Origin: Thermoanaerobaculia bacterium
GTDB taxonomy: Bacteria > Acidobacteriota > Thermoanaerobaculia > Multivoradales > JAIOJS01
Direction of reading: 5' to 3'
Length of the DNA: 64,000 nucleotides
NCBI GenBank assembly: GCA_030429235.1
Contig: JAUIDB010000010.1
Coordinates: 13,334-77,333 of the forward strand
Made by a program: the position numbers and the translations under genes. The first letter of the stretch is position 1. Each line of letters begins with the position of its first letter. Positions 1-64,000 of this stretch are shown in pieces. The notes below the pieces were generated by a model. It was not told the origin of the DNA. It was given only the letters and a program-made list of their open reading frames with translations, and made no database searches.

Positions 1-920
1 GCTACTTGGGCCATCTGCTGGTAGGAGGGTCGGTCCGCGACGTCGAACTAGCCAATGGCCACGCCTACCTGGCAGGCAGCGGAGGCTTTACGGTATTGGA
101 TACTTCGTCACCGTGGATGCCAACTGTGTCTGCGAGGTTTGAAACCCAGGGCCGAGCCCTTGATGTCTCGTTGGATTCTGGATTGGCCTATGTTTCCGTC
201 GATGGTCCCGAGGGCCTGTTGATTTATGACTTGGGAGACCCAGGAGTCCCGGTGCTGCTCGGTTCACTTGCGTCGGCATCCGCAGCCGAAGAGGTTTCCG
301 TTAGGGGCGGCTATGCGTTCTTGGCATCACCCTTTCTTGATCTGAAGATCGTTGATATCAGCGTTCCGTCAGCGCCAATCGAAGTTGCTTCGGTAGTAGC
401 CGGGGCCTCCCAGACGACCGCCCTCAATGGCGACTACGCCTATAGCGCCGGTTCTCAACTGGCGGTCATCGATGTCTCCGTTCCGTCCAACCCGGTGGTT
501 CTGGCCTCTCAGGGGTTGCCCTTCTCAATAAGCGACTCTGCAGTTCGCAATGGGGTGCTCTACTTCTCCTCTTCCGGCCTGCGCGTTTTTGACACTGTCG
601 ATCCTCTTTCTCCGAACCAAATCGGATTGCTGTCTCTGGCGGGAGGTTCTTCCCACGATTTGGTCCTCGAGGCCGACCTCGTCTACCTGGCTGCCGGCCT
701 AGGTGGTGTTCGGGTAGTAGATGTTTCTGCGCCCACGGCACCTCGGCAAGTAGCGTATCGCGGTACCTCGTACGCTCGTGGAATTGCGGTTGGTGGTGAT
801 CGGGTTGCTGTAGCCAAGGACGGGCAAGGTCTGTCGATTCTGCAAGGCTGCGCAGGGCTGCTTTTTGCCGATGGTTTTGAGTCCGGGGATACCGTGGCCT
901 GGCCCCAGAGTAGTCCGTAG
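1..920 (+). CDS. Secreted LVIVD-repeat beta-propeller protein, 5' partial at the window edge. It carries the C-terminal FADGFESGDTVAW tail.
   Basis: The reading frame is open from nt 3 (TTG at 6 in the track). Repeats of the type LVYLAAGLGGVRVVDVS, FTVLDTS and LAVIDVS are typical of LVIVD repeats. The last 20 aa are LLFADGFESGDTVAWPQSSP. Confidence 0.6.
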   Translation, partial: YLGHLLVGGSVRDVELANGHAYLAGSGGFTVLDTSSPWMPTVSARFETQGRALDVSLDSGLAYVSVDGPEGLLIYDLGDPGVPVLLGSLASASAAEEVSVRGGYAFLASPFLDLKIVDISVPSAPIEVASVVAGASQTTALNGDYAYSAGSQLAVIDVSVPSNPVVLASQGLPFSISDSAVRNGVLYFSSSGLRVFDTVDPLSPNQIGLLSLAGGSSHDLVLEADLVYLAAGLGGVRVVDVSAPTAPRQVAYRGTSYARGIAVGGDRVAVAKDGQGLSILQGCAGLLFADGFESGDTVAWPQSSP

Positions 921-1197
921 CTCTTGCTCTTCAGTGGCGGCTGAACTTCGTGCCAGATGGGAGTGCGTCAAGGTGGGGTTCACCCCTTATACCGTCGTTT
1001 GTTTGGGGACTTCGCCTACGAGCCAACCGCCGAAGATCTGAGGTTTTGGAACGAGTGGGCCGAGGAAGGCAGGAGAGTACTGGGTGCGGGCCGGGTCGGA
1101 TTGCGGGAGTTGGTCGAACCGAACGGTTGGTTCCTCGAACCCTCGCTAGTTCGCGCTAGGATCGCCCCTCGAATCCAGCCACACGAGGAACGTCTCC

Positions 1198-2661
1198 ATG
1201 ATCCGACTGAACCAGCTCCGCTTGCTGACCCTCTTGGTCACGATCGCCGCCGCCCTGCTGCTTGCGAGTCCCTCCGCCTCGACGGAGGCGGGGGAGACCT
1301 CCGATCTGCTGCTGATTCTCGACGCCTCGGGGTCGATGTGGGGGCAGATCGACGGCGAGAACAAGATCGTCATCGCTCGTCGCGTCATGGCGGGCCTGAT
1401 CGAGGGGCTTCCGGACGAGAGCGAGGTGGGGCTGGTGGCCTACGGGCATCGCCGTGAGGGCGACTGCGAGGACATCGAGACCGTAGTGCCGATCGGGCCG
1501 CTCGACCGCGGTGCCCTCACCGGGCGGATCGGGGAGCTCAACCCCAAGGGCAAGACGCCGATCACGCGTTCGGTCGAGGAGGCGTTCGCCTCGGTTCGGG
1601 GGCGGGAGGAGCCGACCACGATCGTGCTGGTCAGTGATGGACTGGAGACCTGTGGGGGCGACCCCTGTGCCACCGTGCGCGCGGCGGCGGAGGAGGGGAT
1701 CGACTTCGTGCTCCACGTGGTGGGTTTCGACGTCGCCAAGGAGGACGTCTCGTCGCTCGAGTGTGCGGCCCAGGCGGGGAACGGGCTCTACCTGACGGCG
1801 GAGACCGCAGGGGAGCTGGGAGCGGCGCTGGATCGGGCGGTGGCGATGCCGGCCGAGGTGCCGGGGGGGCGGCTGTCGGTCAAGGTGATCGCCGATGGCG
1901 AACTGGCCGACGCCGCGGTCCACGTCACGCGGTCCGCCGACGGTGAAGAAGCTGGTGGCGGACGCACGTACACCAGTCCCGAGACGAATCCGCGCATCAT
2001 TCCGCTGGCCGATGGTACCTACGACGTCGAAGTGACCGCGGTCGGCCTGCGCGGCGACAACCAGCGAACCTTCGCCGAGGTGGTCATCGCCGAGGACGGC
2101 GAGATGGTGGAGAAGGTAGTCGACTTCACCGCCGGCGAGGTCACGATCGAGGTCACCCGCAACGGCGAGCTCTCGGACGCCACCGTCCGCGCCTACCGCA
2201 GCGGCACCACCGAGCAGGTCGATGCCAGCCGGAGCTACGCCGCTTCCTCCTCGAACCCGGTACGGTTTCGCCTCACCGCCGGCACCTACGACGTAGAGAT
2301 CGGCTCGGTCGAGATGAGCGACAAACCCGAGCACCGCTGGGAAGGCGTGGTCATCGAACCGGGCGGACTCGCCGAACTCTCGCACGACTTCACCAGCGGC
2401 ACCTTGAAGGTCGGCGCCACCCTGGCCGGCGAACTGGTCGACGCCACCACCTCGGTCCGCCGGGTCTCCGACGGCAAGGCAGTGGCCCAGGGCCGAACCT
2501 ACACGAGCCCCAAGTCGAATCCCAAGACCTGGGATCTCGCTCCTGGCCGCTACCGAGTTACGGTCAAGGGGGTACGGCTCGAGGGGGATCCCCGCCGGGA
2601 GGTCGAGTTGGAGGTCCGGGCAGGTGAGATCACCGAGACGATGGTTGAGTTCGACGGGTGA
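1198..2661 (+). CDS. von Willebrand factor A (vWA) domain protein with a signal peptide and four tandem ~70-aa C-terminal repeats.
   Basis: GAGGAA RBS upstream and a hydrophobic signal peptide. A MIDAS motif DASGSM with downstream LVSDGLETCGGDPC supports vWA. Four repeats share a GRTYTSP.SNP...GTYDVEV core. Confidence 0.85.
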   Translation: MIRLNQLRLLTLLVTIAAALLLASPSASTEAGETSDLLLILDASGSMWGQIDGENKIVIARRVMAGLIEGLPDESEVGLVAYGHRREGDCEDIETVVPIGPLDRGALTGRIGELNPKGKTPITRSVEEAFASVRGREEPTTIVLVSDGLETCGGDPCATVRAAAEEGIDFVLHVVGFDVAKEDVSSLECAAQAGNGLYLTAETAGELGAALDRAVAMPAEVPGGRLSVKVIADGELADAAVHVTRSADGEEAGGGRTYTSPETNPRIIPLADGTYDVEVTAVGLRGDNQRTFAEVVIAEDGEMVEKVVDFTAGEVTIEVTRNGELSDATVRAYRSGTTEQVDASRSYAASSSNPVRFRLTAGTYDVEIGSVEMSDKPEHRWEGVVIEPGGLAELSHDFTSGTLKVGATLAGELVDATTSVRRVSDGKAVAQGRTYTSPKSNPKTWDLAPGRYRVTVKGVRLEGDPRREVELEVRAGEITETMVEFDG

Positions 2662-2688
2662 AAGCTAGGCCGTTCCTTGAAGGGATGG

Positions 2689-3672
2689 CTACTTGCGAGG
2701 GGAGGCCTGCAGAACCGTGTTCAGTACCCCGTCGACGACGGTAGCCATCCGTTCATAGTCCAGCGTGTCGGCAGTGTCCGAGGACGTGTGGTAGTTGGGA
2801 TTCCTCATGAAGGCGGTGTCCGTCACCATCACAGCGTCGTATCCGTTGCGCCAGTAGTTGCGGTGGTCGGAAGCATCGATCCCCATTACCACGGGTCCGT
2901 TGAAGCTGAAGACTGGGATGGTGGAAGCGCCTCTGAACGACTTCTTGGCGTGGGCGGTGAGCCAGGCGTCTTCTGAGCGACCCACCACGGCGATGAAGTT
3001 CCCGTGGTCCGGGTAGAAGAGATCCAGGATCCAGCTGGGCCATGGCTGCTCGTCGACGAAGTAGCCGATCATCTCCAGGTTGATCATCCCCCAGATCTCC
3101 TGCTCCTCGGCGCCCAATAGGTCCGCGTGCACTCGGCTCCCCATGAGTGGGGAAGCGTAGAAGGGCGGCTCTTCCAGGGTGAAAGCGACCAGGGTTACCG
3201 GGAGCTTCGGCTGGGTGGCGCCGAGCAGCCGTGCTAGCTCCAGAAGGCCGGCCGTGCCGCTCGCATTGTCGTCAGCCCCTGGGAACTCGCCAAACAGAGT
3301 GAAGGCATCGTAGTGGGCTCCCACCACGACTCTGGGTCCCTCGTGCGGTCCAAACTCGGCGATCACGTTGTGGTAGTCGGATCCGTTCGCCGGGAAGGTC
3401 TGAAGGCGTACTCGGTCCGAGTACTGCTCGAACAGATCGGCGATGTAGTTGGCGGCTCGGGCGAGATTCTCCGGGTTGTCGCTCCCTCTCGGTACGACCT
3501 TCGTGGTCAGGAAGCGAGTGTGGGCCTCTAGAAGGTCAGCCCGCGCCCGATCGTGGGTCAGATCCTCGAAGTGGCCGAGGGAAGGCCGGCGGAGCACGAA
3601 GCAGGCGGTCGCGAGGAGTGTGAGCGCCAGGATTCCGGCAATCGTGAGGATTCGTAGTAGGCGGCGGAGCAC
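2689..3672 (-). CDS. M28 family Zn aminopeptidase, secreted.
   Basis: N-terminal TM/signal. Motifs HYDAF and GADDNASGTAGLLELARLL, plus an EEPPF region, are hallmark M28 metal ligands. Confidence 0.85.
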   Translation of the reverse strand: MLRRLLRILTIAGILALTLLATACFVLRRPSLGHFEDLTHDRARADLLEAHTRFLTTKVVPRGSDNPENLARAANYIADLFEQYSDRVRLQTFPANGSDYHNVIAEFGPHEGPRVVVGAHYDAFTLFGEFPGADDNASGTAGLLELARLLGATQPKLPVTLVAFTLEEPPFYASPLMGSRVHADLLGAEEQEIWGMINLEMIGYFVDEQPWPSWILDLFYPDHGNFIAVVGRSEDAWLTAHAKKSFRGASTIPVFSFNGPVVMGIDASDHRNYWRNGYDAVMVTDTAFMRNPNYHTSSDTADTLDYERMATVVDGVLNTVLQASPRK

Positions 3673-3934
3673 ACTGGTTCTACGCTGTGGCCGAGAGAAC
3701 CGTCCAACGTGTGAGTTTCTGGCCGGACCGCGGCGACCGCGGGAGTTCCTGTCTCACCAGACGGACCATTGTGCGGTTTGCGAGCCGGCTCGATAGCAAC
3801 TGATGAAGCTCCCCACTGACTGAGGGCAGTTCCTGCTCGTGCTTCAACTGCTTCTTTGGGTTCGAGGCGAGTGGAGTAGGCGGAAGTGCAGCCGGTGCTT
3901 GCTCTGCATTCGTCGAGACACTCGATGGTCCACG

Positions 3935-3950
3935 TGGCACGTCAGTTGCT
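3935..3950 (+). promoter_or_regulatory. Sigma54 (RpoN) -24/-12 promoter, TGGCACG-N4-TTGCT, oriented toward the CDS at 4073.
   Basis: Reads cacgTGGCACgtcagTTGCTcc, an exact GG-N10-GC arrangement. It lies about 120 nt upstream of the ATG at 4073. Confidence 0.45.
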
Positions 3951-4072
3951 CCTAGGACGATCGAAGCGCGCTGATCAGAAGGATGGTCCTCCACCGCGCG
4001 GACGCATCGATCCGATGCTCACACCAAGTTGTGCGGTGACCAAGAACGAATTGCTAACGAAGGGGAACAAAT

Positions 4073-5392
4073 ATGTTCAATCTCAAGAATCTAGTCATCG
4101 CGACGATTTGCCTTCTGGCGATCCCGGCTGTGCTGCCGGCGCAGTGGGTAATCAACGGTTGGATGCCGGCGGGCACGGTACCGATCGACTACCCGCCCAG
4201 TCCGTTCTTTGCTGCAAGCTACCAGGGACACCTGTTCGTAATGGATGGAGTGACCGCTTGGGTTGGAGAGGTAGACCCCTCGACCGGCAACATCCTGAGC
4301 TGGGAGGAAACCACGGCACCCGATCGGACCCAGTACCGAGCAGCTTTGGTGCCCACGAGTGCGGCCGTCGTGGGTGACTACATCGTGATACCCCATGAAC
4401 CCGAGTCGCTGGTCGCTCGGTTCAACAGCGACGGATCGATCGACGGGGACTGGCTTCCAGCCCCCGGACTCGTCAATGCAAGAGCCACGACCGGTGTTGG
4501 AGCGACCGCCGTGTCAGGCTCCTTCCTCTACGTCGTGGGGGGACATGGGCCCGGCTCGGCCCTGGGACGTGTAGAGGGAACTCTCGTCAACCAGGACGGC
4601 ACCCTGGCTCCCTGGCAAGACCTTGGATCCCTACCGGCCCCCGTGATCCTCCACGACCCAAGGGCTGATGTGATCGATGGCTTCCTCTACGTGTTCGGAG
4701 GAGAAGGAACGTCGCCTTCGGGCTCCTTGACCCACTCTCGGAACGTTCACCGGGCCCAGATTCAGCCAGACGGTACGCTTGGATCCTGGGTCAAGGTCGG
4801 TGACATGCTGCAGGCTCGCCCGCATGCCGGCCACCTGCTTGCAAACGGATCCGTCCATGTGGTTGCCGGCGGTGTTCACTCCTACATGACAAGTTCGGTG
4901 GAGTCAGCGACTCTTGCCGAGTTTGGGGAGACCGGGAGTCATATCCAGAACGCTCCCTTGCCCTACTCTCCGGGCCTCAACGAACTGGCTACGGCCGTAG
5001 TGGGGTCTTGGGGTTACGTCGTTGGTGGGAACACCCGACCGTTCGGTGGTGGTTTGGTTGCGGATGTTCTCGTCGCTCAGCTCGCACCCCTTTGCTCGGC
5101 CGATGGCGGCCCGTTTCATTTCGTTCGTCGACGTGGGAAGCCCAGGACAGAGTCTGCATCCTGGGTCGGATGCGGGGGCTCAGGGACGCTGCGGATCCTC
5201 AACAGCGGCACTTCTTCCGCGGTTGTTGTGCTCAACGGGGGCGAAGTAGCAGGGCCACAAGACTTCAACCCCAACGTGCAGGTCCTCGAGATTCCGATTC
5301 TGGACCTACCGACCGAGAACACCTTGGAGGTGACCATGAGGGGAGCTCCGGGTTCGAGTCTGCAGATCTCGTTCATAGCAGCAGGCTCTTGA
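4073..5392 (+). CDS. Secreted protein with Kelch-like beta-propeller blades (hypothetical).
   Basis: AAGGGGA RBS and a signal peptide MFNLKNLVIATICLLAIPAVLPA. Repeated FLYVVGGHG and FLYVFGGEG blade motifs. Confidence 0.6.
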   Translation: MFNLKNLVIATICLLAIPAVLPAQWVINGWMPAGTVPIDYPPSPFFAASYQGHLFVMDGVTAWVGEVDPSTGNILSWEETTAPDRTQYRAALVPTSAAVVGDYIVIPHEPESLVARFNSDGSIDGDWLPAPGLVNARATTGVGATAVSGSFLYVVGGHGPGSALGRVEGTLVNQDGTLAPWQDLGSLPAPVILHDPRADVIDGFLYVFGGEGTSPSGSLTHSRNVHRAQIQPDGTLGSWVKVGDMLQARPHAGHLLANGSVHVVAGGVHSYMTSSVESATLAEFGETGSHIQNAPLPYSPGLNELATAVVGSWGYVVGGNTRPFGGGLVADVLVAQLAPLCSADGGPFHFVRRRGKPRTESASWVGCGGSGTLRILNSGTSSAVVVLNGGEVAGPQDFNPNVQVLEIPILDLPTENTLEVTMRGAPGSSLQISFIAAGS

Positions 5393-5420
5393 TTCCGGCC
5401 CCTTCGCTTCAGTTGGCGAG

Positions 5421-5459
5421 CAAGACCACAGTAGGCCAGGGCGTCCTACTGTGGTCTTG
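5421..5459. terminator. Perfect 15-bp stem-loop between convergent genes, a bidirectional terminator-like hairpin without a U-tract.
   Basis: Stem caagaccacagtagg, loop ccagggcgt, stem cctactgtggtcttg. It lies between the stop of the 4073..5392 gene and the stop of the 5686..6804 gene. Confidence 0.45.
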
Positions 5460-5685
5460 GGCCTGATGATCGAGACTCTCTATCCAGGACCAGAGCTCCT
5501 TGGCTCGCCCGAAGTCGTACTGGGGCACCGGCGTCGGAGCCGGGCGCGTTCTTTGGGCGACGTTTCGGTCGCGATGAGCTTCGGTTTTGGGAGTAAGAAC
5601 AGGCGACGATCGTGTCACCGGAAGTGGCTGCAGGTCATAGCATGGCCAAACTAGGACCGAGCTGGATCATCACTCCTTGGGTTCG

Positions 5686-6804
5686 CTAGCCCGTCCTTGG
5701 CGACCTACGCGATGGTGAGATCGCGGCTGAGCTTGCCCGGAAGAAGATCAACGCCGAGAGTAGCGGGCCACCGAGTATGAGCATGAATCCAGAGAACGCC
5801 CTCACAGCCACGTTCTGAATACTGAGGTAGTAGTCCACGAGATGACTCGAGTATTGCCAGGCGTATTGGACCGTGGCGATCGCGATGAGGGCTGAGATAG
5901 CCGGTGCGGCATACCGACGGAGCCACTCTTGGCGTTTGAAGAATGCCGAGATGGGAGCCACTAGAACGGAAAACACCACCAGCATTACGGTCAAGGCCAC
6001 AGAAGCCCGAATCCAGAGGTTCATAACGCCCTTCTGGGTCAACAGGTCTCTCATTCGCTGGCTTTTGGCATGGTCTCGTGCTAGCTTGCCATCCAGGTCT
6101 CGAATGTTGACGTCAGCTCCCATGGCGATTAGTACTTCCGCTACCTGTGTGTAGTCCTCTCTGACCGCGGCCATCAACGGTGTAGTGCCGTCCTGTGCAG
6201 TCGCATCGACTTCGAGGTGTCTTCCGCTGTCTCCGATCTCGGTGAGGATTTCATGGTGACCCCGGGCCGCTACAAACCACAGTGGCGCCGCACCTTCAGG
6301 CCCACCTTTCAGGTTCAGGTTCGCACCGCCGCTGACGAGTTCCCGGAAGACCTCCAGTCGGCCCCGTTTGGCAGCAATGACGAGGGGTGTCTCTCCAAGG
6401 CTGTTTCTCGTGTCGATGTCTGGCATCCTGTCTTGAGCTAGGAGGAGCCTCAGGGTCTGCGTATCTGCGTTTCTTGCGGCTACGTGTAGGACAGTGTCTC
6501 CTGGGGCCATTTCCACAGAGTCGCCTGCTCCCTCAGGGACACGAAGAAAGGCGTCGGCTCCGTTGGCAAGAAGAAGTCGTGCTAATCCGGTACGGCTTCG
6601 GGAGATCGCCCAGAGCAGGGCTGAGATGCCCTCTCCATCCAGTTGGTTCGCATCGCCGGTGTTGGCCAGAGCCGAGAAGAGTTCCTTGACGTTCCCGGAC
6701 TTGGCTGCGGAGACCAGTTTCCCCTCGTTCGCCGCCGCTTGGCTGCTTGCCACGGTAGTCGCAGCCAGCACAAGAGCCACTTTTCCAGCTATACCGAGAT
6801 TCAC
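5686..6804 (-). CDS. Ankyrin-repeat protein with an N-terminal signal peptide and C-terminal transmembrane helices.
   Basis: About 6-7 ANK repeats (GISALLWAI..LLLANGAD, TVLHVAARNADTQTLRLLL, TPLVIAAKRGRLEVFRELV, TPLMAAVREDYTQVAEVLIAMGADVN), followed by 3 hydrophobic helices. Confidence 0.8.
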   Translation of the reverse strand: MNLGIAGKVALVLAATTVASSQAAANEGKLVSAAKSGNVKELFSALANTGDANQLDGEGISALLWAISRSRTGLARLLLANGADAFLRVPEGAGDSVEMAPGDTVLHVAARNADTQTLRLLLAQDRMPDIDTRNSLGETPLVIAAKRGRLEVFRELVSGGANLNLKGGPEGAAPLWFVAARGHHEILTEIGDSGRHLEVDATAQDGTTPLMAAVREDYTQVAEVLIAMGADVNIRDLDGKLARDHAKSQRMRDLLTQKGVMNLWIRASVALTVMLVVFSVLVAPISAFFKRQEWLRRYAAPAISALIAIATVQYAWQYSSHLVDYYLSIQNVAVRAFSGFMLILGGPLLSALIFFRASSAAISPSRRSPRTG

Positions 6805-7619
6805 CGAGACTCACCCTTCCGAGACAGTTCGAGTTGAATTGATTGGAGTGACTCCCCAGTTCCTGCTAGGAAGCGAGATACCGCCTGCTTTTTTTCTGGC
6901 CGGAGATCTAGGGTTGCCGGACAGAGCCTCTTCTTCGTACAGCTGATACGGGATCGTTCCCACTCGTCTATGGATTGCGCCAACTCGAGCAGTCGAAGCG
7001 CTACGGTTTCTCGCTGTCGTTCGTAGCTATCGATTCTGTGAGACAGGGTGTTCTCGGTCCGTTCGGTTGTCTCCCGGACCGCAGTGAGTTCCTTTTTCGT
7101 CTCATAGAGCTGTTCGAGTGTTTCGTTGGCTTTGGCTTGCAGGTCCACAAGTTCGTCCTCGACGGTTTGTATGTGCGCCCCGACCCCAGCGAGTAGAAGC
7201 TCGAAACTCGTACGGATTTCCGAGCGCACTTCGTCGTCGTAGTTCTGAAGCTGCCCCTCCACTTGACGAAAGACCTTCTCTCGATGATCGTTAAAGGCGC
7301 TGGGAATTTGGTCTACGTACTGCATCACCTGCTCGTTGAGTTCGAGGTGTCTACGCACCAGATCGTCGTGTTCACTCCGAAGTACTGATAGCTCGACTTC
7401 GTGAATCCGGAGTTCCTTCCGGAGGTCGGCCGTCAACTCGTTCGCTCGCTGAAGCTGATCTGAACAGCCCTGGCCTTCGGACCTGCATCTCTTGAGATCC
7501 CTTTCGCAGCAGGCTGCGGTGCCACTGATAAGAAAGACGAGCAGTAGCCGAGTCGGCAACGAGCGGCTCCGGCGGTGGAGGCTCCTTTCAGATCGAACCA
7601 TCATGGATTCTTTGTCCAT
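6801..7619 (-). CDS. Coiled-coil protein, possibly a lipoprotein (hypothetical).
   Basis: Signal/lipobox-like LLLVFLISGTAAC, then heptad-rich Glu/Leu/Arg sequence. A 4-nt overlap with the downstream ankyrin gene indicates an operon. Confidence 0.55.
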   Translation of the reverse strand: MDKESMMVRSERSLHRRSRSLPTRLLLVFLISGTAACCERDLKRCRSEGQGCSDQLQRANELTADLRKELRIHEVELSVLRSEHDDLVRRHLELNEQVMQYVDQIPSAFNDHREKVFRQVEGQLQNYDDEVRSEIRTSFELLLAGVGAHIQTVEDELVDLQAKANETLEQLYETKKELTAVRETTERTENTLSHRIDSYERQRETVALRLLELAQSIDEWERSRISCTKKRLCPATLDLRPEKKQAVSRFLAGTGESLQSIQLELSRKGESR

Positions 7620-7820
7620 CCGATCTCCTTCTTCCGAGGCCTTCTCGGGCGGCCTTCACAAAACAACTCGTGGGGCCATGGATCTGCAAGGCCCGGGCCA
7701 AGCCCTCCCGGAGGCCTGGGTATGTCTGGACGCGATTTCCGGCGCGACCCCGAGTGCAAGCAGGTGAAGAGACTGGCTGTGGACGTTGCTAAGCTAGTGT
7801 CTACCCGTGTCTCTCGGAAG

Positions 7821-10577
7821 ATGCGCGCTCCTGACACAATAGGGCCAGCAATGAACAGAGACGGGGATCAGGGTGTCCCATCGGTTCCGAGCCCGGCCCT
7901 AGCAGCCGGAGCCACCTTCCGCTCCCGCTACGAGATCGTCGAACGGCTCGGTCAGGGCGGCTACGCCGAGGTGTACCGGGCTCAGGATCTAGAGATCGAT
8001 CGCGAGGTCGCCTTGAAGATCCTGCGGCCGGATCGGACGAGTGACGCTTCGGTACGCCGGCTGAAGCGGGAGGCGGCGGTGGCCCGGGATGTGGAGAGTC
8101 CTCATCTGGTTCGGGTCTTCGAGGTGGATACGTCGACTCTGCCGGCGTTTCTCACCATGGAGGTGGTGGAGGGGGGCAGCCTGCTGGAGGAGATCGCGGC
8201 GGGCCCGGTGCCGATCGAGCGGGTGCTGGAGGTGGCGCGGCAGGTACTCCTCGGGTTGGAAGCGCTGCACGGAATGGGGATCCTGCACCGGGACATCAAG
8301 CCCAGCAACGTGATGATCACGTCGGACGGCCAGGTGAAGCTGGCCGACTTTGGGATGGTCCACCAACTCTCGCGAGAGTCGACGCGGCTGACCGAGTCTT
8401 CGGCCATCGTGGGGACGATCGACTACGTGGCTCCGGAGACGGTTCTCGGCGATCCGCCCGACGGTCGAGCCGATCTCTACGGGCTCGGGTTGTTGCTGTT
8501 CGAGATGCTCACGGGGAGCCTGCCCTTCGGTGACTCCCCTTCGGCTCTCGGCGCTGCGTTGGAGCGCCTGCACCGATCACCGCCTCGGGTGGTACCGCTC
8601 CGACCAGAGACCCCCCGTTGGCTAGAGAAGGTCGTCCTGAGGCTCCTCGAACGACGTCCGGAAGACCGTTTCGCGAGTGCCGAGGCCGTGCGCCGCGCCT
8701 TGCGCGAGCATCGTGTGCCGCGATCTCGTCGGGTGTGGCGACGGAACGCCTGGCTGGCGGCGGGGATCGTGCTGGCCAGTGTCGCGAGCGCCTGGGTGCT
8801 GGCGAGGATAGGGGGATCGATCCCGGTCCTCTCGCACATCACGGCGCAGGAACCGGAGCCGGGCCTCTTCGGGCTCTCGGCTGACGGTGAGGTGCTGTGG
8901 CATCGGCCCGACCTGAGGTCCGGTTGGTGGGTCACTGCCCAGTCGAGTTCGGGGGGCGGACCGATTCCCCTCGGGTTGCGGGCCGGGGCCGGGCCACAGG
9001 ATCTGGAGGTGCTGCACCAGTTGCTGGTTCTCGATCCCACCAGCGGGGAGACGGTGGACCGAGTGACGCTGCCTTCGGCGGGAGATGAGTTTCCCGGTTT
9101 TGCACCGCGGTTCCAGCCGGAACTCCACGCGGTCGACATCGATGGAGATGGCGGCGAGGAGGTGGTGGTCACCTACTTTCACACCTACTGGCCCTCGTAC
9201 ACCGTGGTCTATGAACCCAGATGGCGCCGGGCGCGGGTGGCGCTGTTGGCGGCGGGGCACCACCGCCCGGTCGGCGTGGCCGACGTGGATTCTGACGGCA
9301 ACAACGAACTGATCTTCCTGGGAGTTTCGAACCGCATGGGTTGGTACGCTGGGCTGGCCGCAGTTTCGATGGTGCCTCCGATCAACCGGCCGGGAGAGGC
9401 GACGCTGAGTACGGCGGCGGCCACGACGCCGGACGGCTACTTCCTCAGGCGATGGCGGGGCATGGTTTGGTACGCGCTCGCTCCGCCCGGGATCTGGTGC
9501 TCCGGGATCGGCACCTGTACCGAAGTGGACCCCGATGCTCGTGAGATTCGCCTGGAACCCCCCGGCGGCTCGCAAGTGCGCTACTCGTTCGACGGGTACC
9601 TAGTGGAAGACCGGGTCTCCGGCCTCGATTCGGCGGAGCGGAACCGCCGCCGGGGTCGCGCCTACAAGCACCTGGAGGAAGCGGGGCGGCTGCTCGATTC
9701 GCGGCTCGAAGATTGGGGCGAGGAGGAGGCCGAGCGAGCGGTGGAGTTGGCTCGTACGGTCCGCGACCGCTTCCTTACCGACTGGGCCCTGCGCACGCTG
9801 GGGAGGATCGTGATCGAGCGCGGACGAATCGAGGAAGGAGAGCAGATCTTCGAACAACTCTCGGTCGACTCTCCAGCTGCTACCAGCGCCGCCTTCGAGG
9901 CCGCCCACGCGCTGCAATTGGCTGGCCGCCCGGATCGCTCTCTCGATTGGTACCCGCGGGCCTTCGGCGCCGCTGGGGACTGGGGACCGGGCCGCAGTCG
10001 CGACCGGCTGGTTCGGGGGTTGTTGTTGGCCTACAGCGAGATCGGTGACTACGAAGGAGCACAGAAGGCCCTCGACCGGTTCAGCAATCCCGGGCAGATC
10101 ACGTCGCGAATCGACACGTATCTGAGGCCCTACGTCGCCTGGCGGATGGAGGATCGATCCGTAGCCCCCATGCCCTACCGCGCGGGGAACCCCGATCTGG
10201 AGGTCTATTGGAGCCTCGAGCAGGCGCTGGCTCACGGTACCGAACTCGAAGTCCTTTGGGAACGGGTGCAACTCGCCATGGACCAGAGTTCGGAGGAATT
10301 GCCTTTGCTGCAGAATCTGGCCGGTGAGATCCAATGGAAGATGGGTCGCCGTGCGGAGGCTTTGGTCTGGTTCGAGAGGGCTTTCGCGGGAGGTGAAGCG
10401 GAGCTCGAGCGGAGTATCTCGGTCCGTGCCCACTTCGATCTGATCGTCAGCCGACTGCTGCGGGGAGTCCGCGACGCAGGCCTCGAGACCAGAAGCAGAG
10501 AGATCGCGAGCGTGGCGGAAGCCTGGGATTCTCATCAGCGGCAGCTGCGTCATCTCATGTCTGTCAGAGGGCAGTAA
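7821..10577 (+). CDS. Hanks-type Ser/Thr protein kinase with a TM segment and a large extracytoplasmic FG-GAP-like beta-propeller plus TPR region.
   Basis: Kinase motifs GQGGYAEV, ALK, HRDIKPSNV, DFG and GTIDYVAPE. TM segment AWLAAGIVLASVASAWVL. Repeats VDIDGDGGEEVVV and ADVDSDGNNELIF. The start is chosen at the first ATG that does not overlap the upstream divergent gene (alternatives 7722 and 7851). Confidence 0.85.
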   Translation: MRAPDTIGPAMNRDGDQGVPSVPSPALAAGATFRSRYEIVERLGQGGYAEVYRAQDLEIDREVALKILRPDRTSDASVRRLKREAAVARDVESPHLVRVFEVDTSTLPAFLTMEVVEGGSLLEEIAAGPVPIERVLEVARQVLLGLEALHGMGILHRDIKPSNVMITSDGQVKLADFGMVHQLSRESTRLTESSAIVGTIDYVAPETVLGDPPDGRADLYGLGLLLFEMLTGSLPFGDSPSALGAALERLHRSPPRVVPLRPETPRWLEKVVLRLLERRPEDRFASAEAVRRALREHRVPRSRRVWRRNAWLAAGIVLASVASAWVLARIGGSIPVLSHITAQEPEPGLFGLSADGEVLWHRPDLRSGWWVTAQSSSGGGPIPLGLRAGAGPQDLEVLHQLLVLDPTSGETVDRVTLPSAGDEFPGFAPRFQPELHAVDIDGDGGEEVVVTYFHTYWPSYTVVYEPRWRRARVALLAAGHHRPVGVADVDSDGNNELIFLGVSNRMGWYAGLAAVSMVPPINRPGEATLSTAAATTPDGYFLRRWRGMVWYALAPPGIWCSGIGTCTEVDPDAREIRLEPPGGSQVRYSFDGYLVEDRVSGLDSAERNRRRGRAYKHLEEAGRLLDSRLEDWGEEEAERAVELARTVRDRFLTDWALRTLGRIVIERGRIEEGEQIFEQLSVDSPAATSAAFEAAHALQLAGRPDRSLDWYPRAFGAAGDWGPGRSRDRLVRGLLLAYSEIGDYEGAQKALDRFSNPGQITSRIDTYLRPYVAWRMEDRSVAPMPYRAGNPDLEVYWSLEQALAHGTELEVLWERVQLAMDQSSEELPLLQNLAGEIQWKMGRRAEALVWFERAFAGGEAELERSISVRAHFDLIVSRLLRGVRDAGLETRSREIASVAEAWDSHQRQLRHLMSVRGQ

Positions 10578-10638
10578 GTAGCGACTGTGCTATTCTGAGC
10601 GCACTTTCCGATCCGAGAAGAAGGGGGAGGCCTCACGC

Positions 10639-12414
10639 ATGCTGCGTTTTGTCGCCCGGAACGAGGGCCAGGAGCGTCGATTTCCGATCGCGGCCGATGG
10701 CGTGTGGACCGTAGGCTCGGCGATCGAGTGCGAACTCTCTGTCCCCTTCGACGGGGTCTCGCGGCGGCATGCCAGCCTCGAGCGCCGGGGAAGCCGAGTC
10801 TGGCTCACGGATTGTGGTTCCAAGAACGGCCTCAGGGTGGAGGGGCGGGTCGAGGCGCAGATCGAACTGCTGCCAGGGATTCGGGTAGACCTCGGTGGCA
10901 CGGTGGTCGAGATCGAAGAGGCAGCGTCGTCGGATACACGATTCGCGGTCGAGCTGCGGCGTTCGTCGAGCGTGGCTTCTCGACTGCGCACCAGTACGGC
11001 GGGAGCGATGGCCGGCGACGGACGTTCTTCACCCGCTGCCGCGCTCGCCTTCGTTCGGCGGTTCGAGCGAGCGTCGCTCCAACCGGGCTCGGAACTCTGG
11101 TCGCGACTCGTCGCCGAGACTCTGGAGATCCTCGAGGCCGAAACCGTGGCGGTGCTGCAGCGGGTTCCCGGGGAGCCTCGCGAGGTGTTGGAACAGTGCT
11201 GGGGCAGGCACCGGGTGCCAGGAGCCGAGGTAGAGGATCCGTGGAGCGCGGCCCAGCTCTCGGCCGAACTGGAAGGGGAATCGGCCAGAATCGTGGCCAT
11301 CCTGGGCCAGGGGGCCAAGGTCGATCGCTGGAAGGAGGACTTCTTCTCCTACCTGGCGACCCGCTGGCAGGAGCAGCGTCACGACCCTCCCGCTCCTCGC
11401 GCCCAGCCGGCCCAGGTCGAGCCGGAACGAGGCCCCGTGGTTCTCGGGCGCTCCGCCGCCATGGTAGAGGTCGAAACGCTGGCTCGGGCCGCGGCCGAGA
11501 GTGGTCTCAACGTCGTGCTCCTCGGCGAGACGGGGACCGGCAAGGAGGTTCTCTCACGCTTCATCCATCGTCTGCGTGCCACCGGGAAGGGTGAGCTGGT
11601 AGCGATCAACTGCGCTGCGATTCCCTCCGAACTCCTCGAAGCCGAACTCTTTGGCGTTGCCAGCCGAGTGGCGACCGGCGTAGATCCCCGCGAGGGGCTC
11701 TTCGTGCGCGCCCACGGGGGAACCCTTCTCCTGGACGAGATTGGCGAGATGCCCTACACGCTGCAGGCGAAACTGCTGCGAGCGCTCCAGGAGCGGGAGG
11801 TCATGCCGGTGGGAGGGCGACGGCCGATGCCGGTCGATCTTCGAGTCATCTCGACGACGCACCGTCCCCTGGCTCGGCTCGTGGCCGAGAAGAAGTTTCG
11901 CGCTGATCTCTACTACCGACTCCGCGGACTCGAGATCTGGCTTCCACCCCTCCGAGAGCGACTCGAAGACATTCCGGAGTTCGCCACTCTCTTTGCCCAG
12001 AGAGCAGCCCGTGCTTCGGGAAAGCGGGTCCGCGGGATCACCGAGCGTGCGCTGCGGCTTCTTACCTGCCACCGCTGGCCCGGCAACGTGCGGGAACTCG
12101 AGACCGACATGGAACGCGCTGTGGCGTTGTGTGCCGACGGAGGCAGCATCGACTCGCGGCTCTTCTCCCACCTGGATCCAGTCGCGGGACGACCTAGTTC
12201 CGTCTCGGTGCTCGAAGCCCCGACCTCGAGGGCCGTGGCGCCCAAGGCTGGCCACTCTACGGTCACACTGCGGGAGGAACTCGACGCTACCGAGCGCGAG
12301 CGAATCCGACGAGAGCTGGCGCTTTCGGGCGGCAACAAGTCGGAGGCCGCTCGAAGGCTCGGGGTGACCTGGAATGGGCTGGTGATGAAGATGAAGCGAT
12401 TGGGGTTACGGTAG
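10639..12414 (+). CDS. Sigma54-dependent transcriptional activator (bacterial enhancer-binding protein) with an N-terminal FHA domain.
   Basis: GGGGAGG RBS. FHA motif (GSAIECEL..GVSRRHASLERRGSRVWLTDCGSKNGLRVEG). AAA+ sigma54 interaction domain (LLGETGTGKEV, GAFTGA-like region). C-terminal Fis-type HTH (KSEAARRLGVTWNGLVMKMKRLGL). Confidence 0.9.
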   Translation: MLRFVARNEGQERRFPIAADGVWTVGSAIECELSVPFDGVSRRHASLERRGSRVWLTDCGSKNGLRVEGRVEAQIELLPGIRVDLGGTVVEIEEAASSDTRFAVELRRSSSVASRLRTSTAGAMAGDGRSSPAAALAFVRRFERASLQPGSELWSRLVAETLEILEAETVAVLQRVPGEPREVLEQCWGRHRVPGAEVEDPWSAAQLSAELEGESARIVAILGQGAKVDRWKEDFFSYLATRWQEQRHDPPAPRAQPAQVEPERGPVVLGRSAAMVEVETLARAAAESGLNVVLLGETGTGKEVLSRFIHRLRATGKGELVAINCAAIPSELLEAELFGVASRVATGVDPREGLFVRAHGGTLLLDEIGEMPYTLQAKLLRALQEREVMPVGGRRPMPVDLRVISTTHRPLARLVAEKKFRADLYYRLRGLEIWLPPLRERLEDIPEFATLFAQRAARASGKRVRGITERALRLLTCHRWPGNVRELETDMERAVALCADGGSIDSRLFSHLDPVAGRPSSVSVLEAPTSRAVAPKAGHSTVTLREELDATERERIRRELALSGGNKSEAARRLGVTWNGLVMKMKRLGLR

Positions 12415-12466
12415 TTTAGAGAGCAGGGCCCCTGATTGCGGACGGGTGGTCGATGAGCCCGGCTCC

Positions 12467-13345
12467 TTATGCCACCAGCAAAGCCTTGGCCAGCGCCGCT
12501 CGCAGCTTTCCGAACACCACGGCGAGGTACATCAGGAGGAGCCCGATCGCCACCGTGGTTAGCCAGAGGCCGGGGAAGATCCACCAGGGCACGAACCACT
12601 CGAGCGAACCGAGGACCACGAGAGGGCGGTCGAAGATCAGCTGGGCGAAGGGACCGATGAAGCAGGAGAGGGCCAGACTGAGCAGGGTGACCGAGACGAC
12701 GAAGGTGAGAATGCCGAGTGGCAGGGAGAGCAGGCAGTAGAGCAGGGTCTTCCAGGTGAGGGAGTCGGTGAGCCAGTACCTGGCCTTGGGGAGCCAGCCC
12801 GTTTCGGTGGGCAGCGAGACCGGCCGTCGTGGCATGCGCACGCCGATCAACGCCTCGAGCAGACGCCCCTCTACCAATCCCAGCATGCGCAGGGACATGG
12901 CGAACCCGATGAAGAACGGCACGCCGAAGATGAGGATGCCGAACCCCAGGGACATCGACAGGCCGACCACCGCCCAGGTGAAGTAGAAGAGCCCGGTCAG
13001 GAGACCGAATAGCATGAGGAAGAGGGCCCCGTAGGCTTTGGGATCGATCAGCATGCCGAGGGTTCCGCTGAGGAAACTGACCACCGGCGCCGGGGTTTCG
13101 AGGGCCTTGGAGACCGTGATCTCGGTGGCCCGGTAGGAGGCGGCGACCTCCTGGGGCGACCCAAAACCGGCGATCGCACGGTCGACCAGCTCCTGCTCGG
13201 TGAGGTCACTCGCGGAAGAAGAACGCTCACTGCGCAGGAACTCGTCGACGTCGTAGAGAGCGTCCTGAACCATCGCAGGGTCGCTGGCGGTGAGTGCGAG
13301 GCGAATGGCATTGCGGTACTGTTCGGTGGTCTTGATACGAGTCAT
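12467..13345 (-). CDS. PadR-associated membrane protein (DUF1700/HAAS-like N-terminal helical domain plus multi-TM).
   Basis: The N-terminus TEQYRNAIRLALTAS..VQDALYDVDEFL resembles DUF1700. 5-6 TM helices follow. ATGA start/stop overlap with the upstream PadR gene. Confidence 0.6.
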   Translation of the reverse strand: MTRIKTTEQYRNAIRLALTASDPAMVQDALYDVDEFLRSERSSSASDLTEQELVDRAIAGFGSPQEVAASYRATEITVSKALETPAPVVSFLSGTLGMLIDPKAYGALFLMLFGLLTGLFYFTWAVVGLSMSLGFGILIFGVPFFIGFAMSLRMLGLVEGRLLEALIGVRMPRRPVSLPTETGWLPKARYWLTDSLTWKTLLYCLLSLPLGILTFVVSVTLLSLALSCFIGPFAQLIFDRPLVVLGSLEWFVPWWIFPGLWLTTVAIGLLLMYLAVVFGKLRAALAKALLVA

Positions 13346-13830
13346 GAGTCGGTCTCCTGAGTGGTGTCGTGCTGGGAGGCTTCGACCGCCCGACGGATCT
13401 GGTCACCGCCGTCGAGGACCCGGTCGACGAAGTTTCTGGTATCGGTCCAGGCCGCTTCGATCAGCTCGAGGGCCTCGTGGCCGAGCGGGGTTACCTGGTA
13501 GTAGCGCCTAGGGGGGCCCGAATCGGAGGGCTCGAGGGAGCTGCTCAACAGCCCCTCGCGTTCGAGCGATCGCAGCACCGGGTAGAGCGTCCCCTGCTTC
13601 ATCGGCAGGGGAGCGCGGGTAACCTGCTCTAGGATCTTGGACAGCTGGTAGCCGTACATCGGCTGCTCGGCCCGGGCCAGCAGGGCGAGCAGGGTCACAC
13701 TGACCGAACCGGCATTGAGCTGACGTTGGATCTTGGCCACGGCGGGCGGGTAGTCGGTTTCGTGCATAGAGGGTTCCCCGTGGGTCGGAGTGGCGGCACC
13801 TGGCTGTGCCTCGGTCTCTAGTACGATCAT
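13342..13830 (-). CDS. PadR family transcriptional regulator.
   Basis: YGYQLSKILEQ...GTLYPVLRSLEREGLL winged-helix motif. The true start is probably the internal ATG near 13767, which has a GGGGAA RBS. Confidence 0.75.
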   Translation of the reverse strand: MIVLETEAQPGAATPTHGEPSMHETDYPPAVAKIQRQLNAGSVSVTLLALLARAEQPMYGYQLSKILEQVTRAPLPMKQGTLYPVLRSLEREGLLSSSLEPSDSGPPRRYYQVTPLGHEALELIEAAWTDTRNFVDRVLDGGDQIRRAVEASQHDTTQETDS

Positions 13831-13835
13831 ACTAG

Positions 13836-13848
13836 TAGAAGGTTTCTA
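13836..13848. promoter_or_regulatory. AT-rich inverted repeat TAGAAggtTTCTA, flanked by ACTAGT and AGCTAG. Candidate PadR operator.
   Basis: A perfect 5-bp-arm palindrome in the padR upstream region. It is an AT-rich island in GC-rich DNA. Confidence 0.25.
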
Positions 13849-14029
13849 ATAGCTAGTCGGCAATAGGGTGGACCAGGGTTGCCGCCTACGGGCTGATCCC
13901 GTCCGCGCGGGTTCTGAGAGTCCCAGAGCAGCGTCGCCCCTGTCTGCCAACTCGGCGAGAGGACGGGCGACAGTAGGCAGTTCGACTCTGGTAGAGTGTC
14001 GATGAGGCGACAGTAGTGAGGATTCACAT

Positions 14030-16819
14030 ATGAGGAACAACGGCAGGGTGCAATCTCGACGCCGGTTCCTTCACAGATTGGGGATTGCGTGGGCGCTGGC
14101 TGGACTGCTCGCCAGTGCGACCGGACTCAGGGCGGGTGAGTCGGCGCCTGCGGCGATGGCGGCTGATCTCGGCGAGATTCCAGGGTGGACGTTTCTCGAT
14201 GCGGCGCCCGGGGGCTTTCAGGAACTCGACGGGATCGTCTACTTCTTTGCGCATGACGGTGTTCACGGGCAGGAACTCTGGCGAACCGATCTGACGGAGG
14301 CCGGTACCTGGATGGTCGAGGACATCTGTCCTGGCTTCTGTCACGGCATGACCAATGGCCCGCCGATGGTTCAGAGCGGTGGGGCGCTGTATTTCTTCGC
14401 CGACGACGGGGGGTCCGGGGGGGAGCTGTGGACTTCGCGAGGTACGGCCGAGACAACTCGGATCGTTCGGGACTTGCAGGCCGGCCCGGCCTCCTCCGCT
14501 TGTGGTCAGTTGATCGAGTTCGGAGGCCAGGTCGTGTTCGGTGCTGACGACGGCATCCATGGCTGCGAACTCTGGGTCAAACCCTCTTCGTGGGCGGGAG
14601 TCCAGCTGCTGGTCGATGCAGTTCCCGGCGCCGACTCCGGGTTCTCGTCCGGTTATCGCCGTCTCTTTCCGCTCGACGATCAGCTTCTCTTCTGGTCGCA
14701 GGACTCTCTCTGGACGACGGACGGTACTCCGGCTGGAACCGAGAAGGTCACCGAGGTCGTGGCGAACCTCGACGTGCCTTGGTTTCACGACAACGGCCCA
14801 CGGGCCTTCGACGGCAGGTTGTTTTTTCAAGGCTGGGACGCAGTACATGGCTGGGAACTGTGGGCCACCGACGGAACCGCAGCGGGTACGGGTCTGGTTG
14901 CGGACCTGGTCGCCGGTAGCGGCAGCAGTTCTCCGGACGACTTCGTGGTGCACGCCAGCCAACTCTGGTTCGCAGCCCGGGGCGAGGACCAGGACGGGGA
15001 ACTGTGGCGGAGCGATGGGACCTCGACGGGTACTGCGTTTGTCGCCGATGCGGACTGGGGTCCCCTGGGGAGTACCCCCGCTGGCGTCCTCTACGTGGTG
15101 CACAACGGAGTCCAGAGCGAGCTAAGGATCGCCGACGGGAGTCAGGTGAACACACTGGTCAGCGTAGAGGATGTTTACTTCTACTTCCTCTATCCTCGTC
15201 GACAGCTCGATGGTGGGGTCTTCCTGGCGCTGAACGCGGGGCAAACCGGTCCGGAGCCCTGGATCTCCGAAGGCACTCCCGAGACCACGCGGCTTCTCGC
15301 CGACATCTACCAGGGCGAGGAGGGTTCCATGTTCCTTCCTCTGGACACCGCAATCCAGCTCTCGACGGGAGAGATCCTGTTCAAGGCCTATTCCCCCGAG
15401 ATCGACTACTCGCCCTGGGTCAGCGATCAGACGACGGCTGGCACCCGCCGAATCAAGCGGATCGACGATCAAGTTTCGGCCGGGTATCCGGGACGACGAC
15501 TCCTCTATTCCAGCTTGGCCCCGATCGGACCACGATGCCTGACGAGTCGATACTCTCTGGAGTACAACCGCGAGGAGGCGTGGTCCTCGGCCGGAGACCC
15601 AGCGACGGTGGCTAGGATTCCCGTCCACCAGGGGCCTGGCGCCACGGTGCTTCAGGCAGATCCCGGACCTACTCCTGCCACTCGTTCCCGCGCCATTTTG
15701 AGAGTCCACGGGGAAGAGGGACCCAGCCTGTGGGGCACGGACGGTACGGTTCAGGGAACCGAGGAGATCACCGCGGCTTTCGGTGCGACGAGTCTGGGGC
15801 TCGAACGTTTCGTGGCGACTCCAGATCGCGTCTGGATCCAGAACCACGATCGGGTCTGGAGTACCGATGGAACCCTGGCCGGAACGGTGTGGGTTCCCTC
15901 CTGGAACCAGGTCAGAGACGCTGCCGTCGTCTCTGGCCGCACCTACCTGGCGCTCGGCAACAGCGGGACCGGAGTAGAACTCTGGCTTCAGCACCAAGGG
16001 GCAGCCCCGGTTCCGGTTCGCGACATCGAGCCAGGACCCGATAGTTCCACGCCATCGTGGCTGACGACCGGTTCCGAACCGAACCTCGGGGTCTTCTTCT
16101 TTGCCAGTACTACAGAGACTGGTCGCGAGCCCTGGTTCTCGGATGGAACTGCGGAGGGAACCTACCCGCTCGGGGACATCTTTCCTGGCGAGGAAGACTC
16201 TCGCGAGTTGACTGAGGAGCCCAATTCCGGCGGGGCCGTGGGGGCCTTCCTGGGGTCGACGCTCGTGTTCGCGGCCGATGACGGAGTCCACGGCAACGAA
16301 CTGTGGGCTTCGGATGGGAGTCCCGAGAGTGCGACTCTGCTTCTCGACCTCGTGCCGGGCAACGTGGGAAGCGAACCCGCTTGGTTTACCACCTTCGAGG
16401 ATCGGGTCTACTTCGTGGCCTCCACTCTGGAGCACGGACGAGAGCTCTGGCGGACCGACGGCACTCCGGAAGGCACCGAGATCGTGTTGGATCTGTTCCC
16501 GGGACGGCGTTCCGCTCTGCCCCACGATCTCTTGGTACGTGGTGACACTCTCTTCCTGGTCGCCGCCGACCCCGCCCACGGTTCCGAATTGTGGAGGCTC
16601 GACTCCGAGGGCCTCGAACTGCACCAGGACATCAATCCAGGGCCCGACTCGTCGTCACCGAGCTGGCTGGCGCTCGGTCAAGATCGACTCTGGTTCATGG
16701 CGACGGACGGTGTTCACGGGTTTGAACTCTGGAGCCTTCCGTTTGGGCTACTCTTTGCAGACGGCTTCGAATCTGGGGACGTCACCGCCTGGGGAGAAGC
16801 CGGGTCGGTCGTTCGCTAG
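14030..16819 (+). CDS. Large secreted ELWxxDGT-repeat beta-propeller protein with a Tat-like signal and the C-terminal FADGFESGDVTAW tail.
   Basis: N-terminal SRRRFLHRLG has twin-arginine character. There are 12 or more repeats such as ELWRTDGTPEGT, ELWATDGTAAGT and EPWFSDGTAEGT. The last 23 aa are LLFADGFESGDVTAWGEAGSVVR. Confidence 0.8.
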   Translation: MRNNGRVQSRRRFLHRLGIAWALAGLLASATGLRAGESAPAAMAADLGEIPGWTFLDAAPGGFQELDGIVYFFAHDGVHGQELWRTDLTEAGTWMVEDICPGFCHGMTNGPPMVQSGGALYFFADDGGSGGELWTSRGTAETTRIVRDLQAGPASSACGQLIEFGGQVVFGADDGIHGCELWVKPSSWAGVQLLVDAVPGADSGFSSGYRRLFPLDDQLLFWSQDSLWTTDGTPAGTEKVTEVVANLDVPWFHDNGPRAFDGRLFFQGWDAVHGWELWATDGTAAGTGLVADLVAGSGSSSPDDFVVHASQLWFAARGEDQDGELWRSDGTSTGTAFVADADWGPLGSTPAGVLYVVHNGVQSELRIADGSQVNTLVSVEDVYFYFLYPRRQLDGGVFLALNAGQTGPEPWISEGTPETTRLLADIYQGEEGSMFLPLDTAIQLSTGEILFKAYSPEIDYSPWVSDQTTAGTRRIKRIDDQVSAGYPGRRLLYSSLAPIGPRCLTSRYSLEYNREEAWSSAGDPATVARIPVHQGPGATVLQADPGPTPATRSRAILRVHGEEGPSLWGTDGTVQGTEEITAAFGATSLGLERFVATPDRVWIQNHDRVWSTDGTLAGTVWVPSWNQVRDAAVVSGRTYLALGNSGTGVELWLQHQGAAPVPVRDIEPGPDSSTPSWLTTGSEPNLGVFFFASTTETGREPWFSDGTAEGTYPLGDIFPGEEDSRELTEEPNSGGAVGAFLGSTLVFAADDGVHGNELWASDGSPESATLLLDLVPGNVGSEPAWFTTFEDRVYFVASTLEHGRELWRTDGTPEGTEIVLDLFPGRRSALPHDLLVRGDTLFLVAADPAHGSELWRLDSEGLELHQDINPGPDSSSPSWLALGQDRLWFMATDGVHGFELWSLPFGLLFADGFESGDVTAWGEAGSVVR

Positions 16820-16832
16820 GTCTCTCAGCTAC

Positions 16833-17822
16833 CTAGCGTTCGCCTCGGGACTCGGGCTCCGGGCTCTGCTCTGATTCCAGGCAAAGACTCTCGTCCGGCG
16901 GCGACCACGATCCGTCTCGACAGTAGAGCCAGAGCAGACCAAGGCGGTAGCTGGTGCCGCTGTAGGCGGAGTGGGTGCCGCCGGGAATGGTCAGGACCTC
17001 ATGAGCCCACGGCGCGGTGTCGGCATCCTGCCAGGCGGCGCTCCAGGCCAGGGCGGCCTCTCGGAGCGGTGGGTAGTCCTCGGATCCGCTGGTGACGACC
17101 AGACCCAGATCCTTCCGCTCGGCTGGGGCCGGAGTCGAGAAGTAGAGCTCGCGCCCGGGGTCGAAAGCCGGGTTGTTGGCGATTCGGCCCCAGAAGAGAT
17201 CCGGGTGCCGGAAGGCGGAGTAGAGCACCATCGAGCCCCCGCGGCTCTGTCCGAACAGGATGCGTCGTTCGGGGTCGACTCGGTAGTCCTTCTCGATCCG
17301 TGGGAGGAGTTCGCTGGACAGAAAGCGGTGGAAGTTCTCGGCCCCGCCCCGGGCTGGGTCGCCGTCCGGGGTGGGGGCCGAAAAGTCGAAGCCCCGGCGG
17401 TTGGTGTCGGGGGCGAAGGAGCCGTACGAGATGCCGACCACCACCGCCTCGGGCAATCCGAGGTCGTAGGTCAGGAAGAGATGACTGGCGGCCAGGATCG
17501 GGAAGAGCGAATCGCCATCCAGCACGTAGACCGTGGGGTAGCGGCGATCTGAGTCCGTCTCGTACCCGTCCGGCAGGCGAACGTAGATATGGAACGGCCG
17601 GCCGACCGCGCGCGAGTCGATCCGGAAGTAGCCCCCGGCCAGCGCGGGAAGGTGGTCCAGGGGAGTGGCGGCTTTGGCGACCGCTGGGTTCGGAGTCTGG
17701 TCGCCCGATGCGGGGGCGAGGTTGTCGACGGGGTGGCCCCAACCAGGGGCGCCCAACAGTTCCAAGATCAGCAGGGAACTCGCCAGGACGACGAGGAGGA
17801 TGGCTCTCACCCTGCGGACCAT
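16833..17822 (-). CDS. Secreted esterase of the PF00756 / esterase D-like alpha/beta hydrolase family.
   Basis: Internal ATG at 17822 gives the signal peptide MVRRVRAILLVVLASSLLI. Motifs YPTVYVLDGDSLF and GQSRGGSMVLYS (nucleophile elbow). The long upstream extension in the ORF track is rejected. Confidence 0.8.
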   Translation of the reverse strand: MVRRVRAILLVVLASSLLILELLGAPGWGHPVDNLAPASGDQTPNPAVAKAATPLDHLPALAGGYFRIDSRAVGRPFHIYVRLPDGYETDSDRRYPTVYVLDGDSLFPILAASHLFLTYDLGLPEAVVVGISYGSFAPDTNRRGFDFSAPTPDGDPARGGAENFHRFLSSELLPRIEKDYRVDPERRILFGQSRGGSMVLYSAFRHPDLFWGRIANNPAFDPGRELYFSTPAPAERKDLGLVVTSGSEDYPPLREAALAWSAAWQDADTAPWAHEVLTIPGGTHSAYSGTSYRLGLLWLYCRDGSWSPPDESLCLESEQSPEPESRGER

Positions 17823-17866
17823 CCGCCGGCGGGCGGGAGTTCGATGGGTTGGGACTTCACCGGATG

Positions 17867-18415
17867 CTATTCGAACTCGAGATCCCGTCCCGGGAGGGGG
17901 GGCGGCGTCTCGTCCACTCGTTCGAGATCCTGGAACTCGGGGCTGGTGACGATGGTCTCCAGGTGTTCGACGAGCTGGTGGAGTCGTTCCTTCCGCAAGG
18001 CACGACCGCTCGCTGAGTCCGAGGGGTTGGGGGCCGCGGCTCGGAGTCCTTCCTCGGCTTGCTGCACCACCGAGGACCCTTCGGGCCAGCGACGGCTGGT
18101 CACCAACACGGAGAGGTCCTCGATGCGACGCGACAGCCGTTCGAGTTCGTCCTGAGTGGCGGACTGGCCCATGAGTTCCTGCAGTTTCTGCTCCTCCCAC
18201 TCGCGGCCACCGATACCGAAGATGCCAAAGACCTGGACGGTGTGGCTCAAAAACCCGATGCCCCAGCCCAGGAGCGGGAAGATGAACCACCACTCGCCGG
18301 GGGAGACGAGAAGATTCATAGTGAACAGCGCGGCGTTGACCCCCACGTAGGAGGTCAGGTGGCCGTAGTAGTCCCGCAGCTCTTTGACCCGCTTGCGGGC
18401 CTGGGCTTCGTTCAT
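17867..18415 (-). CDS. 2TM domain-containing small membrane protein.
   Basis: KRVKELRDYYGHLTSYVGVNAALFTMNLLVSPGEWWFIFPLLGWGIGFLSH matches the 2TM (PF13239) pattern. Confidence 0.7.
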   Translation of the reverse strand: MNEAQARKRVKELRDYYGHLTSYVGVNAALFTMNLLVSPGEWWFIFPLLGWGIGFLSHTVQVFGIFGIGGREWEEQKLQELMGQSATQDELERLSRRIEDLSVLVTSRRWPEGSSVVQQAEEGLRAAAPNPSDSASGRALRKERLHQLVEHLETIVTSPEFQDLERVDETPPPLPGRDLEFE

Positions 18416-18578
18416 GGGGTAAGCCTACTACGTTCGCTCCGGGGCGTGGGGCTTCGTAACCGACCCTCGACTCGTACGTCCAAGGATCTGCGGTGCCGGC
18501 TTGCGAAGTCGTTCAGCCCAGTGTGGGTAGGAGCATCGCTCCCGAAGCGCTCACCTCGAGAGTTGGAGAATCAGCGTC

Positions 18579-19793
18579 ATGAACCGAAACCGAGTCCTTC
18601 GGCGATCCCTTGGCGTCAGCCTTGCCTGGTGCATCGCGGCGCTGTCGGTGGCGGCTGGCTCGAGCACAGCTCCCGACCCGCCGATCGCCCTGGGGGTCGA
18701 GAAGACGCTCGACTCCGACCGGCTGGGACACGTTCGTCGGGTCTTCGTCTCCCTACCGTCCGACTATGCCAAGGGGGAGGAGCGGTATCCGGTGCTCTAT
18801 CTGTTGGACGGCGACCGACTCTTCGAGTCGACGGCGGCGGCCGCTCGGTTCCTGGCTTCGGCCGGCGCGATCCCTCCCCTCATCGTGGTCGGAGTGGCCA
18901 ACGATGTCGACCGCGGCTACTACCTCACTCCGCCCTTCGATCGTTGGCTTTCCCGCAGTGGGGGCGCCGACGAGTTTCTGGGGTTTCTCGAGACCGAGCT
19001 GATCCCCTGGGTCGACTCCGAGTATCGGACGGCGCCGCATCGCACCCTCGCCGGTTCGTCGTTCGGCGGCATCTTCGTGCTGCATGCGCTGTACTCGAAG
19101 CCGGACCTCTTCCACGCCTACCTCGCCGCCAGTCCGAGCCTGCACATGGGGGAGGGATCGCTGGTCGACGCGGCGGCGTCGAGACTCGATCGCGGGCTGC
19201 CGACTTCGCGCTTTCTGTTTCTGAGCCTGGCCGACGAACGCAACGAACTGGTTTGGGGCCAGGAGATGCGGACCCACTTCGACCGGTTGGTCGAGCTACT
19301 GAACTATCGCCACCGATCCGCGGGGCTGCGGTTCGAGGCGCGGCAGTATCCCGACGAGACCCACTCCACGGTGAAACTGCGCGCCTTCTCGGACGGGCTG
19401 CGCAGCCTCTTCTGGCAGTGGCCCATCCCCGAGTTTCGCTCCCGCCGTGGCTTGTCCGGTCTCGAGGAACACTTTCGTGAACTGTCGAAGGAACTGGGGT
19501 TCGAGTTGGGGATTCCGGTGGTGGCCTTCGTCGACCTCGGGTCTCGGGCCCTCGATCGCGACGAGGCCGACCAGGCGGTCGAGTTGTTCCGCCTGGCTAC
19601 CGAGCGGTTCGCGGAGTCACCGATCCTCTGGCACGGCCTGGCGGAGTCGCTGGAGAAGGTCGGTGAGGGTGACTCGGCGCTCGAAGCCATGGCCCGAGCC
19701 GTGGACACGGCGCAGAGATCGGACGATCCCGACCTGGAGCGGTACCGCCGCCGCCTTCAGGCGATGGAGCAGCGACTGGGCGTCGAGCCCTGA
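18579..19793 (+). CDS. Secreted PF00756-type esterase with a C-terminal TPR-like helical extension.
   Basis: Signal peptide. Motifs RYPVLYLLDGDRLF and GSSFGGIFVLHALYS. The C-terminal ~100 aa are helical repeats. Confidence 0.8.
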   Translation: MNRNRVLRRSLGVSLAWCIAALSVAAGSSTAPDPPIALGVEKTLDSDRLGHVRRVFVSLPSDYAKGEERYPVLYLLDGDRLFESTAAAARFLASAGAIPPLIVVGVANDVDRGYYLTPPFDRWLSRSGGADEFLGFLETELIPWVDSEYRTAPHRTLAGSSFGGIFVLHALYSKPDLFHAYLAASPSLHMGEGSLVDAAASRLDRGLPTSRFLFLSLADERNELVWGQEMRTHFDRLVELLNYRHRSAGLRFEARQYPDETHSTVKLRAFSDGLRSLFWQWPIPEFRSRRGLSGLEEHFRELSKELGFELGIPVVAFVDLGSRALDRDEADQAVELFRLATERFAESPILWHGLAESLEKVGEGDSALEAMARAVDTAQRSDDPDLERYRRRLQAMEQRLGVEP

Positions 19794-19914
19794 TTCCTCG
19801 ACCGATCGGCCCCACCGACCGGGATCCTCACCGCCGCTAGGGATTCAGGAACGACGCCGAGCCGAGCGCCCGCGGAGGGATCTCGACGAGCTGCCAGCCC
19901 GCTCGGCGACGACC

Positions 19915-20646
19915 TCAGCCGGCCGGCTCGGGCAGCGTCAGCACAGGCGCGCCCGCGGCGTCGAGGAACTCGAGGCGGGGTCCGGCTTCGTCGACTAGAA
20001 GCCGCAGTCGCGGTTGTCCTGCTTCGTCTCGCATCTCGACCTGGGCCACCTGGTCGCGGCTGCCGACGAACAGTCGCTCGACTCCGATCTTCTCTCGCAT
20101 CGTCGCCATCTCGGCCCGCAGCCGTTCCCGCTCCGCTTCGTCCTCGCTCTCCATCCGCCGTAGGCCGAGGTCGAGGAAGTCGCCGAAGAAGAGGTCGCTG
20201 GGACGGTCCCAGACTCTGAGGCCCGCGCGGCGGGTCTGGCCGTTGTCGAGGTACTGGATTGCCACCACCTGGTTCTGGCGCCACTGATCGAAGGAGAGAT
20301 GGCCTCCCGCCCAGTATCCGTCCTCTTTGGGGATGCCATTGAAGACGAGGCCTCCCACCTCGTCGCCCTCTTCGTTGAAGAAGATCATGCCCGACAGCAG
20401 ATTGCGGCCGTCGCCGAAGGCCGCCGGATACTCCTTGCCCCCGAAGGTCGGGCCCGGGATATGCCGCTGGTTGGCCAGGGCGAGGACCGGTGCCCCGTTG
20501 ACCCCGACGATGTCGATGCGCTCGGCGCTGATGCGCGTGGTGTCGAGGTGGTCACGGGCCGCCGCCCGATCGAGGAGCAGGTAGCCGAGGGCGATCCAGG
20601 TCACCAACTGGCTCGTGACGAGGGCGAAGAGAACAGTGCGCTGCAT
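19915..20646 (-). CDS. Hypothetical N-terminally anchored or secreted protein.
   Basis: The internal ATG at 20646 gives the TM/signal MQRTVLFALVTSQLVTWIALGYLLL. The upstream extension is low-complexity Pro/Arg/Ser. Confidence 0.5.
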   Translation of the reverse strand: MQRTVLFALVTSQLVTWIALGYLLLDRAAARDHLDTTRISAERIDIVGVNGAPVLALANQRHIPGPTFGGKEYPAAFGDGRNLLSGMIFFNEEGDEVGGLVFNGIPKEDGYWAGGHLSFDQWRQNQVVAIQYLDNGQTRRAGLRVWDRPSDLFFGDFLDLGLRRMESEDEAERERLRAEMATMREKIGVERLFVGSRDQVAQVEMRDEAGQPRLRLLVDEAGPRLEFLDAAGAPVLTLPEPAG

Positions 20647-21045
20647 GCGAATCTCCAAGGGAATGGGGCGGAGGTAGAAACAGGGACTGGGAGGCGCTCC
20701 TGACGTCGCGAGGCAGCCTTCGACTCGGCCAAGGGTCCGGGGCGAACCTGTCGAGGTGCGGAGCGGAGACCCACGATCGTCGGGACGAGGCGCGAGGTTA
20801 CCTGATGTGAGGGCACTCTCGAGGCACCTGGCGCGAGTGGTTGGGGTCGACCGGTTTCCTGCTCCCGTTCTCGGGTGAGGCAAGGGTTCTCGACGGCCTC
20901 GTGTGAATCCAGGGAGGCCACACAGTCTGTGTCGAGCCCTGGGTCAAGTGGCTCTCGATTGAGTCTTGATCCTCACCCTACGTCAGGGACTACCGTCGGA
21001 TCTCCATCGATGTTCTGCAAAGGAAGGGACTTCCAATGAGTGAGA

Positions 21046-21429
21046 ATGGCAAACCCCGAATCGACTCCGTTGAGGCAACGTTTCCTCTCTCTGTTCGAGG
21101 CTTTCGCTTGGACTCTGACCCTGGTGGTCCTGCTCCAGTTCATGGCCTGGCATCAGTCCGCGTTGGAACACACCATCTCGCAGCGCGCGATGGCCCTCCT
21201 CAAGATTGGCGGAGCCGACACCGTCGAGTTCGGCCTTGATTGTCTTCCTGGTCCTGCGGTTTCGCAGGAGGGGTATTCCCCGGAGCAACGAGTCGAGACG
21301 AGTGCAGAGTGCGACCCTCGACATCGGTCCGTCCGACTAGACTACGAGGCCATGGGCAGAGAGAGCCGAGGTCTCCAGCGGAGGTCCGAACCCACCAAGG
21401 ATCTGAAGCAGGTTCCAAGCTGGTCATGA
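21046..21429 (+). CDS. Hypothetical small single-TM membrane protein in a lower-GC intergenic island.
   Basis: This frame has a predicted TM (FAWTLTLVVLLQFMAW) and higher GC3 than the alternative 21036 frame, which in turn has the better AAGGAAGGGA RBS. The two frames are ambiguous. Confidence 0.3.
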   Translation: MANPESTPLRQRFLSLFEAFAWTLTLVVLLQFMAWHQSALEHTISQRAMALLKIGGADTVEFGLDCLPGPAVSQEGYSPEQRVETSAECDPRHRSVRLDYEAMGRESRGLQRRSEPTKDLKQVPSWS

Positions 21430-21447
21430 CGATCTTTCCGGCATCGG

Positions 21448-23745
21448 TTGTCCGTGCTTTCTTGCGTTCCGAAGACTGGTTTCGAAGCAGCAGCGAGTGG
21501 ATCGACCGGCCATGAGTTCAGCGCTAGTTCACTTCGGCCGTCGACCGACCCGGTACGGATTCTCGGTTTGACGCTCGGAAACAAGGGGGCCGACTGGCTG
21601 CGCCATGGGGTGGTCTTGTGGCTCGTGTCGTTGGCACTAGGCTGCAGCTCCGAGGCACCCTGGAACGTCTTGCTGGTGACTCTCGACACCACCAGGGCGG
21701 ACTTCCTCGGCTGCTACGGCAAGACCTCCGCGCAGACTCCCGTTCTCGACCAACTGGCCGAAAGGGGGACTCTCTTCGAGAGCGCCTATACCTCGAATCC
21801 GGTAACCCAAGCCGCGCACTCGACCATTCTCACCGGGGTCTACCCCATGGTTCACGGAGTGCGAGACAACATTCTCTTTCGCCTTCCCGAGGAGATGACG
21901 ACCCTCGCTGAGCATCTTCGGGTCGCTGGCTACGCGACCGGTGCCGCGGTCGGTGGCTTTCCCTTGACGCGGGAGTTCGGGACCGCACAGGGTTTCGACT
22001 TCTATGACGACGACTTGACCCATGGCCGCACAGATTTCCGGGGCCGGCCGATTCCGGATCGGCTCGCTACTTGGTACGACGAGCGTCCCGCGCCGCAGGT
22101 CAACGATGCGATTCTCAGCTGGCTCCGCGAAGATCGGTCGGTTCCATTCTTCGCCTGGGTGCACTATTGGGATCCGCACGAACCCCACATCGCTCCGTCG
22201 CCCTTCAGAGAACTGTTCATCGACGATCCCTACCAGGCCGAAATCGCCTACGCCGATCAAAGCCTGGGTGCACTACTCGACGCTCTGGAGCGTGCTGGCG
22301 AACGGCACCGCACTCTCGTCGTGGTGACCGCAGACCACGGCGAGGGACGGGGCGAACACCGCGAGAGCACACACGCGTTTCTTGCGTACGATGCCACGCT
22401 CCGCGTGCCGTTGATTGTCAGCGCGCCCGATCAAGCGCAGAACCGGAGGATTGCGGAACGCGTCGGCACGGTCGACATCGTGCCGACCATCCTGGATCTT
22501 CTCGATCTACCGTCCAGTGACCAGCTTCAGGGACGATCTCTGGCGCCGCTGATGCGCCAGCCTGCTGCCTCCGACAGTGTGGCGACCCCGCGCCATCGCA
22601 CTCCCTACTACAGTGAGAGTCTGTCGCCCCGGCTCTCTCATGGACTCGGAGAGCTTCGAGCCCTGTTCCTAGGTCCTTGGAAGTACGTCCACGGGCCTCG
22701 ACCGGAGCTGTTTCATCTGGGTCGCGACCCCGGCGAGCTTCGTGACCTCATCACGGTCGAGACAGCCCAAGCCGAATCGATGAGATCCCAGTTGCAGGAG
22801 TTCCTGCACGCAAGGAAGAGCAAAGAGGTGACGAAGGCCTTGCATGACATCGATGAAGAAACGCGGCAGAGATTGGCAGCCCTGGGCTACCTCGCCTCCA
22901 TGCCGGGTACCGGCGAGCAGGTCGACGAGATCCTGCGCTCTGATGGCGAAGCTCCCCAGGACCGTGTGGGCGACATCAACCTCCAGAGCCGTTTGAGAAG
23001 ACAGCTCGGAGTGCGACACTTCGCTGCCGCGGAGCGCACGGCTCGATCGCTGTTGATGGCCGCGCCCGAGAACACCTTCTACCTGAAGTCCCTCGTGGCG
23101 GCGCAACTCGGGCTCGACAAACCTGAGGAGGCGGCCCGCGAGCTGCTCGCCGTGACGCCGTCGGCTGCGCTTGGCCCTCAGTTCCTAGCAGTTGGCCAAG
23201 CTCTCTTCGACTCTGGCGCGGAGGTTCGAGGCCTCGAGCTGATTCGGCGAGGCATCGAAGCTGGAGACGTGGCCAACGGCGAAGCGCAGCTGGCCAGGCT
23301 GCTGCTTGCGTCCGACGACATCGAGGGATTCCAGCAAGCCACGAAGCGGGCTCTCGAGGCCGATCCGGAGCATCGAGGATCCCGTCTGGAACGGGCTCGC
23401 TACTACCTGGCGACCGACCGACTGCGTGAAGCAGAAAGCGATCTGCTGCGGCTCTTGCGCGCGAACCCTATCGACCCCGAAGTGCATCTGGAGTACGCGG
23501 GTCTGCTCCGTAGGGAAGGGCAGTCCGAGGCAGCGGAAAGGCGCTTGCTGCGCGTCCTGCGACTCGCACCGCACTGGTGTGACCCCTACCTGGAGCTGAT
23601 CCGGTTGCATCGAGAAGCCCTCCGGCCAGCGGAGGCTTCCGAGGTCTTGGGACGGATGCGCACACACTGCACCGACGCAAGCCAACTTTCCCATGCCGCC
23701 ACTCTTGCCGTGGCGATGGACACAGCTGGAGGATACCGCCCGTGA
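21448..23745 (+). CDS. Sulfatase-like hydrolase/transferase (alkaline phosphatase superfamily) lipoprotein fused to C-terminal TPR repeats.
   Basis: NVLLVTLDTTRADFLGCYG metal-binding N-terminus. SNPVTQAAHSTILTG stands in place of a canonical CxPxR. The C-terminal ~300 aa are TPR. A likely internal GTG start at 21610 gives a lipoprotein signal LWLVSLALGCSS. Confidence 0.8.
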   Translation: MSVLSCVPKTGFEAAASGSTGHEFSASSLRPSTDPVRILGLTLGNKGADWLRHGVVLWLVSLALGCSSEAPWNVLLVTLDTTRADFLGCYGKTSAQTPVLDQLAERGTLFESAYTSNPVTQAAHSTILTGVYPMVHGVRDNILFRLPEEMTTLAEHLRVAGYATGAAVGGFPLTREFGTAQGFDFYDDDLTHGRTDFRGRPIPDRLATWYDERPAPQVNDAILSWLREDRSVPFFAWVHYWDPHEPHIAPSPFRELFIDDPYQAEIAYADQSLGALLDALERAGERHRTLVVVTADHGEGRGEHRESTHAFLAYDATLRVPLIVSAPDQAQNRRIAERVGTVDIVPTILDLLDLPSSDQLQGRSLAPLMRQPAASDSVATPRHRTPYYSESLSPRLSHGLGELRALFLGPWKYVHGPRPELFHLGRDPGELRDLITVETAQAESMRSQLQEFLHARKSKEVTKALHDIDEETRQRLAALGYLASMPGTGEQVDEILRSDGEAPQDRVGDINLQSRLRRQLGVRHFAAAERTARSLLMAAPENTFYLKSLVAAQLGLDKPEEAARELLAVTPSAALGPQFLAVGQALFDSGAEVRGLELIRRGIEAGDVANGEAQLARLLLASDDIEGFQQATKRALEADPEHRGSRLERARYYLATDRLREAESDLLRLLRANPIDPEVHLEYAGLLRREGQSEAAERRLLRVLRLAPHWCDPYLELIRLHREALRPAEASEVLGRMRTHCTDASQLSHAATLAVAMDTAGGYRP

Positions 23746-25496
23746 TGATACTGCTCAGCCGTCGACTGAGGGCTGTCCCTTCCATCCTCTTCCTACTCGC
23801 TGTCGTGTCGCTCGCCTGCGCCAGCAACGACTCGTCCTCGCCGATCGACCCGGCCCGAGCTGGTGTCGTGGCTTCCTGGGACAGCGGGAGCCTTGGGCTC
23901 GAGGAGATCGAACAGGCACTCTCGACTTCGGTCCTCGAAACCTGCCGCAAGGCTCGCCGCCAGGGCGGACTGGAGAACCTGATTCCCTGCTATCGAGAGT
24001 TGTCCGAGGCTCTGGTGCTGGAACGTCTGGTGCTGGCCGATGTCGCCGACCTCGCGGAGGCAACGCGGAGGGTAGAGGGTTTTGGGCAGTTGGAACGGGA
24101 AGCTCTTCTAGGGTTGTTCCTGAGCCAGGTGCGAACTGAGATCTCGATCGAACCCGCTGAGATCGAGCGCCACTTCGAGGCCGACCCGGAACGGTTCCGC
24201 CAGCCTAGAGCTGTCGAGTTGTCGACGCTCTTTCGTCGCCACGAGAATCCGAGTCAGCCCGAGGCGACTCTCGCCTATCTCGAGGATCTCAAGCGGCGCT
24301 TCGAGGCAGGCGCTTCCTTTTCGGCACTCTCTCGGTCGCATTCGCATTCCGAGACCCGCTCTCGCGGCGGCGAGGTCGGTAGCGTTTCCGAGTTCGACCT
24401 ACCACCCCGGCTCGCTCAGGTCGCCTTCTCACTGGAGGTTGGCGAAGTCAGCGACCCAGTTCTGGTGAGAAACGGTGCGATTCTCTTGCACGTTCGCGGG
24501 GCGCGGGCAGCGGTCGAGCCCAGTCTGTCCAGTGCCGAGCTAGAGATCCGCCGCGAACTCCTACGCGAGCGGATCCGGTCGATCGTGTCAGAGCACACAA
24601 AGGACCTGACGCCGCCCGCTGGCTCGACCGTCCTCACCTCAGGGGAGCTCTCGACCGCGGTCGAGGCGGGCGTTCCAGATCGGATGGTTCTCGAGGTCGA
24701 AGGGGATTCCCTCGATCTCGCGGCGTTGCATCGACTGGCTGGGATCGGCAATCCCGGTCGGGCGCTGACCGAGGCCCAGTTCGGTCAACTCGAAGCTGAG
24801 TACCGGCACCAGATCGAGCGCCGACTCCTCGGTCTGGAACTCGTTCGGTCCCCGCCACCCGATCTCTCGGAAGCGGCTTTCGAGCGGGTACGGCGGAACG
24901 CGATTGATCGGCTCGTCGATGATCGAGTGCAAGAGGCCCTCGACCTTCGGCTCGACGAGACCGTCCTCCAGGAGTACTACGCGGACAATCGTCTGCACTA
25001 TCAGAGCCCGCTGCGGCTCGAGTTGCGGCTGTGGAGCCTGCCTTTCGGCGACGATCCACCCGCACAGCTTCGTCAGATGGAGCAGTTCCGAGCCGACCTG
25101 ATCGGTCACCGGAGGACGCTCGACGAAGCGGTCCAACGACTGGGAGGGGTCGTTCGAGAACTAGGCTGGAGGACCATCCAGGAACTACCGAGCGACATAC
25201 CGCCCAAAGCCCGAACCTATCTGGCCGAGGCTGCCTCCACGGGGTACTCCGTTCCCTACCAACAGGCCGAGGAACTCCACCTGTTCGTCATCGATGCGCG
25301 GCAGGATCCCCTGCCGCTTCCCTACGGGGAGGTCAAGGAAGAGGTGCGGTCGGACTATCTGAGGCGATTCCACCATCAGCTCTATCGAGAGATGCTGGAC
25401 GAGCGCCTGGCGGCCAGATCCTTCCAGTTCCACGAAACAGCCCTCCATGACCTACTGATTCCGAGCGGCGACCGCGATCCAACTGCGGTGCGGTAG
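23742..25496 (+). CDS. SurA/PpiC-type peptidyl-prolyl cis-trans isomerase lipoprotein.
   Basis: ATGA overlap with the upstream gene. Lipobox LAVVSLAC. Parvulin domain (GGEVGSVSEFDLPPRLAQVAFSLEVGEVSDPVLVRNGAILLHV). Confidence 0.75.
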   Translation: MMILLSRRLRAVPSILFLLAVVSLACASNDSSSPIDPARAGVVASWDSGSLGLEEIEQALSTSVLETCRKARRQGGLENLIPCYRELSEALVLERLVLADVADLAEATRRVEGFGQLEREALLGLFLSQVRTEISIEPAEIERHFEADPERFRQPRAVELSTLFRRHENPSQPEATLAYLEDLKRRFEAGASFSALSRSHSHSETRSRGGEVGSVSEFDLPPRLAQVAFSLEVGEVSDPVLVRNGAILLHVRGARAAVEPSLSSAELEIRRELLRERIRSIVSEHTKDLTPPAGSTVLTSGELSTAVEAGVPDRMVLEVEGDSLDLAALHRLAGIGNPGRALTEAQFGQLEAEYRHQIERRLLGLELVRSPPPDLSEAAFERVRRNAIDRLVDDRVQEALDLRLDETVLQEYYADNRLHYQSPLRLELRLWSLPFGDDPPAQLRQMEQFRADLIGHRRTLDEAVQRLGGVVRELGWRTIQELPSDIPPKARTYLAEAASTGYSVPYQQAEELHLFVIDARQDPLPLPYGEVKEEVRSDYLRRFHHQLYREMLDERLAARSFQFHETALHDLLIPSGDRDPTAVR

Positions 25497-25766
25497 GAGC
25501 GTGGGTCCCGCGGCACTGGCACGAAAGCCTGCGAGCTCTCGATCGAAGGGTTTGGACGAGGGGTCGTGTCTCGAGAGTGACTCTCGCCGGAGGTCGGAGT
25601 CCACCCCACAACCGGAAGGCGCGAAGGAAGCAGTCGCCATCCGAGGCGGCGGCATGCGACATGCTAGACTGCAGAAGCGTCCTACACAGGCAAGAGCGTC
25701 CGAGTTCAATGGCCATGGTCTACAAAAACGAGCCTTCTTGCTCGGCACACACGAGGTGACGAAACA

Positions 25767-26267
25767 ATGGTGACTTCCCGAGCGAGGCTGCTGGCCTGCA
25801 TCGCCGGCGGCATTCTGATCTTGATGGCTGGTGTCGACCCCGCCCGGGCACAATGCAATACCACCGGGAATCCGAACATGACCACGTTCCCGACCGGCCC
25901 CACCATCGTGATCACCAAGTACCTAACGGCGGCCACGACCTGTACGGGGACCGTGAGCACTGCCCTCGCCTGCTACCCATCGAATGGAGAGGTGGTCACC
26001 GGGTTGACGTTTCTGGTTGCGAGTGCGCTGACGGCAACAGTCAACCCTGTTTGTCAGTGGAACTGTGGCTGTGGCACCGTCACCACGGACACGGGAGACG
26101 GTCTGCCGGTGGAACTGATGGACTTCGAGATCGAAGCTTCGTCCCAAGCGGCTGGCATGCCAGTCGAGGAGACTCCGGCCAGAGCGGCTCCACTCGCTTC
26201 GAGTACCAGAGCCTCGAGCGCCGACTCCAACGCGCCGGTGTATCGACCAGAACCTCAGCCACTCTGA
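25767..26267 (+). CDS. Small secreted Cys/Thr-rich hypothetical protein containing a LPVELMDFEIE motif.
   Basis: Signal peptide LLACIAGGILILMAGVDPARA. The mature part has 8 Cys and is Thr/Gly rich. Confidence 0.5.
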   Translation: MVTSRARLLACIAGGILILMAGVDPARAQCNTTGNPNMTTFPTGPTIVITKYLTAATTCTGTVSTALACYPSNGEVVTGLTFLVASALTATVNPVCQWNCGCGTVTTDTGDGLPVELMDFEIEASSQAAGMPVEETPARAAPLASSTRASSADSNAPVYRPEPQPL

Positions 26268-27060
26268 GAGAAGGACACTCGATCTCGAGAAGGCTTTGGG
26301 AACCGAGGTGTCGAGGTATCGGGGCTGCCTAGACTAGTGTTCTAGGGGATTCCGGAATGCCGATGTTGATGGTTGTGGTTCTGAATGAAGATCCGTGCCC
26401 ACTGGTGTCGATGGTCGAGATCACGGAGCCTACCGAGCACGCCACGGTGGAGTAATCTGGCTTCTTTGAAGTGACTCTCGGAGAAGGGGTTGCCGTCCGA
26501 GGGGTGTGGACTCGATGTTCGCTCACTGAGCAGGTGCGTGCGTTGTCGGGTCCGCTGGCGTTTCTAGGGTCATGGGACAGCCATTGCAGTTGCTTGAACA
26601 CGCAATCGTTGAGCTGCGTCTCGTCGTGGTCTGGAGGCGGATTCCCTGGGCCTCTTGGGCCTTGACTCTGGCGACCCTTTTCGCGCTCTGGCCCCTCGTG
26701 GCGGCTCACAGCTCGAATCTCGGCGCCCCACCTAGCGATCGGGTTCGTCAGCTCCCAGACTCCACCATGGAAGCCGCGATCCAGGCCGGTTGTGGCTCGG
26801 CGGCCCCGTTGGAGTTCCGTCAGTCCCCGGGGTCGAAACCCGAGGTCACAGGGCCGCTCCTGCTCGCTGAGGGCCCCGAGCCGGTGCCCCGAGGCGTCAT
26901 CCTACTTCCTTGTCGGCGGGTTCCCCTTGACGGCCGCGGTCGGGGCTTCCATCGAGCCCATGGTGGAGGAGGCTCGTACCTGACCGACTCAGAGGTCTTC
27001 TCGTTGACGATGGTTCTTGAGGAACCGTGGTCGATTACTCAGGGCCAGGAGTCAGAGTAG

Positions 27061-27792
27061 GTGCCGAGCGGTTTGCAGCCTCGGAGAGAGGAAGCGCCCG
27101 CCGCAGTTCCCGGAAGAGTCTGGGCTTTGCTCAGTGTCGTCTTGCTGCTCGATGGCTTCCTGGCAGTTCCGATGCTCGAGCAGTGGCGAGCGGGAAGCCT
27201 CCATCACGGGCTGCTTCTCTTTCTCCTGCCGTTTCATCTCTTCGCTCTGGGCTGGGTTCTCGAGCTTGTCTCGCGTTGCACTCTCGGGCGGTCACTCGAG
27301 CCGGAGGGCCTTTCGTTTGGTCGTGACGAGGCCATCGAGTGGGCGGAGTTCCATCGACTCGGTCCGATCAAGTTCGCACTGGGACTGCTGTTCGCGCTCG
27401 CCTTCGTACTGATGTTCTTTGCCTTCAGGGTGTCCAACGAGTCACTCGCGAGAGTCTGGCCGGTCCTTCTGTCTCTAGCCGTTGGGTTGTGGCTGGGGAA
27501 GGCTGTGTTCAACCGGCGCCGTTCCCGCCGGTATCTCTACTCCGCCGTGAAAGACTTGTTGACGCTTCCTGGAGGCGAGCAACTCGTGGCGTCGACTCTG
27601 AACCTACGGATCGAGGAGATCCAGTCTCCTCGCGGTGACAGAGTTCGCTGTCGCCCCGTACTCCTCGTCTGCGAAGATGGCCGCACGCGGCACATCCACC
27701 TTCCGTGGTCCTTTGGGCGGGAGACGAGCGAGCAGTTTGCCGACTGGTGGACCAGTCGCTGTGGTCAAGCGGCTGAGAGAGCTCTGCTCTGA
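27061..27792 (+). CDS. Hypothetical 4-TM membrane protein (GTG start).
   Basis: Four hydrophobic helices. Codon bias is consistent with coding. No family recognised. Confidence 0.35.
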   Translation: MPSGLQPRREEAPAAVPGRVWALLSVVLLLDGFLAVPMLEQWRAGSLHHGLLLFLLPFHLFALGWVLELVSRCTLGRSLEPEGLSFGRDEAIEWAEFHRLGPIKFALGLLFALAFVLMFFAFRVSNESLARVWPVLLSLAVGLWLGKAVFNRRRSRRYLYSAVKDLLTLPGGEQLVASTLNLRIEEIQSPRGDRVRCRPVLLVCEDGRTRHIHLPWSFGRETSEQFADWWTSRCGQAAERALL

Positions 27793-27884
27793 TCCTGCTG
27801 GTTGCTAACGGAACGGAGTGTAGTCAGCGAGATCAGGCAACCTAGTCCACGATACCCGAGCCAACCGCGAACAAACGAGGAAGC

Positions 27885-28031
27885 ATGCGACCGAAGACCT
27901 TGATACTCGCCGCTCTAATGGTGATCGATGTCGGGGTCTTGCCGGTCACGGCTCAGGTCTTCGATCTCGTCATCACCAAGGGTCGAGTCTTGGATCCAGA
28001 GTCCGGGCTCGACGCGATGCGCAACGTGGCC
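27885..28031 (+). pseudogene. Remnant encoding only the N-terminal ~45 aa of an amidohydrolase / D-aminoacylase-like enzyme.
   Basis: MRPKTLILAALMVIDVGVLPVTAQVFDLVITKGRVLDPESGLDAMRNV matches the signal peptide and first beta-strand/metal-binding start of amidohydrolases. The frame then degenerates and overlaps the convergent gene 28220..29596. Confidence 0.3.
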
Positions 28032-28219
28032 CGCGCTCGATCCCGATTTCTCGGGGTGCGACCCCCCATGCCGGCTTCTAGGTCGATGATCGAGACGCCG
28101 CGAGTCAGCGGATCCTGCTCTTCGGGTCGAGCGGTTGGTCCCCGGTCCGAGACCGGAGATCCAAGACACCGCAACCAGTATCAGCAGGCTCGCCCGCAAT
28201 CCACCTTCCGGTCGATGCG

Positions 28220-29596
28220 CTACAGAACCTCCTTGAAGCTGCCATCGCCGCCGTAGCGAAGCTGCTTTCCGCTGTCGAACGTAACGACAGTGTAGGCGGT
28301 GCCGCAGGGGGTTTGCCCAACGGTAATCTGGAGGAGGCTGCTTCTGGATCCAACCCTTCCTTGGGCGTCATCCAACAAGAGAGGCAGGGCTTCCAGTTTG
28401 AACGCCCCGGGGGTCATGCCCTGCTTGCAACTCAGCCACTGGGTATCCACGGCGGTGGGACCTGAGATCTCACCCGCCCTCCAACTCCACTGCTCGACCC
28501 CACCTTCGGCCTCAACCGAGAGGCTTAGGAAAGACGGTGGCATGGCTAGAGCACTTACTATCTCGGGTCCCGGGCCGACCCTCTCGAGCAGGGCGGTCGC
28601 CGCGTCTAGTAGGTCTCTAGCGACCGGAGAGAAGCCCTCGACGGAGTGGGTACCCGAGTGTTGGCTTCTGCTGGCGGATCCCACCACGACCTCGATCAGG
28701 CTCGTCGGGGCTTGCGCGACCACCCTGGGATCTTCGATCATTTTCCCCAACATCGCTTTCGGTAGAGGTTCCGCGATCGGCACATCGTAGTGGATCGTCA
28801 GCTCCGCGAATCGTGGCACGACATCGACTTCGCCCCGGGCCACGACGCCGTAGAAACCGACGCGCTTGAACGACTTGCCCTTCCGCTCGATGTAGGTGGT
28901 CACCGTCGGATCGCGAGCGAGCTGACGCCCCTGAGCATCAAACGCCCGGATGGGACCCATCTCTGAGAAGGGCGCGGCCTCCGGCAAGATCGCGGTCTCC
29001 ACCTCGAGGAAGGCCCCATCGACACGAGCCACTGATTCCTCATCTCCCCGGGTGGATCGAGTCTCCACTACGACTGGGTAGCGAACAGAGATCGTCCCGA
29101 CCACCCTCGCAAACTCGGCCGGCCCCTCGCCCGCCTCATCGAGAAAACGGATCTCGGCGATCTGCGACTCGGAGTCGTGCAGACCTCGCTCCAACTCAAA
29201 GGCGACCTCGTTCTCCGCAGCGTCGAGCAGGCGAGGTTCGAGCATCTCGATCTCTGCGTAGGTGCTGTTGGCTACCGCCGGTAGATGCAGTTGTAGTTCC
29301 GGCGTGTTGAACCCAAGAACGGCGTTGTTGCGGGTCGAAACGACGAGGAACGCTGATCGTAGATCCTCGTCGGTCCACTCGACAAAGCCGGGCTCGACAG
29401 GTGGATCGACAAACTGTGGGTTGTTGTCTTGTAGCGAGTCAAGCGCTCGTCCGGAGCTCACAACCAGGAAGAACAGAGTGAGAACTACCGCTACGTGGCC
29501 TAGGGGGTTGCTCTCGACAAGTTTCCGACGGAGGCTCCGGGGCCTCTGGTCTAGAGTCGTCGGTCCGTCTTCCGCGGGACAAGTTGAGGCGTTCAT
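28220..29596 (-). CDS. Hypothetical N-terminally anchored periplasmic/secreted protein.
   Basis: TM anchor HVAVVLTLFFLVVSS. Amino-acid composition is normal and non-repetitive. No family recognised. Confidence 0.6.
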   Translation of the reverse strand: MNASTCPAEDGPTTLDQRPRSLRRKLVESNPLGHVAVVLTLFFLVVSSGRALDSLQDNNPQFVDPPVEPGFVEWTDEDLRSAFLVVSTRNNAVLGFNTPELQLHLPAVANSTYAEIEMLEPRLLDAAENEVAFELERGLHDSESQIAEIRFLDEAGEGPAEFARVVGTISVRYPVVVETRSTRGDEESVARVDGAFLEVETAILPEAAPFSEMGPIRAFDAQGRQLARDPTVTTYIERKGKSFKRVGFYGVVARGEVDVVPRFAELTIHYDVPIAEPLPKAMLGKMIEDPRVVAQAPTSLIEVVVGSASRSQHSGTHSVEGFSPVARDLLDAATALLERVGPGPEIVSALAMPPSFLSLSVEAEGGVEQWSWRAGEISGPTAVDTQWLSCKQGMTPGAFKLEALPLLLDDAQGRVGSRSSLLQITVGQTPCGTAYTVVTFDSGKQLRYGGDGSFKEVL

Positions 29597-30064
29597 GACT
29601 CTAGAAACGCCGCGGTAGCTTGAAACGCACAGTTGCCTCGACTTCTCGAGCGACCGCCTGAACCGTCGGGTTCCAAGAGTCGTACCCGACGGCAGTGGTT
29701 GAAGTTCCAGGTCAGATGTGACCCGTGTGGGCAGGTCTGTGTCCTGGCGTCGCGGAGGTTGGAGCGTTGAGGTTCGCTGGCGGGTCTTCGGGCACTCGTC
29801 AGCTCAGTTCGTCAGCTCAACCGAGTCCGCGGAGCGCTCGATCGCCGACGAACGTCGTGACGCTGGGTCGCTGAGTTGCGGCCGAGGTGGCAGGGCTCGC
29901 GAAACAGTCGTTTGGCCGTGAGGTGTGCGGTTTCAACCGGATCGTCGTTTCGATGGGTGTACGCGGTCAGATCGACGGTTGGCTGGCGGAGCTCACAGCG
30001 CCGCTCGGTACCCAGATCGGACCTCTCGGAATCGTCGATCTGGTTATTCCTCTAGGAGTTCACA

Positions 30065-32230
30065 GTGAGTACACCACGCCTCGTCTTGCTCGGCAGCCTT
30101 GCCGTCCTCCTCCTCACCACTCCGGCGCTGATGGCTGGGGTCATCACCGTCGACACCGCCCTCGGCACGCGAGTGGACGACATGGGCGATGGCCCCTGCT
30201 CCTTCAAGGAGGCCCTGGCGAATGCCTTCGGGTCGATGCAGCAGTTCGACGATTGCGAGGACCCCGGGATGGCGCCCCACACCATCGTGTTCACGGGGGC
30301 CTTCGTGATCAATATGGACGATACCGGCTCGATCGCGAACGTGGTGAACGAACTGACCATTCAGGGGCCGGTGGTTTTGGACGGAAACAATCAGATGCAC
30401 GGGGGATTCCTCCTCGATGCGGCCAGTTCGGCCATCCTCACCGTCAACCAGGTGACGTTTCAGGACAACGGCGCGAGCGCGATCAACGTGCGGGACAGCG
30501 CCACGCTGACGGTGAACGCGAGCGTCTTCGACAACAACCAGGCCAACAACGGAGGCGCGATCCAGGCCGGAGGTAGCGGTTCGGTGACGGTCAATCTGTC
30601 GAACTTCACCCGCAACGATGCCACCTTCTTCGGCGGGGCGATCTTCAAGGGCAATGGGTGCGAACTGTTCGTCAGCGGCTCCAACTTCGGCGGACCGATG
30701 CTCGGTAACGAGGCCGACCAGGGGGGAGCGATCTACATCGCGGGCGCGGCCACCGGCGAAGGGGTGGTGATCACGGGATCGACGTTCCTCGGGAACTCCT
30801 CCGACGGCACCGATACCAACGACGGGGGTGGGGCGATCTACATCCAGGGCGCGGGGAACGGCTCCTACATCTCGATCTTCGGCGGTGCTTTCGGCTCCTC
30901 GGTGCCGCTGACCGGTAACAGTGCGATGAGCCGCGGTGGAGCGATCTACAACAACGCCACCTCGGGGCTGGTGAACAGCGACCCCACCGACATTCTCGAC
31001 GCGGGGATCATCGGCGTGGAGTTCGTGGGCAACAGCGCCGGTGATCGGGGCGGAGCGATCTACAACCGCGGGTCGATGAATGTCTTCCACGCTACCTTCG
31101 ATGGCAACAGTGCCGTCGGCGGGGGAGCGGTGGCCGACGACCAGCAGATTTCGGGCCGGGAGTTGACGATCTCGAACTCGACCTTCAATGGCAACAGCGC
31201 TTCGGGTGACGGGGGAGGACTCGGCAGCTTCGACTCCGACTCCAACGTGATCCTGCGGAATGTCACCCTCGCTGGGAACAGCGCTTCGACGAGTGGCCGC
31301 GAACTCTTCGCGACCGGCGACATCGACCTTGGCAACGTGCTGATCGCCAACGGGTCGGCCGGCGCCAACTGCGCCGGGGGCGGGACCTTCGTCGACTCGA
31401 TGGGCAACTTGCAGTGGGATCCGACCATGGACACCGGCTGTGGAGCGGCGATCCCCGTGGCTGATCCTCTGCTCGCGGCGCTGACCTTGAATCCGGGGCC
31501 GATCCCGGTCCGCACCATGGCCCTCGGAGCGGGGAGTCCGGCGCTGGGAGCCGGTGTACCGGCGATCTGTTCGGCCCTGCCGGTCTTCATGCTCGACGCT
31601 CGCGGGGTGCCGCGCCCTACCGCCTGTGATAGCGGAGCCTTCGAAGGTGGCGATGCGGCCCGGCTGGTCATCAACGAGATCGACTACGACCAGGGAGGGA
31701 CCGACGATCACGAGTTCATCGAGATCTACAACGGCGGTGCGGCCTCGATCAACCTCGACAACGTCAGTCTGGAGTTGGTGGACGGCAACATGGGGACGGC
31801 GAGTCTGTACGCGCCGTCGCCGATCGACCTGCCCAACGCCGACCTTGGTCCGGGCGAGTACTACGTCGTGTGTGGTCAGACCGGTCTCGGGATTCCGCTG
31901 ATCAACTGCGACCTCGACCTCGCGACCGACGATTTCCTGCAGGACGGCGATCCGGATGCAATCGGACTGCGGCTTTCGGGGCTTCTGATCGACGCCGTGA
32001 GCTACGGTGGCGCCGATACCGGGGCGCCCTACACCGAGACCGCGGGTGCCGGCGACGACCCCGGTGGTACTCCGTTCCTCGGCCTCTCGCGGTTGCCCGA
32101 TGGCGCCGACAGCGATGACAACTCGGCCGACTTTTCGAGCCGTTGTGCCACGCCGAAGGAGGCCAACGTGCCGGACGCGACGTCCTGTTCGATGGTCCCC
32201 GTGGAACTGCTCGGTTTCTCGGTCGAGTAG
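30065..32230 (+). CDS. Secreted right-handed beta-helix protein (PMP/GGAIY-type repeats, CSLREA-like N-terminal motif) with a C-terminal lamin tail domain (LTD), ending in PVELLGFSVE.
   Basis: AGGAG RBS and a GTG start. Signal peptide. GPCSFKEALANA resembles CSLREA. There are 10 or more GGAIY/GGAI repeats. The LTD reads LVINEIDYDQGGTDDHEFIEIYNGG...VSLELVDG. Confidence 0.8.
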   Translation: MSTPRLVLLGSLAVLLLTTPALMAGVITVDTALGTRVDDMGDGPCSFKEALANAFGSMQQFDDCEDPGMAPHTIVFTGAFVINMDDTGSIANVVNELTIQGPVVLDGNNQMHGGFLLDAASSAILTVNQVTFQDNGASAINVRDSATLTVNASVFDNNQANNGGAIQAGGSGSVTVNLSNFTRNDATFFGGAIFKGNGCELFVSGSNFGGPMLGNEADQGGAIYIAGAATGEGVVITGSTFLGNSSDGTDTNDGGGAIYIQGAGNGSYISIFGGAFGSSVPLTGNSAMSRGGAIYNNATSGLVNSDPTDILDAGIIGVEFVGNSAGDRGGAIYNRGSMNVFHATFDGNSAVGGGAVADDQQISGRELTISNSTFNGNSASGDGGGLGSFDSDSNVILRNVTLAGNSASTSGRELFATGDIDLGNVLIANGSAGANCAGGGTFVDSMGNLQWDPTMDTGCGAAIPVADPLLAALTLNPGPIPVRTMALGAGSPALGAGVPAICSALPVFMLDARGVPRPTACDSGAFEGGDAARLVINEIDYDQGGTDDHEFIEIYNGGAASINLDNVSLELVDGNMGTASLYAPSPIDLPNADLGPGEYYVVCGQTGLGIPLINCDLDLATDDFLQDGDPDAIGLRLSGLLIDAVSYGGADTGAPYTETAGAGDDPGGTPFLGLSRLPDGADSDDNSADFSSRCATPKEANVPDATSCSMVPVELLGFSVE

Positions 32231-32322
32231 TCGCAAGATCCTCCGCGCCCGGCACGGAACGCAACCCGCCGTTGTCCGTAGGGTATTCTGAGGGAAACGA
32301 GCCACCCGGTCTCGGAGGATCC

Positions 32323-32829
32323 ATGGGCAATCACCAGCGCAGTCTCTTCGTCGTCCCCTTCCTCGCCTTCGTCCTGCTCCAAGGGCAGAGTCAGGCGGGG
32401 GAGCGCGTGGAGACCTTGCAGGATCTGAAACCGAAACTGGAGGCCCTACTCGAGGGGATCGAGGGCACTTCGGTGTCGCTCCATCCCTGGGGTCTAGCAG
32501 CGGAGTACCGCGTGCAGGAGTTCCAGGTGCACGGCGTCTCGCGAGACGGGGTGGTGGCCGAAGCTCCGCACACGGTGCGAGGACCCAACCAGGGAGGGTT
32601 CCTCCTGCGCGTCCGGGTGCAAGACGGGCCGCGCTACCAGGGTCCCATCGCGCTCTCGAGCGAAGGGTTCGGGGCGCTGCGAGAGCCCTACTGGATGACC
32701 CAGGTGCGGGAGATCCCGCTCCCGGGAGGACAGCACCACGCGTGGGTGGCCCTGGCGCAGGGCGCCAAGGTGGACCAGGAGCTGATGGCCAGGATCCACG
32801 CAGTGGTGCACCGACACCTGACCGAGTAG
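32323..32829 (+). CDS. Hypothetical secreted protein.
   Basis: GGAGGA RBS. Signal peptide SLFVVPFLAFVLLQGQSQA. Confidence 0.5.
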   Translation: MGNHQRSLFVVPFLAFVLLQGQSQAGERVETLQDLKPKLEALLEGIEGTSVSLHPWGLAAEYRVQEFQVHGVSRDGVVAEAPHTVRGPNQGGFLLRVRVQDGPRYQGPIALSSEGFGALREPYWMTQVREIPLPGGQHHAWVALAQGAKVDQELMARIHAVVHRHLTE

Positions 32830-32896
32830 CGATCGCGGCAACGAATCAGCGTGGGGATTCCGAATCGAAGCCTCGCGGTCGACTCGGCCCCAGGCT

Positions 32897-33334
32897 CTAC
32901 TGCTCGACCTGGATCGACTTCAAGAAGGCCACCAGATCGTCGATCTTGGCCGAGATCTCTTCGTCGTCGGCCTCCTCGAAGGCGACCTTGAAGGCGTTGC
33001 CCCAGACCGGCATGTCCGGGCTACCGTGCGCCGGGCGGCGCTCGCGGCCGTCGATGATCTCGTGGATCGTCTGGGTGGGAAACTCGCCGTCGTAGCGAGT
33101 GACGATCCCGGTCAGGTCGGCCGGTTTGGGCTCGAGATACTCGGCCACCGGACCGTCTCCTTCACCCTGCTTCCCGTGGCAACTACCGCAGTAGTTCACG
33201 TAGGTGGCGTGTCCACGGACGGCCGAAGCGGACTCCATCTCGTCGGCGCCGACCGGGCCGCTGGCGACCCAGCTCCCGATCCCTACCACCACGGCCACGA
33301 TCATCAGGATCCAACGCGTCGTGCGAGCTCCCAT
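32897..33334 (-). CDS. Mono-heme c-type cytochrome (class I).
   Basis: Signal peptide WILMIVAVVVGIGSWVASGPVGA. Heme-binding CGSCHG (CXXCH) motif. The start was placed at the internal ATG. Confidence 0.75.
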   Translation of the reverse strand: MGARTTRWILMIVAVVVGIGSWVASGPVGADEMESASAVRGHATYVNYCGSCHGKQGEGDGPVAEYLEPKPADLTGIVTRYDGEFPTQTIHEIIDGRERRPAHGSPDMPVWGNAFKVAFEEADDEEISAKIDDLVAFLKSIQVEQ

Positions 33335-33483
33335 CTCTGATCTCCTCTGGGTTGATTGTGGTGGATCTAGGATACACCCCTCCTGCCTCCCGTGGGATTG
33401 CACGGGCGAGGGTGGAGCTGACTTGGCAGGGTCGCCGTCGCGTTGCTATCGTCGCGGTACACAACCGAGGAGCCGAGAGTGGA

Positions 33484-33719
33484 TGCATAGCAGCCGATTG
33501 GAGTTCTGGGAGCGCTTGACACGCTGCTTCGAGGAGGACGAACTGCAGATCCTCGTGACTGGCACGACCAGCCCGGCGGTCAAGGTCGTCCACCGTCCCA
33601 CGGGGATCGAGACCACCTGCGACCAGCACAACTCGCAGATTTTCAATCGGTCGCAGGCGGCTCTCGACCTCCTGCAGCGGCTCTTCCGGGAGTCGGTGGC
33701 CGAGGACCCGGTCGCGTGA
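33484..33719 (+). CDS. Hypothetical small protein (78 aa).
   Basis: GAGGAG RBS. MHSSRLEFWERLTRCFEEDELQILVTG..., with no family recognised. Confidence 0.3.
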
Positions 33720-33801
33720 ACCCCCGGCTCGAGGTTCACCAACCCAGCCAACAGAAGACCACCTTGGTGCCGGCGAGCATCACTTCCGAGAGGACCTACC
33801 C

Positions 33802-34590
33802 ATGACGGACCCCTTCATCCCCCGCGTCGGCGGCGTGCTGAGCGCCGACATCGCCGTTCCCGACCACGAGCGAGAGGTGCGCTTCTACTCTCGGGTCCTC
33901 ACCACCGGCGAGAACCCGTTGTGGCGCGACGACCTGATGAACAACCGGGGTATGCCAGTCATCGGTCTCGGCGCGTACAGCGAAGAGTACGGTGATCTCC
34001 CCTTGCAGTGGATGCCCCACATCCAGGTCGAGGACGTTGCCGCCTGCGTGGCGCGGGTTCTCGAACGGGGTGGAAGTGAAGTGATGCATGCCAAGGACGA
34101 CGACGGGGCCAGCCAGTGGGCGGTGCTCCTGGACCCGAACGGCGCGGCGTTTGGGGTCATGCCAGTGGTATCGGTCGACGCGATGCCGCCGACAGACCCC
34201 TCCGCCAGTTCCGGTCCCGTGGGGTGTATCTCGTGGCTCGATCTGACGGTTGCCGATGCCTCGACCACGCGGGACTTCTATCAGCACGTCGTGGGTTGGG
34301 AAGTGCAGGACGTGGCGATGCGCGACGGCGAGGAGTCCTATGCCGACTACAACATGCTGGGGGGCGATGGATCCCCGGCCGCGGGGGTCTGCCACGCTCG
34401 GGGTGGCAATCTCGGCCTGCCGTCGGTGTGGTTGCTCTACCTGCCGGTAGGGGATCTCGCCGAGAGTCTACGCCGGGTGGAAGAGGAAGGGGGGAGCGTG
34501 GTCAAGGCGTCTCGAGGCAAGGACGGGGAGTACTCCTGGGCGGTCATCGAGGACCCGGTGGGAGTGCACCTGGCGCTGATGGCGGGATAG
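33802..34590 (+). CDS. Tandem VOC (glyoxalase/bleomycin-resistance/dioxygenase) domain protein.
   Basis: Two ~120-aa halves, each carrying the beta-alpha-beta-beta-beta signature (GCISWLDLTVADASTTRDFYQHVVGWEV ...). Confidence 0.7.
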   Translation: MTDPFIPRVGGVLSADIAVPDHEREVRFYSRVLTTGENPLWRDDLMNNRGMPVIGLGAYSEEYGDLPLQWMPHIQVEDVAACVARVLERGGSEVMHAKDDDGASQWAVLLDPNGAAFGVMPVVSVDAMPPTDPSASSGPVGCISWLDLTVADASTTRDFYQHVVGWEVQDVAMRDGEESYADYNMLGGDGSPAAGVCHARGGNLGLPSVWLLYLPVGDLAESLRRVEEEGGSVVKASRGKDGEYSWAVIEDPVGVHLALMAG

Positions 34591-34625
34591 GCCACCGTCC
34601 GGGTGGCGGTGGGATCGAAGCTGGT

Positions 34626-35303
34626 TCAGCTCGGGGTCGGCGCGGAAGCCGGGGGCCACAGGTTGCGTCCCAGCTTGGTCGACAGCCACTCCAGGCCGCC
34701 GCGCCAGCCCGTGAAGCGAATCCCGGTCTCGACGCGGGCGAGCAGTACGCAGCCTTCGTCGGCTTCGGTGGCGGGTCGGTGGCTCGAACCCGCCTCGTAC
34801 CGCACGAAGTCGCCCGCCTCGACCAGGAGCTGGTCGTCGCGATAGCCGCCGGTGAGGACCAGGGTCTCCTCGGAGCCGAGGTGCTGGTGGGTCGGGAAAC
34901 GCCGGTCGGCACCGGCTCGAGCCGCCACCAGGAAGTACTCGTCCTCGCGGGCCAGAATCGCTACCTCCACCCCCCGAGTCAAAGGCGATCGCCAGCGCGG
35001 CGAACCCTGCCAGGGGAGGCTACCCGTCCGCCACTCGCGAGGTAGAGGCAGCCCGCCATCGGTGGTGCCCGGCGAGTCGTCGAGGCTCCTTGCCAGGCGC
35101 TCCCAGATCGTCGGTGGCGGCGCGGCTTCCCGAACTCCTTCGAGCCAATGCTGTCCGGGGGCTTGCAGCGCGTCCAGTTCCGAGCGGCAGGCGGCGCAGA
35201 GATCGAGATGGCAGTCGATCAGAAAGCGGCGCGGCAGGTCGACCTGGCCGGCGGAGTAGTCGATCAGTAGATCCGCAGAGGGGTGGTGGCGGGGGATCCT
35301 CAT
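34626..35303 (-). CDS. chrR: ChrR-type anti-sigma factor (N-terminal zinc-binding anti-sigma domain plus C-terminal cupin).
   Basis: MRIPRHHPSADLLIDYSAGQ...CHLDLCAACRSELDAL closely parallels the Rhodobacter ChrR N-terminus. It lies directly downstream of an ECF sigma gene. Confidence 0.8.
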   Translation of the reverse strand: MRIPRHHPSADLLIDYSAGQVDLPRRFLIDCHLDLCAACRSELDALQAPGQHWLEGVREAAPPPTIWERLARSLDDSPGTTDGGLPLPREWRTGSLPWQGSPRWRSPLTRGVEVAILAREDEYFLVAARAGADRRFPTHQHLGSEETLVLTGGYRDDQLLVEAGDFVRYEAGSSHRPATEADEGCVLLARVETGIRFTGWRGGLEWLSTKLGRNLWPPASAPTPS

Positions 35304-35304
35304 C

Positions 35305-35844
35305 CTATCGATTCTCCAGGTGTTGTCTCAGTCGGTTCAGGCCGCTCCGAACCCTCGACTTGAGGGTGCCGAGAGGGAGCTCGAGACGGCGCGCCGTCTC
35401 CTCGTAGGTCAGCCCGCCGAAGTAGGCGAGCTCGAGGGCGCTGCGCTGCCCGTCGTCCAGCTGACCGAGAGCCTGTACCACAGCGAGACGGGTCTCGAGA
35501 GAGAGCCGCAAGGGTGGTTGGATCGGCTCCGATTCCAAGGCGCTGGTGGGACGACGTCCCTGGTAGCGCAGGCGATCGAACCACTTGTTGCGGGCGATGG
35601 TGAAGAGCCAGCCGGCGGCGACTCCGCGCCGGGCATCGAAGGTCGTGGCTCGGTCCCAGACGGCGAGAAAGACGTCCTGGAGCAGGTCGTCGACGTCAGT
35701 CTTCGCTGCACCGAGGCTGCTCAGGTAGGCGGCGATGCGACCGCCGTACCGCTCGTAGAAGGTCGCAAAGGCGTGGCGGTCGCCGCTGGCGACGCGTCGC
35801 AGCAGCTCCTGGTCATCGATCGTCGGTGTGGGCAAGGGAATCAC
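35305..35844 (-). CDS. rpoE: ECF (group IV) sigma-70 factor, the RpoE partner of ChrR.
   Basis: Region 2 (ELLRRVASGDRHAFATFYERY) and region 4 (LTYEETARRLELPLGTLKSRVRSGL). GTG start. Confidence 0.85.
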   Translation of the reverse strand: MIPLPTPTIDDQELLRRVASGDRHAFATFYERYGGRIAAYLSSLGAAKTDVDDLLQDVFLAVWDRATTFDARRGVAAGWLFTIARNKWFDRLRYQGRRPTSALESEPIQPPLRLSLETRLAVVQALGQLDDGQRSALELAYFGGLTYEETARRLELPLGTLKSRVRSGLNRLRQHLENR

Positions 35845-36020
35845 AGTATGGCATCTCCGAGGGCCACAAAGTCGCTGCTTTCGGCAGGCTTGTCGATCCG
35901 TCCTACGTCGGCGGGGTGGATTTGGATGAAGTCATCTATCGCGGGCATCGTGGCGTAGACCTCCATGAAGCCACCGATCCACCGCGTGCGCCGCGCACCA
36001 TCTTCAAGGAGTTCCTGCCG

Positions 36021-37448
36021 ATGCTCTATCGTTTGTTTCGTAGAATGTTTCTCGCTCTGGTCTCGATCTCGCTCCTCGCTGCCGGCGCGTCGGCGAGCAC
36101 CCATCGAGGCCCGACCGTCGTCCCGACCGCGGAGGGTCAGATCGGGGAGACACCCGGGGTGGACGACCGGATCCTGGGGCCCCGCTTCGAGTCGATCCGA
36201 GGCCAGGCCGGCGAGGTCCTGTTGGGGAGCAGCGTGCTCTTCGGAGGGGTGATGCCGCCGCCGCCGGCCTTCGACTTCCTGACGGATCGGCTGCACGGCG
36301 CCAGCAATCCGGTACCGATCACCAGTGCCACGAGCTCCTTCCTGACGGTGCCGATGCAGTCTCCGGCCTCGGATCGGCGGCGCGCGGCCAGTGGGCTCGG
36401 TGACTTCGTGGCCTTCAGTTTCGCCGTCGACGGCTCATTGCCCCAGACGATGACGGTTCGGATCGCCACCTTCGACGAAGACGGGACGACGCTGGCCTCG
36501 GTGCCGGTGGCGGTCGATGTCCCGACGTTCAGCGTTCCGGACCCCTTGTTCACCAAGACCGGCGTAGCGGTCGACGACCAGGGTCGGGCTACCGTCGTCT
36601 TCACCCAATTCGACTCCGGGATTCCTACGGTGCGCGGTCAGCGGGTGAGTGTAGTGACGGGAGCCCCGATCGGTGGGTCGTTCCCGATCGGACCCGCGGC
36701 TCAGGCGAACCCTGACGTCGCTCTGCTCGATCCGGCGGGCGATCGACTGATCGTGGCCTCCAACCGCTTCACCAATCCCCCGGTGCTGGTCGGCAATATC
36801 GTCGACTTCTCCTCGGGCAGCCCCGTGGTCTTGCCGGAGTTCACGATCCCCAATACCCCGGCCAGTTTCGGCAACTTACTCACCGATGTTGCCGCAGACC
36901 CGGCCACCGGTACCTCCACCGTGGTCTGGGATCAGTTGACCGGCGTGCTCGGCAACCCGGCCGACGTGCGCGCCCGGCGCTTCGACGCCATGGGCAACCC
37001 CATCGGTGGCGACTTCCAGGTCAACACGCTCGATGCCAACGCGCAGGGCCAGGCGGCGGTGGCCTACGGACCGAACGGCAACTCGGCCATCATCTGGGCG
37101 GGAGATCCCGCCGCACCGCAGGGTCCCGAGGATCTCGACGTGTTCGGCCAGGCCTACGACGCCGACGGCAATCCGATCGGCGGCGAGGTGCCGGTGAACA
37201 CGTTCACGACCAACACCCAGGACCGGCCGACGGTTCGGTTTCTACCAGAGCCGGACGCGCAGGGTCGGTCCCAGTTCGCCGTCGCCTGGCGCGACACCGG
37301 GGACTCCACGGGGGCAACTCCGCGCGGCACCGGTCAGAGCTACCGCTGCTTCTCGATCGAAGGTCTGGAGGATCCTACGGAGATCTTCGCCGACGGCTTC
37401 GAGTCCGGGGACACGACATCATGGTCCGAGACGCAGCCCGGGTCATAG
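36021..37448 (+). CDS. Secreted hypothetical protein carrying the C-terminal FADGFESGDTTSW tail.
   Basis: AAGGA RBS. Signal peptide MLYRLFRRMFLALVSISLLAAGASA. The last 21 aa are IFADGFESGDTTSWSETQPGS. Confidence 0.65.
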   Translation: MLYRLFRRMFLALVSISLLAAGASASTHRGPTVVPTAEGQIGETPGVDDRILGPRFESIRGQAGEVLLGSSVLFGGVMPPPPAFDFLTDRLHGASNPVPITSATSSFLTVPMQSPASDRRRAASGLGDFVAFSFAVDGSLPQTMTVRIATFDEDGTTLASVPVAVDVPTFSVPDPLFTKTGVAVDDQGRATVVFTQFDSGIPTVRGQRVSVVTGAPIGGSFPIGPAAQANPDVALLDPAGDRLIVASNRFTNPPVLVGNIVDFSSGSPVVLPEFTIPNTPASFGNLLTDVAADPATGTSTVVWDQLTGVLGNPADVRARRFDAMGNPIGGDFQVNTLDANAQGQAAVAYGPNGNSAIIWAGDPAAPQGPEDLDVFGQAYDADGNPIGGEVPVNTFTTNTQDRPTVRFLPEPDAQGRSQFAVAWRDTGDSTGATPRGTGQSYRCFSIEGLEDPTEIFADGFESGDTTSWSETQPGS

Positions 37449-37493
37449 CTTCGGAAACCAGAGTCTTACCCGAGAGCAACGGCGATGACCGGT

Positions 37494-38888
37494 CTAGGTC
37501 TGGTCGTCCTGCTCCGGTCGGGCAATGCCGAGACTGTTCATCTTCTGATGGAGATGGGTCCTCTGCAGTTCGAGCAGGCGGGCGGCAGCGGCCACGTTCC
37601 AGCCCGTGCTGGCGAGGGCGCGTCGGATGTGGCGGGCCTCGGCGATCTCCTTGAACCGGCGAAAGGGGAGTACGGGGCCGTCGAAGGGGTCGTCGCCATC
37701 GGCTCCGCTCTCAGAGGTCCGGGGATCGAGCATCTCGACCGGTAGCTGCTCGGGAGTGACGGGGTCGGTGCCAAAGACGACGAGCCGCTCGGTCAGGTTT
37801 TCGAGTTCGCGAACGTTGCCGGGCCACGGGTACTGTTCGAGGATCGGATAGACGGCCTCGGTGGCGGCGAGTTGGCGCACGCGGTGGCGAGTCCAGGCCC
37901 GACGGAGAAAGTGGTCGAAGAGGAGCCGGATGTCTCCGGAGCGCTGGCGCAGCGGAGGGACTTCGATCGGCAGGTGGGCGAGGCGGAAGTACAGGTCCTG
38001 TCGGAAGGACTGGTTCCGGATGCCCTCCTCCAGTTGGGCGTGGGTGGCGGCGAGGACCCGCACGTCGACCTCTCGGTCGCGGGTCTCGCCGATGCGGCGG
38101 ACGCGGCCGTCCTCGAGAACCCTGAGGAGGCGGGACTGTAACCGGTAGTCCATGTCGCCGATCTCGTCGAGGAAGAGGGTCCCGCCGTGAGCCTCTTCGA
38201 AAAGGCCCCGTTTGTCGCTGGCGGCGCCGGTGAACGCTCCCTTGACGTGGCCGAAGAGCTCGTCCTCGACCAGATCCTGCGGGATCGCGGCGCAGTTGAG
38301 TTTGATGAAGGGTTGGCGCGCCCGTGGGCTGCCGCGATGGATGGCGTCGGCCACGAGCTCCTTGCCGGTACCACTCTCGCCGAGGATGAGGACCCGACCC
38401 TCGGTCGGGGCCGCTTTGGCGATCGCCTCGCGGAGGGCCAGCATGGCCGGCGACTCGCCGATCAGTTCCGACTGGCCGCGCAGCTCGGACTCGAGGTCCT
38501 GGACCCGCGTTCTCAGGCTGGAGTGTTCGAGGGTGTTCTCGATCGATCGGCGGAGGCGCTCGGTACTGAACGGCTTCTCGATGAAGTCGTGGACGCCGAG
38601 CTTGAGGGCCTCGACCGTCTCGGCGATCGAGGCCTCCCCGGAAACGATGATCGTCGGCGGGAGACGATCCGACTCGGCCAGGCGTCGGATCAACTCGACG
38701 CCGCTCAGGCCGGGCAAACGCACGTCGACCAGCATCAGGCCCGGAGGGTTGTCGGGTCGGGAGTCGAGCCATTCCAGGGCCGCCTCGGCGGTGTCGGTGG
38801 CCGCGGCCCGGTGTCCCGCCTCTTTGAGCTGGAAGAGCAGGTTGGCGCGAATCCTCGGATCGTCCTCGACGACGAGAACCTCGATCAT
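37494..38888 (-). CDS. NtrC-family sigma54-dependent response regulator (REC + AAA+ + Fis HTH).
   Basis: REC (VLVVEDD...DVRLPG), ESGTGKE, GAFTGA, and C-terminal HTH. Confidence 0.9.
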   Translation of the reverse strand: MIEVLVVEDDPRIRANLLFQLKEAGHRAAATDTAEAALEWLDSRPDNPPGLMLVDVRLPGLSGVELIRRLAESDRLPPTIIVSGEASIAETVEALKLGVHDFIEKPFSTERLRRSIENTLEHSSLRTRVQDLESELRGQSELIGESPAMLALREAIAKAAPTEGRVLILGESGTGKELVADAIHRGSPRARQPFIKLNCAAIPQDLVEDELFGHVKGAFTGAASDKRGLFEEAHGGTLFLDEIGDMDYRLQSRLLRVLEDGRVRRIGETRDREVDVRVLAATHAQLEEGIRNQSFRQDLYFRLAHLPIEVPPLRQRSGDIRLLFDHFLRRAWTRHRVRQLAATEAVYPILEQYPWPGNVRELENLTERLVVFGTDPVTPEQLPVEMLDPRTSESGADGDDPFDGPVLPFRRFKEIAEARHIRRALASTGWNVAAAARLLELQRTHLHQKMNSLGIARPEQDDQT

Positions 38889-40114
38889 TCGGTACTCCGT
38901 GCGGACGGCGCCTCGGGTTCGGGCGGCGGCAGGGTGAGCTGGAAGGTGGCGCCGCCGGTCGAGCTCGAAACCAGTCGAAGGTCGCCACCGTGGTCGAGGA
39001 GGATCTTCTTGGAGATCGCCAGACCGAGTCCCATCCCCTCGCCGACGTTCCGGGTCGTCGTGTAGGGCTGGAAGAGGCTGTCACTCACCTGGGCGGCGAT
39101 GCCGGGGCCGTCATCGGCCACGTCGACCTGCACCTCGTGGTCGAGGCAGCGAACCTCCAGGGTCACCGACACCGAGCCCGGGGCCGCGGCGGCGGAACTG
39201 TTATCCCAGAGGTTCACCAGCACTTGACGCATCATGTCGCGGTCGATGTTGACGAAAGCGGGTCCGCTGGTGACGCACTGGAGGGAGAGGTTGTCCCAGG
39301 CATCCTGGTAGATCTCGGCGAGTTCGGCCAGGAGACTCGACAGGTCGACGCGCTGTAGCTTCGGCCGCGGCAGCCGGGCGAAGGAGCTGAAGCGGTGGGT
39401 GAACTCGGTGAGTCGATCCAGTTCCTGCCGGGCCCCGTCGAGGAACTCGTCGATCTCGGCGGCAGTGGCGCGAGGGTTCTTCTGCAGTGTGTTGCCCAGG
39501 CGAGCCAATTCGAGGCGCAAACCGGTGATGGGAGAGCGCATCTCGTGGGCGTGGCGTCGCGCTGCTTCCTGCCAGGCGGACAGGTTTTCGAGCATGGCCA
39601 GTCGTTGGCGGTCACCGGCCATGCGGCGCGAGGTCTCCTCGATCATGGCTGCGATCCTACCGAGGACGCCCCGCCCGCTCTCGCCCGTGTCGAGGACCGG
39701 TCGGCCTTCGGCGAGCCGACCGAGCGACTCTCGGAGCCGCTCGAGGCGGCGCTCGCGGTTCGTCTGGCGCCAAACCAGGCCGCCGGCTACCACCAGGAGG
39801 CAGAGGGCGAAGAGGGTGAGCCCGAGTGCCTCGGATCGCGCCACCAGGTCGGCTCGACTGCGCTCCAAGACCTGGAGTCGGTGCAGCGTCGATTCGATCC
39901 GATCGAATCGTTCGCGGTACTCGGCCGCTCGCTCCGGATCCAGCTCCGCCAGCCGCTTCTGGTCGTCGAGCGAGCCGGACAGTCGATCGAGTACCTCGGG
40001 GTGGGCGCCGAAGGCGAAGGAAGCCTGCGAGAGCTGTCGCTGTAGGACCTGAAAGAGGAGGGCCGCGAGCAGGATGGCTCCGAGCGTGGCGACGATCGGG
40101 GTGCGAAGCTTCAT
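38885..40114 (-). CDS. Sensor histidine kinase (2 TM, HisKA, HATPase_c).
   Basis: The internal ATG gives MKLRTPIVATLGAILLAALL. HEMRSPITGL H-box. DDGPGI...GLGLAI G-boxes. A 4-nt overlap with the RR gene. Confidence 0.85.
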   Translation of the reverse strand: MKLRTPIVATLGAILLAALLFQVLQRQLSQASFAFGAHPEVLDRLSGSLDDQKRLAELDPERAAEYRERFDRIESTLHRLQVLERSRADLVARSEALGLTLFALCLLVVAGGLVWRQTNRERRLERLRESLGRLAEGRPVLDTGESGRGVLGRIAAMIEETSRRMAGDRQRLAMLENLSAWQEAARRHAHEMRSPITGLRLELARLGNTLQKNPRATAAEIDEFLDGARQELDRLTEFTHRFSSFARLPRPKLQRVDLSSLLAELAEIYQDAWDNLSLQCVTSGPAFVNIDRDMMRQVLVNLWDNSSAAAAPGSVSVTLEVRCLDHEVQVDVADDGPGIAAQVSDSLFQPYTTTRNVGEGMGLGLAISKKILLDHGGDLRLVSSSTGGATFQLTLPPPEPEAPSARSTE

Positions 40115-40800
40115 GGGCGCGGTGCCTTTTCGAGGCGCAGTGTCCATTCCAGATGCACCATGGGTCGACGGCGGATCGAGGTGCTGAGGAGTCCGTCGAA
40201 GACGCGGTCGAGAGAGCTCTCGCTGCGCTCGAGACGATCCTTGGACTCCGATTCGGCCGTACGACTGGAACGTACCGACTCGGCAAACCAACGCTGGGTC
40301 TCGCGCTGTTCGGCCGCCGAGAAGGGAACCACCTGGAGGCGCACCCGGAGGGCGGGAGGCGGGTCGTGGGCAAGAGCAGCCGCGCACAGTGGGACCTCGA
40401 GGTCGGACCACCAGCCCCGGAGGTCGGCGGGGTCGGCCAGGGTTCGGCGGGTGGTGCTGTCCGGAGTTCGGAAGGTGGTGACCTGAAACTGCTCCTCCCA
40501 GAGCTCGTACCGAATCTGGATCGTGGTCCGGGCCAGGGAGGCCTTGCGGTTCAGGGCCAACTCGAACCTGAAGTGCGTGGTCAGACCGGTCTGGAGGTGT
40601 CGCTCGATCTCGGGGTCATCCAGGATTTCGGGCAGCTGCGAGAGGAGCACACACTCCTCATTGGACCGAGAGAGCCGCGGCGGGTCGGCGGCCAAGGAGG
40701 AGCCCAAACAGAGGATCAAGCAGAGACCCCAGAATCCCCGAGTCGCGGGGCGACGAGGCAGGACCGACGACGGGGGCACCCGGTAGAGCAAAGGTCGCAC
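40111..40800 (-). CDS. Periplasmic DUF4390-like protein encoded immediately upstream of the HK-NtrC pair.
   Basis: About 229 aa with a signal peptide. A 4-nt overlap with the HK start. The size and context fit my recollection of DUF4390. The family assignment is from memory, not a search. Confidence 0.5.
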   Translation of the reverse strand: MRPLLYRVPPSSVLPRRPATRGFWGLCLILCLGSSLAADPPRLSRSNEECVLLSQLPEILDDPEIERHLQTGLTTHFRFELALNRKASLARTTIQIRYELWEEQFQVTTFRTPDSTTRRTLADPADLRGWWSDLEVPLCAAALAHDPPPALRVRLQVVPFSAAEQRETQRWFAESVRSSRTAESESKDRLERSESSLDRVFDGLLSTSIRRRPMVHLEWTLRLEKAPRP

Positions 40801-40803
40801 CGG

Positions 40804-42336
40804 CTACTGCTTCCCTCGATCCAGGTAGGCCAACCGCAAGGAGACCACGCCCCATGGGCTGCGGAACGACAGACCGCTGCTGACCTCGAACCCCCGTTCG
40901 AAGTCGGGCGCAGCGGGAGAACCGGCGAACGAACTGCCGTCGAACAGGGTCAGGGCCTGGGTCCAACGCAGTTCCCGGCTCCCGTGCCGACGGCTGGAGT
41001 GTAGGAGTAGGCTGTGTTGGAGCGAAGCCTGCAGTCGCCACACCGTCGAACGACTCGATCCGAGGCCCAGTCCCGAAGGCGCGACGTCGTCCACCTTGCG
41101 TTCTCCGGCCAGGATCCGACCGGAGACACCCAGCGACTGCCGGGCACCGAACGAGCGGTGGAGTTCCCCTCCCAGTGAGAGGCCGAGCAGGGACGAGTCC
41201 ATCTCCGCCAGCGGGGTCGTGGAGTCGAGGAAGGAGCGAATCGGGCCGAGCCGCGCGGTCAGGTGCTGCCACTCGATTCCCGCCTGCAAGCGGGCCCCGT
41301 CGGTGGGGAAGAGGGGGTCGTCGACCGAGTCGAATCGCCACGCCAACTCCAGCCGCTGGTCCTCACGGTCCTCGAAGCCCAGGGTGCTCTCGACCACCGG
41401 AGCGACGGCGGACCGACGGATCCCGGAATCGCTCCGCCGCGCTTCACCGCGGAGGAGCAGGGAGTGGTTGCGCCGCAGGGGGACTCCAAGGTCGAGCCGG
41501 AACCGGGTCGTGCGTTCGCCGGCGCTCCAGGTCGAGGCCGTCGGGTCGAGGACGTCGTGGAGCTGAGTACGGCACTCACTGCCGGCCGCCGGGACCGCGT
41601 CGTGGCCGATGGCCGACTCGAGAGAATCCACGATCTGCTGCCGCACGTCCTCGCAGTGCACGGTCGAGACGCTGAGGGTGGCCAGGCCCCCGCGGCCGAA
41701 AGGGTCGTAGCGGCTGACCCCCGCGGTGAGTTCGCCATCCCCACTGACGACGCCGAACGCGACGAGGCTCGGGCCGAGAGCGAAACGCCGACCGGCGAAC
41801 AGGGTCGTTCCGTCGACCCGATCGGTGGTGGCCAGCCCGTCGACCGAGACGTCGTGGGCCCACCAGGTGGCCTCGGAATACAGGCCGAAGACCCACCTTC
41901 GGACCTCTTCGACCCGAATCTGCAGGTGGTACAGACCGCGGGAGGAACCCTTCTCGAGCGAGAACTCGGCGTCCAGGACCAGGGGGAGCCGGACGATGCG
42001 GGCCATGGCCTGGCCGAGCTGCGACTCGCTGTAGGCGTGGCCCTCCTCCAACTGTGCCGTGTTGAGGAGGCTGGTCGTCGACAGCAGGGAGATGCCGTCG
42101 ACGGCGATCGTCTCGATCGCGAACCGAGGGCCCTCCGGGGGCGGCGGGGGCGAGGCGGCGTGCGTGGCCGGCGGGGGAGGCTGGGCGCGTCCCGTGGAGG
42201 GGCCCACCGCGGATCCCAGGAGGAGAGCGAGGCCGATCAGGACGACCGGCCGCCTCCAGCTTCCGCGGAGCCGGTTGCGGTGTGGCGGAGCGGGCCGCGG
42301 GATTCCCTGCACAAGGCCTGGTCGTCGGGTTCTCAT
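40804..42336 (-). CDS. POTRA-domain outer-membrane beta-barrel protein (TpsB/ShlB or BamA-like).
   Basis: Signal peptide. POTRA-like IAVDGISLLSTTSLLNTAQLEEGHAYSESQLGQAMARIVRL. Alternating beta-strand pattern through the C-terminus. Confidence 0.6.
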   Translation of the reverse strand: MRTRRPGLVQGIPRPAPPHRNRLRGSWRRPVVLIGLALLLGSAVGPSTGRAQPPPPATHAASPPPPPEGPRFAIETIAVDGISLLSTTSLLNTAQLEEGHAYSESQLGQAMARIVRLPLVLDAEFSLEKGSSRGLYHLQIRVEEVRRWVFGLYSEATWWAHDVSVDGLATTDRVDGTTLFAGRRFALGPSLVAFGVVSGDGELTAGVSRYDPFGRGGLATLSVSTVHCEDVRQQIVDSLESAIGHDAVPAAGSECRTQLHDVLDPTASTWSAGERTTRFRLDLGVPLRRNHSLLLRGEARRSDSGIRRSAVAPVVESTLGFEDREDQRLELAWRFDSVDDPLFPTDGARLQAGIEWQHLTARLGPIRSFLDSTTPLAEMDSSLLGLSLGGELHRSFGARQSLGVSGRILAGERKVDDVAPSGLGLGSSRSTVWRLQASLQHSLLLHSSRRHGSRELRWTQALTLFDGSSFAGSPAAPDFERGFEVSSGLSFRSPWGVVSLRLAYLDRGKQ

Positions 42337-42412
42337 GGAGTCCGGACAGAGCCTCTCACAGGTTGCGCGGTGGCGCCAGGACGGCCCGCTCTCGCCACAG
42401 GGTCCATCCCGC

Positions 42413-43060
42413 CTAGAAGCGGTACCCGAGTCCGAGACTCAGGGAGTCGAAGTCGATGTCGACGGTTCCGTAGTCGACCAGCAGGTCGAGGCGGGGCGTC
42501 AGGTCGACGCGAGCGCCGGCACCGAGGAGTAGCTCGCTTCCAGTCAGCCGACCGAGGTACCCGAAGGTCGGTTGCACCGCCGAGATACGCTCTTCGTAAT
42601 AGCCCAGACCAACCCGTCCGAAGAGCGTAGTGCGGCCGAAATGGGTCTGCGGCACGAAGGCAAAGGTGAACAGTTCGAGGTCGGCCTCGACTTTGGCCAG
42701 CAGTTCGATGCAGAGAACCAGGGGGCCGGGAAAGCAGGCGGAACCCCAGCCCTCGAGATCATCGGCCCTTTGGTAGCCAACCTCGATGGCGAGGTTGCGG
42801 TGCAGTTCGAACCCGAAGACGACGGCTGGGGAGACCGCCTCGTTGTCGAAGTCCCAAGCGTGTAGGCCTTCGTAGGTGCGGTCGAAGGCCGCCAGTCCGC
42901 CCTTGAAGTCGACGTAGAAACGTTCCTCGGCCGCGCTTGGCGCCGCCAGGGCGAAGAGCACGCAGAGCCAGGCGAGGCCGGGAAGGAGCCTTCGAGACGT
43001 CGCAGGGGACCGGCGGGTCGTGGGGGCTGGGAGGTGGTTGCGGAGGAGGGAATGGTGCAT
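42413..43060 (-). CDS. Small outer-membrane beta-barrel protein (OmpA-like / OMP_b-brl).
   Basis: AGGAGA RBS. Signal peptide LAWLCVLFALAAPSAA. Alternating amphipathic strands. Ends ...GLGYRF with a C-terminal Phe. Confidence 0.7.
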   Translation of the reverse strand: MHHSLLRNHLPAPTTRRSPATSRRLLPGLAWLCVLFALAAPSAAEERFYVDFKGGLAAFDRTYEGLHAWDFDNEAVSPAVVFGFELHRNLAIEVGYQRADDLEGWGSACFPGPLVLCIELLAKVEADLELFTFAFVPQTHFGRTTLFGRVGLGYYEERISAVQPTFGYLGRLTGSELLLGAGARVDLTPRLDLLVDYGTVDIDFDSLSLGLGYRF

Positions 43061-43103
43061 GGTGTCTCCTGGTCGGTGGAAAGGGTTCGATGCCTCTGAC
43101 GAC

Positions 43104-43119
43104 AGCAATGACCTTGCCA
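43104..43119 (-). promoter_or_regulatory. Sigma54 -24/-12 promoter TGGCAA-N5-TTGCT heading the OMP -> POTRA-OMP -> DUF4390 -> HK -> NtrC operon.
   Basis: The minus strand reads tTGGCAAggtcaTTGCTg with exact GG-N10-GC spacing. It lies about 45 nt upstream of the ATG at 43060. Confidence 0.4.
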
Positions 43120-43309
43120 ACCTCGGGGGCGGAGGGCTCGGGTGGAGCGATCCTGGCCGATCCGAAGGTTGAGAAGAATCGGGGCCGGTCGGCGCCTCGT
43201 GTCCGAGAGGGGCGAGTCGTTCGTAGCCACCGACGGTGGTGTCTGGGAAACCAGACGGTTCCGCACCATGGAGCCCCGGTCACTGCCCGTTGGAAACGGA
43301 GGAATCGTC

Positions 43310-43325
43310 TGGCCTCGGGATTGCA
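43310..43325 (+). promoter_or_regulatory. Sigma54-like promoter TGGCCT-N5-TTGCA upstream of the divergent OMP gene.
   Basis: cTGGCCTcgggaTTGCAc has the correct GG-N10-GC spacing. The -24 half is degenerate. It lies about 28 nt upstream of the ATG at 43353. Confidence 0.3.
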
Positions 43326-43352
43326 CCGGCTTCCGAACCAGGAGGATCTCTG

Positions 43353-43904
43353 ATGACCAAACTTCTCTGTTCGACCCTTCTCCTACTCGTCGCTGGACCG
43401 TTGGCGGCTCTGCCGGATCTCTGGATCGGAGCTGGGGTGGGTAGTTCTCCCACGGCCGGTACCCAGGGCGCCAGCTTCCCCTCGGTCACCGAGACCGACG
43501 GGCCGAGCTGGCGGCTGAGCGCCGGCGCCGAACTGGGACGTTTTTTCGGTCTGGAACTTGCCTACCGGGACTTGGCGCGCCAGCTCTGTTGCGAGGGGTT
43601 CGCGGACCTCGGGTTCGATCTCTCGGTTCGAGGGCTCTCGGCGGCGCTCTCGAGTCGACTCCCCCTGAACCGCTTCTCGCTCTTCGCCAAGATCGGTGTC
43701 TTCACCTGGGAGGAGGAGGGCAACTTGCTGACGATCGCCGGGCCCCGCGACTTCGCCGCCGACGGCACCGACCTGTTGATCGGCGCGGGGATCGACTACG
43801 AACTCTGGCGCGACCTTGGAGTCCGAGCGGATTGGGAACGTCTCGAGTTCAACGATCTTTCGAGCGACCTCTTCTGGATCTCGGTGCAGTGGCGCTTCGA
43901 GTGA
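43353..43904 (+). CDS. Small outer-membrane beta-barrel protein (OMP_b-brl).
   Basis: AGGAGGA RBS. Signal peptide MTKLLCSTLLLLVAGPLAA. Aromatic-rich beta-strand pattern through the C-terminus. Confidence 0.7.
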   Translation: MTKLLCSTLLLLVAGPLAALPDLWIGAGVGSSPTAGTQGASFPSVTETDGPSWRLSAGAELGRFFGLELAYRDLARQLCCEGFADLGFDLSVRGLSAALSSRLPLNRFSLFAKIGVFTWEEEGNLLTIAGPRDFAADGTDLLIGAGIDYELWRDLGVRADWERLEFNDLSSDLFWISVQWRFE

Positions 43905-43999
43905 GATGCACCGGGGCCTGCCATCCGACGGGCTCCTGAGTCTCGGGGACCGGCGAAGCGGGTCGTCAGGCAGCGCAGGCGTCGGTGCGACCACTCGAC

Positions 44000-45385
44000 T
44001 CAGCCGAGGAGGCCGTCCGGATTCCAGGTGCGGCGCACCCGGTGGAGTCGCTCGAGGTCGACTCCTCCGCTGGCGCCGCGCCGCTCGCTTTCGTCTGAGT
44101 CCTCGGTCAGAAAGTTGACGTAGCCACCACGCTGCGATCGGGCGTGGACCTGGGTCCAGAAGTCCCGAACCCAACGGAGGTTGGCCTCGTCTTCCGACGG
44201 GTCGGTCCAGGCGGTGGCGATCACGACGATGTACCGAGCATCGCGGTGTCCGGCGGCCGAGTGCTGGGCCGAAACCCGGGCGACCGCGCCCCCCAGCTCG
44301 AAGACCTTGATGTTGGCGGCGGGGGAGGGCAGCTGCTGGAGCGCGCGGAGCAGAATCGCCTGCAGCTCGTCATCGAGTTCGCCGATGTACTCGGACTTCC
44401 AGTAGTTGCGCCGCCCGTCGGGCTCGCCGGCGTCGAACATCGCCTGGAACTGTCCGAACCGGCGGGGTTCGAAGAGGTCGGCGGCCAGGCCGGGCCCGAT
44501 GCGGAGCGGCGCGAGGTCGGTGGCAGCCTGCTCGAGATCGTCGCCACTATGGCAGCCGATGGTGGCAGCGCAGGGCTGGCCGTGGAGGTCGGCTTCCAGG
44601 AACGGGGCGGCCGGAGCCGCGCCGAGCTTCAATAGGCAGGTCAGTTCCTCGGGCCGGTTGCGCTCCCGCGAGCGGAACCGTCGAAATGCCGCTTCCGCGT
44701 CGCGGTGGAAGACCACTCCGGCCAGCACCTCGTGGTCGAGGCGGTGCGACCGGAAGTGGAAGGTGGTGACGACGCCTAGACCGCCGCCGCCGCCCCGGAG
44801 CGCCCAGAGGAGCTCGGGGTGGCTGTCGGCGTCGACGCGCACGGCTTCACCGGTGGCGGTGACCAGGTCGACCGCCTCGAGGTGGTCGCAGGTCAAGCCC
44901 CAGCGGCGGGAGAGCCAGCCGAAACCACCCCCGAGGGTGAGGCCGGCGATCCCGGTGGCCGAGACGATGCCGCTGGGGACGACGCGGCCGTGCGGCAGCG
45001 TGCCGGCGTCGAGGTCTCCCAAGGTGGCCCCCGGTTCCACGACGACGCGCTCACCTTCGATCCGCACCCCGCGGCGGTGGCCCTGGTAGACCACCACTCC
45101 TCCGTCAGCGAGGGCCCGTCCACCGATATTGTGTCCGCCACCCCGGACGCTGAGCGGCAAAGCATGGGTCCGGGCGAAGCGAACACACTCCTGCACGTCG
45201 GAGACGTCGTCGCAGCGCACGATGAGTTGCGGCTGACGCTCGATCATGGCGTTCCAGAGGGTGCATGCCGTGGGGTAGCCCGGATCCTCTGGGGTCAGGG
45301 CCTCGCCGCCCAGACGCGAACGCAGGGCCTCCAGGCCCTCCAGGGGGTGTGACGTCAAGGGGCTCGTAGGGGGTGTTTCGCGCAT
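44000..45385 (-). CDS. FAD-linked oxidase (FAD_binding_4 / BBE-like oxidoreductase).
   Basis: GAGGAG RBS at the internal ATG. PLSVRGGGHNIGG FAD-binding motif. C-terminal BBE-like domain. Confidence 0.85.
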   Translation of the reverse strand: MRETPPTSPLTSHPLEGLEALRSRLGGEALTPEDPGYPTACTLWNAMIERQPQLIVRCDDVSDVQECVRFARTHALPLSVRGGGHNIGGRALADGGVVVYQGHRRGVRIEGERVVVEPGATLGDLDAGTLPHGRVVPSGIVSATGIAGLTLGGGFGWLSRRWGLTCDHLEAVDLVTATGEAVRVDADSHPELLWALRGGGGGLGVVTTFHFRSHRLDHEVLAGVVFHRDAEAAFRRFRSRERNRPEELTCLLKLGAAPAAPFLEADLHGQPCAATIGCHSGDDLEQAATDLAPLRIGPGLAADLFEPRRFGQFQAMFDAGEPDGRRNYWKSEYIGELDDELQAILLRALQQLPSPAANIKVFELGGAVARVSAQHSAAGHRDARYIVVIATAWTDPSEDEANLRWVRDFWTQVHARSQRGGYVNFLTEDSDESERRGASGGVDLERLHRVRRTWNPDGLLG

Positions 45386-45590
45386 GGTCGGTACTCCTCG
45401 GTTCTGCGGTGGCAAGGTGACGAGAGGAAGGGTAGAGGACTGCTCGCGGCGGGGCCAGTACGGTTTCTGTACCTCACCGGTAGCGTTTCTGTACCGCGAC
45501 TTCGCCCCGCAGGCGGCACAAAGCGCCATCGCGAGGCAGGGATGGGTGGGTTCGGGTGCATTTTGGCGAGGATCGGTCTACGATCGGTGC

Positions 45591-46274
45591 ATGCCCGGAT
45601 ATGGCCAGTTCTGTCCAGTGGCGAAGGCGTCGGAGGTCCTCGCCGAGCGTTGGACTCCGCTCGTCGTCCGCGAACTGCTGTCGGGGAGCCACCGCTTCAA
45701 CGAACTGCAGCGAGGCGTCCCGCTGATGTCGCGTTCCTTGCTCTCCAAGCGCTTGAAGGAACTCGAACGGGCGGGAGTGGTCGAGCGCCGGAAGCTGGCC
45801 GGTCAGGGCACCCACGAGTACTACCTCACACCGGCGGGAGAGGAACTCCGCCCGATCATCGAGGGCCTGGGAGTGTGGGGCCAGCGTTGGGTACGCCAGG
45901 CGGTCGAACCGGAGGATCTCGATCCCGCGCTCCTGATGTGGGACATTCGGCGCCGAGTGCTCTGTGACGAGATCGAGGGCCGTCGCGTCGTCACCCGGTT
46001 CGACTTCCTCGGCGTACCGGCCGCGAAACGGCGTTGGTGGCTGGTCGTCAGTGGCGACGGCTGCGATCTCTGTCTCACGGATCCCGGATTCGAAGTGCAG
46101 CTCTTCCTCGAGGTCGGGATTCAGCCGCTGACCCACTACTGGCTGGGTCGGATCGAGTGGCGCCAACTGGTGGCGACCGACGGTTTTGCCCTCGAGGGGC
46201 CGACCTGGGCGCGACGTTCGTTGCCAAAGTGGTTGGGCCGCAGCAGCACCGCCCCCTACGCTCGTCACGACTAA
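45591..46274 (+). CDS. HxlR-family (winged-helix) transcriptional regulator with a C-terminal extension.
   Basis: CPVAKASEVLAERWTPLVVRELLSGSHRFNELQRGVPLMSRSLLSKRLKELERAGVVERR. It is divergent from the FAD oxidase gene. Confidence 0.8.
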   Translation: MPGYGQFCPVAKASEVLAERWTPLVVRELLSGSHRFNELQRGVPLMSRSLLSKRLKELERAGVVERRKLAGQGTHEYYLTPAGEELRPIIEGLGVWGQRWVRQAVEPEDLDPALLMWDIRRRVLCDEIEGRRVVTRFDFLGVPAAKRRWWLVVSGDGCDLCLTDPGFEVQLFLEVGIQPLTHYWLGRIEWRQLVATDGFALEGPTWARRSLPKWLGRSSTAPYARHD

Positions 46275-46385
46275 ACCTGGGCGATCCCCATAGAGTGGCC
46301 CCGGGAATGGTGGGTTGCGGGGAGCATGTTCATGCGCTTTCGTTGCCTGGGAGCGAGCGGCCATCATGGGGCGAGAGGAGGTCCC

Positions 46386-47627
46386 ATGCACCGAGCACTT
46401 GTTCTCTCCGGAGCGTTCCTGGTTTCGTCGTTCCAGCCCATCTGCGCCGACAGCTACGTCGTCGATACCGAGGCCGACGTCATGGCGACCGGCTGCTCGG
46501 ACATCGTGGTAGGCGACTGTAGCCTGCGCGGTGCGATCCAAAGGGCGAACCAGAATCCCGGGCTCGACGTGATCACCTTCGGCTTCGGGGTGGCCGACGT
46601 TGCGCTGGGAATCGTCGGTTCCTACGAGGATGACAATCAGCAGGGCGATCTGGACATCCTGGAGGAGGTAGTGATCAACGGCGGCGACGTGGTGACGATC
46701 GACGGCAGTCTGATCGGTGATCGAGTGTTCGACGTGATGACCAGCACGACCGTCGAACCGACGATCCTTCAGGGGCTCACAGTGACGGGCGGAGCGGCGC
46801 CGTCGGGAGACTCTCTCTTCGACGGTGGCGGCGTCCGCTGTGACTCTTCTCGGCTCCACCTCGAAGCCGTGGTGCTCGCCGGCAACGGTCCGGTCCGCAA
46901 TGGGGGAGGAGTGTTTGCCCTGTCGTGCGACCTCTCGGTCGTCACTTCCACCCTCGACCACAACACGGCGACCGGTCTGGGAGGTGGACTGCACTTCGAG
47001 TCCGGATCGGATCTTTCGATAGCCCACGTCGCCTTCGTGGCCAACGTCGCCAGCTCGGGGGGTGGGTTGCAAGTGCACTCGGCGAGCGCCACCGTCGAGA
47101 ACACGACCTTCAGCGGCAACGACGCCGACAACGATGGGAGTGCGTTGCAAGTTGCGTTCGGCGAGTTGGAACTGGGCTTCGTGACCGTGGTCGGAGGGAC
47201 CGGCAACAACACTCTGTCCAACGCCGCGTCGGTGGTTTCGACCGTGGCCAACTCGGTGATCGTCGGTACCTGTCAGGGGACCTTCACGACCGAGGGTGGC
47301 AATCTCGAAGCGCCCGGCGACACCTGCGGACTCGACCCTCTCGTCGACCAGTTCTCCGTCGCCGATGCCCTCCTGCAGCCGCTGGGCTTCTACGGGGGGC
47401 GGACGCCCTCCCATGCTCCGCGCTGGGACAGTCCCGCGGTTGACGATCCTCTCGGCGTCATCGCCGACTGTCCCACGGTCGATCAGCGCCTCCAGCCTCG
47501 ACCCGTCGATGGCAACGGGGATAGCATCGTCGGGTGTGATGCCGGCGCCGTCGAAGCGGACGAACTGATCTTCGCCGACGGATTCGAGTCGGGCGACACC
47601 CTCGCCTGGGGGGTTGCCAGCCAGTAG
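46386..47627 (+). CDS. Secreted parallel beta-helix protein with an N-terminal CSLREA-type motif and the C-terminal FADGFESGDTLAW tail.
   Basis: GAGGAGG RBS. Signal peptide. CSLRGAIQRAN. GGG.. beta-helix rungs. The last 20 aa are LIFADGFESGDTLAWGVASQ. Confidence 0.75.
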   Translation: MHRALVLSGAFLVSSFQPICADSYVVDTEADVMATGCSDIVVGDCSLRGAIQRANQNPGLDVITFGFGVADVALGIVGSYEDDNQQGDLDILEEVVINGGDVVTIDGSLIGDRVFDVMTSTTVEPTILQGLTVTGGAAPSGDSLFDGGGVRCDSSRLHLEAVVLAGNGPVRNGGGVFALSCDLSVVTSTLDHNTATGLGGGLHFESGSDLSIAHVAFVANVASSGGGLQVHSASATVENTTFSGNDADNDGSALQVAFGELELGFVTVVGGTGNNTLSNAASVVSTVANSVIVGTCQGTFTTEGGNLEAPGDTCGLDPLVDQFSVADALLQPLGFYGGRTPSHAPRWDSPAVDDPLGVIADCPTVDQRLQPRPVDGNGDSIVGCDAGAVEADELIFADGFESGDTLAWGVASQ

Positions 47628-47634
47628 GAACGTG

Positions 47635-47826
47635 ATGAAGAAGCGAAGGCCCCACGCCCGCGAGCTCCACCGCCGCCGCTACCAGCCTCAGACGGTACCG
47701 GACCGCCGGTCGGAGCATCTGGAAGAGGCGGCCCGCGACGAGATCGAGGAGGCCCTCGAAGAGGTCGCCAAAGATCGTCCGTCCGAGCCGTCGAACCCGA
47801 CGGTCGAAGACGATCAGCCGGGTTGA
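47635..47826 (+). CDS. Possible small, highly charged protein (63 aa).
   Basis: AGGAA 4 nt upstream of the ATG. MKKRRPHARELHRRRYQ... then an acidic tail. It could be non-coding. Confidence 0.2.
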   Translation: MKKRRPHARELHRRRYQPQTVPDRRSEHLEEAARDEIEEALEEVAKDRPSEPSNPTVEDDQPG

Positions 47827-47891
47827 TGCCGGAGGCCCGGCCCCTCTCCTAGGTCACGAAAACGCCAGCGGTTCGCTACAATCGGCACACC

Positions 47892-50132
47892 ATGACCAGC
47901 GGACCAGTCACGGTGGAGACGTTCATCCATATGATGAGCCTCGCCTGGAAGCAGCTCTGGGTCTACCCCGAGGGGCATCCGGCACGGGCGGGAGCGGTGG
48001 GGCGTGCCTTCGCGCAGCTTCGTCTGCTCGTCGCGCCGACGGGGGAACTCGCTCTCGGCATCGATCGCGATGCCCTGGTCTGCGGCGGGGACCGGTTGAC
48101 CGACACCAACGCGCAGCAGGTGGCGGGACAGCTCTTTCGACGCAATGTCGCGGTGGTTCGGTTCCTCGAAGGGGTGGCTCCCGAGGACCTCGAGACCTGG
48201 CTGGCGCTGCTGCACCCGGATCCGTTGAAGAAGCACACCCAGAGGCTCTGGGACGAGGCGGCTCAGGCCGGAGTACAGCAGATCGAGATGGAGCCGGTCG
48301 ACTTTTCCGGCGTGGAAGCGACCGAGGACCTCGAGGCCGAGGTGGAGGAGGGCGAGTCGCCGGTCCAGGGCAACCTGTGGAACCGAATCCTCGCACGGTT
48401 GCTCGAGTCTGGCGCCAAGGGGGGTCCGAGGAAGGCGCGCAGCGGCGGTGGCGGCGGACTGTCCGAGGTCGTGCAGCTGTTGAAGGACTTGATCACGGAG
48501 GGAGAGGGGGAGGCGTCCGAGGGCGACCTGATCGGGGCTCCGGGAGCCTCCGATGGGGAGACGGTCGCCAAGCAGCGCAAGCGTCGAATGCACCATCTGG
48601 CCGAGCACCTCGCTTCGGCTGTGACCGGTCATCTCACCGAAGCGGGTACCGGCGAGCGTCCGGCCGAGGCGGACCTGCGGCAGGTGGCGGAACTGGTCAA
48701 GGCACTGCCCGCGGCGATGCGGCCCCAAGTCCTCGACGCGGCGGTGCGGCGGGTGGCGGGAGCCGAGGACGCCCGGGGTCTGGAACTGATGGCAGCCTCC
48801 AGTTCGGCGGCGGCCGTCGTCGGTTCGTTGCGCCGGTTGCGGGGAGAGGACTTCAGCTTCTCGGAACACGCGCTGTCGATCGTCGATGCCCTGGCCTGGA
48901 AGGAGGCGGGTGGTCTCGAACGCGAACAAGAGCTCTCCGAGGCCCAGCTGCAACATCGAGCCCACGATCTGAAGCGTTTCTTCGCGGCCGAGGACATCGA
49001 CTCCGTGGCCGGGGGAGGAGGGACCAACTCGCTGCTGTTGGAGCTACCGCCCGAGGTCGAGCCGCTGTCCGAGCTACCCCTCGAGATCGAGAACGATCTC
49101 CGCTCGTTGTCGGATCAGCACCAGTCTCGAGCCCTCTCGATGACGCTGCTCGAGTTGATCGCGCGCGCCCGGGAGCCGGAGGCGGCGGACCCCATGATCG
49201 AGCGGTTGGAGACGGTCTTCGCGACCCTCGTCACGGAAGGGCAGCTGACTTCGGCGACCCGAATCGTCGAGGTGCTGCGCGAGATCTCGACCCGTCAGGA
49301 AGAGACCGAGGCGGCGCGCGGGGCCGCCGTTCGTGGGCTGCGGCGCCTGTCGGGGCCGGCGGGGACCACGGCCATGGTGGACTACGTGGCGCGCGTTACC
49401 CACGAGGGATACGAGCGTCCCCAGAAACTGGTCGATGCCTTCGACGGCGCAATGCTCAAGTCGTTGCTGCAAGCGCTGTCGGAGGAGGAGGACATGACGC
49501 GGCGCAAGCGGCTGCTCGGCTTCCTGACCGCTCTGGGAAGCGAGGTAGCAGGCCTGGCTACCACCGCCCTGCAGGACTCGCGCTGGTTCGTGGTGCGCAA
49601 CATGCTGGGTCTACTCCGCGACGTCGGAGGGCCCGAAGCGGTGCCGGCGGTCCGCAAGGCAGCAGGGCACGAAAACCCGAAGGTGCGGCTCGAAGCGATC
49701 AAGACCCTCGCCCAGTTGGACGACGAGCCGCCACGAGACCTGATCGAGCAGCTCCTGGCGGACTCCGATGCCCAGGTGGCGGAACTGGCCACCACGACCC
49801 TGGCGGGCCGGGCCGGAGCCGGGGTCGACAGCCTGGTGGCTCTCCTGCAGAAGAAGGACCCTCTCGGGCGCGGCCGGGCTCAGCGGCTCAAGGCGTTCCG
49901 GACCCTCGGCACGGTGGGCGACCCACGCGCCCTCAAGCCCCTCAAGCGCTACTTCAACCAGTTCTTCGTCTTCGACCACATCAGCGAACGGAGGGCGGCG
50001 TTCGCTTCGCTGGCGGGGTACGAAGCGGAGGCGAGGAAACCCTGGCTCAAGAAGGGACGCAAGTCCAAGGACCCCGAGATCCAAGCGGTCTGTAGCCGCC
50101 TGTGGTCTGAAGATCAGGCGGGAGCGAACTGA
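47892..50132 (+). CDS. HEAT-repeat protein whose N-terminal ~110 aa are paralogous to the N-domain of the downstream HD-GYP protein.
   Basis: PBS-lyase/HEAT repeats in the C-terminal half (PKVRLEAIKTLAQL, DAQVAELATTTLA, DPRALKPLKRY). N-terminal WKQLWVYPEGHPARAGAVGRAFAQL aligns with SARSMYPVTHPKFEEARDRLLGAL of the next gene. A 1-nt TGATG overlap. Confidence 0.75.
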   Translation: MTSGPVTVETFIHMMSLAWKQLWVYPEGHPARAGAVGRAFAQLRLLVAPTGELALGIDRDALVCGGDRLTDTNAQQVAGQLFRRNVAVVRFLEGVAPEDLETWLALLHPDPLKKHTQRLWDEAAQAGVQQIEMEPVDFSGVEATEDLEAEVEEGESPVQGNLWNRILARLLESGAKGGPRKARSGGGGGLSEVVQLLKDLITEGEGEASEGDLIGAPGASDGETVAKQRKRRMHHLAEHLASAVTGHLTEAGTGERPAEADLRQVAELVKALPAAMRPQVLDAAVRRVAGAEDARGLELMAASSSAAAVVGSLRRLRGEDFSFSEHALSIVDALAWKEAGGLEREQELSEAQLQHRAHDLKRFFAAEDIDSVAGGGGTNSLLLELPPEVEPLSELPLEIENDLRSLSDQHQSRALSMTLLELIARAREPEAADPMIERLETVFATLVTEGQLTSATRIVEVLREISTRQEETEAARGAAVRGLRRLSGPAGTTAMVDYVARVTHEGYERPQKLVDAFDGAMLKSLLQALSEEEDMTRRKRLLGFLTALGSEVAGLATTALQDSRWFVVRNMLGLLRDVGGPEAVPAVRKAAGHENPKVRLEAIKTLAQLDDEPPRDLIEQLLADSDAQVAELATTTLAGRAGAGVDSLVALLQKKDPLGRGRAQRLKAFRTLGTVGDPRALKPLKRYFNQFFVFDHISERRAAFASLAGYEAEARKPWLKKGRKSKDPEIQAVCSRLWSEDQAGAN

Positions 50133-51277
50133 TGTCGCGAGGTCTCAACGAGGTGATCTTCTCGGCCACTACCGCGATCAGCGCGCGCTCGATGTACCCG
50201 GTGACCCATCCCAAGTTCGAGGAGGCTCGGGATCGTCTGCTGGGAGCGCTCGAACACGCGATGAAGGAGCGCAAGGCCGACGAGATGACCTTCCTGGTGG
50301 TCGGCGAGGACCTGGTCGAGGGCGACCGGCCGATTCGGCAATCGACCCTCTACATCGAGAGTTTTCTGCGCGCTCTGAAGCGTCACGGAGTCGAGCGGGT
50401 CACCTTTGCGCGCGGGATCACGGTCGAAGAGCTGGCGGGGTTTCTCGCCGGGATGAGTGGTGCCGGCGATCTGCAGACCACGACCCACCTGGTACTCGGT
50501 AAAGTTCGTCTCGAACTCGACTCGGTGGGTGAGGGAGGCGACGGCGAAGGCGAAGGGGAGGAGGGCGATGCCGGGGACCGGGGGCCGGGTCAGGTTCGCG
50601 GATTCTCGGAGCGAGATCTCGACGTGGCCCGAGGGAGTTTCGTGGGGTTCCGGACCGACCGTCAGGGCAGCATCAGGGCGCTGGATTCCGTGATGTGGCA
50701 TCTGATGGAGGGGATGGGCCGAGCGAGTCGCAACCTGCTGCTGTTGGCGCCGCTGAAGGGTGTGGACGACCGGGCCTTCGTGCACGCCATCAACGTCTCC
50801 CTTCTGGTGCTGATGCAGGGCCGATCGTTGGGAATCGGTGGCCAGCCGCTGCATGATCTGGGGATGGCGGCGTTGCTGCACGACATCGGCAAGCTCAGCT
50901 TGCCGCCGGCGATCGTGCAGAAGAAGGAGCCGCTGGACGAGAAGGAGGCAGCGATGCTCCGCCAGCATCCGGAACTGGGAGCGGTGCATCTGAGCGGGGT
51001 TCCGGGTACCTCGACCCTCGCCGTCTTGGTGGCCTACGAACACCATCTTCGTTGGGACGGCAAACCGAGCTATCCGGTCCTGCGGACGCCGCGGCGGCCC
51101 GGCCTCGCTTCGCAGCTGACGGCGGTGGCTGACACCTACGACCTGGCGCACAGCCGCTACGGCAACCCGCGAGGAGCCGCCCGAGCCCGGGCGCTGCAAG
51201 CGGTTGCAGCGCGGTCTGGAACCTTCTTGAATCCCGCTTTGGTACAGAACTTCAGCCGCCTGCTGGCAGCCGACTGA
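50132..51277 (+). CDS. HD-GYP domain c-di-GMP phosphodiesterase with an N-terminal DUF3391-like domain.
   Basis: LHDIGK, HPELG and YEHHLRWDGKPSYP (the HD...GYP signature). Confidence 0.85.
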   Translation: MSRGLNEVIFSATTAISARSMYPVTHPKFEEARDRLLGALEHAMKERKADEMTFLVVGEDLVEGDRPIRQSTLYIESFLRALKRHGVERVTFARGITVEELAGFLAGMSGAGDLQTTTHLVLGKVRLELDSVGEGGDGEGEGEEGDAGDRGPGQVRGFSERDLDVARGSFVGFRTDRQGSIRALDSVMWHLMEGMGRASRNLLLLAPLKGVDDRAFVHAINVSLLVLMQGRSLGIGGQPLHDLGMAALLHDIGKLSLPPAIVQKKEPLDEKEAAMLRQHPELGAVHLSGVPGTSTLAVLVAYEHHLRWDGKPSYPVLRTPRRPGLASQLTAVADTYDLAHSRYGNPRGAARARALQAVAARSGTFLNPALVQNFSRLLAAD

Positions 51278-51325
51278 CCGCCGGTCCGCCGTCTCCACGG
51301 CGCGAGCGGGAACCGTGGGCGGGAT

Positions 51326-51334
51326 TGGTATAGT
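51326..51334 (+). promoter_or_regulatory. Extended -10 (TGgTATAGT) sigma70-type promoter candidate for the gene at 51424.
   Basis: TGnTATAGT about 90 nt upstream of the ATG. No strong -35. Confidence 0.25.
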
Positions 51335-51423
51335 CAGCGCTCATTACGACCCCGTGCTCATGGCGGTCGCCCGGATCTGGCGGTGGCCTCGGTGAGTGAC
51401 GATCTCGCTGGAAAGGGAACTCC

Positions 51424-54400
51424 ATGCCGCCACGTTTCTCCACCCTCCATCGGTCCGTCGCCGTTCCCGGTGCGGTCGCCTTGCTCGTTACCTGGCTCAT
51501 CCTCCTACTCGCGGCCCAGGCCGCGCTCGCCACAACCGCTCGCAAGGGGAAGAAGGCGAAAGCCGAAGCCGAAGCGGAGGAGGAAGAGTGGTCGGTCGAC
51601 GCCCCGCCGTACCCGACCTTCGAGGTGGCCATCGACGTCGAGGAGGGTACCTGGATGTCGCTCGATGTCAGTCCCGAAGGCGACGAGATCGTGTTCGATC
51701 TGCTCGGCGATCTCTACACGCTGCCCATCACCGGCGGGGAGGCCACCCGTATCAGTCAAGGGATCTCCTGGGACATGCATCCGACCTACAGCCCCGATGG
51801 CCAGCGCATCGCGTTCACCAGCGATCGGGCGGGGGGAGACAACATCTGGGTGATCGACCGCGACGGGAGCGATCCAGTGCAGGTGTCCGACGAGAGCTTC
51901 CGACTGCTGAACAGCCCGGCCTGGAGCCCCGACGGCGAGTACATCGCGGCTCACAAGCACTTCACGTCGCAGCGGTCGCTCGGAGCCGGTGAGATCTGGC
52001 TCTACCATCGGAGCGGATCCGGCGGGTTGCAGATGACCGAGCGACGGAACGACCAGAAGGACCTCGGCGAACCCGCCTTCTCGCCCGATGGGCGGTATCT
52101 CTACTACTCCCACGACGCCACGCCGGGCGACACCTTCGAGTACAGCAAGGACTCGAACGGTCAGATCTACGCAATCTACCGCATGGACCGCGAGACGGGG
52201 CGCGTCGAGTCCCTGGTTTCCGGGGCGGGCGGAGCGGTACGACCGACCCCCTCGCCGGACGGCAGGCTGCTGGCGTTCGTGCGCCGGGTCGACTTCGTGA
52301 GCACCCTCTTTCTCAAGGACCTCGAGTCGGGTCAGGAGTGGCCGCTCTATTCACCCCTCGAACGAGACATGCAGGAGACCTGGGCCATCCACGGGGTGTA
52401 TCCCTCGATGGCTTGGACCCCGGACAGCCAGGAGATCGTGTTCTGGGCCAAGGGCAAGATCCATCGGCTGGACGTCGAGACCCAGGAGTACCACGAGATC
52501 CCCTTCCACGTGGCGGACTCGAGGCAGGTGGCGCAGGCACGACGGCGGCCCATCGAGGTCCACCCCGAGGCCACCGACGTGAGGATGTTGCGGTGGCTGA
52601 CCGCCTCACCGACCGGCGACCGCGTCGTCTACCAGGCCCTGGGATACCTCTGGGTCCAGGAACTTCCGAACGGCGAGCCTCAACGGCTTACGGCCCAGGA
52701 AGCGCACTGGGAGTACTACCCGGCCTTCTCGCGCGATGGGAAGTGGATCGCCTACACCACCTGGTCGGACGACGAACTGGGGACGGTGCGGATTGTCGCC
52801 GCCAGCGGCGGGGAAAGCCAGGTGGTCAGCGACCGCCCGGGACACTACGTCGAACCCGAGTTCTCGCCCAGCGGGGAAGCGCTGATCTTTCGCCGAACCA
52901 GCGGCGGCTACCTGCGAACTCCGACCTGGTCGCAAGACGAGGGGATCTACCGGATCGAGTTGGGGATGTTCGGAGAGTCGGGACCGGCGGAGTTGGTAAC
53001 TCGCGACGGTTGGCAGGCGCACTTCGGCGCCGAGGAGGACCGGATTTACCTGCTGCGCGCCTCCGGAGCCGACAGCCGAGACCTGGTCTCGGTCGATCTG
53101 TCGGGCGAAGACGAACGGACCCACGCTAGCGGCGGGTTCGTGAGCGAGTACCGGGTGTCTCCCGACAGCCTTTGGGTGGCGTGGCGAGAGCACTATCAGG
53201 CCTACCTGGCCGCCATGCCCCGGATCGGACGATCGATCAGCGTCGCCCCTGGGGCCAAGGCGATGCCCACGGCTTCACTGAGCAAGAACGCGGGGGAGCA
53301 CCTCCACTGGTCGGCTGACGGGGAGACCGTCTACTGGTCCCTGGGATCGCAGCTCTTCGATCGCTCGCGGTCGGAGCTCTTCGCCTTTGCTCCCGGTGCC
53401 CCGGACGAGTTGCCAGAACCCCCCGAGACGGGGCGGGACTTCGGGTTCGAGGTGCCGAGCGACGTGCCCACGGGGACCGTAGCCTTCATCGGCGGCAAGG
53501 TCATCACCATGCGGGGAGACGAGATCCTGGACCCCGGAACCGTGGTCGTGGAGGGCAACCGGATCCTGGCCGTCGGTCCGAGCGACGAGGTCGAGGTGCC
53601 GGCTGACGCCCACGAGGTCGATGCCACGGGGAAGGTCCTGATGCCGGGGCTGGTCGACGTGCACTGGCATGGTGCCTTCGCCAGCGAAGAGATCGTGCCC
53701 CAGCAGAACTGGGCGACGTATGCCAGCCTGGCGTTCGGAGTCACCACGGTCCATGACCCGTCGAACGACACCTCCGAGGTGTTCGCCGCCGCCGAGCTCC
53801 AGCGCAGCGGAGCGATCACCGCCCCCCGGATCTTCTCGACCGGGGTGATCATCTACGGGGCGAAGGCGTCGGTTCATGCTCCGATCGATAGCCTGGACGA
53901 CGCCCGTCGCCACCTGAAGCGACTGGCGGCCGCCGGTGCGTTCAGTGTCAAGAGCTACAACCAACCGCGGCGGGATCAGCGGCAGCAGGTGATCGAAGCG
54001 TCGCGGGAACTCGGCATGCTGGTGGTGCCCGAGGGCGGTTCGACCTTCATGCACAACCTCACGATGATCATCGACGGTCATACCGGCATCGAGCACTCCG
54101 TACCGGTCGCGGCAATCTACGACGACGTCGCGCAGCTATGGAGTGCTACCGAGACCGGCTACACCCCAACTCTCGGGGTCGGATACGGCGGGATCTGGGG
54201 CGAACGCTACTGGTACCAGCACACCGAGGTGTGGAAGAACGAGCGGCTGCTGAACTTCGTACCCCGGCGCCTGATCGATCCCGTGGCGCGGCGACGGATG
54301 ATGGCGCCCGAGAAGGAGTACAACCACTTCAACAACGCGCGGGTGGCAGCCCAGCTCCAGGATCTCGGAGTTCCGGTGGCGGTGGGAGCCCACGGTCAGC

Positions 54401-54774
54401 GGGAAGGGCTGGCGGCGCATTGGGAGATCTGGATGTTCGAACAGGGAGGAATGACGCCCCACGAAGCCCTGCGCGCAGGGACTCTCGACGGCGCCCGCTA
54501 CCTGGGGATGGACCACGAGATCGGCTCGCTGGAGGCGGGAAAACTCGCCGATCTGCTGGTGCTCGCCGCCGACCCGCTCGCCGACCTCCGCAACAGCGAG
54601 TCGGTCGAGTCGGTGATGGTCAACGGCCGGCTCTACGATGCCATGACCATGGAGCAGATCGGCAACCACCCGAGTCCGGCCCCGAGCTTCTTCTTCTCCT
54701 CCGAACCCGCGTCGGGGATGCACTGCGCGGGAGCGGCCTGCGCGGGGCCGAGTCACGCTCGCTGCGAACACTGA
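51424..54774 (+). CDS. Large periplasmic TolB-like (PD40/WD40-like beta-propeller) protein fused to a C-terminal amidohydrolase domain.
   Basis: Signal peptide. Repeated SPDG..IAF/YSPDG propeller motifs. C-terminal GLVDVHWHG...metal-binding amidohydrolase motifs. 1116 aa. Confidence 0.9.
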   Translation: MPPRFSTLHRSVAVPGAVALLVTWLILLLAAQAALATTARKGKKAKAEAEAEEEEWSVDAPPYPTFEVAIDVEEGTWMSLDVSPEGDEIVFDLLGDLYTLPITGGEATRISQGISWDMHPTYSPDGQRIAFTSDRAGGDNIWVIDRDGSDPVQVSDESFRLLNSPAWSPDGEYIAAHKHFTSQRSLGAGEIWLYHRSGSGGLQMTERRNDQKDLGEPAFSPDGRYLYYSHDATPGDTFEYSKDSNGQIYAIYRMDRETGRVESLVSGAGGAVRPTPSPDGRLLAFVRRVDFVSTLFLKDLESGQEWPLYSPLERDMQETWAIHGVYPSMAWTPDSQEIVFWAKGKIHRLDVETQEYHEIPFHVADSRQVAQARRRPIEVHPEATDVRMLRWLTASPTGDRVVYQALGYLWVQELPNGEPQRLTAQEAHWEYYPAFSRDGKWIAYTTWSDDELGTVRIVAASGGESQVVSDRPGHYVEPEFSPSGEALIFRRTSGGYLRTPTWSQDEGIYRIELGMFGESGPAELVTRDGWQAHFGAEEDRIYLLRASGADSRDLVSVDLSGEDERTHASGGFVSEYRVSPDSLWVAWREHYQAYLAAMPRIGRSISVAPGAKAMPTASLSKNAGEHLHWSADGETVYWSLGSQLFDRSRSELFAFAPGAPDELPEPPETGRDFGFEVPSDVPTGTVAFIGGKVITMRGDEILDPGTVVVEGNRILAVGPSDEVEVPADAHEVDATGKVLMPGLVDVHWHGAFASEEIVPQQNWATYASLAFGVTTVHDPSNDTSEVFAAAELQRSGAITAPRIFSTGVIIYGAKASVHAPIDSLDDARRHLKRLAAAGAFSVKSYNQPRRDQRQQVIEASRELGMLVVPEGGSTFMHNLTMIIDGHTGIEHSVPVAAIYDDVAQLWSATETGYTPTLGVGYGGIWGERYWYQHTEVWKNERLLNFVPRRLIDPVARRRMMAPEKEYNHFNNARVAAQLQDLGVPVAVGAHGQREGLAAHWEIWMFEQGGMTPHEALRAGTLDGARYLGMDHEIGSLEAGKLADLLVLAADPLADLRNSESVESVMVNGRLYDAMTMEQIGNHPSPAPSFFFSSEPASGMHCAGAACAGPSHARCEH

Positions 54775-54782
54775 AACTCGAG

Positions 54783-54809
54783 GGAACCTCGGCCCGCGGG
54801 TCTGCGTTC
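54783..54809 (+). promoter_or_regulatory. ECF-sigma-type promoter GGAAC-N17-CGTTC upstream of the ECF sigma gene (putative autoregulation).
   Basis: gGGAACctcggcccgcgggtctgCGTTCt, about 50 nt upstream of the ATG at 54862. Confidence 0.4.
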
Positions 54810-54861
54810 TTTGAGATAGGGCCACTTCGGAGGCCGCCGATCGACAAGGACACGACACGCT

Positions 54862-55449
54862 TTGGATGACCTGACACTCGTAGAACGTTGCCGACTCGGC
54901 GACGACATCGCCTGGGAGGCACTCGTGCGGCGCTATCAGCACCGGGTGTTCGGGGTCGCCTTGCACTATCTACGGAATCGAGAGGATGCCCAGGACGCAG
55001 CCCAGGAGATCTTCGTCAAGGTCTACCGCGGGCTGGGGAAACTGGAGCCGGGGCGCGCCTTTCTGCCCTGGTTGCTGCGCGTCGCCCGCAACGGTTGCAT
55101 CGACCGCATTCGACGGCGCAAGGTCCGAACCCCCGAGATCGAAGTGCCAGTCGAAGATTGCTACGACCTGTCGGCCGACGATCCCACTCCCGAGGACCGT
55201 TCACTACTCAGCGGGCGGCAGGCTCTGCTGTACCAGGCGTTGGGCCAGATCAGCGACAACCATCGAGAGCTGATCCTGCTCAAGGAGATCCAGGAGATGG
55301 AGATTCGTGAGATCGCGGATCTGCTCGACCTGCCGCTGGGAACGGTCAAGTCCCGTTCCAACCGCGCCCGGCTGGAACTCGCACGGGCGGTGCGCTCGCT
55401 CGAAACGGGCCAGGCACGCAACCCGGCGGTACAGGAGGTGGCACCATGA
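54862..55449 (+). CDS. ECF sigma-70 factor.
   Basis: Region 2 (HRVFGVALHYLRNREDAQDAAQEIFVKVYRG) and region 4 (IADLLDLPLGTVKSRSNRARLEL). Confidence 0.85.
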   Translation: MDDLTLVERCRLGDDIAWEALVRRYQHRVFGVALHYLRNREDAQDAAQEIFVKVYRGLGKLEPGRAFLPWLLRVARNGCIDRIRRRKVRTPEIEVPVEDCYDLSADDPTPEDRSLLSGRQALLYQALGQISDNHRELILLKEIQEMEIREIADLLDLPLGTVKSRSNRARLELARAVRSLETGQARNPAVQEVAP

Positions 55450-56246
55450 TCTGCTCGGATTTCGAGGGGCGTCTGGAGGCACTCGCAGAGGGCCGCCTCG
55501 GCGACCGTGCCGCGCAGGACTGCCGAGAGCACGCGGCCCGTTGCTCGGCTTGTTCCGAGTTGCTCTTCCTAGCGGGTCTCGGGCCCACCGAGGGGTCCGT
55601 GGTGGATCTCACGCCGGCGGTACTGGCGGCCACCAGTGGTTCCCTCTGCGAAGCGGTCCAGGGGCAACTGGCGGACGTCGAGTCTGGGGTCGGAGTTGCC
55701 GGAGCGGCCACCTACGACGAGGCGTTGGCGTCGCACCTGGACCACTGCCCGGAGTGCGAGGCGATCGCCGGTGTGCTCCACGGGTTGCCGCGGGAACTCC
55801 CCGCGCTGGCCGAGGTCCGGGCGCCGTACGGTTTCGTCGCCGCCGTACTCCGGCGCACCCTGCCGCCGACGACTCGCTGGCGACGGCGTTGCGCCACCGC
55901 GTGGCAGGATTGGGTCCGGCGGCCACGCTTCGCTACCGAACTGGCCTACGCGCTCACCGTCGCGCTATTGATCCTGGTCGGCAATCCGGCCACCCCCCTG
56001 TCGGCGATGTCGGATACGGCGCGTCGGGCGCTGCCGCGCGGCGAAGACCTGGCCCAACGAGTCGCTCCCCTGGAGAGCAAGCTCGAGCAGTATGGGGAGT
56101 CGATCGGCCACTCGCCGGCGGTGCGGGTGTTCGTGGCGGGGGCGGAGTGGAGTCAGGACCGGGTGGACGATCTGTGGCAGAGCACGTCGAGGGCCCTGTC
56201 CGACCTCGAGGCCGGCCTGACCGAGCTGTTCGGTCCCGGCCGCTAA
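55446..56246 (+). CDS. Zinc-finger (ZAS-type) anti-sigma factor, co-translated with the ECF sigma.
   Basis: 4-nt overlap. HAARCSACSELL (HxxxCxxC). Central TM. Confidence 0.75.
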   Translation: MICSDFEGRLEALAEGRLGDRAAQDCREHAARCSACSELLFLAGLGPTEGSVVDLTPAVLAATSGSLCEAVQGQLADVESGVGVAGAATYDEALASHLDHCPECEAIAGVLHGLPRELPALAEVRAPYGFVAAVLRRTLPPTTRWRRRCATAWQDWVRRPRFATELAYALTVALLILVGNPATPLSAMSDTARRALPRGEDLAQRVAPLESKLEQYGESIGHSPAVRVFVAGAEWSQDRVDDLWQSTSRALSDLEAGLTELFGPGR

Positions 56247-56325
56247 CCGTCCGCAGTCCTCCGGACGCGTCCCTGTCGTCGACGACCTCGGGATCCGCGC
56301 GAACTCTTCGCGGTCGCTGACGTAT

Positions 56326-56347
56326 GATTTCCTGAGTCTAGGAAATC
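56326..56347. promoter_or_regulatory. AT-rich perfect palindrome GATTTCCT-N6-AGGAAATC with flanking GGTCGCTG/CAGCGACC arms. Candidate operator or structured leader upstream of the gene at 56390.
   Basis: 8-bp perfect arms. A 12-mer perfect palindrome GTCGTCGACGAC sits 45 nt upstream at 56273..56284. Confidence 0.3.
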
Positions 56348-56389
56348 AGCGACCACCGTGGCGTCGGCTCACGGTACGGAGGAGGCCGA

Positions 56390-58906
56390 ATGCGTAGAGG
56401 ATCGACCAGGGCGGCGACAGGTTCCACTCTTCTGGCCTTGGCCGCGGCGCTGGGTGGCTTGGCATGGCTGGCCTGCACTCCCGACGCTCCTGAGCCGGCC
56501 CCGGTCCCCCCTCTCCGCTTCCACTTGGCGAGCCAACTGAACACCGCGACGGTCGTGGCGCCGACGGCTCCCGACAGCACACCCTTGGACTGGCAGGGCC
56601 GCGATCTCGAGACGACGTGGACGCTGCTGGGCAGCGAATCGGTGCCTCACTTTGCGACCCTGGCTCCGACCTTCACCGACGAGGGAGTCGATCTCGACTT
56701 CGGGGTGCCGGCACAGCCGCGGGGACCGCTGCGGGTGGGTGGACTGCGCATCGACCTCGAAGCGAGCGACTTCGGTCGCTGGGATACCGTGCTGGTCGAG
56801 GCCCGTTCGAGTGATCGTTTTGCGGGAGTCACGGTGGCGGTCAACGTCGACGACGACGAGGCGCTGCCGGGTTTCATGCGGTTCTTCGCGTCGACTGGAA
56901 ACTGTCCCCCGATCTTCAACGATGGTTCGATCCAGACCTACGCGATTCCGATCAGCCTGGCTGAGAAGCAGACCCGCCCCGACCAACTGAAAAGCCTCGC
57001 GGTGCTCTTCGCGGCGCCCGGCGAGGCTACGATCCAGGTCCGGTCGGTCCGTTTGGTACCGCACGGCGCCTCGTACCCGGAAGAAGCCGGCGTCCTGCGC
57101 ACCGAGCGCGGGGGCACCACCCGCGAGGCGCTCTATCTACGGACACCAGGCGAGATCTCCCTCGAGGTGCCAGCCATGGGGGAGAGCCGGCTCGATTTCG
57201 GCCTCACCGCCGAGGTCGACCGCCCCGTCACGTATCGTTTGTTGCGAAGGTTCGGAGATTCCGAGGAGGTGCTGTTCGAGCGCACCGTCGAGGCGGCAGA
57301 GAGCTGGGAACAGTTCAGCCAACCGCTGAACCTGAACGAACCGACGCAGCTCGTCCTGGCGGCCGAGGCCGCGGAGCCCGGGACGGTCGCGCTGTGGGGT
57401 TCTCCGGTGGTGAGTTCCACTCCGCCGCCCGGCGGGCCACCCAACGTCATCTTCTACGTCATCGATGGCGGCGACGCCAACCTGATGAGCCTCTACGAGT
57501 ACGGCCGACCGACCACTCCCTACCTCGAGAGTCTGGCCAACGAGGGGGTTCTGTTTGGGCGGGCGTACTCCAATGCAACTTGGACCCAACCGTCGACGGT
57601 CTCGTTCCTCACCTCGCTGCAGCACAGTGTGCTGGGTGGCTTGCGTCGCGGCATCCACTCGACCCCGGTGCCGACGGCGGCGGTGACCATGGCCGAGCAC
57701 TTCCGTCAGGGCGGTTACACCACGGCTTCCTTTACCGCCAACCCCAACGCCGGTCGGATGGTCGGTACCGATCGGGGGGTCGACTGGATGCGGGATGCGG
57801 CGACCGAGAACCACTCGACTTCGTCCCTGACCCTGCACGAGGAGTTCTGGAAGTACCGCGATGCCTACCCGCAGGGGCCGTTCTTCGTCCACTTCCAGAC
57901 CACTGACGTCCACGAACCGAACCACCCCGAGGAGCCCTTTGCCGGCACCTTCGTCGGCGCGGAGCAGTTGGCCGAGTTCGAGGAGTGGGACAATCGGCTC
58001 TGGGGCGCCGTCTTCCCCTGGTTCGGACGCACCTCGGTGGTCGACCTCTACGACCGGGGTATCGAGGCCAGCGGAGTGGATCGCTACGCCTACTTCGCGG
58101 TCCGTAATGGGCTCTACGACGAGACCATGCTCCACCAGGACCACGCCCTCGAGCAGTTCGTGCAGGAACTCCGGGACCGGGGTGAGTGGGAGAACACGAT
58201 CCTGGTGATCGGCGCTGACCACGGACATCCGGCGGGGACCTTCGCCCGCTTCGGTCGTGGACTCCTCGATCCCCAGCCCGAACCCTGGCAGGGCGCCTTG
58301 GCAGATGCCTACGCCACTCGCGTACCCTTCCTCGTGGTGTGGCCGGGTCAGTTGGAGGGTGGTCGGCGGATCGACCGCCCCGTGTCGATGCTCGACGTGT
58401 TGCCCACGGTGCTGGAACTCGCCGGCCTGCCGGAGCCGGAAGTCTTACAGGGGCAGTCGCTGGCGCCGCTGCTGCGTGGGGGGGAGATCGAGGCTCGTCC
58501 GGTGATCCTGGACGAGTTCCGCGTCGACGAAACCAGCGGCGAGCTGATCGGAAATCTCGAGATCATCGACGGCCGCTGGGCCGCTTCGCTCGAGATCGGC
58601 CCCACTCCGGAGGAGACGGCGCCAGGGTTCGGTCGCTACCAGGTGCCGGCTGGAGGCCGTTGGGGGGCCGTTCATCCCTTCTTCCCCGACGTTCCGAGGC
58701 TGTTGCTCTACGACCTCGAGGAAGATCCCTTCACGACCCGGGCCGTCAACGAAGAGCATCCGGACCTGGTGCGCAAATACACGCGGTTGCTGCAGGAACA
58801 CTGGCAGGCGCACCAGGCTCTCGCCACCCGATTCAGCGAGGCGGGTGAGGTCACCCTGGATCCGGAACAGCTCGAGCAGCTCAAGGCACTGGGCTACATC
58901 CAATAG
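56390..58906 (+). CDS. Sulfatase-like hydrolase lipoprotein (alkaline phosphatase superfamily) with a ~340-aa N-terminal extra domain.
   Basis: GGAGGA RBS. Lipobox LAWLAC. PNVIFYVIDGGDANL...WTQPSTVSFLTS...GADHG. The CxPxR position reads TQPST. Confidence 0.8.
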   Translation: MRRGSTRAATGSTLLALAAALGGLAWLACTPDAPEPAPVPPLRFHLASQLNTATVVAPTAPDSTPLDWQGRDLETTWTLLGSESVPHFATLAPTFTDEGVDLDFGVPAQPRGPLRVGGLRIDLEASDFGRWDTVLVEARSSDRFAGVTVAVNVDDDEALPGFMRFFASTGNCPPIFNDGSIQTYAIPISLAEKQTRPDQLKSLAVLFAAPGEATIQVRSVRLVPHGASYPEEAGVLRTERGGTTREALYLRTPGEISLEVPAMGESRLDFGLTAEVDRPVTYRLLRRFGDSEEVLFERTVEAAESWEQFSQPLNLNEPTQLVLAAEAAEPGTVALWGSPVVSSTPPPGGPPNVIFYVIDGGDANLMSLYEYGRPTTPYLESLANEGVLFGRAYSNATWTQPSTVSFLTSLQHSVLGGLRRGIHSTPVPTAAVTMAEHFRQGGYTTASFTANPNAGRMVGTDRGVDWMRDAATENHSTSSLTLHEEFWKYRDAYPQGPFFVHFQTTDVHEPNHPEEPFAGTFVGAEQLAEFEEWDNRLWGAVFPWFGRTSVVDLYDRGIEASGVDRYAYFAVRNGLYDETMLHQDHALEQFVQELRDRGEWENTILVIGADHGHPAGTFARFGRGLLDPQPEPWQGALADAYATRVPFLVVWPGQLEGGRRIDRPVSMLDVLPTVLELAGLPEPEVLQGQSLAPLLRGGEIEARPVILDEFRVDETSGELIGNLEIIDGRWAASLEIGPTPEETAPGFGRYQVPAGGRWGAVHPFFPDVPRLLLYDLEEDPFTTRAVNEEHPDLVRKYTRLLQEHWQAHQALATRFSEAGEVTLDPEQLEQLKALGYIQ

Positions 58907-59024
58907 CGGGGATCATCTCCGTGGCGAGACTTCCGGCCGAGGAGTGGACGGAACCTCGGCGGGGTCAGCTGCGTCTTCTCTGTGAACCGGCACTCAGGTG
59001 CCCAACCCCATGAGGAGAGACGAG

Positions 59025-59675
59025 ATGTCCGAAACACCGATTTCCGATCAGGTCCCATCAGAGGAGGCGCCAGAGAGTGCAGCGCAGAGTCAAGCCCCGC
59101 CGGCCGCCGCGGCCGCGCCGAGGTCTGCTTCCTATCGAACCACCCCGACGTACTCCACCGTGGTCGCCGATGACCCGCGCCGCAAGTCCCCGCTGCTGGC
59201 TTCCTTTCTGTCGGCGATGCCGGGCCTGGGTCAGGTCTACGTGGGCTACTACCAACGGGGCTTCGCCCACCTGCTGACGGTGGCTGGCACGATCGCCGTT
59301 CTCAACACGCGTTCGCTGCACAACAACGAGGCCCTGGTCCCGGCGGTGGCCTTCTTCCTGGTCTTCTTCTGGCTCTACAACATCATCGATGCCGGCCGGC
59401 GGGCGTCCTTCTACAACTACGCCCTGGCCGGAGGAACCGACATCAACCTGCCTCAGGATCTCGGGGCACCGATGAGTGGTTCGATCGCCGGTGGCGTGGT
59501 GGCCATCGCGGTGGGTGCCCTCCTCCTGAGCCACACCCTGCTCGACTTCTCGATGGACTGGCTCGAGGAGTGGTGGCCGATGGCGATCATCGGGTTCGGC
59601 GTGTTCCTGGTCTACCGGGCGCGACAGGACCAGGCGAAGAACTCGACCGCAGCCCACGATCTCGAAGGCTACTGA
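59025..59675 (+). CDS. Hypothetical membrane protein (TM2-domain-like).
   Basis: GAGGAGA RBS. Charged N-terminal tail, then 3-4 TM helices including PGLGQVYVGYYQRGF. Confidence 0.5.
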   Translation: MSETPISDQVPSEEAPESAAQSQAPPAAAAAPRSASYRTTPTYSTVVADDPRRKSPLLASFLSAMPGLGQVYVGYYQRGFAHLLTVAGTIAVLNTRSLHNNEALVPAVAFFLVFFWLYNIIDAGRRASFYNYALAGGTDINLPQDLGAPMSGSIAGGVVAIAVGALLLSHTLLDFSMDWLEEWWPMAIIGFGVFLVYRARQDQAKNSTAAHDLEGY

Positions 59676-59766
59676 GCCCGGGAGCGTCTGACCTCGGCTG
59701 CGAGGCACCGGGTCCCGAAGGGCTCGGTGCCTCGTGCTTGGTGCGGGGACGAGGTTGGGCGCCGGC

Positions 59767-61104
59767 TCAGAAGAAGCGGAGCCAGACGTAGAGGTGGGCG
59801 ATGGCCAGAGTCATCAGCAGGACCGGCATGCCCCAGGCCATGAAGCGCGTGAAGGAGATCTTGTGGCCGGCGCGTTCGGCGATACCGAGCACCGCCACGT
59901 TGGCGGAGGCTCCGATCGGGGTCCCGTTGCCTCCCAGGCAGGAACCCAGGGCCAGCGACCACCAGACCGGCAGGATCGAGGGGTGTTGGAGGGTCTGGAC
60001 GCCGCTCGGGGCCGCGCTGCCGACTACGGTCTCCGACATCTCGGCGACCAACGGTGCCATGGTGGCGACGTACGGGATGTTGTCGACGAAGGCCGAGAGG
60101 ATGCCGGAGAACCAGAGCATCACGTAGCTGGTGGTGGCGGTCGAGGCCAGGCTGGGGCTCGTCTCGGCGATCACCACCGCCGAGAGCTGCTCGACGAATC
60201 CCACCTTCACGATTCCGCCGATCACGATGTAGAGCCCGACGAAGAAGAAGATCGTAGGCCACTCGACCGCGGCGAACACCTCGTGCGGATCTTCCTTCGA
60301 AATCAGCAAGAGGAGGGCGGCTCCGGCGAGGGCGACGGCCGCGGGTTCGATGTGGGTCACGCTGTGGAACATGAACCCAGCGGTGACCAGGAGCAGCACC
60401 AGAATCGACTTCTTGACCAACGAGGGATCGCGGATCAGCTTCCCTTCGTTCATCCCGAGGATGTGTTGACGTTTGTCCTCGTCGACCCTCATGCGTCCGA
60501 AGAAGGCCCAGAGCACGACGAGCAGGGCTCCCATCATGACGATGACGACGGGACCGAGGTTGACGACGAAGTCGAGGAACCCCAGTTTCGAGCGCGATGC
60601 GATCATCAGGTTCGGGGGGTCACCGATCAGCGTGGCGGTACCCCCGATGTTGGAGGCGAGAGCTTCGGCGATCAAGAAGGGCACCGGGTCGAGTTCCAGC
60701 TCGTCGGCAATCAGCAGTGTCACCGGGGCGAAGAGTAGGACAGTCGTTACGTTGTCGAGCAGGGCCGAGAAGAAGGCGGTGGCGATCACGAAGAGCACCA
60801 TGATCGGAAACGGCCGACCTCCGACGAGTTTGGCCATGCGCACCGCGCACCACTCGAAGGCGCCGCTCTTGCCCAGGATGTCGACGATCACCATCATGCC
60901 GATCAGGAGGAAGATCACGCCGTGATCGATCCCGAGTTCGGCGGAGTGGAAGGCCTCCTCCTGGGTCAAGAGGCCGAGTCCCAGCACCACGCCGGCGCCG
61001 AGGAGGGCGGCTTTGGTCTTGTGGACCTTTTCACTGACGATCAGGCCCAGCGTGGCGACAAAGGTCGCGCACGCCGTCCAGTAGGCCAAGCTTCCAGAGA
61101 GCAT
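59767..61104 (-). CDS. ArsB/NhaD (CitMHS) superfamily anion/ion permease.
   Basis: About 11 TM helices. Duplicated halves with conserved GG..PIGAS.N / GDPPN loops. Confidence 0.85.
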   Translation of the reverse strand: MLSGSLAYWTACATFVATLGLIVSEKVHKTKAALLGAGVVLGLGLLTQEEAFHSAELGIDHGVIFLLIGMMVIVDILGKSGAFEWCAVRMAKLVGGRPFPIMVLFVIATAFFSALLDNVTTVLLFAPVTLLIADELELDPVPFLIAEALASNIGGTATLIGDPPNLMIASRSKLGFLDFVVNLGPVVIVMMGALLVVLWAFFGRMRVDEDKRQHILGMNEGKLIRDPSLVKKSILVLLLVTAGFMFHSVTHIEPAAVALAGAALLLLISKEDPHEVFAAVEWPTIFFFVGLYIVIGGIVKVGFVEQLSAVVIAETSPSLASTATTSYVMLWFSGILSAFVDNIPYVATMAPLVAEMSETVVGSAAPSGVQTLQHPSILPVWWSLALGSCLGGNGTPIGASANVAVLGIAERAGHKISFTRFMAWGMPVLLMTLAIAHLYVWLRFF

Positions 61105-61133
61105 GGTCGAATCTCCGTAGAGGGTCGGGGGCG

Positions 61134-61598
61134 CTATCCTGCGGGGGTGTCTTCTTCGAGGAGCAGGGGAGCGAGATGGTTGAGAACGGTGCGGCGGGTG
61201 ATCATGCCCACGAAACGGCCCTCCTCGAGAACCGGGAGGGTCTTTCGGCGATGCTCGACGATCAAACCCACGACCTTGATCAGACTGTCGTCCGGTGCCA
61301 CCGCGTCGATCTTGGTCGACATCAGGTCGCGCACCAGTACCTTACGGATCCGTGGCGCTCGCTCCTCGAGGTAGTCGGCGTGGACTACGTCGGCGAGCTT
61401 CAGATCGAGATCGAGGTAGAGCGGCACGAACTTCTTGAGCAGGTCGTGGACTCCGACCAGACCGAGGAGTTCTCGTTCTGGACCGAGTACCGCGGCCGTG
61501 GCCTGCCGACTGGCCAGGACCCTCGGCAAGAGGGTACCCAAGGCCTCGTCTGGGTAGGTCGTCAGCGGATCGTCGAGGAGGGCGTCACGTACGAGCAT
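61134..61598 (-). CDS. CBS-pair domain protein.
   Basis: Two CBS motifs (LVRDAL..., VRDLMSTKIDAVAPDDSLIKVVGLIVEHRRKTLPVLEEGRFVGMITRRTVLNHL). It is the real 3' part of the long spurious ORF 61134..62315. Confidence 0.7.
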   Translation of the reverse strand: MLVRDALLDDPLTTYPDEALGTLLPRVLASRQATAAVLGPERELLGLVGVHDLLKKFVPLYLDLDLKLADVVHADYLEERAPRIRKVLVRDLMSTKIDAVAPDDSLIKVVGLIVEHRRKTLPVLEEGRFVGMITRRTVLNHLAPLLLEEDTPAG

Positions 61599-61759
61599 GG
61601 TGGGCTTCGCGAGGGGGCGGGAACGCAGTCGAATCGACTGCGCCCCGGACCCTACACCAGGACGCCGAGGATTTCGAGGGTCTCGGCCAGGGAGTACCGG
61701 CGGCGCAGCGTCCAGTGCCATGGCCTCATCCCGACGAGGCCGTGGCGGTCGGAACGAGA

Positions 61760-62464
61760 CTAGAACGGATTCGTGGCGAAGACGGCGAGTTCGGGGATGA
61801 ACCCGCGGTCGTTCATCTCGAGACCGTTGACGATCGCGGCGGCAATGTCTTCGGGACGGAGCTTCTTCGCATCGCCGGGATCCTGGGCCAGACCGGCTCG
61901 AGGGTAGAAGTCGGTGACCACCTCCGAGGGGTTGATCAAGAGTACGCGGACGTCGTGGCGTCGCAGTTCGTCGCGCCAGCAGTCGTTCATCCCGCGCAGG
62001 GCAAACTTGGACGAGGAATAGGCGGTGCCGCCGGCGAAACCCTTCAGGGCAGCGGTCGAGGCGACGTTGACGATCGCGCCCGAGCGCTGAGCCACCAGGT
62101 GGCGAGCGACCTCGCGCGCGACGAGAAACGCTCCGAAGACGTTGGTCTCGTAGACTCGTCGCAGGTCGCTGAGTTCGGTCTCGAGCAGAGGGGCGAAGGT
62201 ACCGAACCCGGCGTTGTTGACGACCGCGTCGATGCCCCCGAACTCCTCGACGAAACGCGCCACCATCGCGACGACCGTCGCCTCGTCGCTGACGTCCCCG
62301 GGCAGCGCCAGACATCCGAGTTCCGCCGCGGCCTCGGCCAGGCGCTCGGGGTTCCTTCCGTTGATGGCCACGCGAGCCCCACGGGCGACGAGGGCCGCGG
62401 CGGTGGAGCGACCGATGCCGCTCGATCCCCCGGTGACGAGGATTCGACTGTTCTTGAGTTCCAT
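61760..62464 (-). CDS. SDR family short-chain dehydrogenase/reductase.
   Basis: TGGSSGIGRSTA (Rossmann), NNAG, and YSSSK catalytic motif. Confidence 0.9.
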   Translation of the reverse strand: MELKNSRILVTGGSSGIGRSTAAALVARGARVAINGRNPERLAEAAAELGCLALPGDVSDEATVVAMVARFVEEFGGIDAVVNNAGFGTFAPLLETELSDLRRVYETNVFGAFLVAREVARHLVAQRSGAIVNVASTAALKGFAGGTAYSSSKFALRGMNDCWRDELRRHDVRVLLINPSEVVTDFYPRAGLAQDPGDAKKLRPEDIAAAIVNGLEMNDRGFIPELAVFATNPF

Positions 62465-62475
62465 GGCAGGCTCCT

Positions 62476-63978
62476 TCAGGGGGTCTCGGTGGCGAGTTCG
62501 AGCAGGGCGGCGGTCATCATCTTCAAGTTGAGTTCGACCTGGTCTCGGGTGACGAACTCATGTTCGCTGTGGCCGGTGTACGGAGTGTTCGGCATCGACG
62601 GGCCGAAGTTGACGGCTCCCGGCAGCAGCTTGGCGTGGGTGGATCCCCCGATCGCCACCGGTTGGGCGTCTGCCTGACCGGTGTAGTGGCGGTAGACCGA
62701 GAGTAGGGTAGCGACGTGGGGAGCGTCGCGCTGGTCGATCGGGTCGCTGACGCTAACCTCGAGTTCGGCGAATCCGCGGCCTGGATCCTGTTCCCGTTGC
62801 CAGGCGGAGAGCGCATCCAGCGTCGCGGCCATGACGGCCTCTCGACTCCTTCCCGAGGGACGGCGGAAACTGATCCCGAGTTCGAGCTTCCAATCTTTGC
62901 TGCGCACTCTCGCCGCGGTCAGGGTCAGGCGTCCCATGAACTCGTCTTGGTAGGCGAGGTCTCCGAATCGGCCCGCGTAGTTCCCTCTCCCGACCAGGTC
63001 GTCGATCAGGCGTACGACCCCGGCGGCGGCGCTGGGGGGCCAGTCGACGGTGGCGAGGACGGTCGCCAATCGCGTCAGGGCGTTGTCACCCTCCTCCGGT
63101 ACGCTGGAGTGAGCCCCCGTACCGCTGGCCGAGATCTGCAGCTGGTCTCCGGTTCGCTGCAGGGTCACCAGACCGCCACCGTAGGCGGCGATGGCGGTGC
63201 CGAGTTCCTTCTCGATCGCCTCGGTGGCTCGATCGACGGTGGCTGAAGCGCGGCTCGGGACGATCGACAGGCCGGTTCCGGCCTCCAGGTGGGACAACCA
63301 GGGTTCTTCGAGGCCCAGGCCATCGCCCCAGAGCGGGAAGAAGACGTCGACGCCGCCCCAGGCCTTCTCGGCGACGGTGACCGGATAGCTCGAGTCGAAC
63401 ACGACGTTGAGGGGGGGAGGCGGGTGGTCGACGAGATAGTTGCGGAACGGATTCCAGTCGAGTTCCTCGCTGAGGGAGACGATCAGTTCGATGCGGCGCT
63501 GCATCGGGCGTCCGGAGTCGGCGACGGCCTTCATGGCGTAGAGGGCGACGGCGATGGCTCCTTTGTCGTCTTCGGTGCCCCGGCCGATGAGCCGGCCCGG
63601 CTCGGTCTCGGCGTCGAGCGTGAAGGGGTCCTTGGCCCACTGGCTGGCATCGACCGGTTGCACGTCGCCGTGGGTGACGAGTCCGAGGCGGTCCTTCGAA
63701 TCACCGAGACCGACGACCACCACGAGTCCGTGGTCCTCGACGTCGAAGCCGAGTTCGGCGGCGCGCTCGGCGAGGTAGCGTCGGATCTTTACGTACTCCT
63801 CGAGCTCCCCGTCGGCGGGTTGTTCGAGTTTGAAGGTACGGAAGGAGACGAGGTCGGCGAGGGTCTCGATCGTCGGCTCCAGATACCGGGCGGCCGCGGC
63901 CTCGCCCAGTTGGAGATTCTCCGTCGCCGGTTCGGGCAAGGACCAGGCAGGCGAGGCGATGGCCAGGAGGCAGACCAC
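62476..63978 (-). CDS. M20 family metallopeptidase/dipeptidase, secreted. The start may lie beyond the window end.
   Basis: HGDVQPV, GRGTEDDKG and GGSTHAKL-type M20 motifs. The frame stays open to nt 64000 (LLLRSPLVVCLLAIASPAWS looks like a signal peptide). Confidence 0.8.
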   Translation of the reverse strand: MVCLLAIASPAWSLPEPATENLQLGEAAAARYLEPTIETLADLVSFRTFKLEQPADGELEEYVKIRRYLAERAAELGFDVEDHGLVVVVGLGDSKDRLGLVTHGDVQPVDASQWAKDPFTLDAETEPGRLIGRGTEDDKGAIAVALYAMKAVADSGRPMQRRIELIVSLSEELDWNPFRNYLVDHPPPPLNVVFDSSYPVTVAEKAWGGVDVFFPLWGDGLGLEEPWLSHLEAGTGLSIVPSRASATVDRATEAIEKELGTAIAAYGGGLVTLQRTGDQLQISASGTGAHSSVPEEGDNALTRLATVLATVDWPPSAAAGVVRLIDDLVGRGNYAGRFGDLAYQDEFMGRLTLTAARVRSKDWKLELGISFRRPSGRSREAVMAATLDALSAWQREQDPGRGFAELEVSVSDPIDQRDAPHVATLLSVYRHYTGQADAQPVAIGGSTHAKLLPGAVNFGPSMPNTPYTGHSEHEFVTRDQVELNLKMMTAALLELATETP

Positions 63979-64000
63979 CAGCGGAGATCGGAGGAGAAGG

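Follow-up and report, generated by a model that had tools for sequence, protein, structure and literature searches.

A recurrent FADGFESGD-type C-terminal tail on unrelated exported proteins of Acidobacteriota and its likeness to the leader of ConA-like domains

We identify a self-contained peptide module of ~19 residues, [ILV]-F-x-D-G-F-E-[ST]-G-[DN]-x-x-x-W-S-x-x-V-P, at the C-terminus of unrelated proteins, above all in Acidobacteriota. The tail is modular and flexible, is under purifying selection, occurs in multiple copies per genome and is carried by exported proteins. Judged by sequence, a class of ConA-like domains has this motif as its conserved leader, and the tails of Acidobacteriota appear to be orphan leaders. 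We propose that the tail is an address or retention tag on exported proteins that is recognised in trans, a reading to which we assign even odds (probability about 0.5).

Four tails in a 64-kb window

The window, by which we mean the whole 64-kb stretch of DNA analysed, contains exactly four copies of the pattern [LI]FADGFESGD..[AS]W in a six-frame regular-expression scan. All lie on the + strand, each 13–22 residues before a stop codon, and they close the following genes:

3..920, + strand: cargo 1, LVIVD-repeat beta-propeller protein (PF08309), 5' end cut by the window edge
861..917, stop 918-920, + strand: tail copy 1, LFADGFESGDTVAWPQSSP (translation, regular expression, degenerate DNA pattern)
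14030..16819, + strand: cargo 2, ELWxxDGT-repeat protein, 929 aa (TIGR04534 at 1.3e-155, 15 repeats)
16751..16816, stop 16817-16819, + strand: tail copy 2, LFADGFESGDVTAWGEAGSVVR (translation, regular expression, degenerate DNA pattern)
36021..37448, + strand: cargo 3, 475-aa signal-peptide protein with FQVNT-type repeats, no family match
37383..37445, stop 37446-37448, + strand: tail copy 3, IFADGFESGDTTSWSETQPGS (translation, regular expression, degenerate DNA pattern)
46386..47627, + strand: cargo 4 (P0121), CSLREA / choice-of-anchor Q right-handed beta-helix protein, 413 aa
47568..47624, stop 47625-47627, + strand: tail copy 4, IFADGFESGDTLAWGVASQ (translation, regular expression, degenerate DNA pattern, AlphaFold pLDDT)

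In translation, proteins 1–4 end in LLFADGFESGDTVAWPQSSP, LLFADGFESGDVTAWGEAGSVVR, IFADGFESGDTTSWSETQPGS and LIFADGFESGDTLAWGVASQ, each directly followed by the stop codon. An earlier note on this DNA had claimed that four differently built secreted proteins share one C-terminal motif, and both the translation and the six-frame scan confirm this. It placed the tails correctly, but its nucleotide ranges take in the stop codon and skip the first listed residue, an offset of one codon. The annotations it gave to the protein bodies (LVIVD, ELWxxDGT, signal-peptide hypothetical, CSLREA beta-helix) hold by Pfam and NCBIfam. Cargo 1 matches PF08309 at 1.1e-27 with 5 repeats and has a weak choice-of-anchor B match in NCBIfam, and cargo 4 matches choice-of-anchor Q (NF041518) at 44.6 bits against a cut-off of 25, its CSLREA match being sub-threshold. 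The pre-tail sequence of cargo 3, judged by eye, resembles the largest cargo cluster of other genomes. A signal peptide is present in all three complete window cargos. At 14030-14150 (+) cargo 2 has a twin-arginine-like signal, SRRRFLHRLG (QSRRRFLHRLG...), and at least one tail-bearing protein, this ELWxxDGT cargo, may be exported folded via Tat.

Searched with a degenerate DNA pattern for FADGFESGD, the window yields 4 matches, where 100 dinucleotide-preserving shuffles lead one to expect 0.00. When the segments are aligned, codon positions 1 and 2 are identical in all four copies and third positions vary. Because the differences fall at third codon positions only, the conservation lies at the protein level, as the earlier note had argued from synonymous differences, and a DNA repeat or mobile cassette was rejected. 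After the Trp, the tails run on for 5–9 mostly polar residues (endings PQSSP, GEAGSVVR, SETQPGS and GVASQ; last residues P, R, S and Q) with no hydrophobic helix and no basic cluster, and these endings depart from the canonical SxxVP described below. All four tails stop with TAG, which also closes 12 of 30 other genes of the genome; at 107 C-terminal tails elsewhere, among the matches listed, the stops are TGA 52, TAG 43 and TAA 12, a background-like usage. Stop-codon recoding or readthrough at TAG was rejected, since stop usage is ordinary and no coherent in-frame sequence lies downstream.

The gene content around the tails is that of an ordinary chromosome (regulators, sulfatases, esterases, peptidases and an Omp85-like/OMP pair), and no secretion operon was found in the 64-kb window. 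Other exported window proteins, namely a VWA protein, an M28 peptidase, an OMP barrel and an Omp85-like protein, end without the tail, which therefore marks a subset of exported proteins. The 510-aa Omp85-superfamily protein (40804-42336, -) adjoins the OMP beta-barrel gene (42413-43120, -), and the two lie between two tail-bearing genes; Omp85-like genes are not among the families recurring near tails in the 117 loci listed, and we find no evidence of a link. Separately, a protein with Chlam_PMP repeats and a lamin-tail domain (window 30065-32230, +) ends in VPVELLGFSVE-stop, and one in a Holophagae MAG (L101, ORF end ~1604, - strand) in VPVELMSFSVE-stop. VPVEL..FSVE-stop is another short C-terminal motif that recurs in these genomes, and it may be a further orphan strand.

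Distribution, cargo and the slot after choice-of-anchor domains

Recurrence beyond the window, which the earlier note had set as a test of its reading, is extensive, with many copies per genome and in relatives. A degenerate DNA scan of species-representative genomes gave at least 117 loci, several from one genome; individual MAGs hold at least 4–7 exact-pattern loci each and, among the matches listed, 27 of the 117 8-kb loci hold at least two tail genes. Going by their record titles, about three-quarters of the listed loci belong to Acidobacteriota (Thermoanaerobaculia including Ca. Multivoradales, Holophagae, Sulfomarinibacteraceae and Bryobacterales). The few listed loci outside this phylum come from a Polyangiaceae MAG, a deltaproteobacterial MAG, one Gemmatimonadota MAG and the cultured gammaproteobacterium Marinicella litoralis. 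When 1.84 billion cluster representatives were searched exhaustively with a profile, 7,062 proteins scored E<=1e-3. What the tail profile matched in a word-indexed search was for the most part short fragments of genes, which contributed little.

Among the matches listed, 107 of 119 in-frame copies reach a stop within 55 residues, and 61 copies have exactly 18 residues from F to stop, as FADGFESGDxxxWSxxVP. The modal C-terminal form of these matches is [ILV]FADGFESGDTSAWSxxVP-stop, and the logo of their tails reads [ILV]-FADGFESGD-[TAVL]-[ST]-A-W-S-x-x-V-P. P, G and S are enriched at positions -2 to -5 of the tail, and further upstream there is no conservation; an upstream cysteine enrichment found no support in position-wise counts. 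A tail HMM run on the same loci found 29 further variants, of the form F-[STRCM]-DGFE-[ST]-G-[DN]. Seven residues (F, D, G, F, E, G and W) show little or no variation, even in variants outside the search pattern.

A short form also exists. In Tahibacter amnicola (CP104694.1) the tail stops right after GFE/GFD (...FDRVFADGFE-stop; L121:10001-11509 and L121:795-2066), an adjoining FG-GAP protein ends in ...RDRIFADGWGMRWPDQP-stop, and the GFE/GFD ending is seen again in P0159, P0169, P0190 and P0207. The core [ILV]F-x-DGF[ED], present in this cultured Xanthomonadales strain, may be the essential part of the tail.

The bearers are diverse. Among the matches listed, BLAST sorts 91 cargo bodies into 50 unrelated clusters, and 50 representatives from the listed loci match 46 Pfam families, among them FG-GAP, Peptidase_S8, Beta_helix, CarboxypepD_reg, LPMO_10, M14, M23, GH8, RCC1, GSDH, GEVED and LVIVD. 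These families are typical of extracellular enzymes and surface proteins. Signal peptides, for which the earlier note had proposed an enrichment test, begin 59 of 74 complete cargo ORFs in the listed loci, as scored by a hydrophobicity heuristic rather than a trained predictor, in addition to the three of three complete window cargos. In two RHS/YD-repeat toxin-like Acidobacteriota proteins (L076, L103) the motif lies inside the chain, upstream of the C-terminal region.

Protein 4 allows a closer view of the tail in its context. An AlphaFold2 model built on a 44-sequence alignment gives its body as a beta-helix with pLDDT ~97 up to about residue 390; residues 391-413 fall to pLDDT 63/54/46 and lie off the beta-helix body. 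Tail residues F396, D398 and G399 are among the columns conserved at 90% or more in orthologues of 30-54% identity. Across 120 homologues, a conserved choice-of-anchor Q end, ...DQRGxxRPxDGDGDGxxxCDxGAxE, is followed by one of five endings. These are the FADGFESGD-type tail, in most Acidobacteria; the shorter tail stopping after GFE/GFD, for example in Tahibacter amnicola P0162; the motif with a hydrophobic helix and an Arg cluster (P0155, P0158, P0210); a Cys-containing GGCSLIRR-type ending after myxo-type Cys-rich repeats (P0187, P0199, P0173); and [YF][LV]PL[IV]x[KR], in Chloroflexi-type members. The alternative anchors were recognised by reading and correspond to no named model; NCBIfam confirmed choice-of-anchor Q on the anchor-bearing homologues, with a weak rhombotarget A resemblance, and left their tails unnamed. 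Aligned in this way, the tail occupies the position at which homologues have what read as membrane-anchor sorting tails. The Chloroflexi-type ending precedes the stop without a full transmembrane helix in P0176, P0186, P0188, P0197, P0201, P0204 (Chloroflexus sp.), P0227 and P0233, and it may be another uncatalogued C-terminal tag.

The motif as leader of ConA-like jelly-roll domains

In 12 of the 117 loci, among the matches listed, a further 100-560 residues come after the motif. Proteins from Anaerolineae, a Vicinamibacteria MAG and others have it exactly 18 residues before a conserved DxGDLSV, at the head of a ~190-residue domain ending ...yFDaFESRR. This long-form family has 597 hits, mostly in Chloroflexota, and Pro/Thr linkers usually precede the motif. 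The AlphaFold model of the domain is a jelly roll at pLDDT 83-96, and its Foldseek neighbours, PL7/PL18 alginate lyases, TtX122 and botulinum Hc domains, have the ConA-like fold. The family (L029, L066, L095, L109, L012; P0241-P0360) is itself abundant and C-terminal, has no above-threshold Pfam or NCBIfam model, and finds its closest solved folds in the PL7/PL18 lyases and TtX122. In other phyla, such as Chloroflexota and Actinomycetota, the motif leads such domains in proteins that number thousands. There it lies within the chain, frequently more than once: the top matches of the exhaustive search have 2-5 internal copies, each heading a ConA-like repeat (for example P0361-P0366, P0373, P0376 and P0412, and L024 from Nocardioidaceae).

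Pfam matches the long-form domain to PF14099 (Polysacc_lyase) below its cut-off, with model position 1 aligning to the F of GFE in P0365, and the leader F-x-D-G-F-E-S-G-x-L-S-x-W-S is homologous in sequence to the N-terminal edge of that ConA-like family. The tail lines up collinearly with the opening ~17 residues of the long-form domain (IFADGFESGxLSAWSSxx, then DGGDLSV...), and the 15-residue leader accounts for 5 of the 16 columns that are invariant in the 207-residue domain. Unlike PF14099-like domains, the window copies and most Acidobacteriota copies end 5-9 residues after the Trp, with no ~190-residue core: the long-domain HMM matches tail proteins at positions 1-17 only, and the window proteins stop after the leader. 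Since the motif heads ConA-like domains elsewhere, the Acidobacteriota tails are best read as orphaned domain leaders, and the tail sequence as belonging to a partly catalogued domain edge. The earlier note had named membership of a globular domain as a finding that would speak against a detachable tail; such membership holds for relatives in other phyla but not for the four window copies, which no domain follows. A downstream ConA-like ORF joined to the tail by a frameshift was also considered and rejected, as the long-domain HMM finds none near tails.

Arrangements other than a single tail or a complete domain occur as well. Bare units of ~21 residues stand in tandem pairs at the C-termini of P0370, P0375, P0381, P0392 and P0460, two units precede the subtilase domain of P0367 and P0374, and one canonical unit directly follows the signal peptide of P0440. 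Intermediate forms are seen in L106 (tail and partial jelly roll) and L112 (tail and LamG). In P0378, P0388 and P0415 a ~70-residue segment ending ...DDLQFF lies between a motif copy and a canonical tail, as a mini-domain between two copies.

Known sorting systems, candidate readings and significance

We compared the tail with known systems using the attributes of C-terminal sorting domains given by Haft as a yardstick (bioRxiv 10.1101/2023.06.07.544157). It shows attributes 1, 2, 3, 6 and 7, that is, location, multiplicity, signature motif, signal peptide and unrelated bearers, and lacks the transmembrane segment and the basic cluster. Like LPXTG/sortase, PEP-CTERM/exosortase, GlyGly-CTERM/rhombosortase and MYXO-CTERM/myxosortase, it is C-terminal, present in many copies per genome and marked by an invariant motif; like these tripartite sorting domains, it is found on otherwise unrelated bearers with a signal peptide and in the same slot after choice-of-anchor domains. 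Unlike them, it has neither transmembrane helix nor Arg cluster, and its motif also occurs internally. The absence of both elements excludes an intramembrane or membrane-associated sorting protease as the tail's reader, and with it a working like that of sortase, exosortase, rhombosortase or myxosortase substrates, which leaves recognition as a soluble peptide as the one remaining route.

The T9SS CTD is a folded beta-sandwich of ~70-100 residues found in Bacteroidota and relatives. Both the tail and this Por secretion tail are C-terminal signals of a non-membrane type, carried by hydrolases and surface proteins that diderms export, with a similar cargo range, but the tail differs in its length of ~19 residues, its predicted flexibility (pLDDT 46-63), its occurrence mainly in Acidobacteriota and the absence of any TIGR04183/TIGR04131-type match. 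It also differs from the beta-signal of outer-membrane proteins, a terminal F or W closing a barrel strand, in that the window tails end in P, R, S or Q and the cargos are soluble folds. The tail is a member of neither the tripartite sorting-domain class nor the T9SS CTD class. The earlier note was right to set aside PEP-CTERM, LPXTG and T9SS types, and right that no named C-terminal sorting family fits: the HMM search of the tails that it proposed gave no match in Pfam or NCBIfam (release 20) at E<=1-10, and the motif strings occur in no paper of the searchable literature. By its sequence features the tail would belong to the general kind of modular C-terminal tags of exported bacterial proteins, with a function that we infer.

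We propose the following course of events. By descent, the tail would be the segment that leads PF14099-like ConA-type jelly-roll domains at their N-terminus. Acidobacteriota, above all Thermoanaerobaculia and Holophagae, would keep it without the domain at the extreme C-terminus of many unrelated exported enzymes and surface-repeat proteins, with scattered carriers of the orphan leader in Polyangia, Gemmatimonadota and Gammaproteobacteria. Cargo would be exported via Sec or Tat to the periplasm first. The tail would then bind a putative partner in trans, and through this binding the cargo would be directed across the outer face of the cell envelope or retained on it. The tail would be read as a soluble peptide, perhaps by adding a beta-strand to a receptor domain.

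A trans-recognised tag fits best with the combination of modularity, flexibility, purifying selection, multiplicity, exported bearers and the anchor slot. Internal, tandem and N-terminal copies disfavour mechanisms that need a free C-terminus and make a position-tolerant recognition peptide likelier. The earlier note's interpretation stands as to an autonomous protein-level C-terminal element on unrelated signal-peptide proteins, while the degron that it also entertained, like any signal dependent on a free carboxylate, has become less likely. Given the internal, tandem, pre-subtilase and post-signal-peptide copies, the motif may also have a function unrelated to sorting. As to a reader, the earlier note had postulated a sorting enzyme or outer-membrane system. 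No cognate sorting enzyme, protease, receptor or outer-membrane system was found in the window or in the 117 loci listed; clustering of all ORFs of those loci yielded no conserved non-cargo neighbour beyond Ser/Thr kinases and response regulators, and the Marinicella and Tahibacter tail neighbourhoods contain no pointer to a sorting gene.

The leader ancestry of the tail suggests strand addition to a ConA-like receptor. The orphan leader would complete or bind the groove of a leaderless ConA-like receptor in the envelope and tether the cargo non-covalently. Hundreds of exported enzymes in each Acidobacteriota genome would then carry a natural docking tag of the split-domain kind, which would insert into a dedicated envelope receptor or translocon or be captured by it; a leaderless ConA-like domain or an outer-membrane protein is a possible receptor. 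Donor-strand complementation in chaperone-usher and type V pili, an engineered split-domain tag and dockerin-cohesin pairing offer a conceptual analogy only, that of a short terminal element docking on a common receptor; there is no sequence relation. Collinearity with the domain, the alignment of PF14099 position 1 inside the motif, the share of invariant columns in the leader and the resemblance of the domain's last strand (yFDaFESRR) to the leader all speak for such docking. Against it, the long-domain HMM detects no leaderless acceptor in the window or in ~0.9-1 Mb of related loci, and two apparent cases, P0249 and P0266, are assembly artefacts, produced by a gap in the scaffold or by a frameshift where coverage is low. 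AlphaFold, moreover, leaves the leader unplaced in the jelly roll even in cis (pLDDT 32, residues 1-11), so that its strand nature is only putative, and no solved structure containing the motif was found. We therefore hold this version to be possible though doubtful. An acidic Trp hairpin that binds a non-protein ligand, such as Ca2+-bridged LPS or exopolysaccharide, would need no protein receptor. Tandem units of ~21 residues are what one expects of repeats that bind through avidity, the three acidic residues and the Trp do not vary among the tails, and Foldseek places the parent domain in a carbohydrate-active fold; yet one 19-residue peptide is small for specific glycan binding, we found no structural or experimental precedent, and the conservation of the leader ahead of complete domains is left unexplained, which makes this an unlikely account.

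Homology to the domain leader and the intermediate forms L106 and L112 could instead mean that the tails are leftovers of truncated C-terminal ConA-like domains with little or no function. We consider this quite unlikely in view of one truncation point and one SxxVP ending across at least 50 unrelated families, conservation despite synonymous change, the tail's place among the best-conserved columns of protein 4 orthologues, and thousands of copies with tandem duplications. A C-terminal degron or protease signal, read by a PDZ-type periplasmic protease for turnover or maturation, would suit a flexible tail at the extreme C-terminus with a fairly conserved V-P ending. It is very unlikely, as the copies away from the C-terminus show that a free carboxylate can be dispensed with, the endings differ from tail to tail (many stop at W, some already at GFE), and the 117 loci listed tie no protease to the tails. 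Many cargos are beta-propellers or beta-helices, and the tail could be their last strand; this integral structural cap is the most improbable of the readings, for cargos also include subtilases, LPMO, GH8, M14 and M23 proteins, AlphaFold leaves the protein 4 tail unpacked at low confidence, and upstream of the tails the sequence shows no conservation and an abundance of P, G and S.

Acidobacteriota rank with the most abundant bacteria of soils and sediments, and to our knowledge little is known of how their large arsenals of hydrolases and surface proteins are delivered. The existence of a leader of ConA-like domains independently of its domain is unusual and absent from Pfam and NCBIfam. Cultured carriers, with the canonical tail in Marinicella litoralis and the short form in Tahibacter amnicola, make experiments feasible, and if the tail is portable it could serve as a small tag for display or secretion engineering. 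Should split-domain docking prove true, it would constitute a new route of surface display or secretion without a membrane-anchored sorting signal. A short recognisable tag on thousands of exported proteins would mark the surface and secreted proteome of these bacteria from sequence and would give a handle for finding the machinery that reads it.

Follow-up and report, generated by a model that had tools for sequence, protein, structure and literature searches.

Several receptor Hanks kinases pass their signal to an FHA-containing regulator: PknH to EmbR in Mycobacterium tuberculosis, PknB and PknG to GarA, and PpkA to Fha1. In Myxococcus xanthus, FHA-domain enhancer-binding proteins (EBPs) were reportedly described in 2005 by Jelsbak, Givskov and Kaiser (PNAS 102:3010, cited in PMC11980068). 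These fuse an FHA input to an AAA+ domain of the sigma54 type and an HTH, and their control by Hanks kinases is presumed. The matching of kinases to FHA-EBPs has been an open question since then.

The locus described here lies in a 64-kb stretch of acidobacterial DNA, which was analysed as a whole (the window). Its regulator has the same input, AAA+ core and HTH as the Myxococcus proteins and, like PknH and EmbR, whose output is transcription, kinase and regulator are encoded by neighbouring genes. However, EmbR is a SARP-family DNA binder and not an AAA+ EBP, and the FHA domains of EmbR, GarA and Fha1 keep the Arg of the GR motif, unlike that of the kinase-paired EBP. Compared with canonical FHA-EBPs, the kinase-paired family has an xxATGV loop and an additional GAF-like domain, and a dedicated gene alongside encodes its kinase. 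The canonical proteins sampled (from Polyangiaceae, L052, a deltaproteobacterium, L062, and Acidobacteriota, L050 and L077) contain GAFTGA or GSFTGA and, where readable (L050, L062 and L052), GR, whereas the kinase-paired family has G-[S/A/T].

By comparative genomics, the kinase and the EBP form a two-gene signalling cassette that is conserved in Acidobacteriota, a real module, and the functional coupling of the two proteins is very likely because the cassette is dedicated and co-inherited. A phospho-signal leading to a sigma54-type output is the best explanation of this arrangement and probably the right one; the phospho-Thr step is unproven.

The kinase gene and its neighbour

The two genes and the parts of the kinase are the following:
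7851..10577, + strand: receptor Hanks-type Ser/Thr kinase, 908 aa (Pfam Pkinase and orthologues; start inferred from P0258 and the shared leader)
7929..8693, + strand: cytoplasmic kinase domain with catalytic K, HRD, DFG and APE
8745..8813, + strand: single predicted TM segment, NAWLAAGIVLASVASAWVLARIG (hydropathy scan and translation)
8814..10574, + strand: extracytoplasmic sensor of ~590 aa, an FG-GAP-like part followed by a TPR-like helical part (sub-threshold Pfam matches and orthologue conservation)
10578..10638, + strand: intergenic gap of 61 nt with the SD-like GGGGGAGG (sequence scan)
10639..12414, + strand: EBP-type regulator, 591 aa, composed of FHA, disordered linker, GAF-like domain, AAA+ and HTH_8 (Pfam and AF2)

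A sequence-only reading had placed a Hanks kinase directly upstream of an FHA-domain EBP, separated by 61 nt, and this order is confirmed, with both genes on the + strand. Neither a terminator nor a sigma70-like promoter was found in the gap, which is short and carries an SD; hence, the two co-oriented genes are probably co-transcribed. The length of 1000 aa first given for the kinase is that of the longest ORF, which begins at GTG 7575 and runs into the divergent gene starting at 7619. ATG 7851 is favoured instead, because of the N-termini of the homologues and a leader, TGACACAATA, common to the closest relative; the 908 aa counted from this codon equal the length of P0258. ATG 7821 (918 aa) is a possible start, and the gene caller placed it at 7722 (951 aa).

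The Pfam Pkinase match spans aa 37-291 (E 2e-49), with a complete set of catalytic motifs: GQGGYAEV, ALK, HRDIKPSN, DFG and APE. The Gly-rich loop, the catalytic Lys, the alphaC Glu, HRD, DFG and APE are invariant in an alignment of six orthologues, and the Thr of the activation loop, ESTRLTESS, is invariant family-wide. C-terminal to the kinase domain, one strongly hydrophobic stretch of 19-23 aa precedes ~590 extracytoplasmic residues. The membrane kinase with an external sensor that had been proposed is thus retained, but its FG-GAP and TPR assignments only reach sub-threshold Pfam scores (FG-GAP_3, 18.5 bits against a cut-off of 26.9; TPR_12, 29.8 against 30.1). Two DxDxDG-type motifs in the FG-GAP-like part are kept in the orthologues. 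Protein searches with the ectodomain, either as a single sequence or as a profile, each returned only two proteins. The catalytic residues, the single TM segment and the extracytoplasmic sensor, as predicted from the sequence, are those of a receptor-type Hanks kinase.

Sigma54-type promoters and candidate targets

The candidate target promoters and genes in the window are:
7685..7700, - strand: candidate cis target promoter, a sigma54-type -24/-12 element (TGGCCCGGGCCTTGCA) between the divergent genes, 66-81 nt ahead of ATG 7619
5686..7619, - strand: divergent two-gene operon, candidate target (the ORFs behind 7700..7685(-))
6801..7619, - strand: 272-aa lipoprotein-like protein
5686..6804, - strand: 372-aa ankyrin-repeat protein
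3935..3950, + strand: consensus sigma54 promoter TGGCACGTCAGTTGCT, exact match 122 nt upstream of ATG 4073; candidate target
4073..5392, + strand: 439-aa secreted protein with Kelch-like repeats (sequence)

Nine of 17 family loci have a sense-strand -24/-12 element, counted at a score of 19 or more, in the 350 nt that follow the EBP stop codon; in random windows the frequency is 3.2% (binomial p ~7e-10). Each of these elements is followed by a new ORF (at a distance of ~30-120 nt in the cases measured), which is usually preceded by a purine-rich, SD-like stretch. Their readable N-termini, inspected by eye, are mostly signal-peptide-like, lipoprotein-like or membrane-like. On the other side of the cassette, a score of 19 is reached in one of 14 upstream regions, that of the window itself.

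No sigma54 site was found after the EBP gene of the window, where the downstream neighbour is convergent. Because of this orientation, the targets here are likely to be the lipoprotein-ankyrin operon behind 7700..7685(-), the Kelch-like protein behind 3935, or both. The element 7700..7685(-) has one mismatch in its -24 part and is the sigma54-type site nearest to the cassette in the window; AAGGAG lies 5 nt ahead of ATG 7619. A lipoprotein and ankyrin pair also follows the EBP gene in another family locus (L122), behind TGGCACCAGCCTTGCT. For the 272-aa protein, full-length tblastn against the family loci gave no match, nor did BLASTP against the L122 lipoprotein, of which residues 1-60 were compared. 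The kinase-upstream region of the closest relative (L164) has a different neighbour; a sigma54-like site or an equivalent operon was not found in it.

The promoter at 3935..3950, 4 kb upstream, had been put forward as a candidate target of the EBP; it would drive the 439-aa secreted protein. The perfect match is confirmed and is the sole exact sigma54 consensus in the window. As a candidate it is strengthened by the ~90-aa C-terminal domain of the 439-aa protein, which recurs in a gene beside the cassette of another locus (L148), and by the 200 nt upstream of 3935, which rank within the highest 1% of the window by the 8-mers they have in common with promoter-upstream regions beside orthologous EBPs. 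These 200 nt include a 14-mer shared with one such locus (L135), but this match is marginal, at about the 95th percentile of shuffles. Moreover, the promoter abuts the cassette in the orthologous loci, whereas three genes intervene here, and the window encodes a second, canonical EBP (NtrC-type with GAFTGA, 37494..38888), with more likely elsewhere in the genome. On balance, this wiring is less likely than not.

In a de novo search for upstream activating sequences, GCCAAKC and CTGCGCA recurred and could not be separated from the GC-rich background; a robust shared element was not found. Neither rpoN nor an RpoN box was found in the 64-kb window. The presence of sigma54 in the organism is very probable, as the window contains both a canonical EBP with GAFTGA and a perfect match to the sigma54 promoter consensus.

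The FHA pocket and the L1 loop of the EBP

The EBP is divided as follows:
10639..10923, + strand: FHA domain (Pfam FHA, MDC1 alignment, family tally, AF2 and Foldseek)
10942..11019, + strand: disordered Ser/Thr-rich linker, aa 102-127, including RTSTAG (pLDDT <50); candidate phospho-acceptor region
11026..11388, + strand: GAF-like domain, helix-helix, four strands, helix (AF2 pLDDT 84.6, weak PDB fold matches)
11443..12159, + strand: AAA+ domain of the sigma54-interaction type, with lid (Pfam, family tally and alignments)
11665..11682, + strand: L1 loop RVATGV at the GAFTGA position, F replaced by A (translation, alignments and family tally)
12283..12402, + strand: Fis-type HTH_8 DNA-binding domain (Pfam)

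Pfam identifies FHA (23-86, E 2.6e-10), Sigma54_activat (269-433, E 6e-54), AAA_lid_14 and HTH_8 (549-588, E 1e-7). By its sequence signatures, the family is a distinct EBP subfamily, with G-[S/A/T] for GR in the FHA domain and xxATGV for GAFTGA in the L1 loop.

The FHA domain is modelled with high confidence (AF2 pLDDT 94-98) as the FHA beta-sandwich. Foldseek matches it to the FHA domains of FhaA, GarA, CT664 and DgcB (TM 0.75-0.88, normalised to the target); the closest of its matches are pThr-binding bacterial FHA domains, and the EmbR structure was also matched. GVSRRH had been taken as part of an intact GR...SxxH signature. The SxxH and N part of it stands: S41, H44, S61 and N63 are conserved in 119 of 119 homologues, and R42 in 113. 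The GR part does not, as G26-S27 (10714..10719) aligns to the G-R of MDC1, and the 119 homologues with a residue at the Arg position have S (59), A (52), T (7) or F (1), never R; by the refuting condition set in the sequence-only reading itself, the pocket is not intact. To our knowledge, the phosphate-contacting Arg is present in every characterised FHA domain (Rad53 R70, EmbR R312, MDC1 R58). Without it, canonical pThr reading by the kinase-paired EBP may be weakened or lost.

The domain could then be a phospho-independent module for protein interaction or autoinhibition, a "pseudo-FHA" as in YscD or EssC, with the kinase phosphorylating the linker or the GAF-like domain, or interacting constitutively with the EBP. 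The family-wide lack of the Arg is in agreement with this; canonical FHA-EBPs of other lineages retain GR, and Yop-YscD_cpl is scored by Pfam in addition to FHA. However, the phosphate contacts S41, R42 and S61 are invariant or nearly so, which is unexpected for an unused pocket, and the nearest structural relatives bind pThr. A pseudo-FHA is, on this evidence, rather unlikely.

The sequence-only reading overlooked the disordered Ser/Thr-rich linker and the GAF-like domain that lie between FHA and AAA+. In the family, Ser and Thr make up 19% of the linker, against 10% protein-wide; a strictly conserved phospho-acceptor was not found in it across the family. A model for its possible role is Bdellovibrio DgcB (FHA-GGDEF; PDB 6hbz, 6hc0 and 6hc1), in which the FHA domain binds the phosphorylated disordered tail and the output domain is switched on. 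DgcB has a diguanylate cyclase output and a canonical FHA domain, in contrast to the AAA+ transcription activator here. For the GAF-like domain, no Pfam match was found, and its top PDB matches are to GAF folds but weak (TM 0.5-0.56, E 0.01-0.05). A GAF-type domain directly N-terminal to AAA+ is also found in NorR and NifA (see PMC2941729), but the one here is reduced, with four strands, and is preceded by FHA. In NorR, the GAF domain is reported to repress the ATPase via the GAFTGA surface.

The ATPase motifs of the EBP are complete (Walker A GETGTGKE, Walker B LLLDE and the arginines of FRADLYYRL), and its AAA+ domain matches ZraR with E 4e-59. RVATGV aligns position for position with the GAFTGA of ZraR, of NifA and of the NtrC-type EBP of the window, with one residue fewer after the loop. 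The motif xxATGV is found in 119 of 120 family members and GAFTGA in none. A345 and G347 never vary, and few stretches of the protein are as conserved as this loop. Of the original EBP label, FHA, AAA+ and the C-terminal Fis-type HTH are present; GAFTGA, in which only Y for F and S for T are allowed for the class, is absent. Replacements of the Phe other than by Tyr are classed as inactive for sigma54 activation (PMC3162934). The Pfam match is, therefore, not enough to call the protein a sigma54 activator.

Such a protein might act independently of sigma54, at sigma70 promoters and still under control of the kinase, like TyrR, DhaR, HupR and VpsR, in which the L1 loop of an EBP-type AAA+ core is likewise non-canonical. 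An Ala in place of the Phe and a shortened loop fit this, homologues with a defective GAFTGA being sigma70-dependent (PMC3162934), and VpsR (structure 7v2b) is a detectable relative; the NifA structure 9qq6 was also compared. Yet in the known independent homologues the loop is degenerate or deleted, while here it is highly conserved, every ATPase motif is intact, and -24/-12 promoters occur next to the EBP gene far above background. Sigma54 independence is thus improbable. The EBP also does not match the TyrR/HupR/VpsR type: the loop is altered yet strongly conserved, and the adjoining promoters are of the -24/-12 type. Tentatively, at somewhat less than an even chance, the xxATGV clade consists of sigma54 activators without the GAFTGA Phe, switched by a dedicated receptor kinase via an Arg-less FHA domain.

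Co-inheritance and the proposed route of the signal

A kinase orthologue adjoins the EBP orthologue in 16 of 17 informative related loci and in a distant branch (L064), a degree of association beyond chance. On long contigs, this is the case in six of six loci, with full-length orthologues, ectodomain included; identity is 37-38% over 866-905 aa. In the metagenome loci, the kinase lies upstream in nine and downstream in one; the remaining one has no kinase in the 11.8 kb upstream, the only side covered. No third conserved gene was found around the pair when neighbours were compared on the long contigs. That the adjacency is incidental and the two proteins belong to unrelated pathways is extremely improbable: Hanks kinases are abundant in these genomes, with extra ones near the cassette in L083 and L086, but the pairing extends to the divergent ectodomain while other neighbours vary, and the pair stays together even in the locus where its order is inverted, so that synteny effectively refutes chance.

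Like the rest of the analysis, these counts are wholly computational and were obtained on genomes of uncultured organisms. Scanning metagenome DNA for the pattern RVATGVDPR gave 77 loci, only ~21 of them with family EBPs; the rest are chance GC-rich matches. Scanning genome contigs with the full EBP alignment, which chose generic EBP patterns, gave one family member (L064) and 79 unrelated EBPs, which were used only as controls for GAFTGA and GR. Generic FHA matches dominated a search of representative proteins with the EBP N-terminus, and a clean family size was not obtained.

In the preferred reading, a phospho-signal with a sigma54-type output, an envelope or extracellular cue would activate the kinase, with autophosphorylation of its activation loop (conserved [DE][ST]RxT). 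Either the FHA domain would dock at a phosphorylated site in the kinase, or the EBP linker would be a substrate of the kinase, or both. This would lift the repression exerted by the N-terminal FHA and GAF-like domains, or drive assembly of the AAA+ hexamer, and the AAA+ ring would then act on the sigma54-type promoters adjoining the cassette. PknB-GarA and the FHA-tail switch of DgcB are precedents for such steps.

Cognate kinase-EBP pairs are defined here by strict co-inheritance, often with a likely target promoter and gene alongside, which makes the pathway directly testable. If the xxATGV clade does consist of sigma54 activators that are switched via an Arg-less FHA domain, no earlier set of cognate Ser/Thr kinases and EBPs would have been defined from genomes together with adjacent targets, and the family would represent a second, previously unrecognised solution both for the sigma54-contact loop and for the phospho-reader pocket. 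A pocket with all phosphate ligands except the Arg is a natural experiment on target recognition by FHA domains. Genome surveys (PMC3162934, PMC12316311) use GAFTGA to define sigma54 activators, a filter that would drop the whole xxATGV clade. If this clade activates sigma54, the supposed indispensability of Phe (or Tyr) has to be revised, and regulon censuses of Acidobacteriota are incomplete.

The homologues carry names of Thermoanaerobaculia and Vicinamibacteria. In one of the loci (L084), the sensor region of the kinase forms a separate gene.

The kinase-regulator gene pair

The cassette consists of two genes on the forward strand, a Hanks-type kinase and, as anticipated by the sequence-only reading, an FHA-type enhancer-binding protein (EBP) just downstream of it.

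7575..10577 (+): Hanks-type kinase ORF in its longest form, 1000 codons from a GTG start
8745..8813 (+): single hydrophobic segment between the kinase domain and the extracytoplasmic part
10639..12414 (+): EBP-type protein, 591 aa; Pfam domains FHA (aa 23-86), Sigma54_activat (aa 269-433), AAA lid and HTH_8 (aa 549-588)

The length of 1000 residues first given for the kinase holds for the longest ORF. The protein itself is most likely 908 aa long (7851..10577), since P0258, the closest relative, likewise of 908 aa and with an ectodomain 62% identical, begins at the position matching ATG 7851 with the same TGACACAATA leader just upstream, and since the longer form, from GTG 7575, overlaps a divergent gene whose start is at 7619. 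The alignments with orthologues set in ~23 residues ahead of FRSRYEIVE; ATG 7821, the earlier choice, is possible. The Pkinase match (Pfam, aa 37-291, E 2e-49) has intact catalytic residues, invariant among the orthologues, as is the activation-loop Thr in [DE][ST]RxT. The extracytoplasmic region of ~590 residues contains two conserved DxDxDG-type motifs, followed by a helical C-terminal half. For the proposed FG-GAP/TPR sensor, the FG-GAP_3 and TPR matches lie below the Pfam threshold. The 61-nt gap between the genes includes an SD-like GGGGGAGG; no terminator or sigma70-like promoter was found in it, and we infer that kinase and EBP are co-transcribed.

Homologues of the EBP form at least 120 clusters at 39-48% identity, and those named come from Thermoanaerobaculia or Vicinamibacteria MAGs (Acidobacteriota). 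A Pkinase gene adjoins the EBP in all six long contigs examined, and all-against-all BLAST identifies these kinases as full-length orthologues that align, also in the ectodomain, over 866-905 aa at 37-38% identity. The order of the pair is inverted in L083, one of the related loci. A metagenome scan with the coding pattern RVATGVDPR added about 21 family loci; where these are informative, the kinase lies upstream in nine and downstream in one. L159 has no kinase in 11.8 kb upstream, its downstream side not being sequenced. Apart from the kinase, no neighbour is shared between the loci examined; this recurrence of orthologous kinases beside the EBP, with no other gene in common, excludes a chance adjacency.

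Two further loci differ in detail. In L084 (4240..6947), separate genes encode the kinase (342 aa) and the sensor (493 aa), a split that could be genuine, or a frameshift or assembly error. In L086 (6074..6798), two genes have been inserted between kinase and EBP without separating the pair, one small and antitoxin-like, the other for a PIN-domain toxin.

Variant FHA and L1 motifs

The FHA fold of the EBP is certain at the level of the predicted structure (AF2 pLDDT 94-98), the best Foldseek matches being FhaA, GarA/OdhI, CT664, DgcB and EmbR. The stretch GVSRRH, from which the phospho-Thr-binding motif had been judged intact, is only its SxxH half. In the window EBP, Ser27 (10714..10719) occupies the place of the phosphate-binding GR arginine, an alignment with MDC1 putting it opposite G-R. 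Among the 119 homologues having a residue there, this position is S in 59, A in 52, T in seven and F in one; R does not occur. All 119 have S41, H44, S61 and N63, and 113 of them R42.

Residues 102-127 of the EBP are predicted to be disordered (pLDDT <50). Across the family, this linker is rich in Ser/Thr (19% vs. 10% protein-wide) and contains [DE]T in 82 of the 119 members, with no fixed phospho-acceptor site among them. Residues 130-250 are modeled confidently as a helix-helix, four-strand, helix fold, whose best PDB matches are GAF domains, albeit weak ones (TM 0.5-0.56, E 0.014-0.05). In the family alignment, most members also have an x-[S/T]-[S/A]-[D/E] motif (SSSD, STSD, DTSD…) at the end of the FHA domain (aa 96-99, window 10924..10935), which could serve to cap the structure or as a conserved phospho-acceptor.

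The ATPase motifs of the EBP are intact. Its sigma54-contacting L1 loop reads RVATGV (11665..11682) and pairs position by position with the GAFTGA found in ZraR, in NifA and in the NtrC-type EBP of the window, with one residue fewer after the loop. RVATGV predominates in the family (101), followed by RIATGV (8), GAATGV and GVATGV (3 each), KVATGV (2), and RTATGV, RYATGV and RAANGG (1 each); GAFTGA does not occur, and A345 and G347 are invariant. In the comparison set of generic EBPs, GAFTGA (30), GSFTGA (8) and GAYTGA (2) were counted, among others. A control is found in the same window:

37494..40411 (-): classical two-component pair, histidine kinase (38885..40411) and REC-AAA+-HTH EBP (37494..38888) with a perfect, canonical GAFTGA

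In four FHA-EBP fusions of other lineages, the loop is GAFTGA or GSFTGA, with GR in all three whose FHA domain is readable. By these controls, GR loss and the xxATGV loop are specific to this clade. They travel with the adjacent kinase even in L064, a distant branch (FHA-AAA+-HTH without the middle domain) with GS in the FHA domain, the loop QVATGV and a kinase immediately downstream. Neither an EBP clade with xxATGV nor FHA-EBPs without the arginine were found described in the searchable literature, the coverage of which is incomplete, so that absence is unproven; a 2025 regulon survey retains only GAFTGA-containing sequences (PMC12316311).

Sigma54-type promoters and proposed mode of action

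Elements of the -24/-12 type were scored against a weighted consensus in which GG and GC were obligatory. In the 350 nt that follow the EBP stop codon, read on the sense strand, 9/17 family loci reach a score of at least 19, compared to 3.2% of random 350-nt windows of the same loci (binomial p 7e-10); counting the related L002, L111 and L152 once leaves 6/15 loci. Examples are TGGCACCAGCCTTGCT (L122), TGGCATCTCTTTTGCT (L150), TGGCAGAACCCTTGCT (L152) and TGGCACCGCCAATGCT (L127), and the L002 element scores 18. Upstream of the cassette (480-nt stretches on both strands, ~450 nt plus 30 nt of the first gene), only the window itself reaches 19 among 14 loci. Sites scoring at least 20 occur at ~0.019 per kb per strand in family loci.

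Downstream of each element, at ~30-120 nt where measured, lies a new ORF, usually behind a purine-rich SD-like stretch, and most readable N-termini resemble, by eye, a signal peptide, lipoprotein signal or membrane segment. The target in L122 comprises a lipoprotein and, after it, an ankyrin-repeat protein, a homologous 'LQPTDPGQNGQTR' protein stands behind the promoter in L002, L111 and L152, and in L142 TGGCACGGGCAATGCA belongs to a small, convergent zinc-ribbon gene.

In one cassette subclade, the gene found repeatedly behind the sigma54-type promoter belongs to a conserved secreted family with the N-terminal motif LQPTDPGQNGQTRSQNFL, for whose L002 copy no Pfam match is on record:

L002, 11875..13557: family copy
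L111, about 5190 onward: family copy
L152, about 1880 onward: family copy

F3 of GAFTGA is replaceable by Y only, 'other replacements inactive', and the defective-loop homologues TyrR, DhaR and HupR are sigma70-dependent (Francke et al., PMC3162934); a sigma70-type regulator is retained as a rival explanation. The window of 64 kb contains no rpoN gene. Judged from sequence, the adjacent promoters and their ORFs are arranged as one would expect for genuine sigma54 activators, not for TyrR-type homologues. Because of this fit, sigma54 dependence is favored despite the variant loop and appears reasonably probable.

The cassette would work like the Myxococcus scheme, in which a Ser/Thr kinase acts on an FHA-EBP, and like PknH-EmbR, with the kinase signaling to the EBP. 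By analogy with PknH-EmbR, PknB-GarA and the DgcB tail switch, the FHA domain may dock on a phospho-site, or the linker may be phosphorylated, whereby repression would be relieved or ring assembly promoted. The EBP differs from the FHA family in lacking its defining arginine and from sigma54 activators in lacking GAFTGA. It is also unlike the sigma54-independent homologues in behavior, because its loop is conserved and -24/-12 promoters are adjacent.

Putative targets in the window

No -24/-12 site follows the EBP in the window. Candidate sites, and genes around the cassette, are as follows:

7700..7685 (-): candidate sigma54 site one, TGGCCCGGGCCTTGCA, score 20.5, in the kinase-upstream intergenic region
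3935..3950 (+): candidate sigma54 site two, exact consensus, ahead of a secreted 439-aa Kelch-like protein
12467..13345 (-): convergent gene after the EBP, Pfam 'Sensor' protein with HAAS domain
13342..13830 (-): PadR-family regulator, forming with the Sensor gene a pair (12467..13830) convergent on the EBP gene
14030..16819 (+): 929-aa ORF just beyond the PadR pair, signal-peptide-like N-terminus, no Pfam match

Upstream of the 929-aa ORF, 13800..14060 contains no sigma54-like site. A PadR gene is also found nearby in L083, with weak similarity to that of the window.

Site one lies 66-81 nt ahead of ATG 7619, itself preceded by AAGGAG 5 nt upstream, and would drive an operon of two genes, for a lipoprotein-like protein of 272 aa and an ankyrin protein of 372 aa. 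This operon is of the kind targeted in L122. The ankyrin protein is 26% identical to that of L122 (E 3e-13), and no similarity was detected between the 272-aa protein and the L122 lipoprotein. The closest relative, L164/L165, has different neighbors, and an equivalent of site one was not found there. For site two, the 200 nt upstream of 3935 are among the top 1% of the window in the 8-mers they have in common with orthologous promoter-upstream regions; a 14-mer that accounts for much of this signal reaches only the ~95th percentile of shuffles. Both sites are candidate targets of the EBP, neither being established.

The Kelch-like protein (4073..5392, +), without a Pfam match, ends in a beta-rich domain of ~90 aa (…GCGGSGTLRILNSGTSSAVVVLNGGEV…) with 45% identity to an otherwise unrelated secreted protein in L148 (664..2088), and this domain may be a lineage-specific C-terminal module. 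The L148 gene abuts the cassette; upstream of it are a weak -24/-12 site and the words GCCAAGC/CTGCGCG. A further near-consensus sigma54-type site, TGGCAAGGTCATTGCT at 43119..43104 (-), scores 21 with one mismatch and falls within long ORFs that overlap on the two strands.

Follow-up and report, generated by a model that had tools for sequence, protein, structure and literature searches.

A predicted sigma-54-dependent operon linking an Omp85-like barrel to a two-component system in Acidobacteriota

In the RcsF and NlpE pathways, information about the outer membrane is carried to an inner-membrane kinase by a dedicated envelope protein: RcsF, together with BamA and outer membrane proteins (OMPs), feeds the Rcs phosphorelay, which involves an Omp85-family protein in the process, and NlpE acts with CpxA. 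To our knowledge, these accessory proteins are lipoproteins whose genes do not lie together with those of an Omp85 protein and the kinase, and their outputs are not sigma-54-dependent. Classical autoregulated sigma-54 operons of the NtrC family include glnALG and zraP/zraSR. In the second case, zraP and zraSR diverge from one common intergenic region, each with a sigma-54 promoter of its own, and the ZraP protein plays an accessory role in the periplasm.

A further type of accessory component is represented by PlrP of Bordetella, a periplasmic DUF4390 protein that constitutes the third component of the NtrYX-family two-component system PlrS-PlrR (PMC13001219, J Bacteriol 2026). The genes plrP and plrS overlap by 4 bp, and the accompanying survey of DUF4390 proteins covered Proteobacteria only (PMC13001219). 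Two-component control of an Omp85 protein is exemplified by BamK, an inducible BamA paralogue under BaeSR (PMC13059784). Here, we describe a locus in a 64-kb stretch of DNA (the window) from a Thermoanaerobaculia bacterium of the phylum Acidobacteriota, and compare it with these systems.

Gene content and conservation

Five co-directional open reading frames occupy the minus strand from position 43060 down to 37494, and the coordinates that an earlier note had given for this run hold for all five. The first gene encodes a small OMP barrel (A, 42413-43060, 215 aa), followed by genes for a single-POTRA, Omp85-like protein (B, 40804-42336, 510 aa), a predicted periplasmic protein with a GTG start (C, 40111-40800, 229 aa), a histidine kinase (HK, 38885-40114, 409 aa) and an NtrC-type sigma-54 activator response regulator (RR, 37494-38888, 464 aa). 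A second small OMP barrel (F, 43353-43904, 183 aa) is encoded divergently on the plus strand. Three 4-nt overlaps had been claimed for the operon; those at the C/HK and HK/RR junctions are present (ATGA in both), whereas B and C are separated by a 3-nt spacer in the window (TAG CCG GTG), a 4-nt B/C overlap being found in several related loci.

About 20 related loci, almost all of them from Acidobacteriota, have the gene order B-C-HK-RR, with unrelated flanks and often with 4-nt overlaps, which bears out the view of these genes as one real, conserved unit. Gene B always precedes gene C, the two are always adjacent, and gene C lies directly 5' of the HK gene, with the NtrC-type regulator gene next, in all complete related loci. 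The conserved core is therefore B, C, HK and RR, four translationally coupled genes. Small OMP genes such as A are variable, lineage-dependent cargo: they lie between promoter and gene B in loci L001, L002, L003 and L007, and are absent from L008-L012, L015, L021 and L022. Gene A, the first of the operon, is an accessory rather than a core gene, as many relatives do without a small OMP gene.

Proteins A and F each have a signal peptide, end in an aromatic beta-signal (...GYRF in A, ...WRFE in F) and match Pfam OMP_b-brl (PF13505, gathering score 28.7), at E 8e-11 and 42.8 bits for A, an OmpA/OmpX-like beta-barrel, and at E 5e-13 and 50.0 bits for F, which also matches OmpA_membrane (8e-6). Both are small OMP barrels, as had been noted, but the term "paralogous" is too strong for two proteins so distantly related, with 25% of the residues identical across 105 aa (pairwise E 4e-5).

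Protein B carries a signal peptide, one POTRA domain (approximately residues 71-144) and, in the predicted model, a barrel of about 16 strands. The modelled POTRA forms a beta-alpha-alpha-beta-beta unit (residues 71-144, pLDDT 84-93); positions 318-394 of the BamA profile TIGR03303 match residues 68-144 (E 2e-6), and Pfam POTRA_1 reaches just E 0.06. With an N-terminal POTRA, as in the Omp85 superfamily, B scores 25.8 bits against Pfam Omp85 (PF01103, gathering score 24), a cutoff below which most of its relatives fall. Foldseek aligned the model with BamA and TamA (E ~1e-9, probability 1.0), and hhalign against E. coli BamA yielded E 3.7e-4, a W.Y..D..FPTDG barrel motif being common to both proteins. 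By its predicted fold, B is a divergent member of the Omp85 superfamily with a 16-strand barrel. For the L6 motif (V/I)RG(F/Y), a hallmark of Omp85 proteins, no conserved RG[FY] column was found in an alignment of nine family members, in which the equivalent region reads F-x-G-x-x-D-x-x-D-V-P; the absence of the motif is compatible with a non-insertase role. A conserved cysteine pair (C228, C255) is located in a long loop.

The invariable adjacency of B and C could also be explained if B were a TpsB-type exporter that delivers C to the cell surface, with the two-component system merely regulating the pair. This is very unlikely. The earlier note had wavered between ShlB and Omp85 for the POTRA barrel, and the Omp85-like fold has prevailed, albeit without the L6 motif: the ShlB/TpsB identity was rejected for lack of a PF03865 match at E<=0.1, B has one POTRA rather than two, the top 50 Foldseek matches are BamA or TamA throughout, and the L6 RGY motif, on which TpsB transporters depend, is missing. 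Moreover, C is a compact beta-sandwich of 200 aa in which neither a TPS domain nor a beta-helix was detected.

Protein C is predicted to be secreted, with a length of about 200 aa and a signal peptide. A hydrophobic stretch, GFWGLCLILCLGSSLAA, is located at its N-terminus ahead of the conserved domain, with counterparts in the homologues; the predicted model has an N-terminal helix followed by an Ig/FnIII-like beta-sandwich, and a helical hairpin forms the C-terminus. The family motifs are HLxTGLTT, IRYELWDE and PFSxxEQxxTQRWF. DUF4390 (PF14334), to which C had been assigned, is indeed the best Pfam match, but the assignment fails the Pfam threshold for the window protein (E 0.054, 13.4 bits vs a gathering score of 27), for the family consensus (13.2 bits) and for 44 of 46 family members, E<=0.1 being reached in just 2 of the 46. 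A Sulfidibacter member of the family is labelled DUF4390 by UniRef, and a Pfam search with the same protein gave no match. Residues 23-142 of the consensus are collinear with profile positions 8-130 of 161, and C may be a very divergent, PlrP-like DUF4390 protein. As had been suggested, C could be the sensing partner of the kinase, for which PlrP with PlrS/PlrR is a published precedent (PMC13001219).

The kinase, an inner-membrane protein, matches Pfam HATPase_c (8e-23) and HisKA (3e-5) only; PAS or PDC domains were not detected in this search. Hydropathy indicates two transmembrane segments, at about residues 2-26 and 90-117, which enclose a helical periplasmic loop of about 70 aa, whose motifs are conserved in an alignment of 15 orthologues. 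The response regulator consists of a receiver (Response_reg, 1e-24), an AAA+ sigma-54 interaction domain (Sigma54_activat, E 1e-68) with an intact GAFTGA motif at residue 217, and a Fis-type HTH (HTH_8, 1.6e-8), as is typical of NtrC-type proteins. It reaches neither of the NCBIfam equivalog cutoffs for ntrC (390 bits vs 559) and NtrX (347 vs 600). An NtrYX-family identity of the pair was considered and rejected on the basis of this NtrX score and of the 409-aa kinase, which is devoid of PDC, HAMP and PAS domains.

Promoter elements and a conserved palindrome

A sigma-54 promoter of the -24/-12 type, TGGCAAGGTCATTGCT, is predicted for the operon at 43104-43119 on the minus strand, 44 nt before the ATG start of gene A. 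The -24 GG and -12 GC are present at exact spacing and close to the gene start, and the element is conserved in orthologous loci: a counterpart precedes the B-C-HK-RR unit in nearly all of them (L001-L003, L006-L012, L015, L016, L018 and L021-L023). Divergently, at 43310-43325 on the plus strand, a sigma-54-like element, TGGCCTCGGGATTGCA, is located 27 nt upstream of the gene F ATG, and an AGGAGG ribosome-binding site lies between element and start codon. Both elements, separated by 191 bp, are exactly as previously described. The candidate F promoter is supported by its sequence, which deviates from TGGCAC-N5-TTGCW at two positions, and by its placement; gene F is specific to this genome and absent from the related loci, and its promoter therefore has no comparative support.

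Between the two promoters, at 43240-43257, lies the palindrome TGTCTGGGAAACCAGACG (TGTCTG-N6-CAGACG), a predicted upstream activating sequence. Measured from its midpoint, the minus-strand promoter is 129 bp away and the plus-strand promoter 61 bp. The family consensus of the palindrome, YGTMTG-N6-CAKACR, was worked out by visual inspection of a subset of the data in which it was then counted. Of 17 independent loci, 15 carry it at a distance of 60-200 bp upstream of the sigma-54 element, and in 15 of the 17 the match is not equalled by any other window of the same size in the locus. When up to two mismatches are allowed, 20 matches occur in 261 kb, 13 of them within the interval 40-230 bp upstream. 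Loci L021 and L022, which were fetched once the pattern was fixed and hence are out of sample, both contain the palindrome. It is likely, judging from these sequence patterns, that the palindrome is the binding site of the activator RR.

Short motifs of this kind could arise by chance, in which case the cluster would be an ordinary sigma-70-transcribed one and the divergent OMP gene would not be co-regulated. The plus-strand element, with its mismatches, would be in keeping with this, as would the palindrome when the window is taken alone: it is the sole site with at most one mismatch, but at up to two mismatches 2 sites were found against 3.35 expected, which is not significant. However, in about 15 independent loci the -24/-12 element and the palindrome are found at matching relative positions, within intergenic DNA that cannot otherwise be aligned. 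Moreover, TGGC-N7-TTGCW is enriched tenfold in the window (5 observed vs 0.49 expected, with 0 of 100 shuffles reaching 5), the operon ends with the gene for a sigma-54 activator, and neither a sigma-70-like promoter nor a terminator was found within 37300-44100. Chance matches are thus extremely unlikely, and transcription of the operon is presumably sigma-54-dependent. The positive feedback and co-activation of a second OMP gene that had been suggested would fit a conserved palindrome between two divergent promoters. One point counts against this feedback scheme: a promoter that depends strictly on an activator cannot initiate the synthesis of that same activator, and therefore a basal promoter for HK-RR must exist, but none was found.

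A putative envelope-signalling pathway

The gene content, the domain and fold assignments, the synteny, the -24/-12 elements and the palindrome are directly supported by the analysis. The reading that we favor, at somewhat better than even odds, is that of an envelope-signalling module of Acidobacteriota that depends on sigma-54 and activates its own expression, with C as co-sensor and B as its outer-membrane end. Phosphorylated RR would bind TGTCTG-N6-CAGACG at 43240-43257 and, from this single palindrome, activate sigma-54 holoenzyme at both flanking promoters, raising the expression of A, B, C, HK, RR and F. In the periplasm, C would serve as a co-sensor and tune the balance between kinase and phosphatase activity of HK, as PlrP does for PlrS, and B would either anchor C or report the state of the outer membrane. 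In this genome, a small OMP gene (A) has come to occupy the first position of the operon, and a second one (F) is transcribed divergently.

Autoregulation is supported by the intact domains and GAFTGA motif of RR, and by the lack of sigma-70-like signals in 37300-44100. A partnership of C and HK is supported by the 4-bp overlap of their genes and by a kinase that has a conserved loop and no ligand-binding periplasmic domain. The same kinase speaks against the co-sensor step, as it is not NtrY-like and lacks the PDC, the proposed contact of PlrP. In Sulfidibacter corallicola, the palindrome and a sigma-54 promoter precede genes for an Omp85-like protein, a B-like protein and C, with no adjacent kinase or regulator gene, and B and C could therefore be regulated products.

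This last observation fits an explanation in which B and C are output only: HK would sense an envelope signal by its own loop, and B would be an alternative, stress-inducible insertase of the Omp85 type that, with C as periplasmic helper or client, assembles small OMPs such as A, F and their counterparts. The recurrence of small OMP genes as cargo between promoter and B agrees with it, and two-component induction of a BamA paralogue has a precedent in BaeSR, which activates bamK (PMC13059784). However, B lacks the L6 motif that is common to active Omp85 proteins, many loci consist of B-C-HK-RR alone and hold no client OMP gene, and a role for C as partner of the kinase is indicated by the near-universal translational coupling of C and HK and by the weak DUF4390 match. 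We regard the output-only explanation as possible, yet rather unlikely, and infer sensory roles for B and C.

Within the favored signalling module, it is tempting to speculate that an Omp85 barrel lost its catalytic L6 motif and was recruited as the outer-membrane sensor, resulting in a pathway from barrel to DUF4390-like periplasmic adaptor, minimal-loop kinase and sigma-54 activator that is widespread in Acidobacteriota; this more specific proposal is tentative, and we would sooner bet against it. If true, such a four-component trans-envelope pathway would represent a new mode of outer-membrane-to-cytoplasm signalling, and PlrP-type third components would be ancient and not confined to the NtrYX systems of Proteobacteria.

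Comparison with known systems

The resemblance to PlrP-PlrS-PlrR lies in a gene that overlaps the 5' end of the kinase gene by 4 bp and encodes a secreted protein some 200 aa long, in the NtrC/NtrX-family regulator gene that comes next, in DUF4390 as the best, though weak, Pfam match of C, and in the proposed role of C in periplasmic kinase modulation. Unlike PlrP, C remains below the DUF4390 gathering threshold, and unlike PlrS, the kinase has 409 aa and a helical loop of about 70 aa, with no PDC, HAMP or PAS. Further differences from the Bordetella system are the intact GAFTGA of RR and the predicted sigma-54 promoter of the operon, the Omp85-like gene that always precedes C, the lack of an rsmB neighbor, and the phylum, Acidobacteriota.

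B shares with BamA and TamA a POTRA and, in the predicted model, the 16-strand barrel fold, and its gene appears to be under two-component control, as is the Omp85 paralogue BamK (PMC13059784). It differs from BamA and TamA in having one POTRA instead of three to five, in lacking both L6 (V/I)RG(F/Y) and a C-terminal aromatic residue, and in a marginal sequence similarity that leaves most relatives below the Pfam threshold. In contrast to all three proteins, the gene for B is linked to those of its own kinase and regulator, both physically and by translational coupling.

Like glnALG and zraP/zraSR, the operon has a -24/-12 promoter and an upstream palindromic activator site, both predicted here, and encodes its own activator; with zraP/zraSR it further shares a single intergenic region with (predicted) divergent sigma-54 promoters. 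The sequence of the binding site, the accessory proteins (an Omp85-like barrel and a beta-sandwich protein) and the phylum set it apart from both. As in the RcsF and NlpE pathways, outer-membrane information is proposed to reach a kinase via an envelope protein, although the components are unrelated in sequence. The module is most likely a variant of accessory-protein two-component systems, and hints at a way, not previously described, of monitoring the condition of the outer membrane.

Operon layout and putative divergent σ54 promoters

The module is formed by five co-directional genes on the minus strand, which extend from 43060 to 37494 exactly as the earlier note had placed them. In operon order, they encode a small outer membrane barrel, A (42413-43060, 215 aa), an Omp85-like barrel with POTRA, B (40804-42336, 510 aa), a putative secreted or periplasmic β-sandwich protein, C (40111-40800, 229 aa, GTG start), a histidine kinase, HK (38885-40114, 409 aa), and an NtrC-type σ54 activator, RR (37494-38888, 464 aa). 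A second small barrel gene, F (43353-43904, 183 aa), is divergently oriented on the plus strand. Of the 4-nt overlaps claimed for the last three junctions, those of C/HK and HK/RR are real (ATGA), whereas B and C are separated by a 3-nt spacer. On the identical sequence, public gene calls place the start codon of B at GTG 42207 (467 aa) and that of C at GTG 40650 (179 aa), at the cost of both signal peptides; the longer starts, ATG 42336 and GTG 40800, agree better with homologues. Downstream of the operon lies a convergent 540-aa ORF without Pfam match (35826-37448, plus strand), for which the public gene call on that strand comprises 475 aa.

The operon is preceded by the σ54 element TGGCAAGGTCATTGCT (43104-43119, minus strand) and gene F by the σ54-like element TGGCCTCGGGATTGCA (43310-43325, plus strand); both are located as previously noted, at a spacing of 191 bp. 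The pattern TGGC-N7-TTGCW occurs five times in the window compared to 0.49 expected occurrences, and none of 100 shuffles reached this number. Neither a σ70-like promoter nor an intrinsic terminator was found between 37300 and 44100. Likewise, the A-B gap yielded no terminator or attenuator, and its RNA folding is no better than that of shuffled sequence (z = 0.4).

Further σ54-related features are found elsewhere in the window. A Ser/Thr protein kinase with TPR repeats (7575-10577, plus strand) is followed by a second σ54 activator (10639-12414, plus strand), which carries an N-terminal FHA domain in place of a receiver and suggests a kinase-to-FHA-activator pathway. An unknown 272-aa ORF (6801-7619, minus strand) and a subsequent ankyrin-repeat gene (5686-6804, minus strand) are divergent from this pair and could be its targets; the σ54-like element TGGCCCGGGCCTTGCA (7685-7700, minus strand) is located a short distance upstream of the former. 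A 439-aa ORF without Pfam match (4073-5392, plus strand) is preceded, at a distance of 123 nt, by a perfect-consensus σ54 element, TGGCACGTCAGTTGCT (3935-3950, plus strand). The TGGC-N7-TTGCT match at 12477-12492 (minus strand), at the 3' end of a minus-strand ORF and facing antisense of the FHA-activator gene, is probably due to chance.

A conserved four-gene core and its predicted regulator site

A pattern scan of species-representative genomes yielded 13 loci, of which 12 belong to Acidobacteriota, mainly Thermoanaerobaculia, and one to a MAG labelled Deltaproteobacteria. Across about 20 related loci (numbered with the prefix L), the gene order B-C-HK-RR is found wherever the sequence is long enough for an assessment, within unrelated flanks and with three variants: a tandem duplication, B-C-B-C-HK, in a Thermoanaerobaculia MAG (L012, 1793-5761), an inverted HK gene in L016, and the arrangement of the cultured Holophagae species Sulfidibacter corallicola (L018, 6468-10657). 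What lies between promoter and B differs among loci: the window, L001, L002, L003 (with two copies) and L007 contain small outer membrane barrels, L002 additionally contains an M23 peptidase, and L023 a DUF5666 protein. Therefore, A is regarded as cargo and not as part of the core. A and F both match Pfam OMP_b-brl (E 8e-11 and 5e-13, respectively); their kinship is only distant (25% identity over 105 aa), so that the term 'paralogous' used earlier is too strong. A counterpart of F was not found in the related loci compared, and A, C and F are without any model in an NCBIfam scan.

A TGGCAC-N5-TTGC-type element on the operon strand, close upstream of the first gene, is present in L001-L003, L006-L012, L015, L016, L018 and L021-L023. 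Alignment of the regions upstream of the σ54 elements revealed a palindrome, YGTMTG-N6-CAKACR with an A/T-rich spacer, whose centre is located 60-200 bp ahead of the -24 element. The pattern, which was defined by eye on a subset of the same data, has 20 matches with at most two mismatches in a non-redundant total of 261 kb. Of these, 13 lie in the interval 40-230 bp upstream, and in 15 of 17 independent loci the match is unequalled by any other segment of the same size within the locus. Moreover, L021 and L022, fetched once the pattern was fixed, carry it at the expected place with one and zero mismatches. The copy next to the operon, TGTCTGGGAAACCAGACG (43240-43257), is the sole site with at most one mismatch in 64 kb and the predicted binding site of RR; the operon promoter is 129 bp and the F promoter 61 bp away from its centre. 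A reading of the σ54 elements as chance matches is unlikely. A half-site-like GTCTGG (43301-43312) overlaps the -24 TGG of the plus-strand promoter and forms, together with the right palindrome arm, a 12-nt inverted repeat with 92% complementarity, 38 nt apart.

The core proteins

RR has the complete make-up of an NtrC-type enhancer-binding protein, including GAFTGA. In HK, only HisKA and HATPase_c were detected, and its two transmembrane segments enclose a loop of some 70 residues, which is predicted to be helical and is conserved among 15 orthologues; this architecture is not NtrY-like. A ligand-binding domain was not detected in HK, and neither HK nor RR reaches an NCBIfam equivalog cutoff.

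B barely clears Pfam Omp85 (25.8 bits, threshold 24) and has no ShlB match in the Pfam scan. The AF2 model (pLDDT 76) contains one POTRA unit (residues 71-144) and about 16 barrel strands, and Foldseek retrieves nothing but BamA or TamA among its top 50 hits (E about 1e-9); AF2-based statements here draw on shallow alignments of 7 and 9 sequences. With hhalign, B 202-352 aligns to residues 439-595 of E. coli BamA (E 3.7e-4, probability 36%), including a common W.Y..D..FPTDG motif, and the L6 hallmark (V/I)RG(F/Y) is conserved nowhere in the B family. By its predicted fold, B is thus an atypical member of the Omp85 superfamily, leaning towards BamA/TamA. Two-partner secretion, in which B and C would form the two partners, is unlikely. 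Two invariant cysteines of B, C228 and C255 (window 41570-41655), flank a long low-confidence loop between predicted strands 5 and 6, which may be a disulfide-stapled surface loop or plug. Word-index searches found only 9 homologues of B among 5.8 billion proteins, and in seven related loci three B homologues fall below the Pfam Omp85 threshold and four are without a recorded or reported match.

For C, the DUF4390 assignment of the earlier note was not confirmed by the profile check. DUF4390 is the best Pfam match of C, far under threshold (13.4 bits vs. 27); among 46 family members, only two reach E≤0.1 and the other 44 miss it, and the consensus of the family attains 13.2 bits in an alignment that is collinear over about 120 residues. 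One member, A0A8A4TK78 of S. corallicola, is labelled 'DUF4390 domain-containing protein' in UniRef and has no Pfam match in the copy scanned here. With the family profile, 434 cluster representatives are retrieved at E≤1e-3; a word-indexed profile search recovered the C family only and no bona fide DUF4390 sequences, tblastn of the consensus against plasmids gave only noise, and PDB sequence-profile searches produced no significant match to either B or C. A remote homology of C to DUF4390 is plausible. Since Pfam models miss many relatives of B and C, such modules are invisible to routine annotation.

A putative envelope-signalling pathway and the closest known systems

The best-supported reading is that of a σ54-dependent, positively autoregulated module. 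RR would bind the palindrome and activate both flanking promoters, C would act on kinase activity from the periplasm, and B, a barrel without the catalytic-loop motif, would supply the outer membrane end of the pathway. A strictly activator-dependent promoter needs a basal supply of HK and RR, for which no source was identified. Bordetella PlrP, a DUF4390 protein, is a periplasmic third component that restrains the phosphatase activity of PlrS (PMC13001219). With this precedent, the absence of a ligand-binding domain from HK, together with a presumably secreted, weakly DUF4390-like C whose gene is near-universally coupled translationally to that of HK, suggests that C modulates HK. According to the main rival explanation, B and C are merely outputs, i.e., an inducible Omp85 paralogue and its helper serving co-induced small outer membrane proteins. 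This is favoured by the BaeSR-bamK precedent (PMC13059784) and by S. corallicola, where palindrome and σ54 element are followed by two Omp85-like genes (471 and 448 aa), one of them B-like, and by C, with no kinase or regulator adjacent or within 10 kb downstream of C.

If true, the σ54-dependent, autoregulated module with C as a third component would take this principle into a different phylum and a different kinase architecture, and would add a hard-wired Omp85-family partner. Envelope regulation in Acidobacteriota is, to our knowledge, poorly understood. The analysis supplies testable predictions, namely YGTMTG-N6-CAKACR as a specific binding site, two promoters and a core of four defined genes, and S. 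corallicola provides a cultured organism with part of the system.

A literature search did not reveal any system in which an Omp85-like gene is hard-wired to a kinase, a σ54 regulator and a periplasmic protein. Known systems that come closest include envelope stress pathways with accessory proteins (RcsF, NlpE), classical autoregulated NtrC-family operons, such as zraP/zraSR, and the BamA/TamA/BamK proteins. Two-component systems with a periplasmic third component have been recognized only recently, PlrP being reported in 2026 (PMC13001219). PlrP-PlrS-PlrR is likewise among the closest systems, and its plrP and plrS genes overlap by 4 bp, like those of C and HK (PMC13001219).
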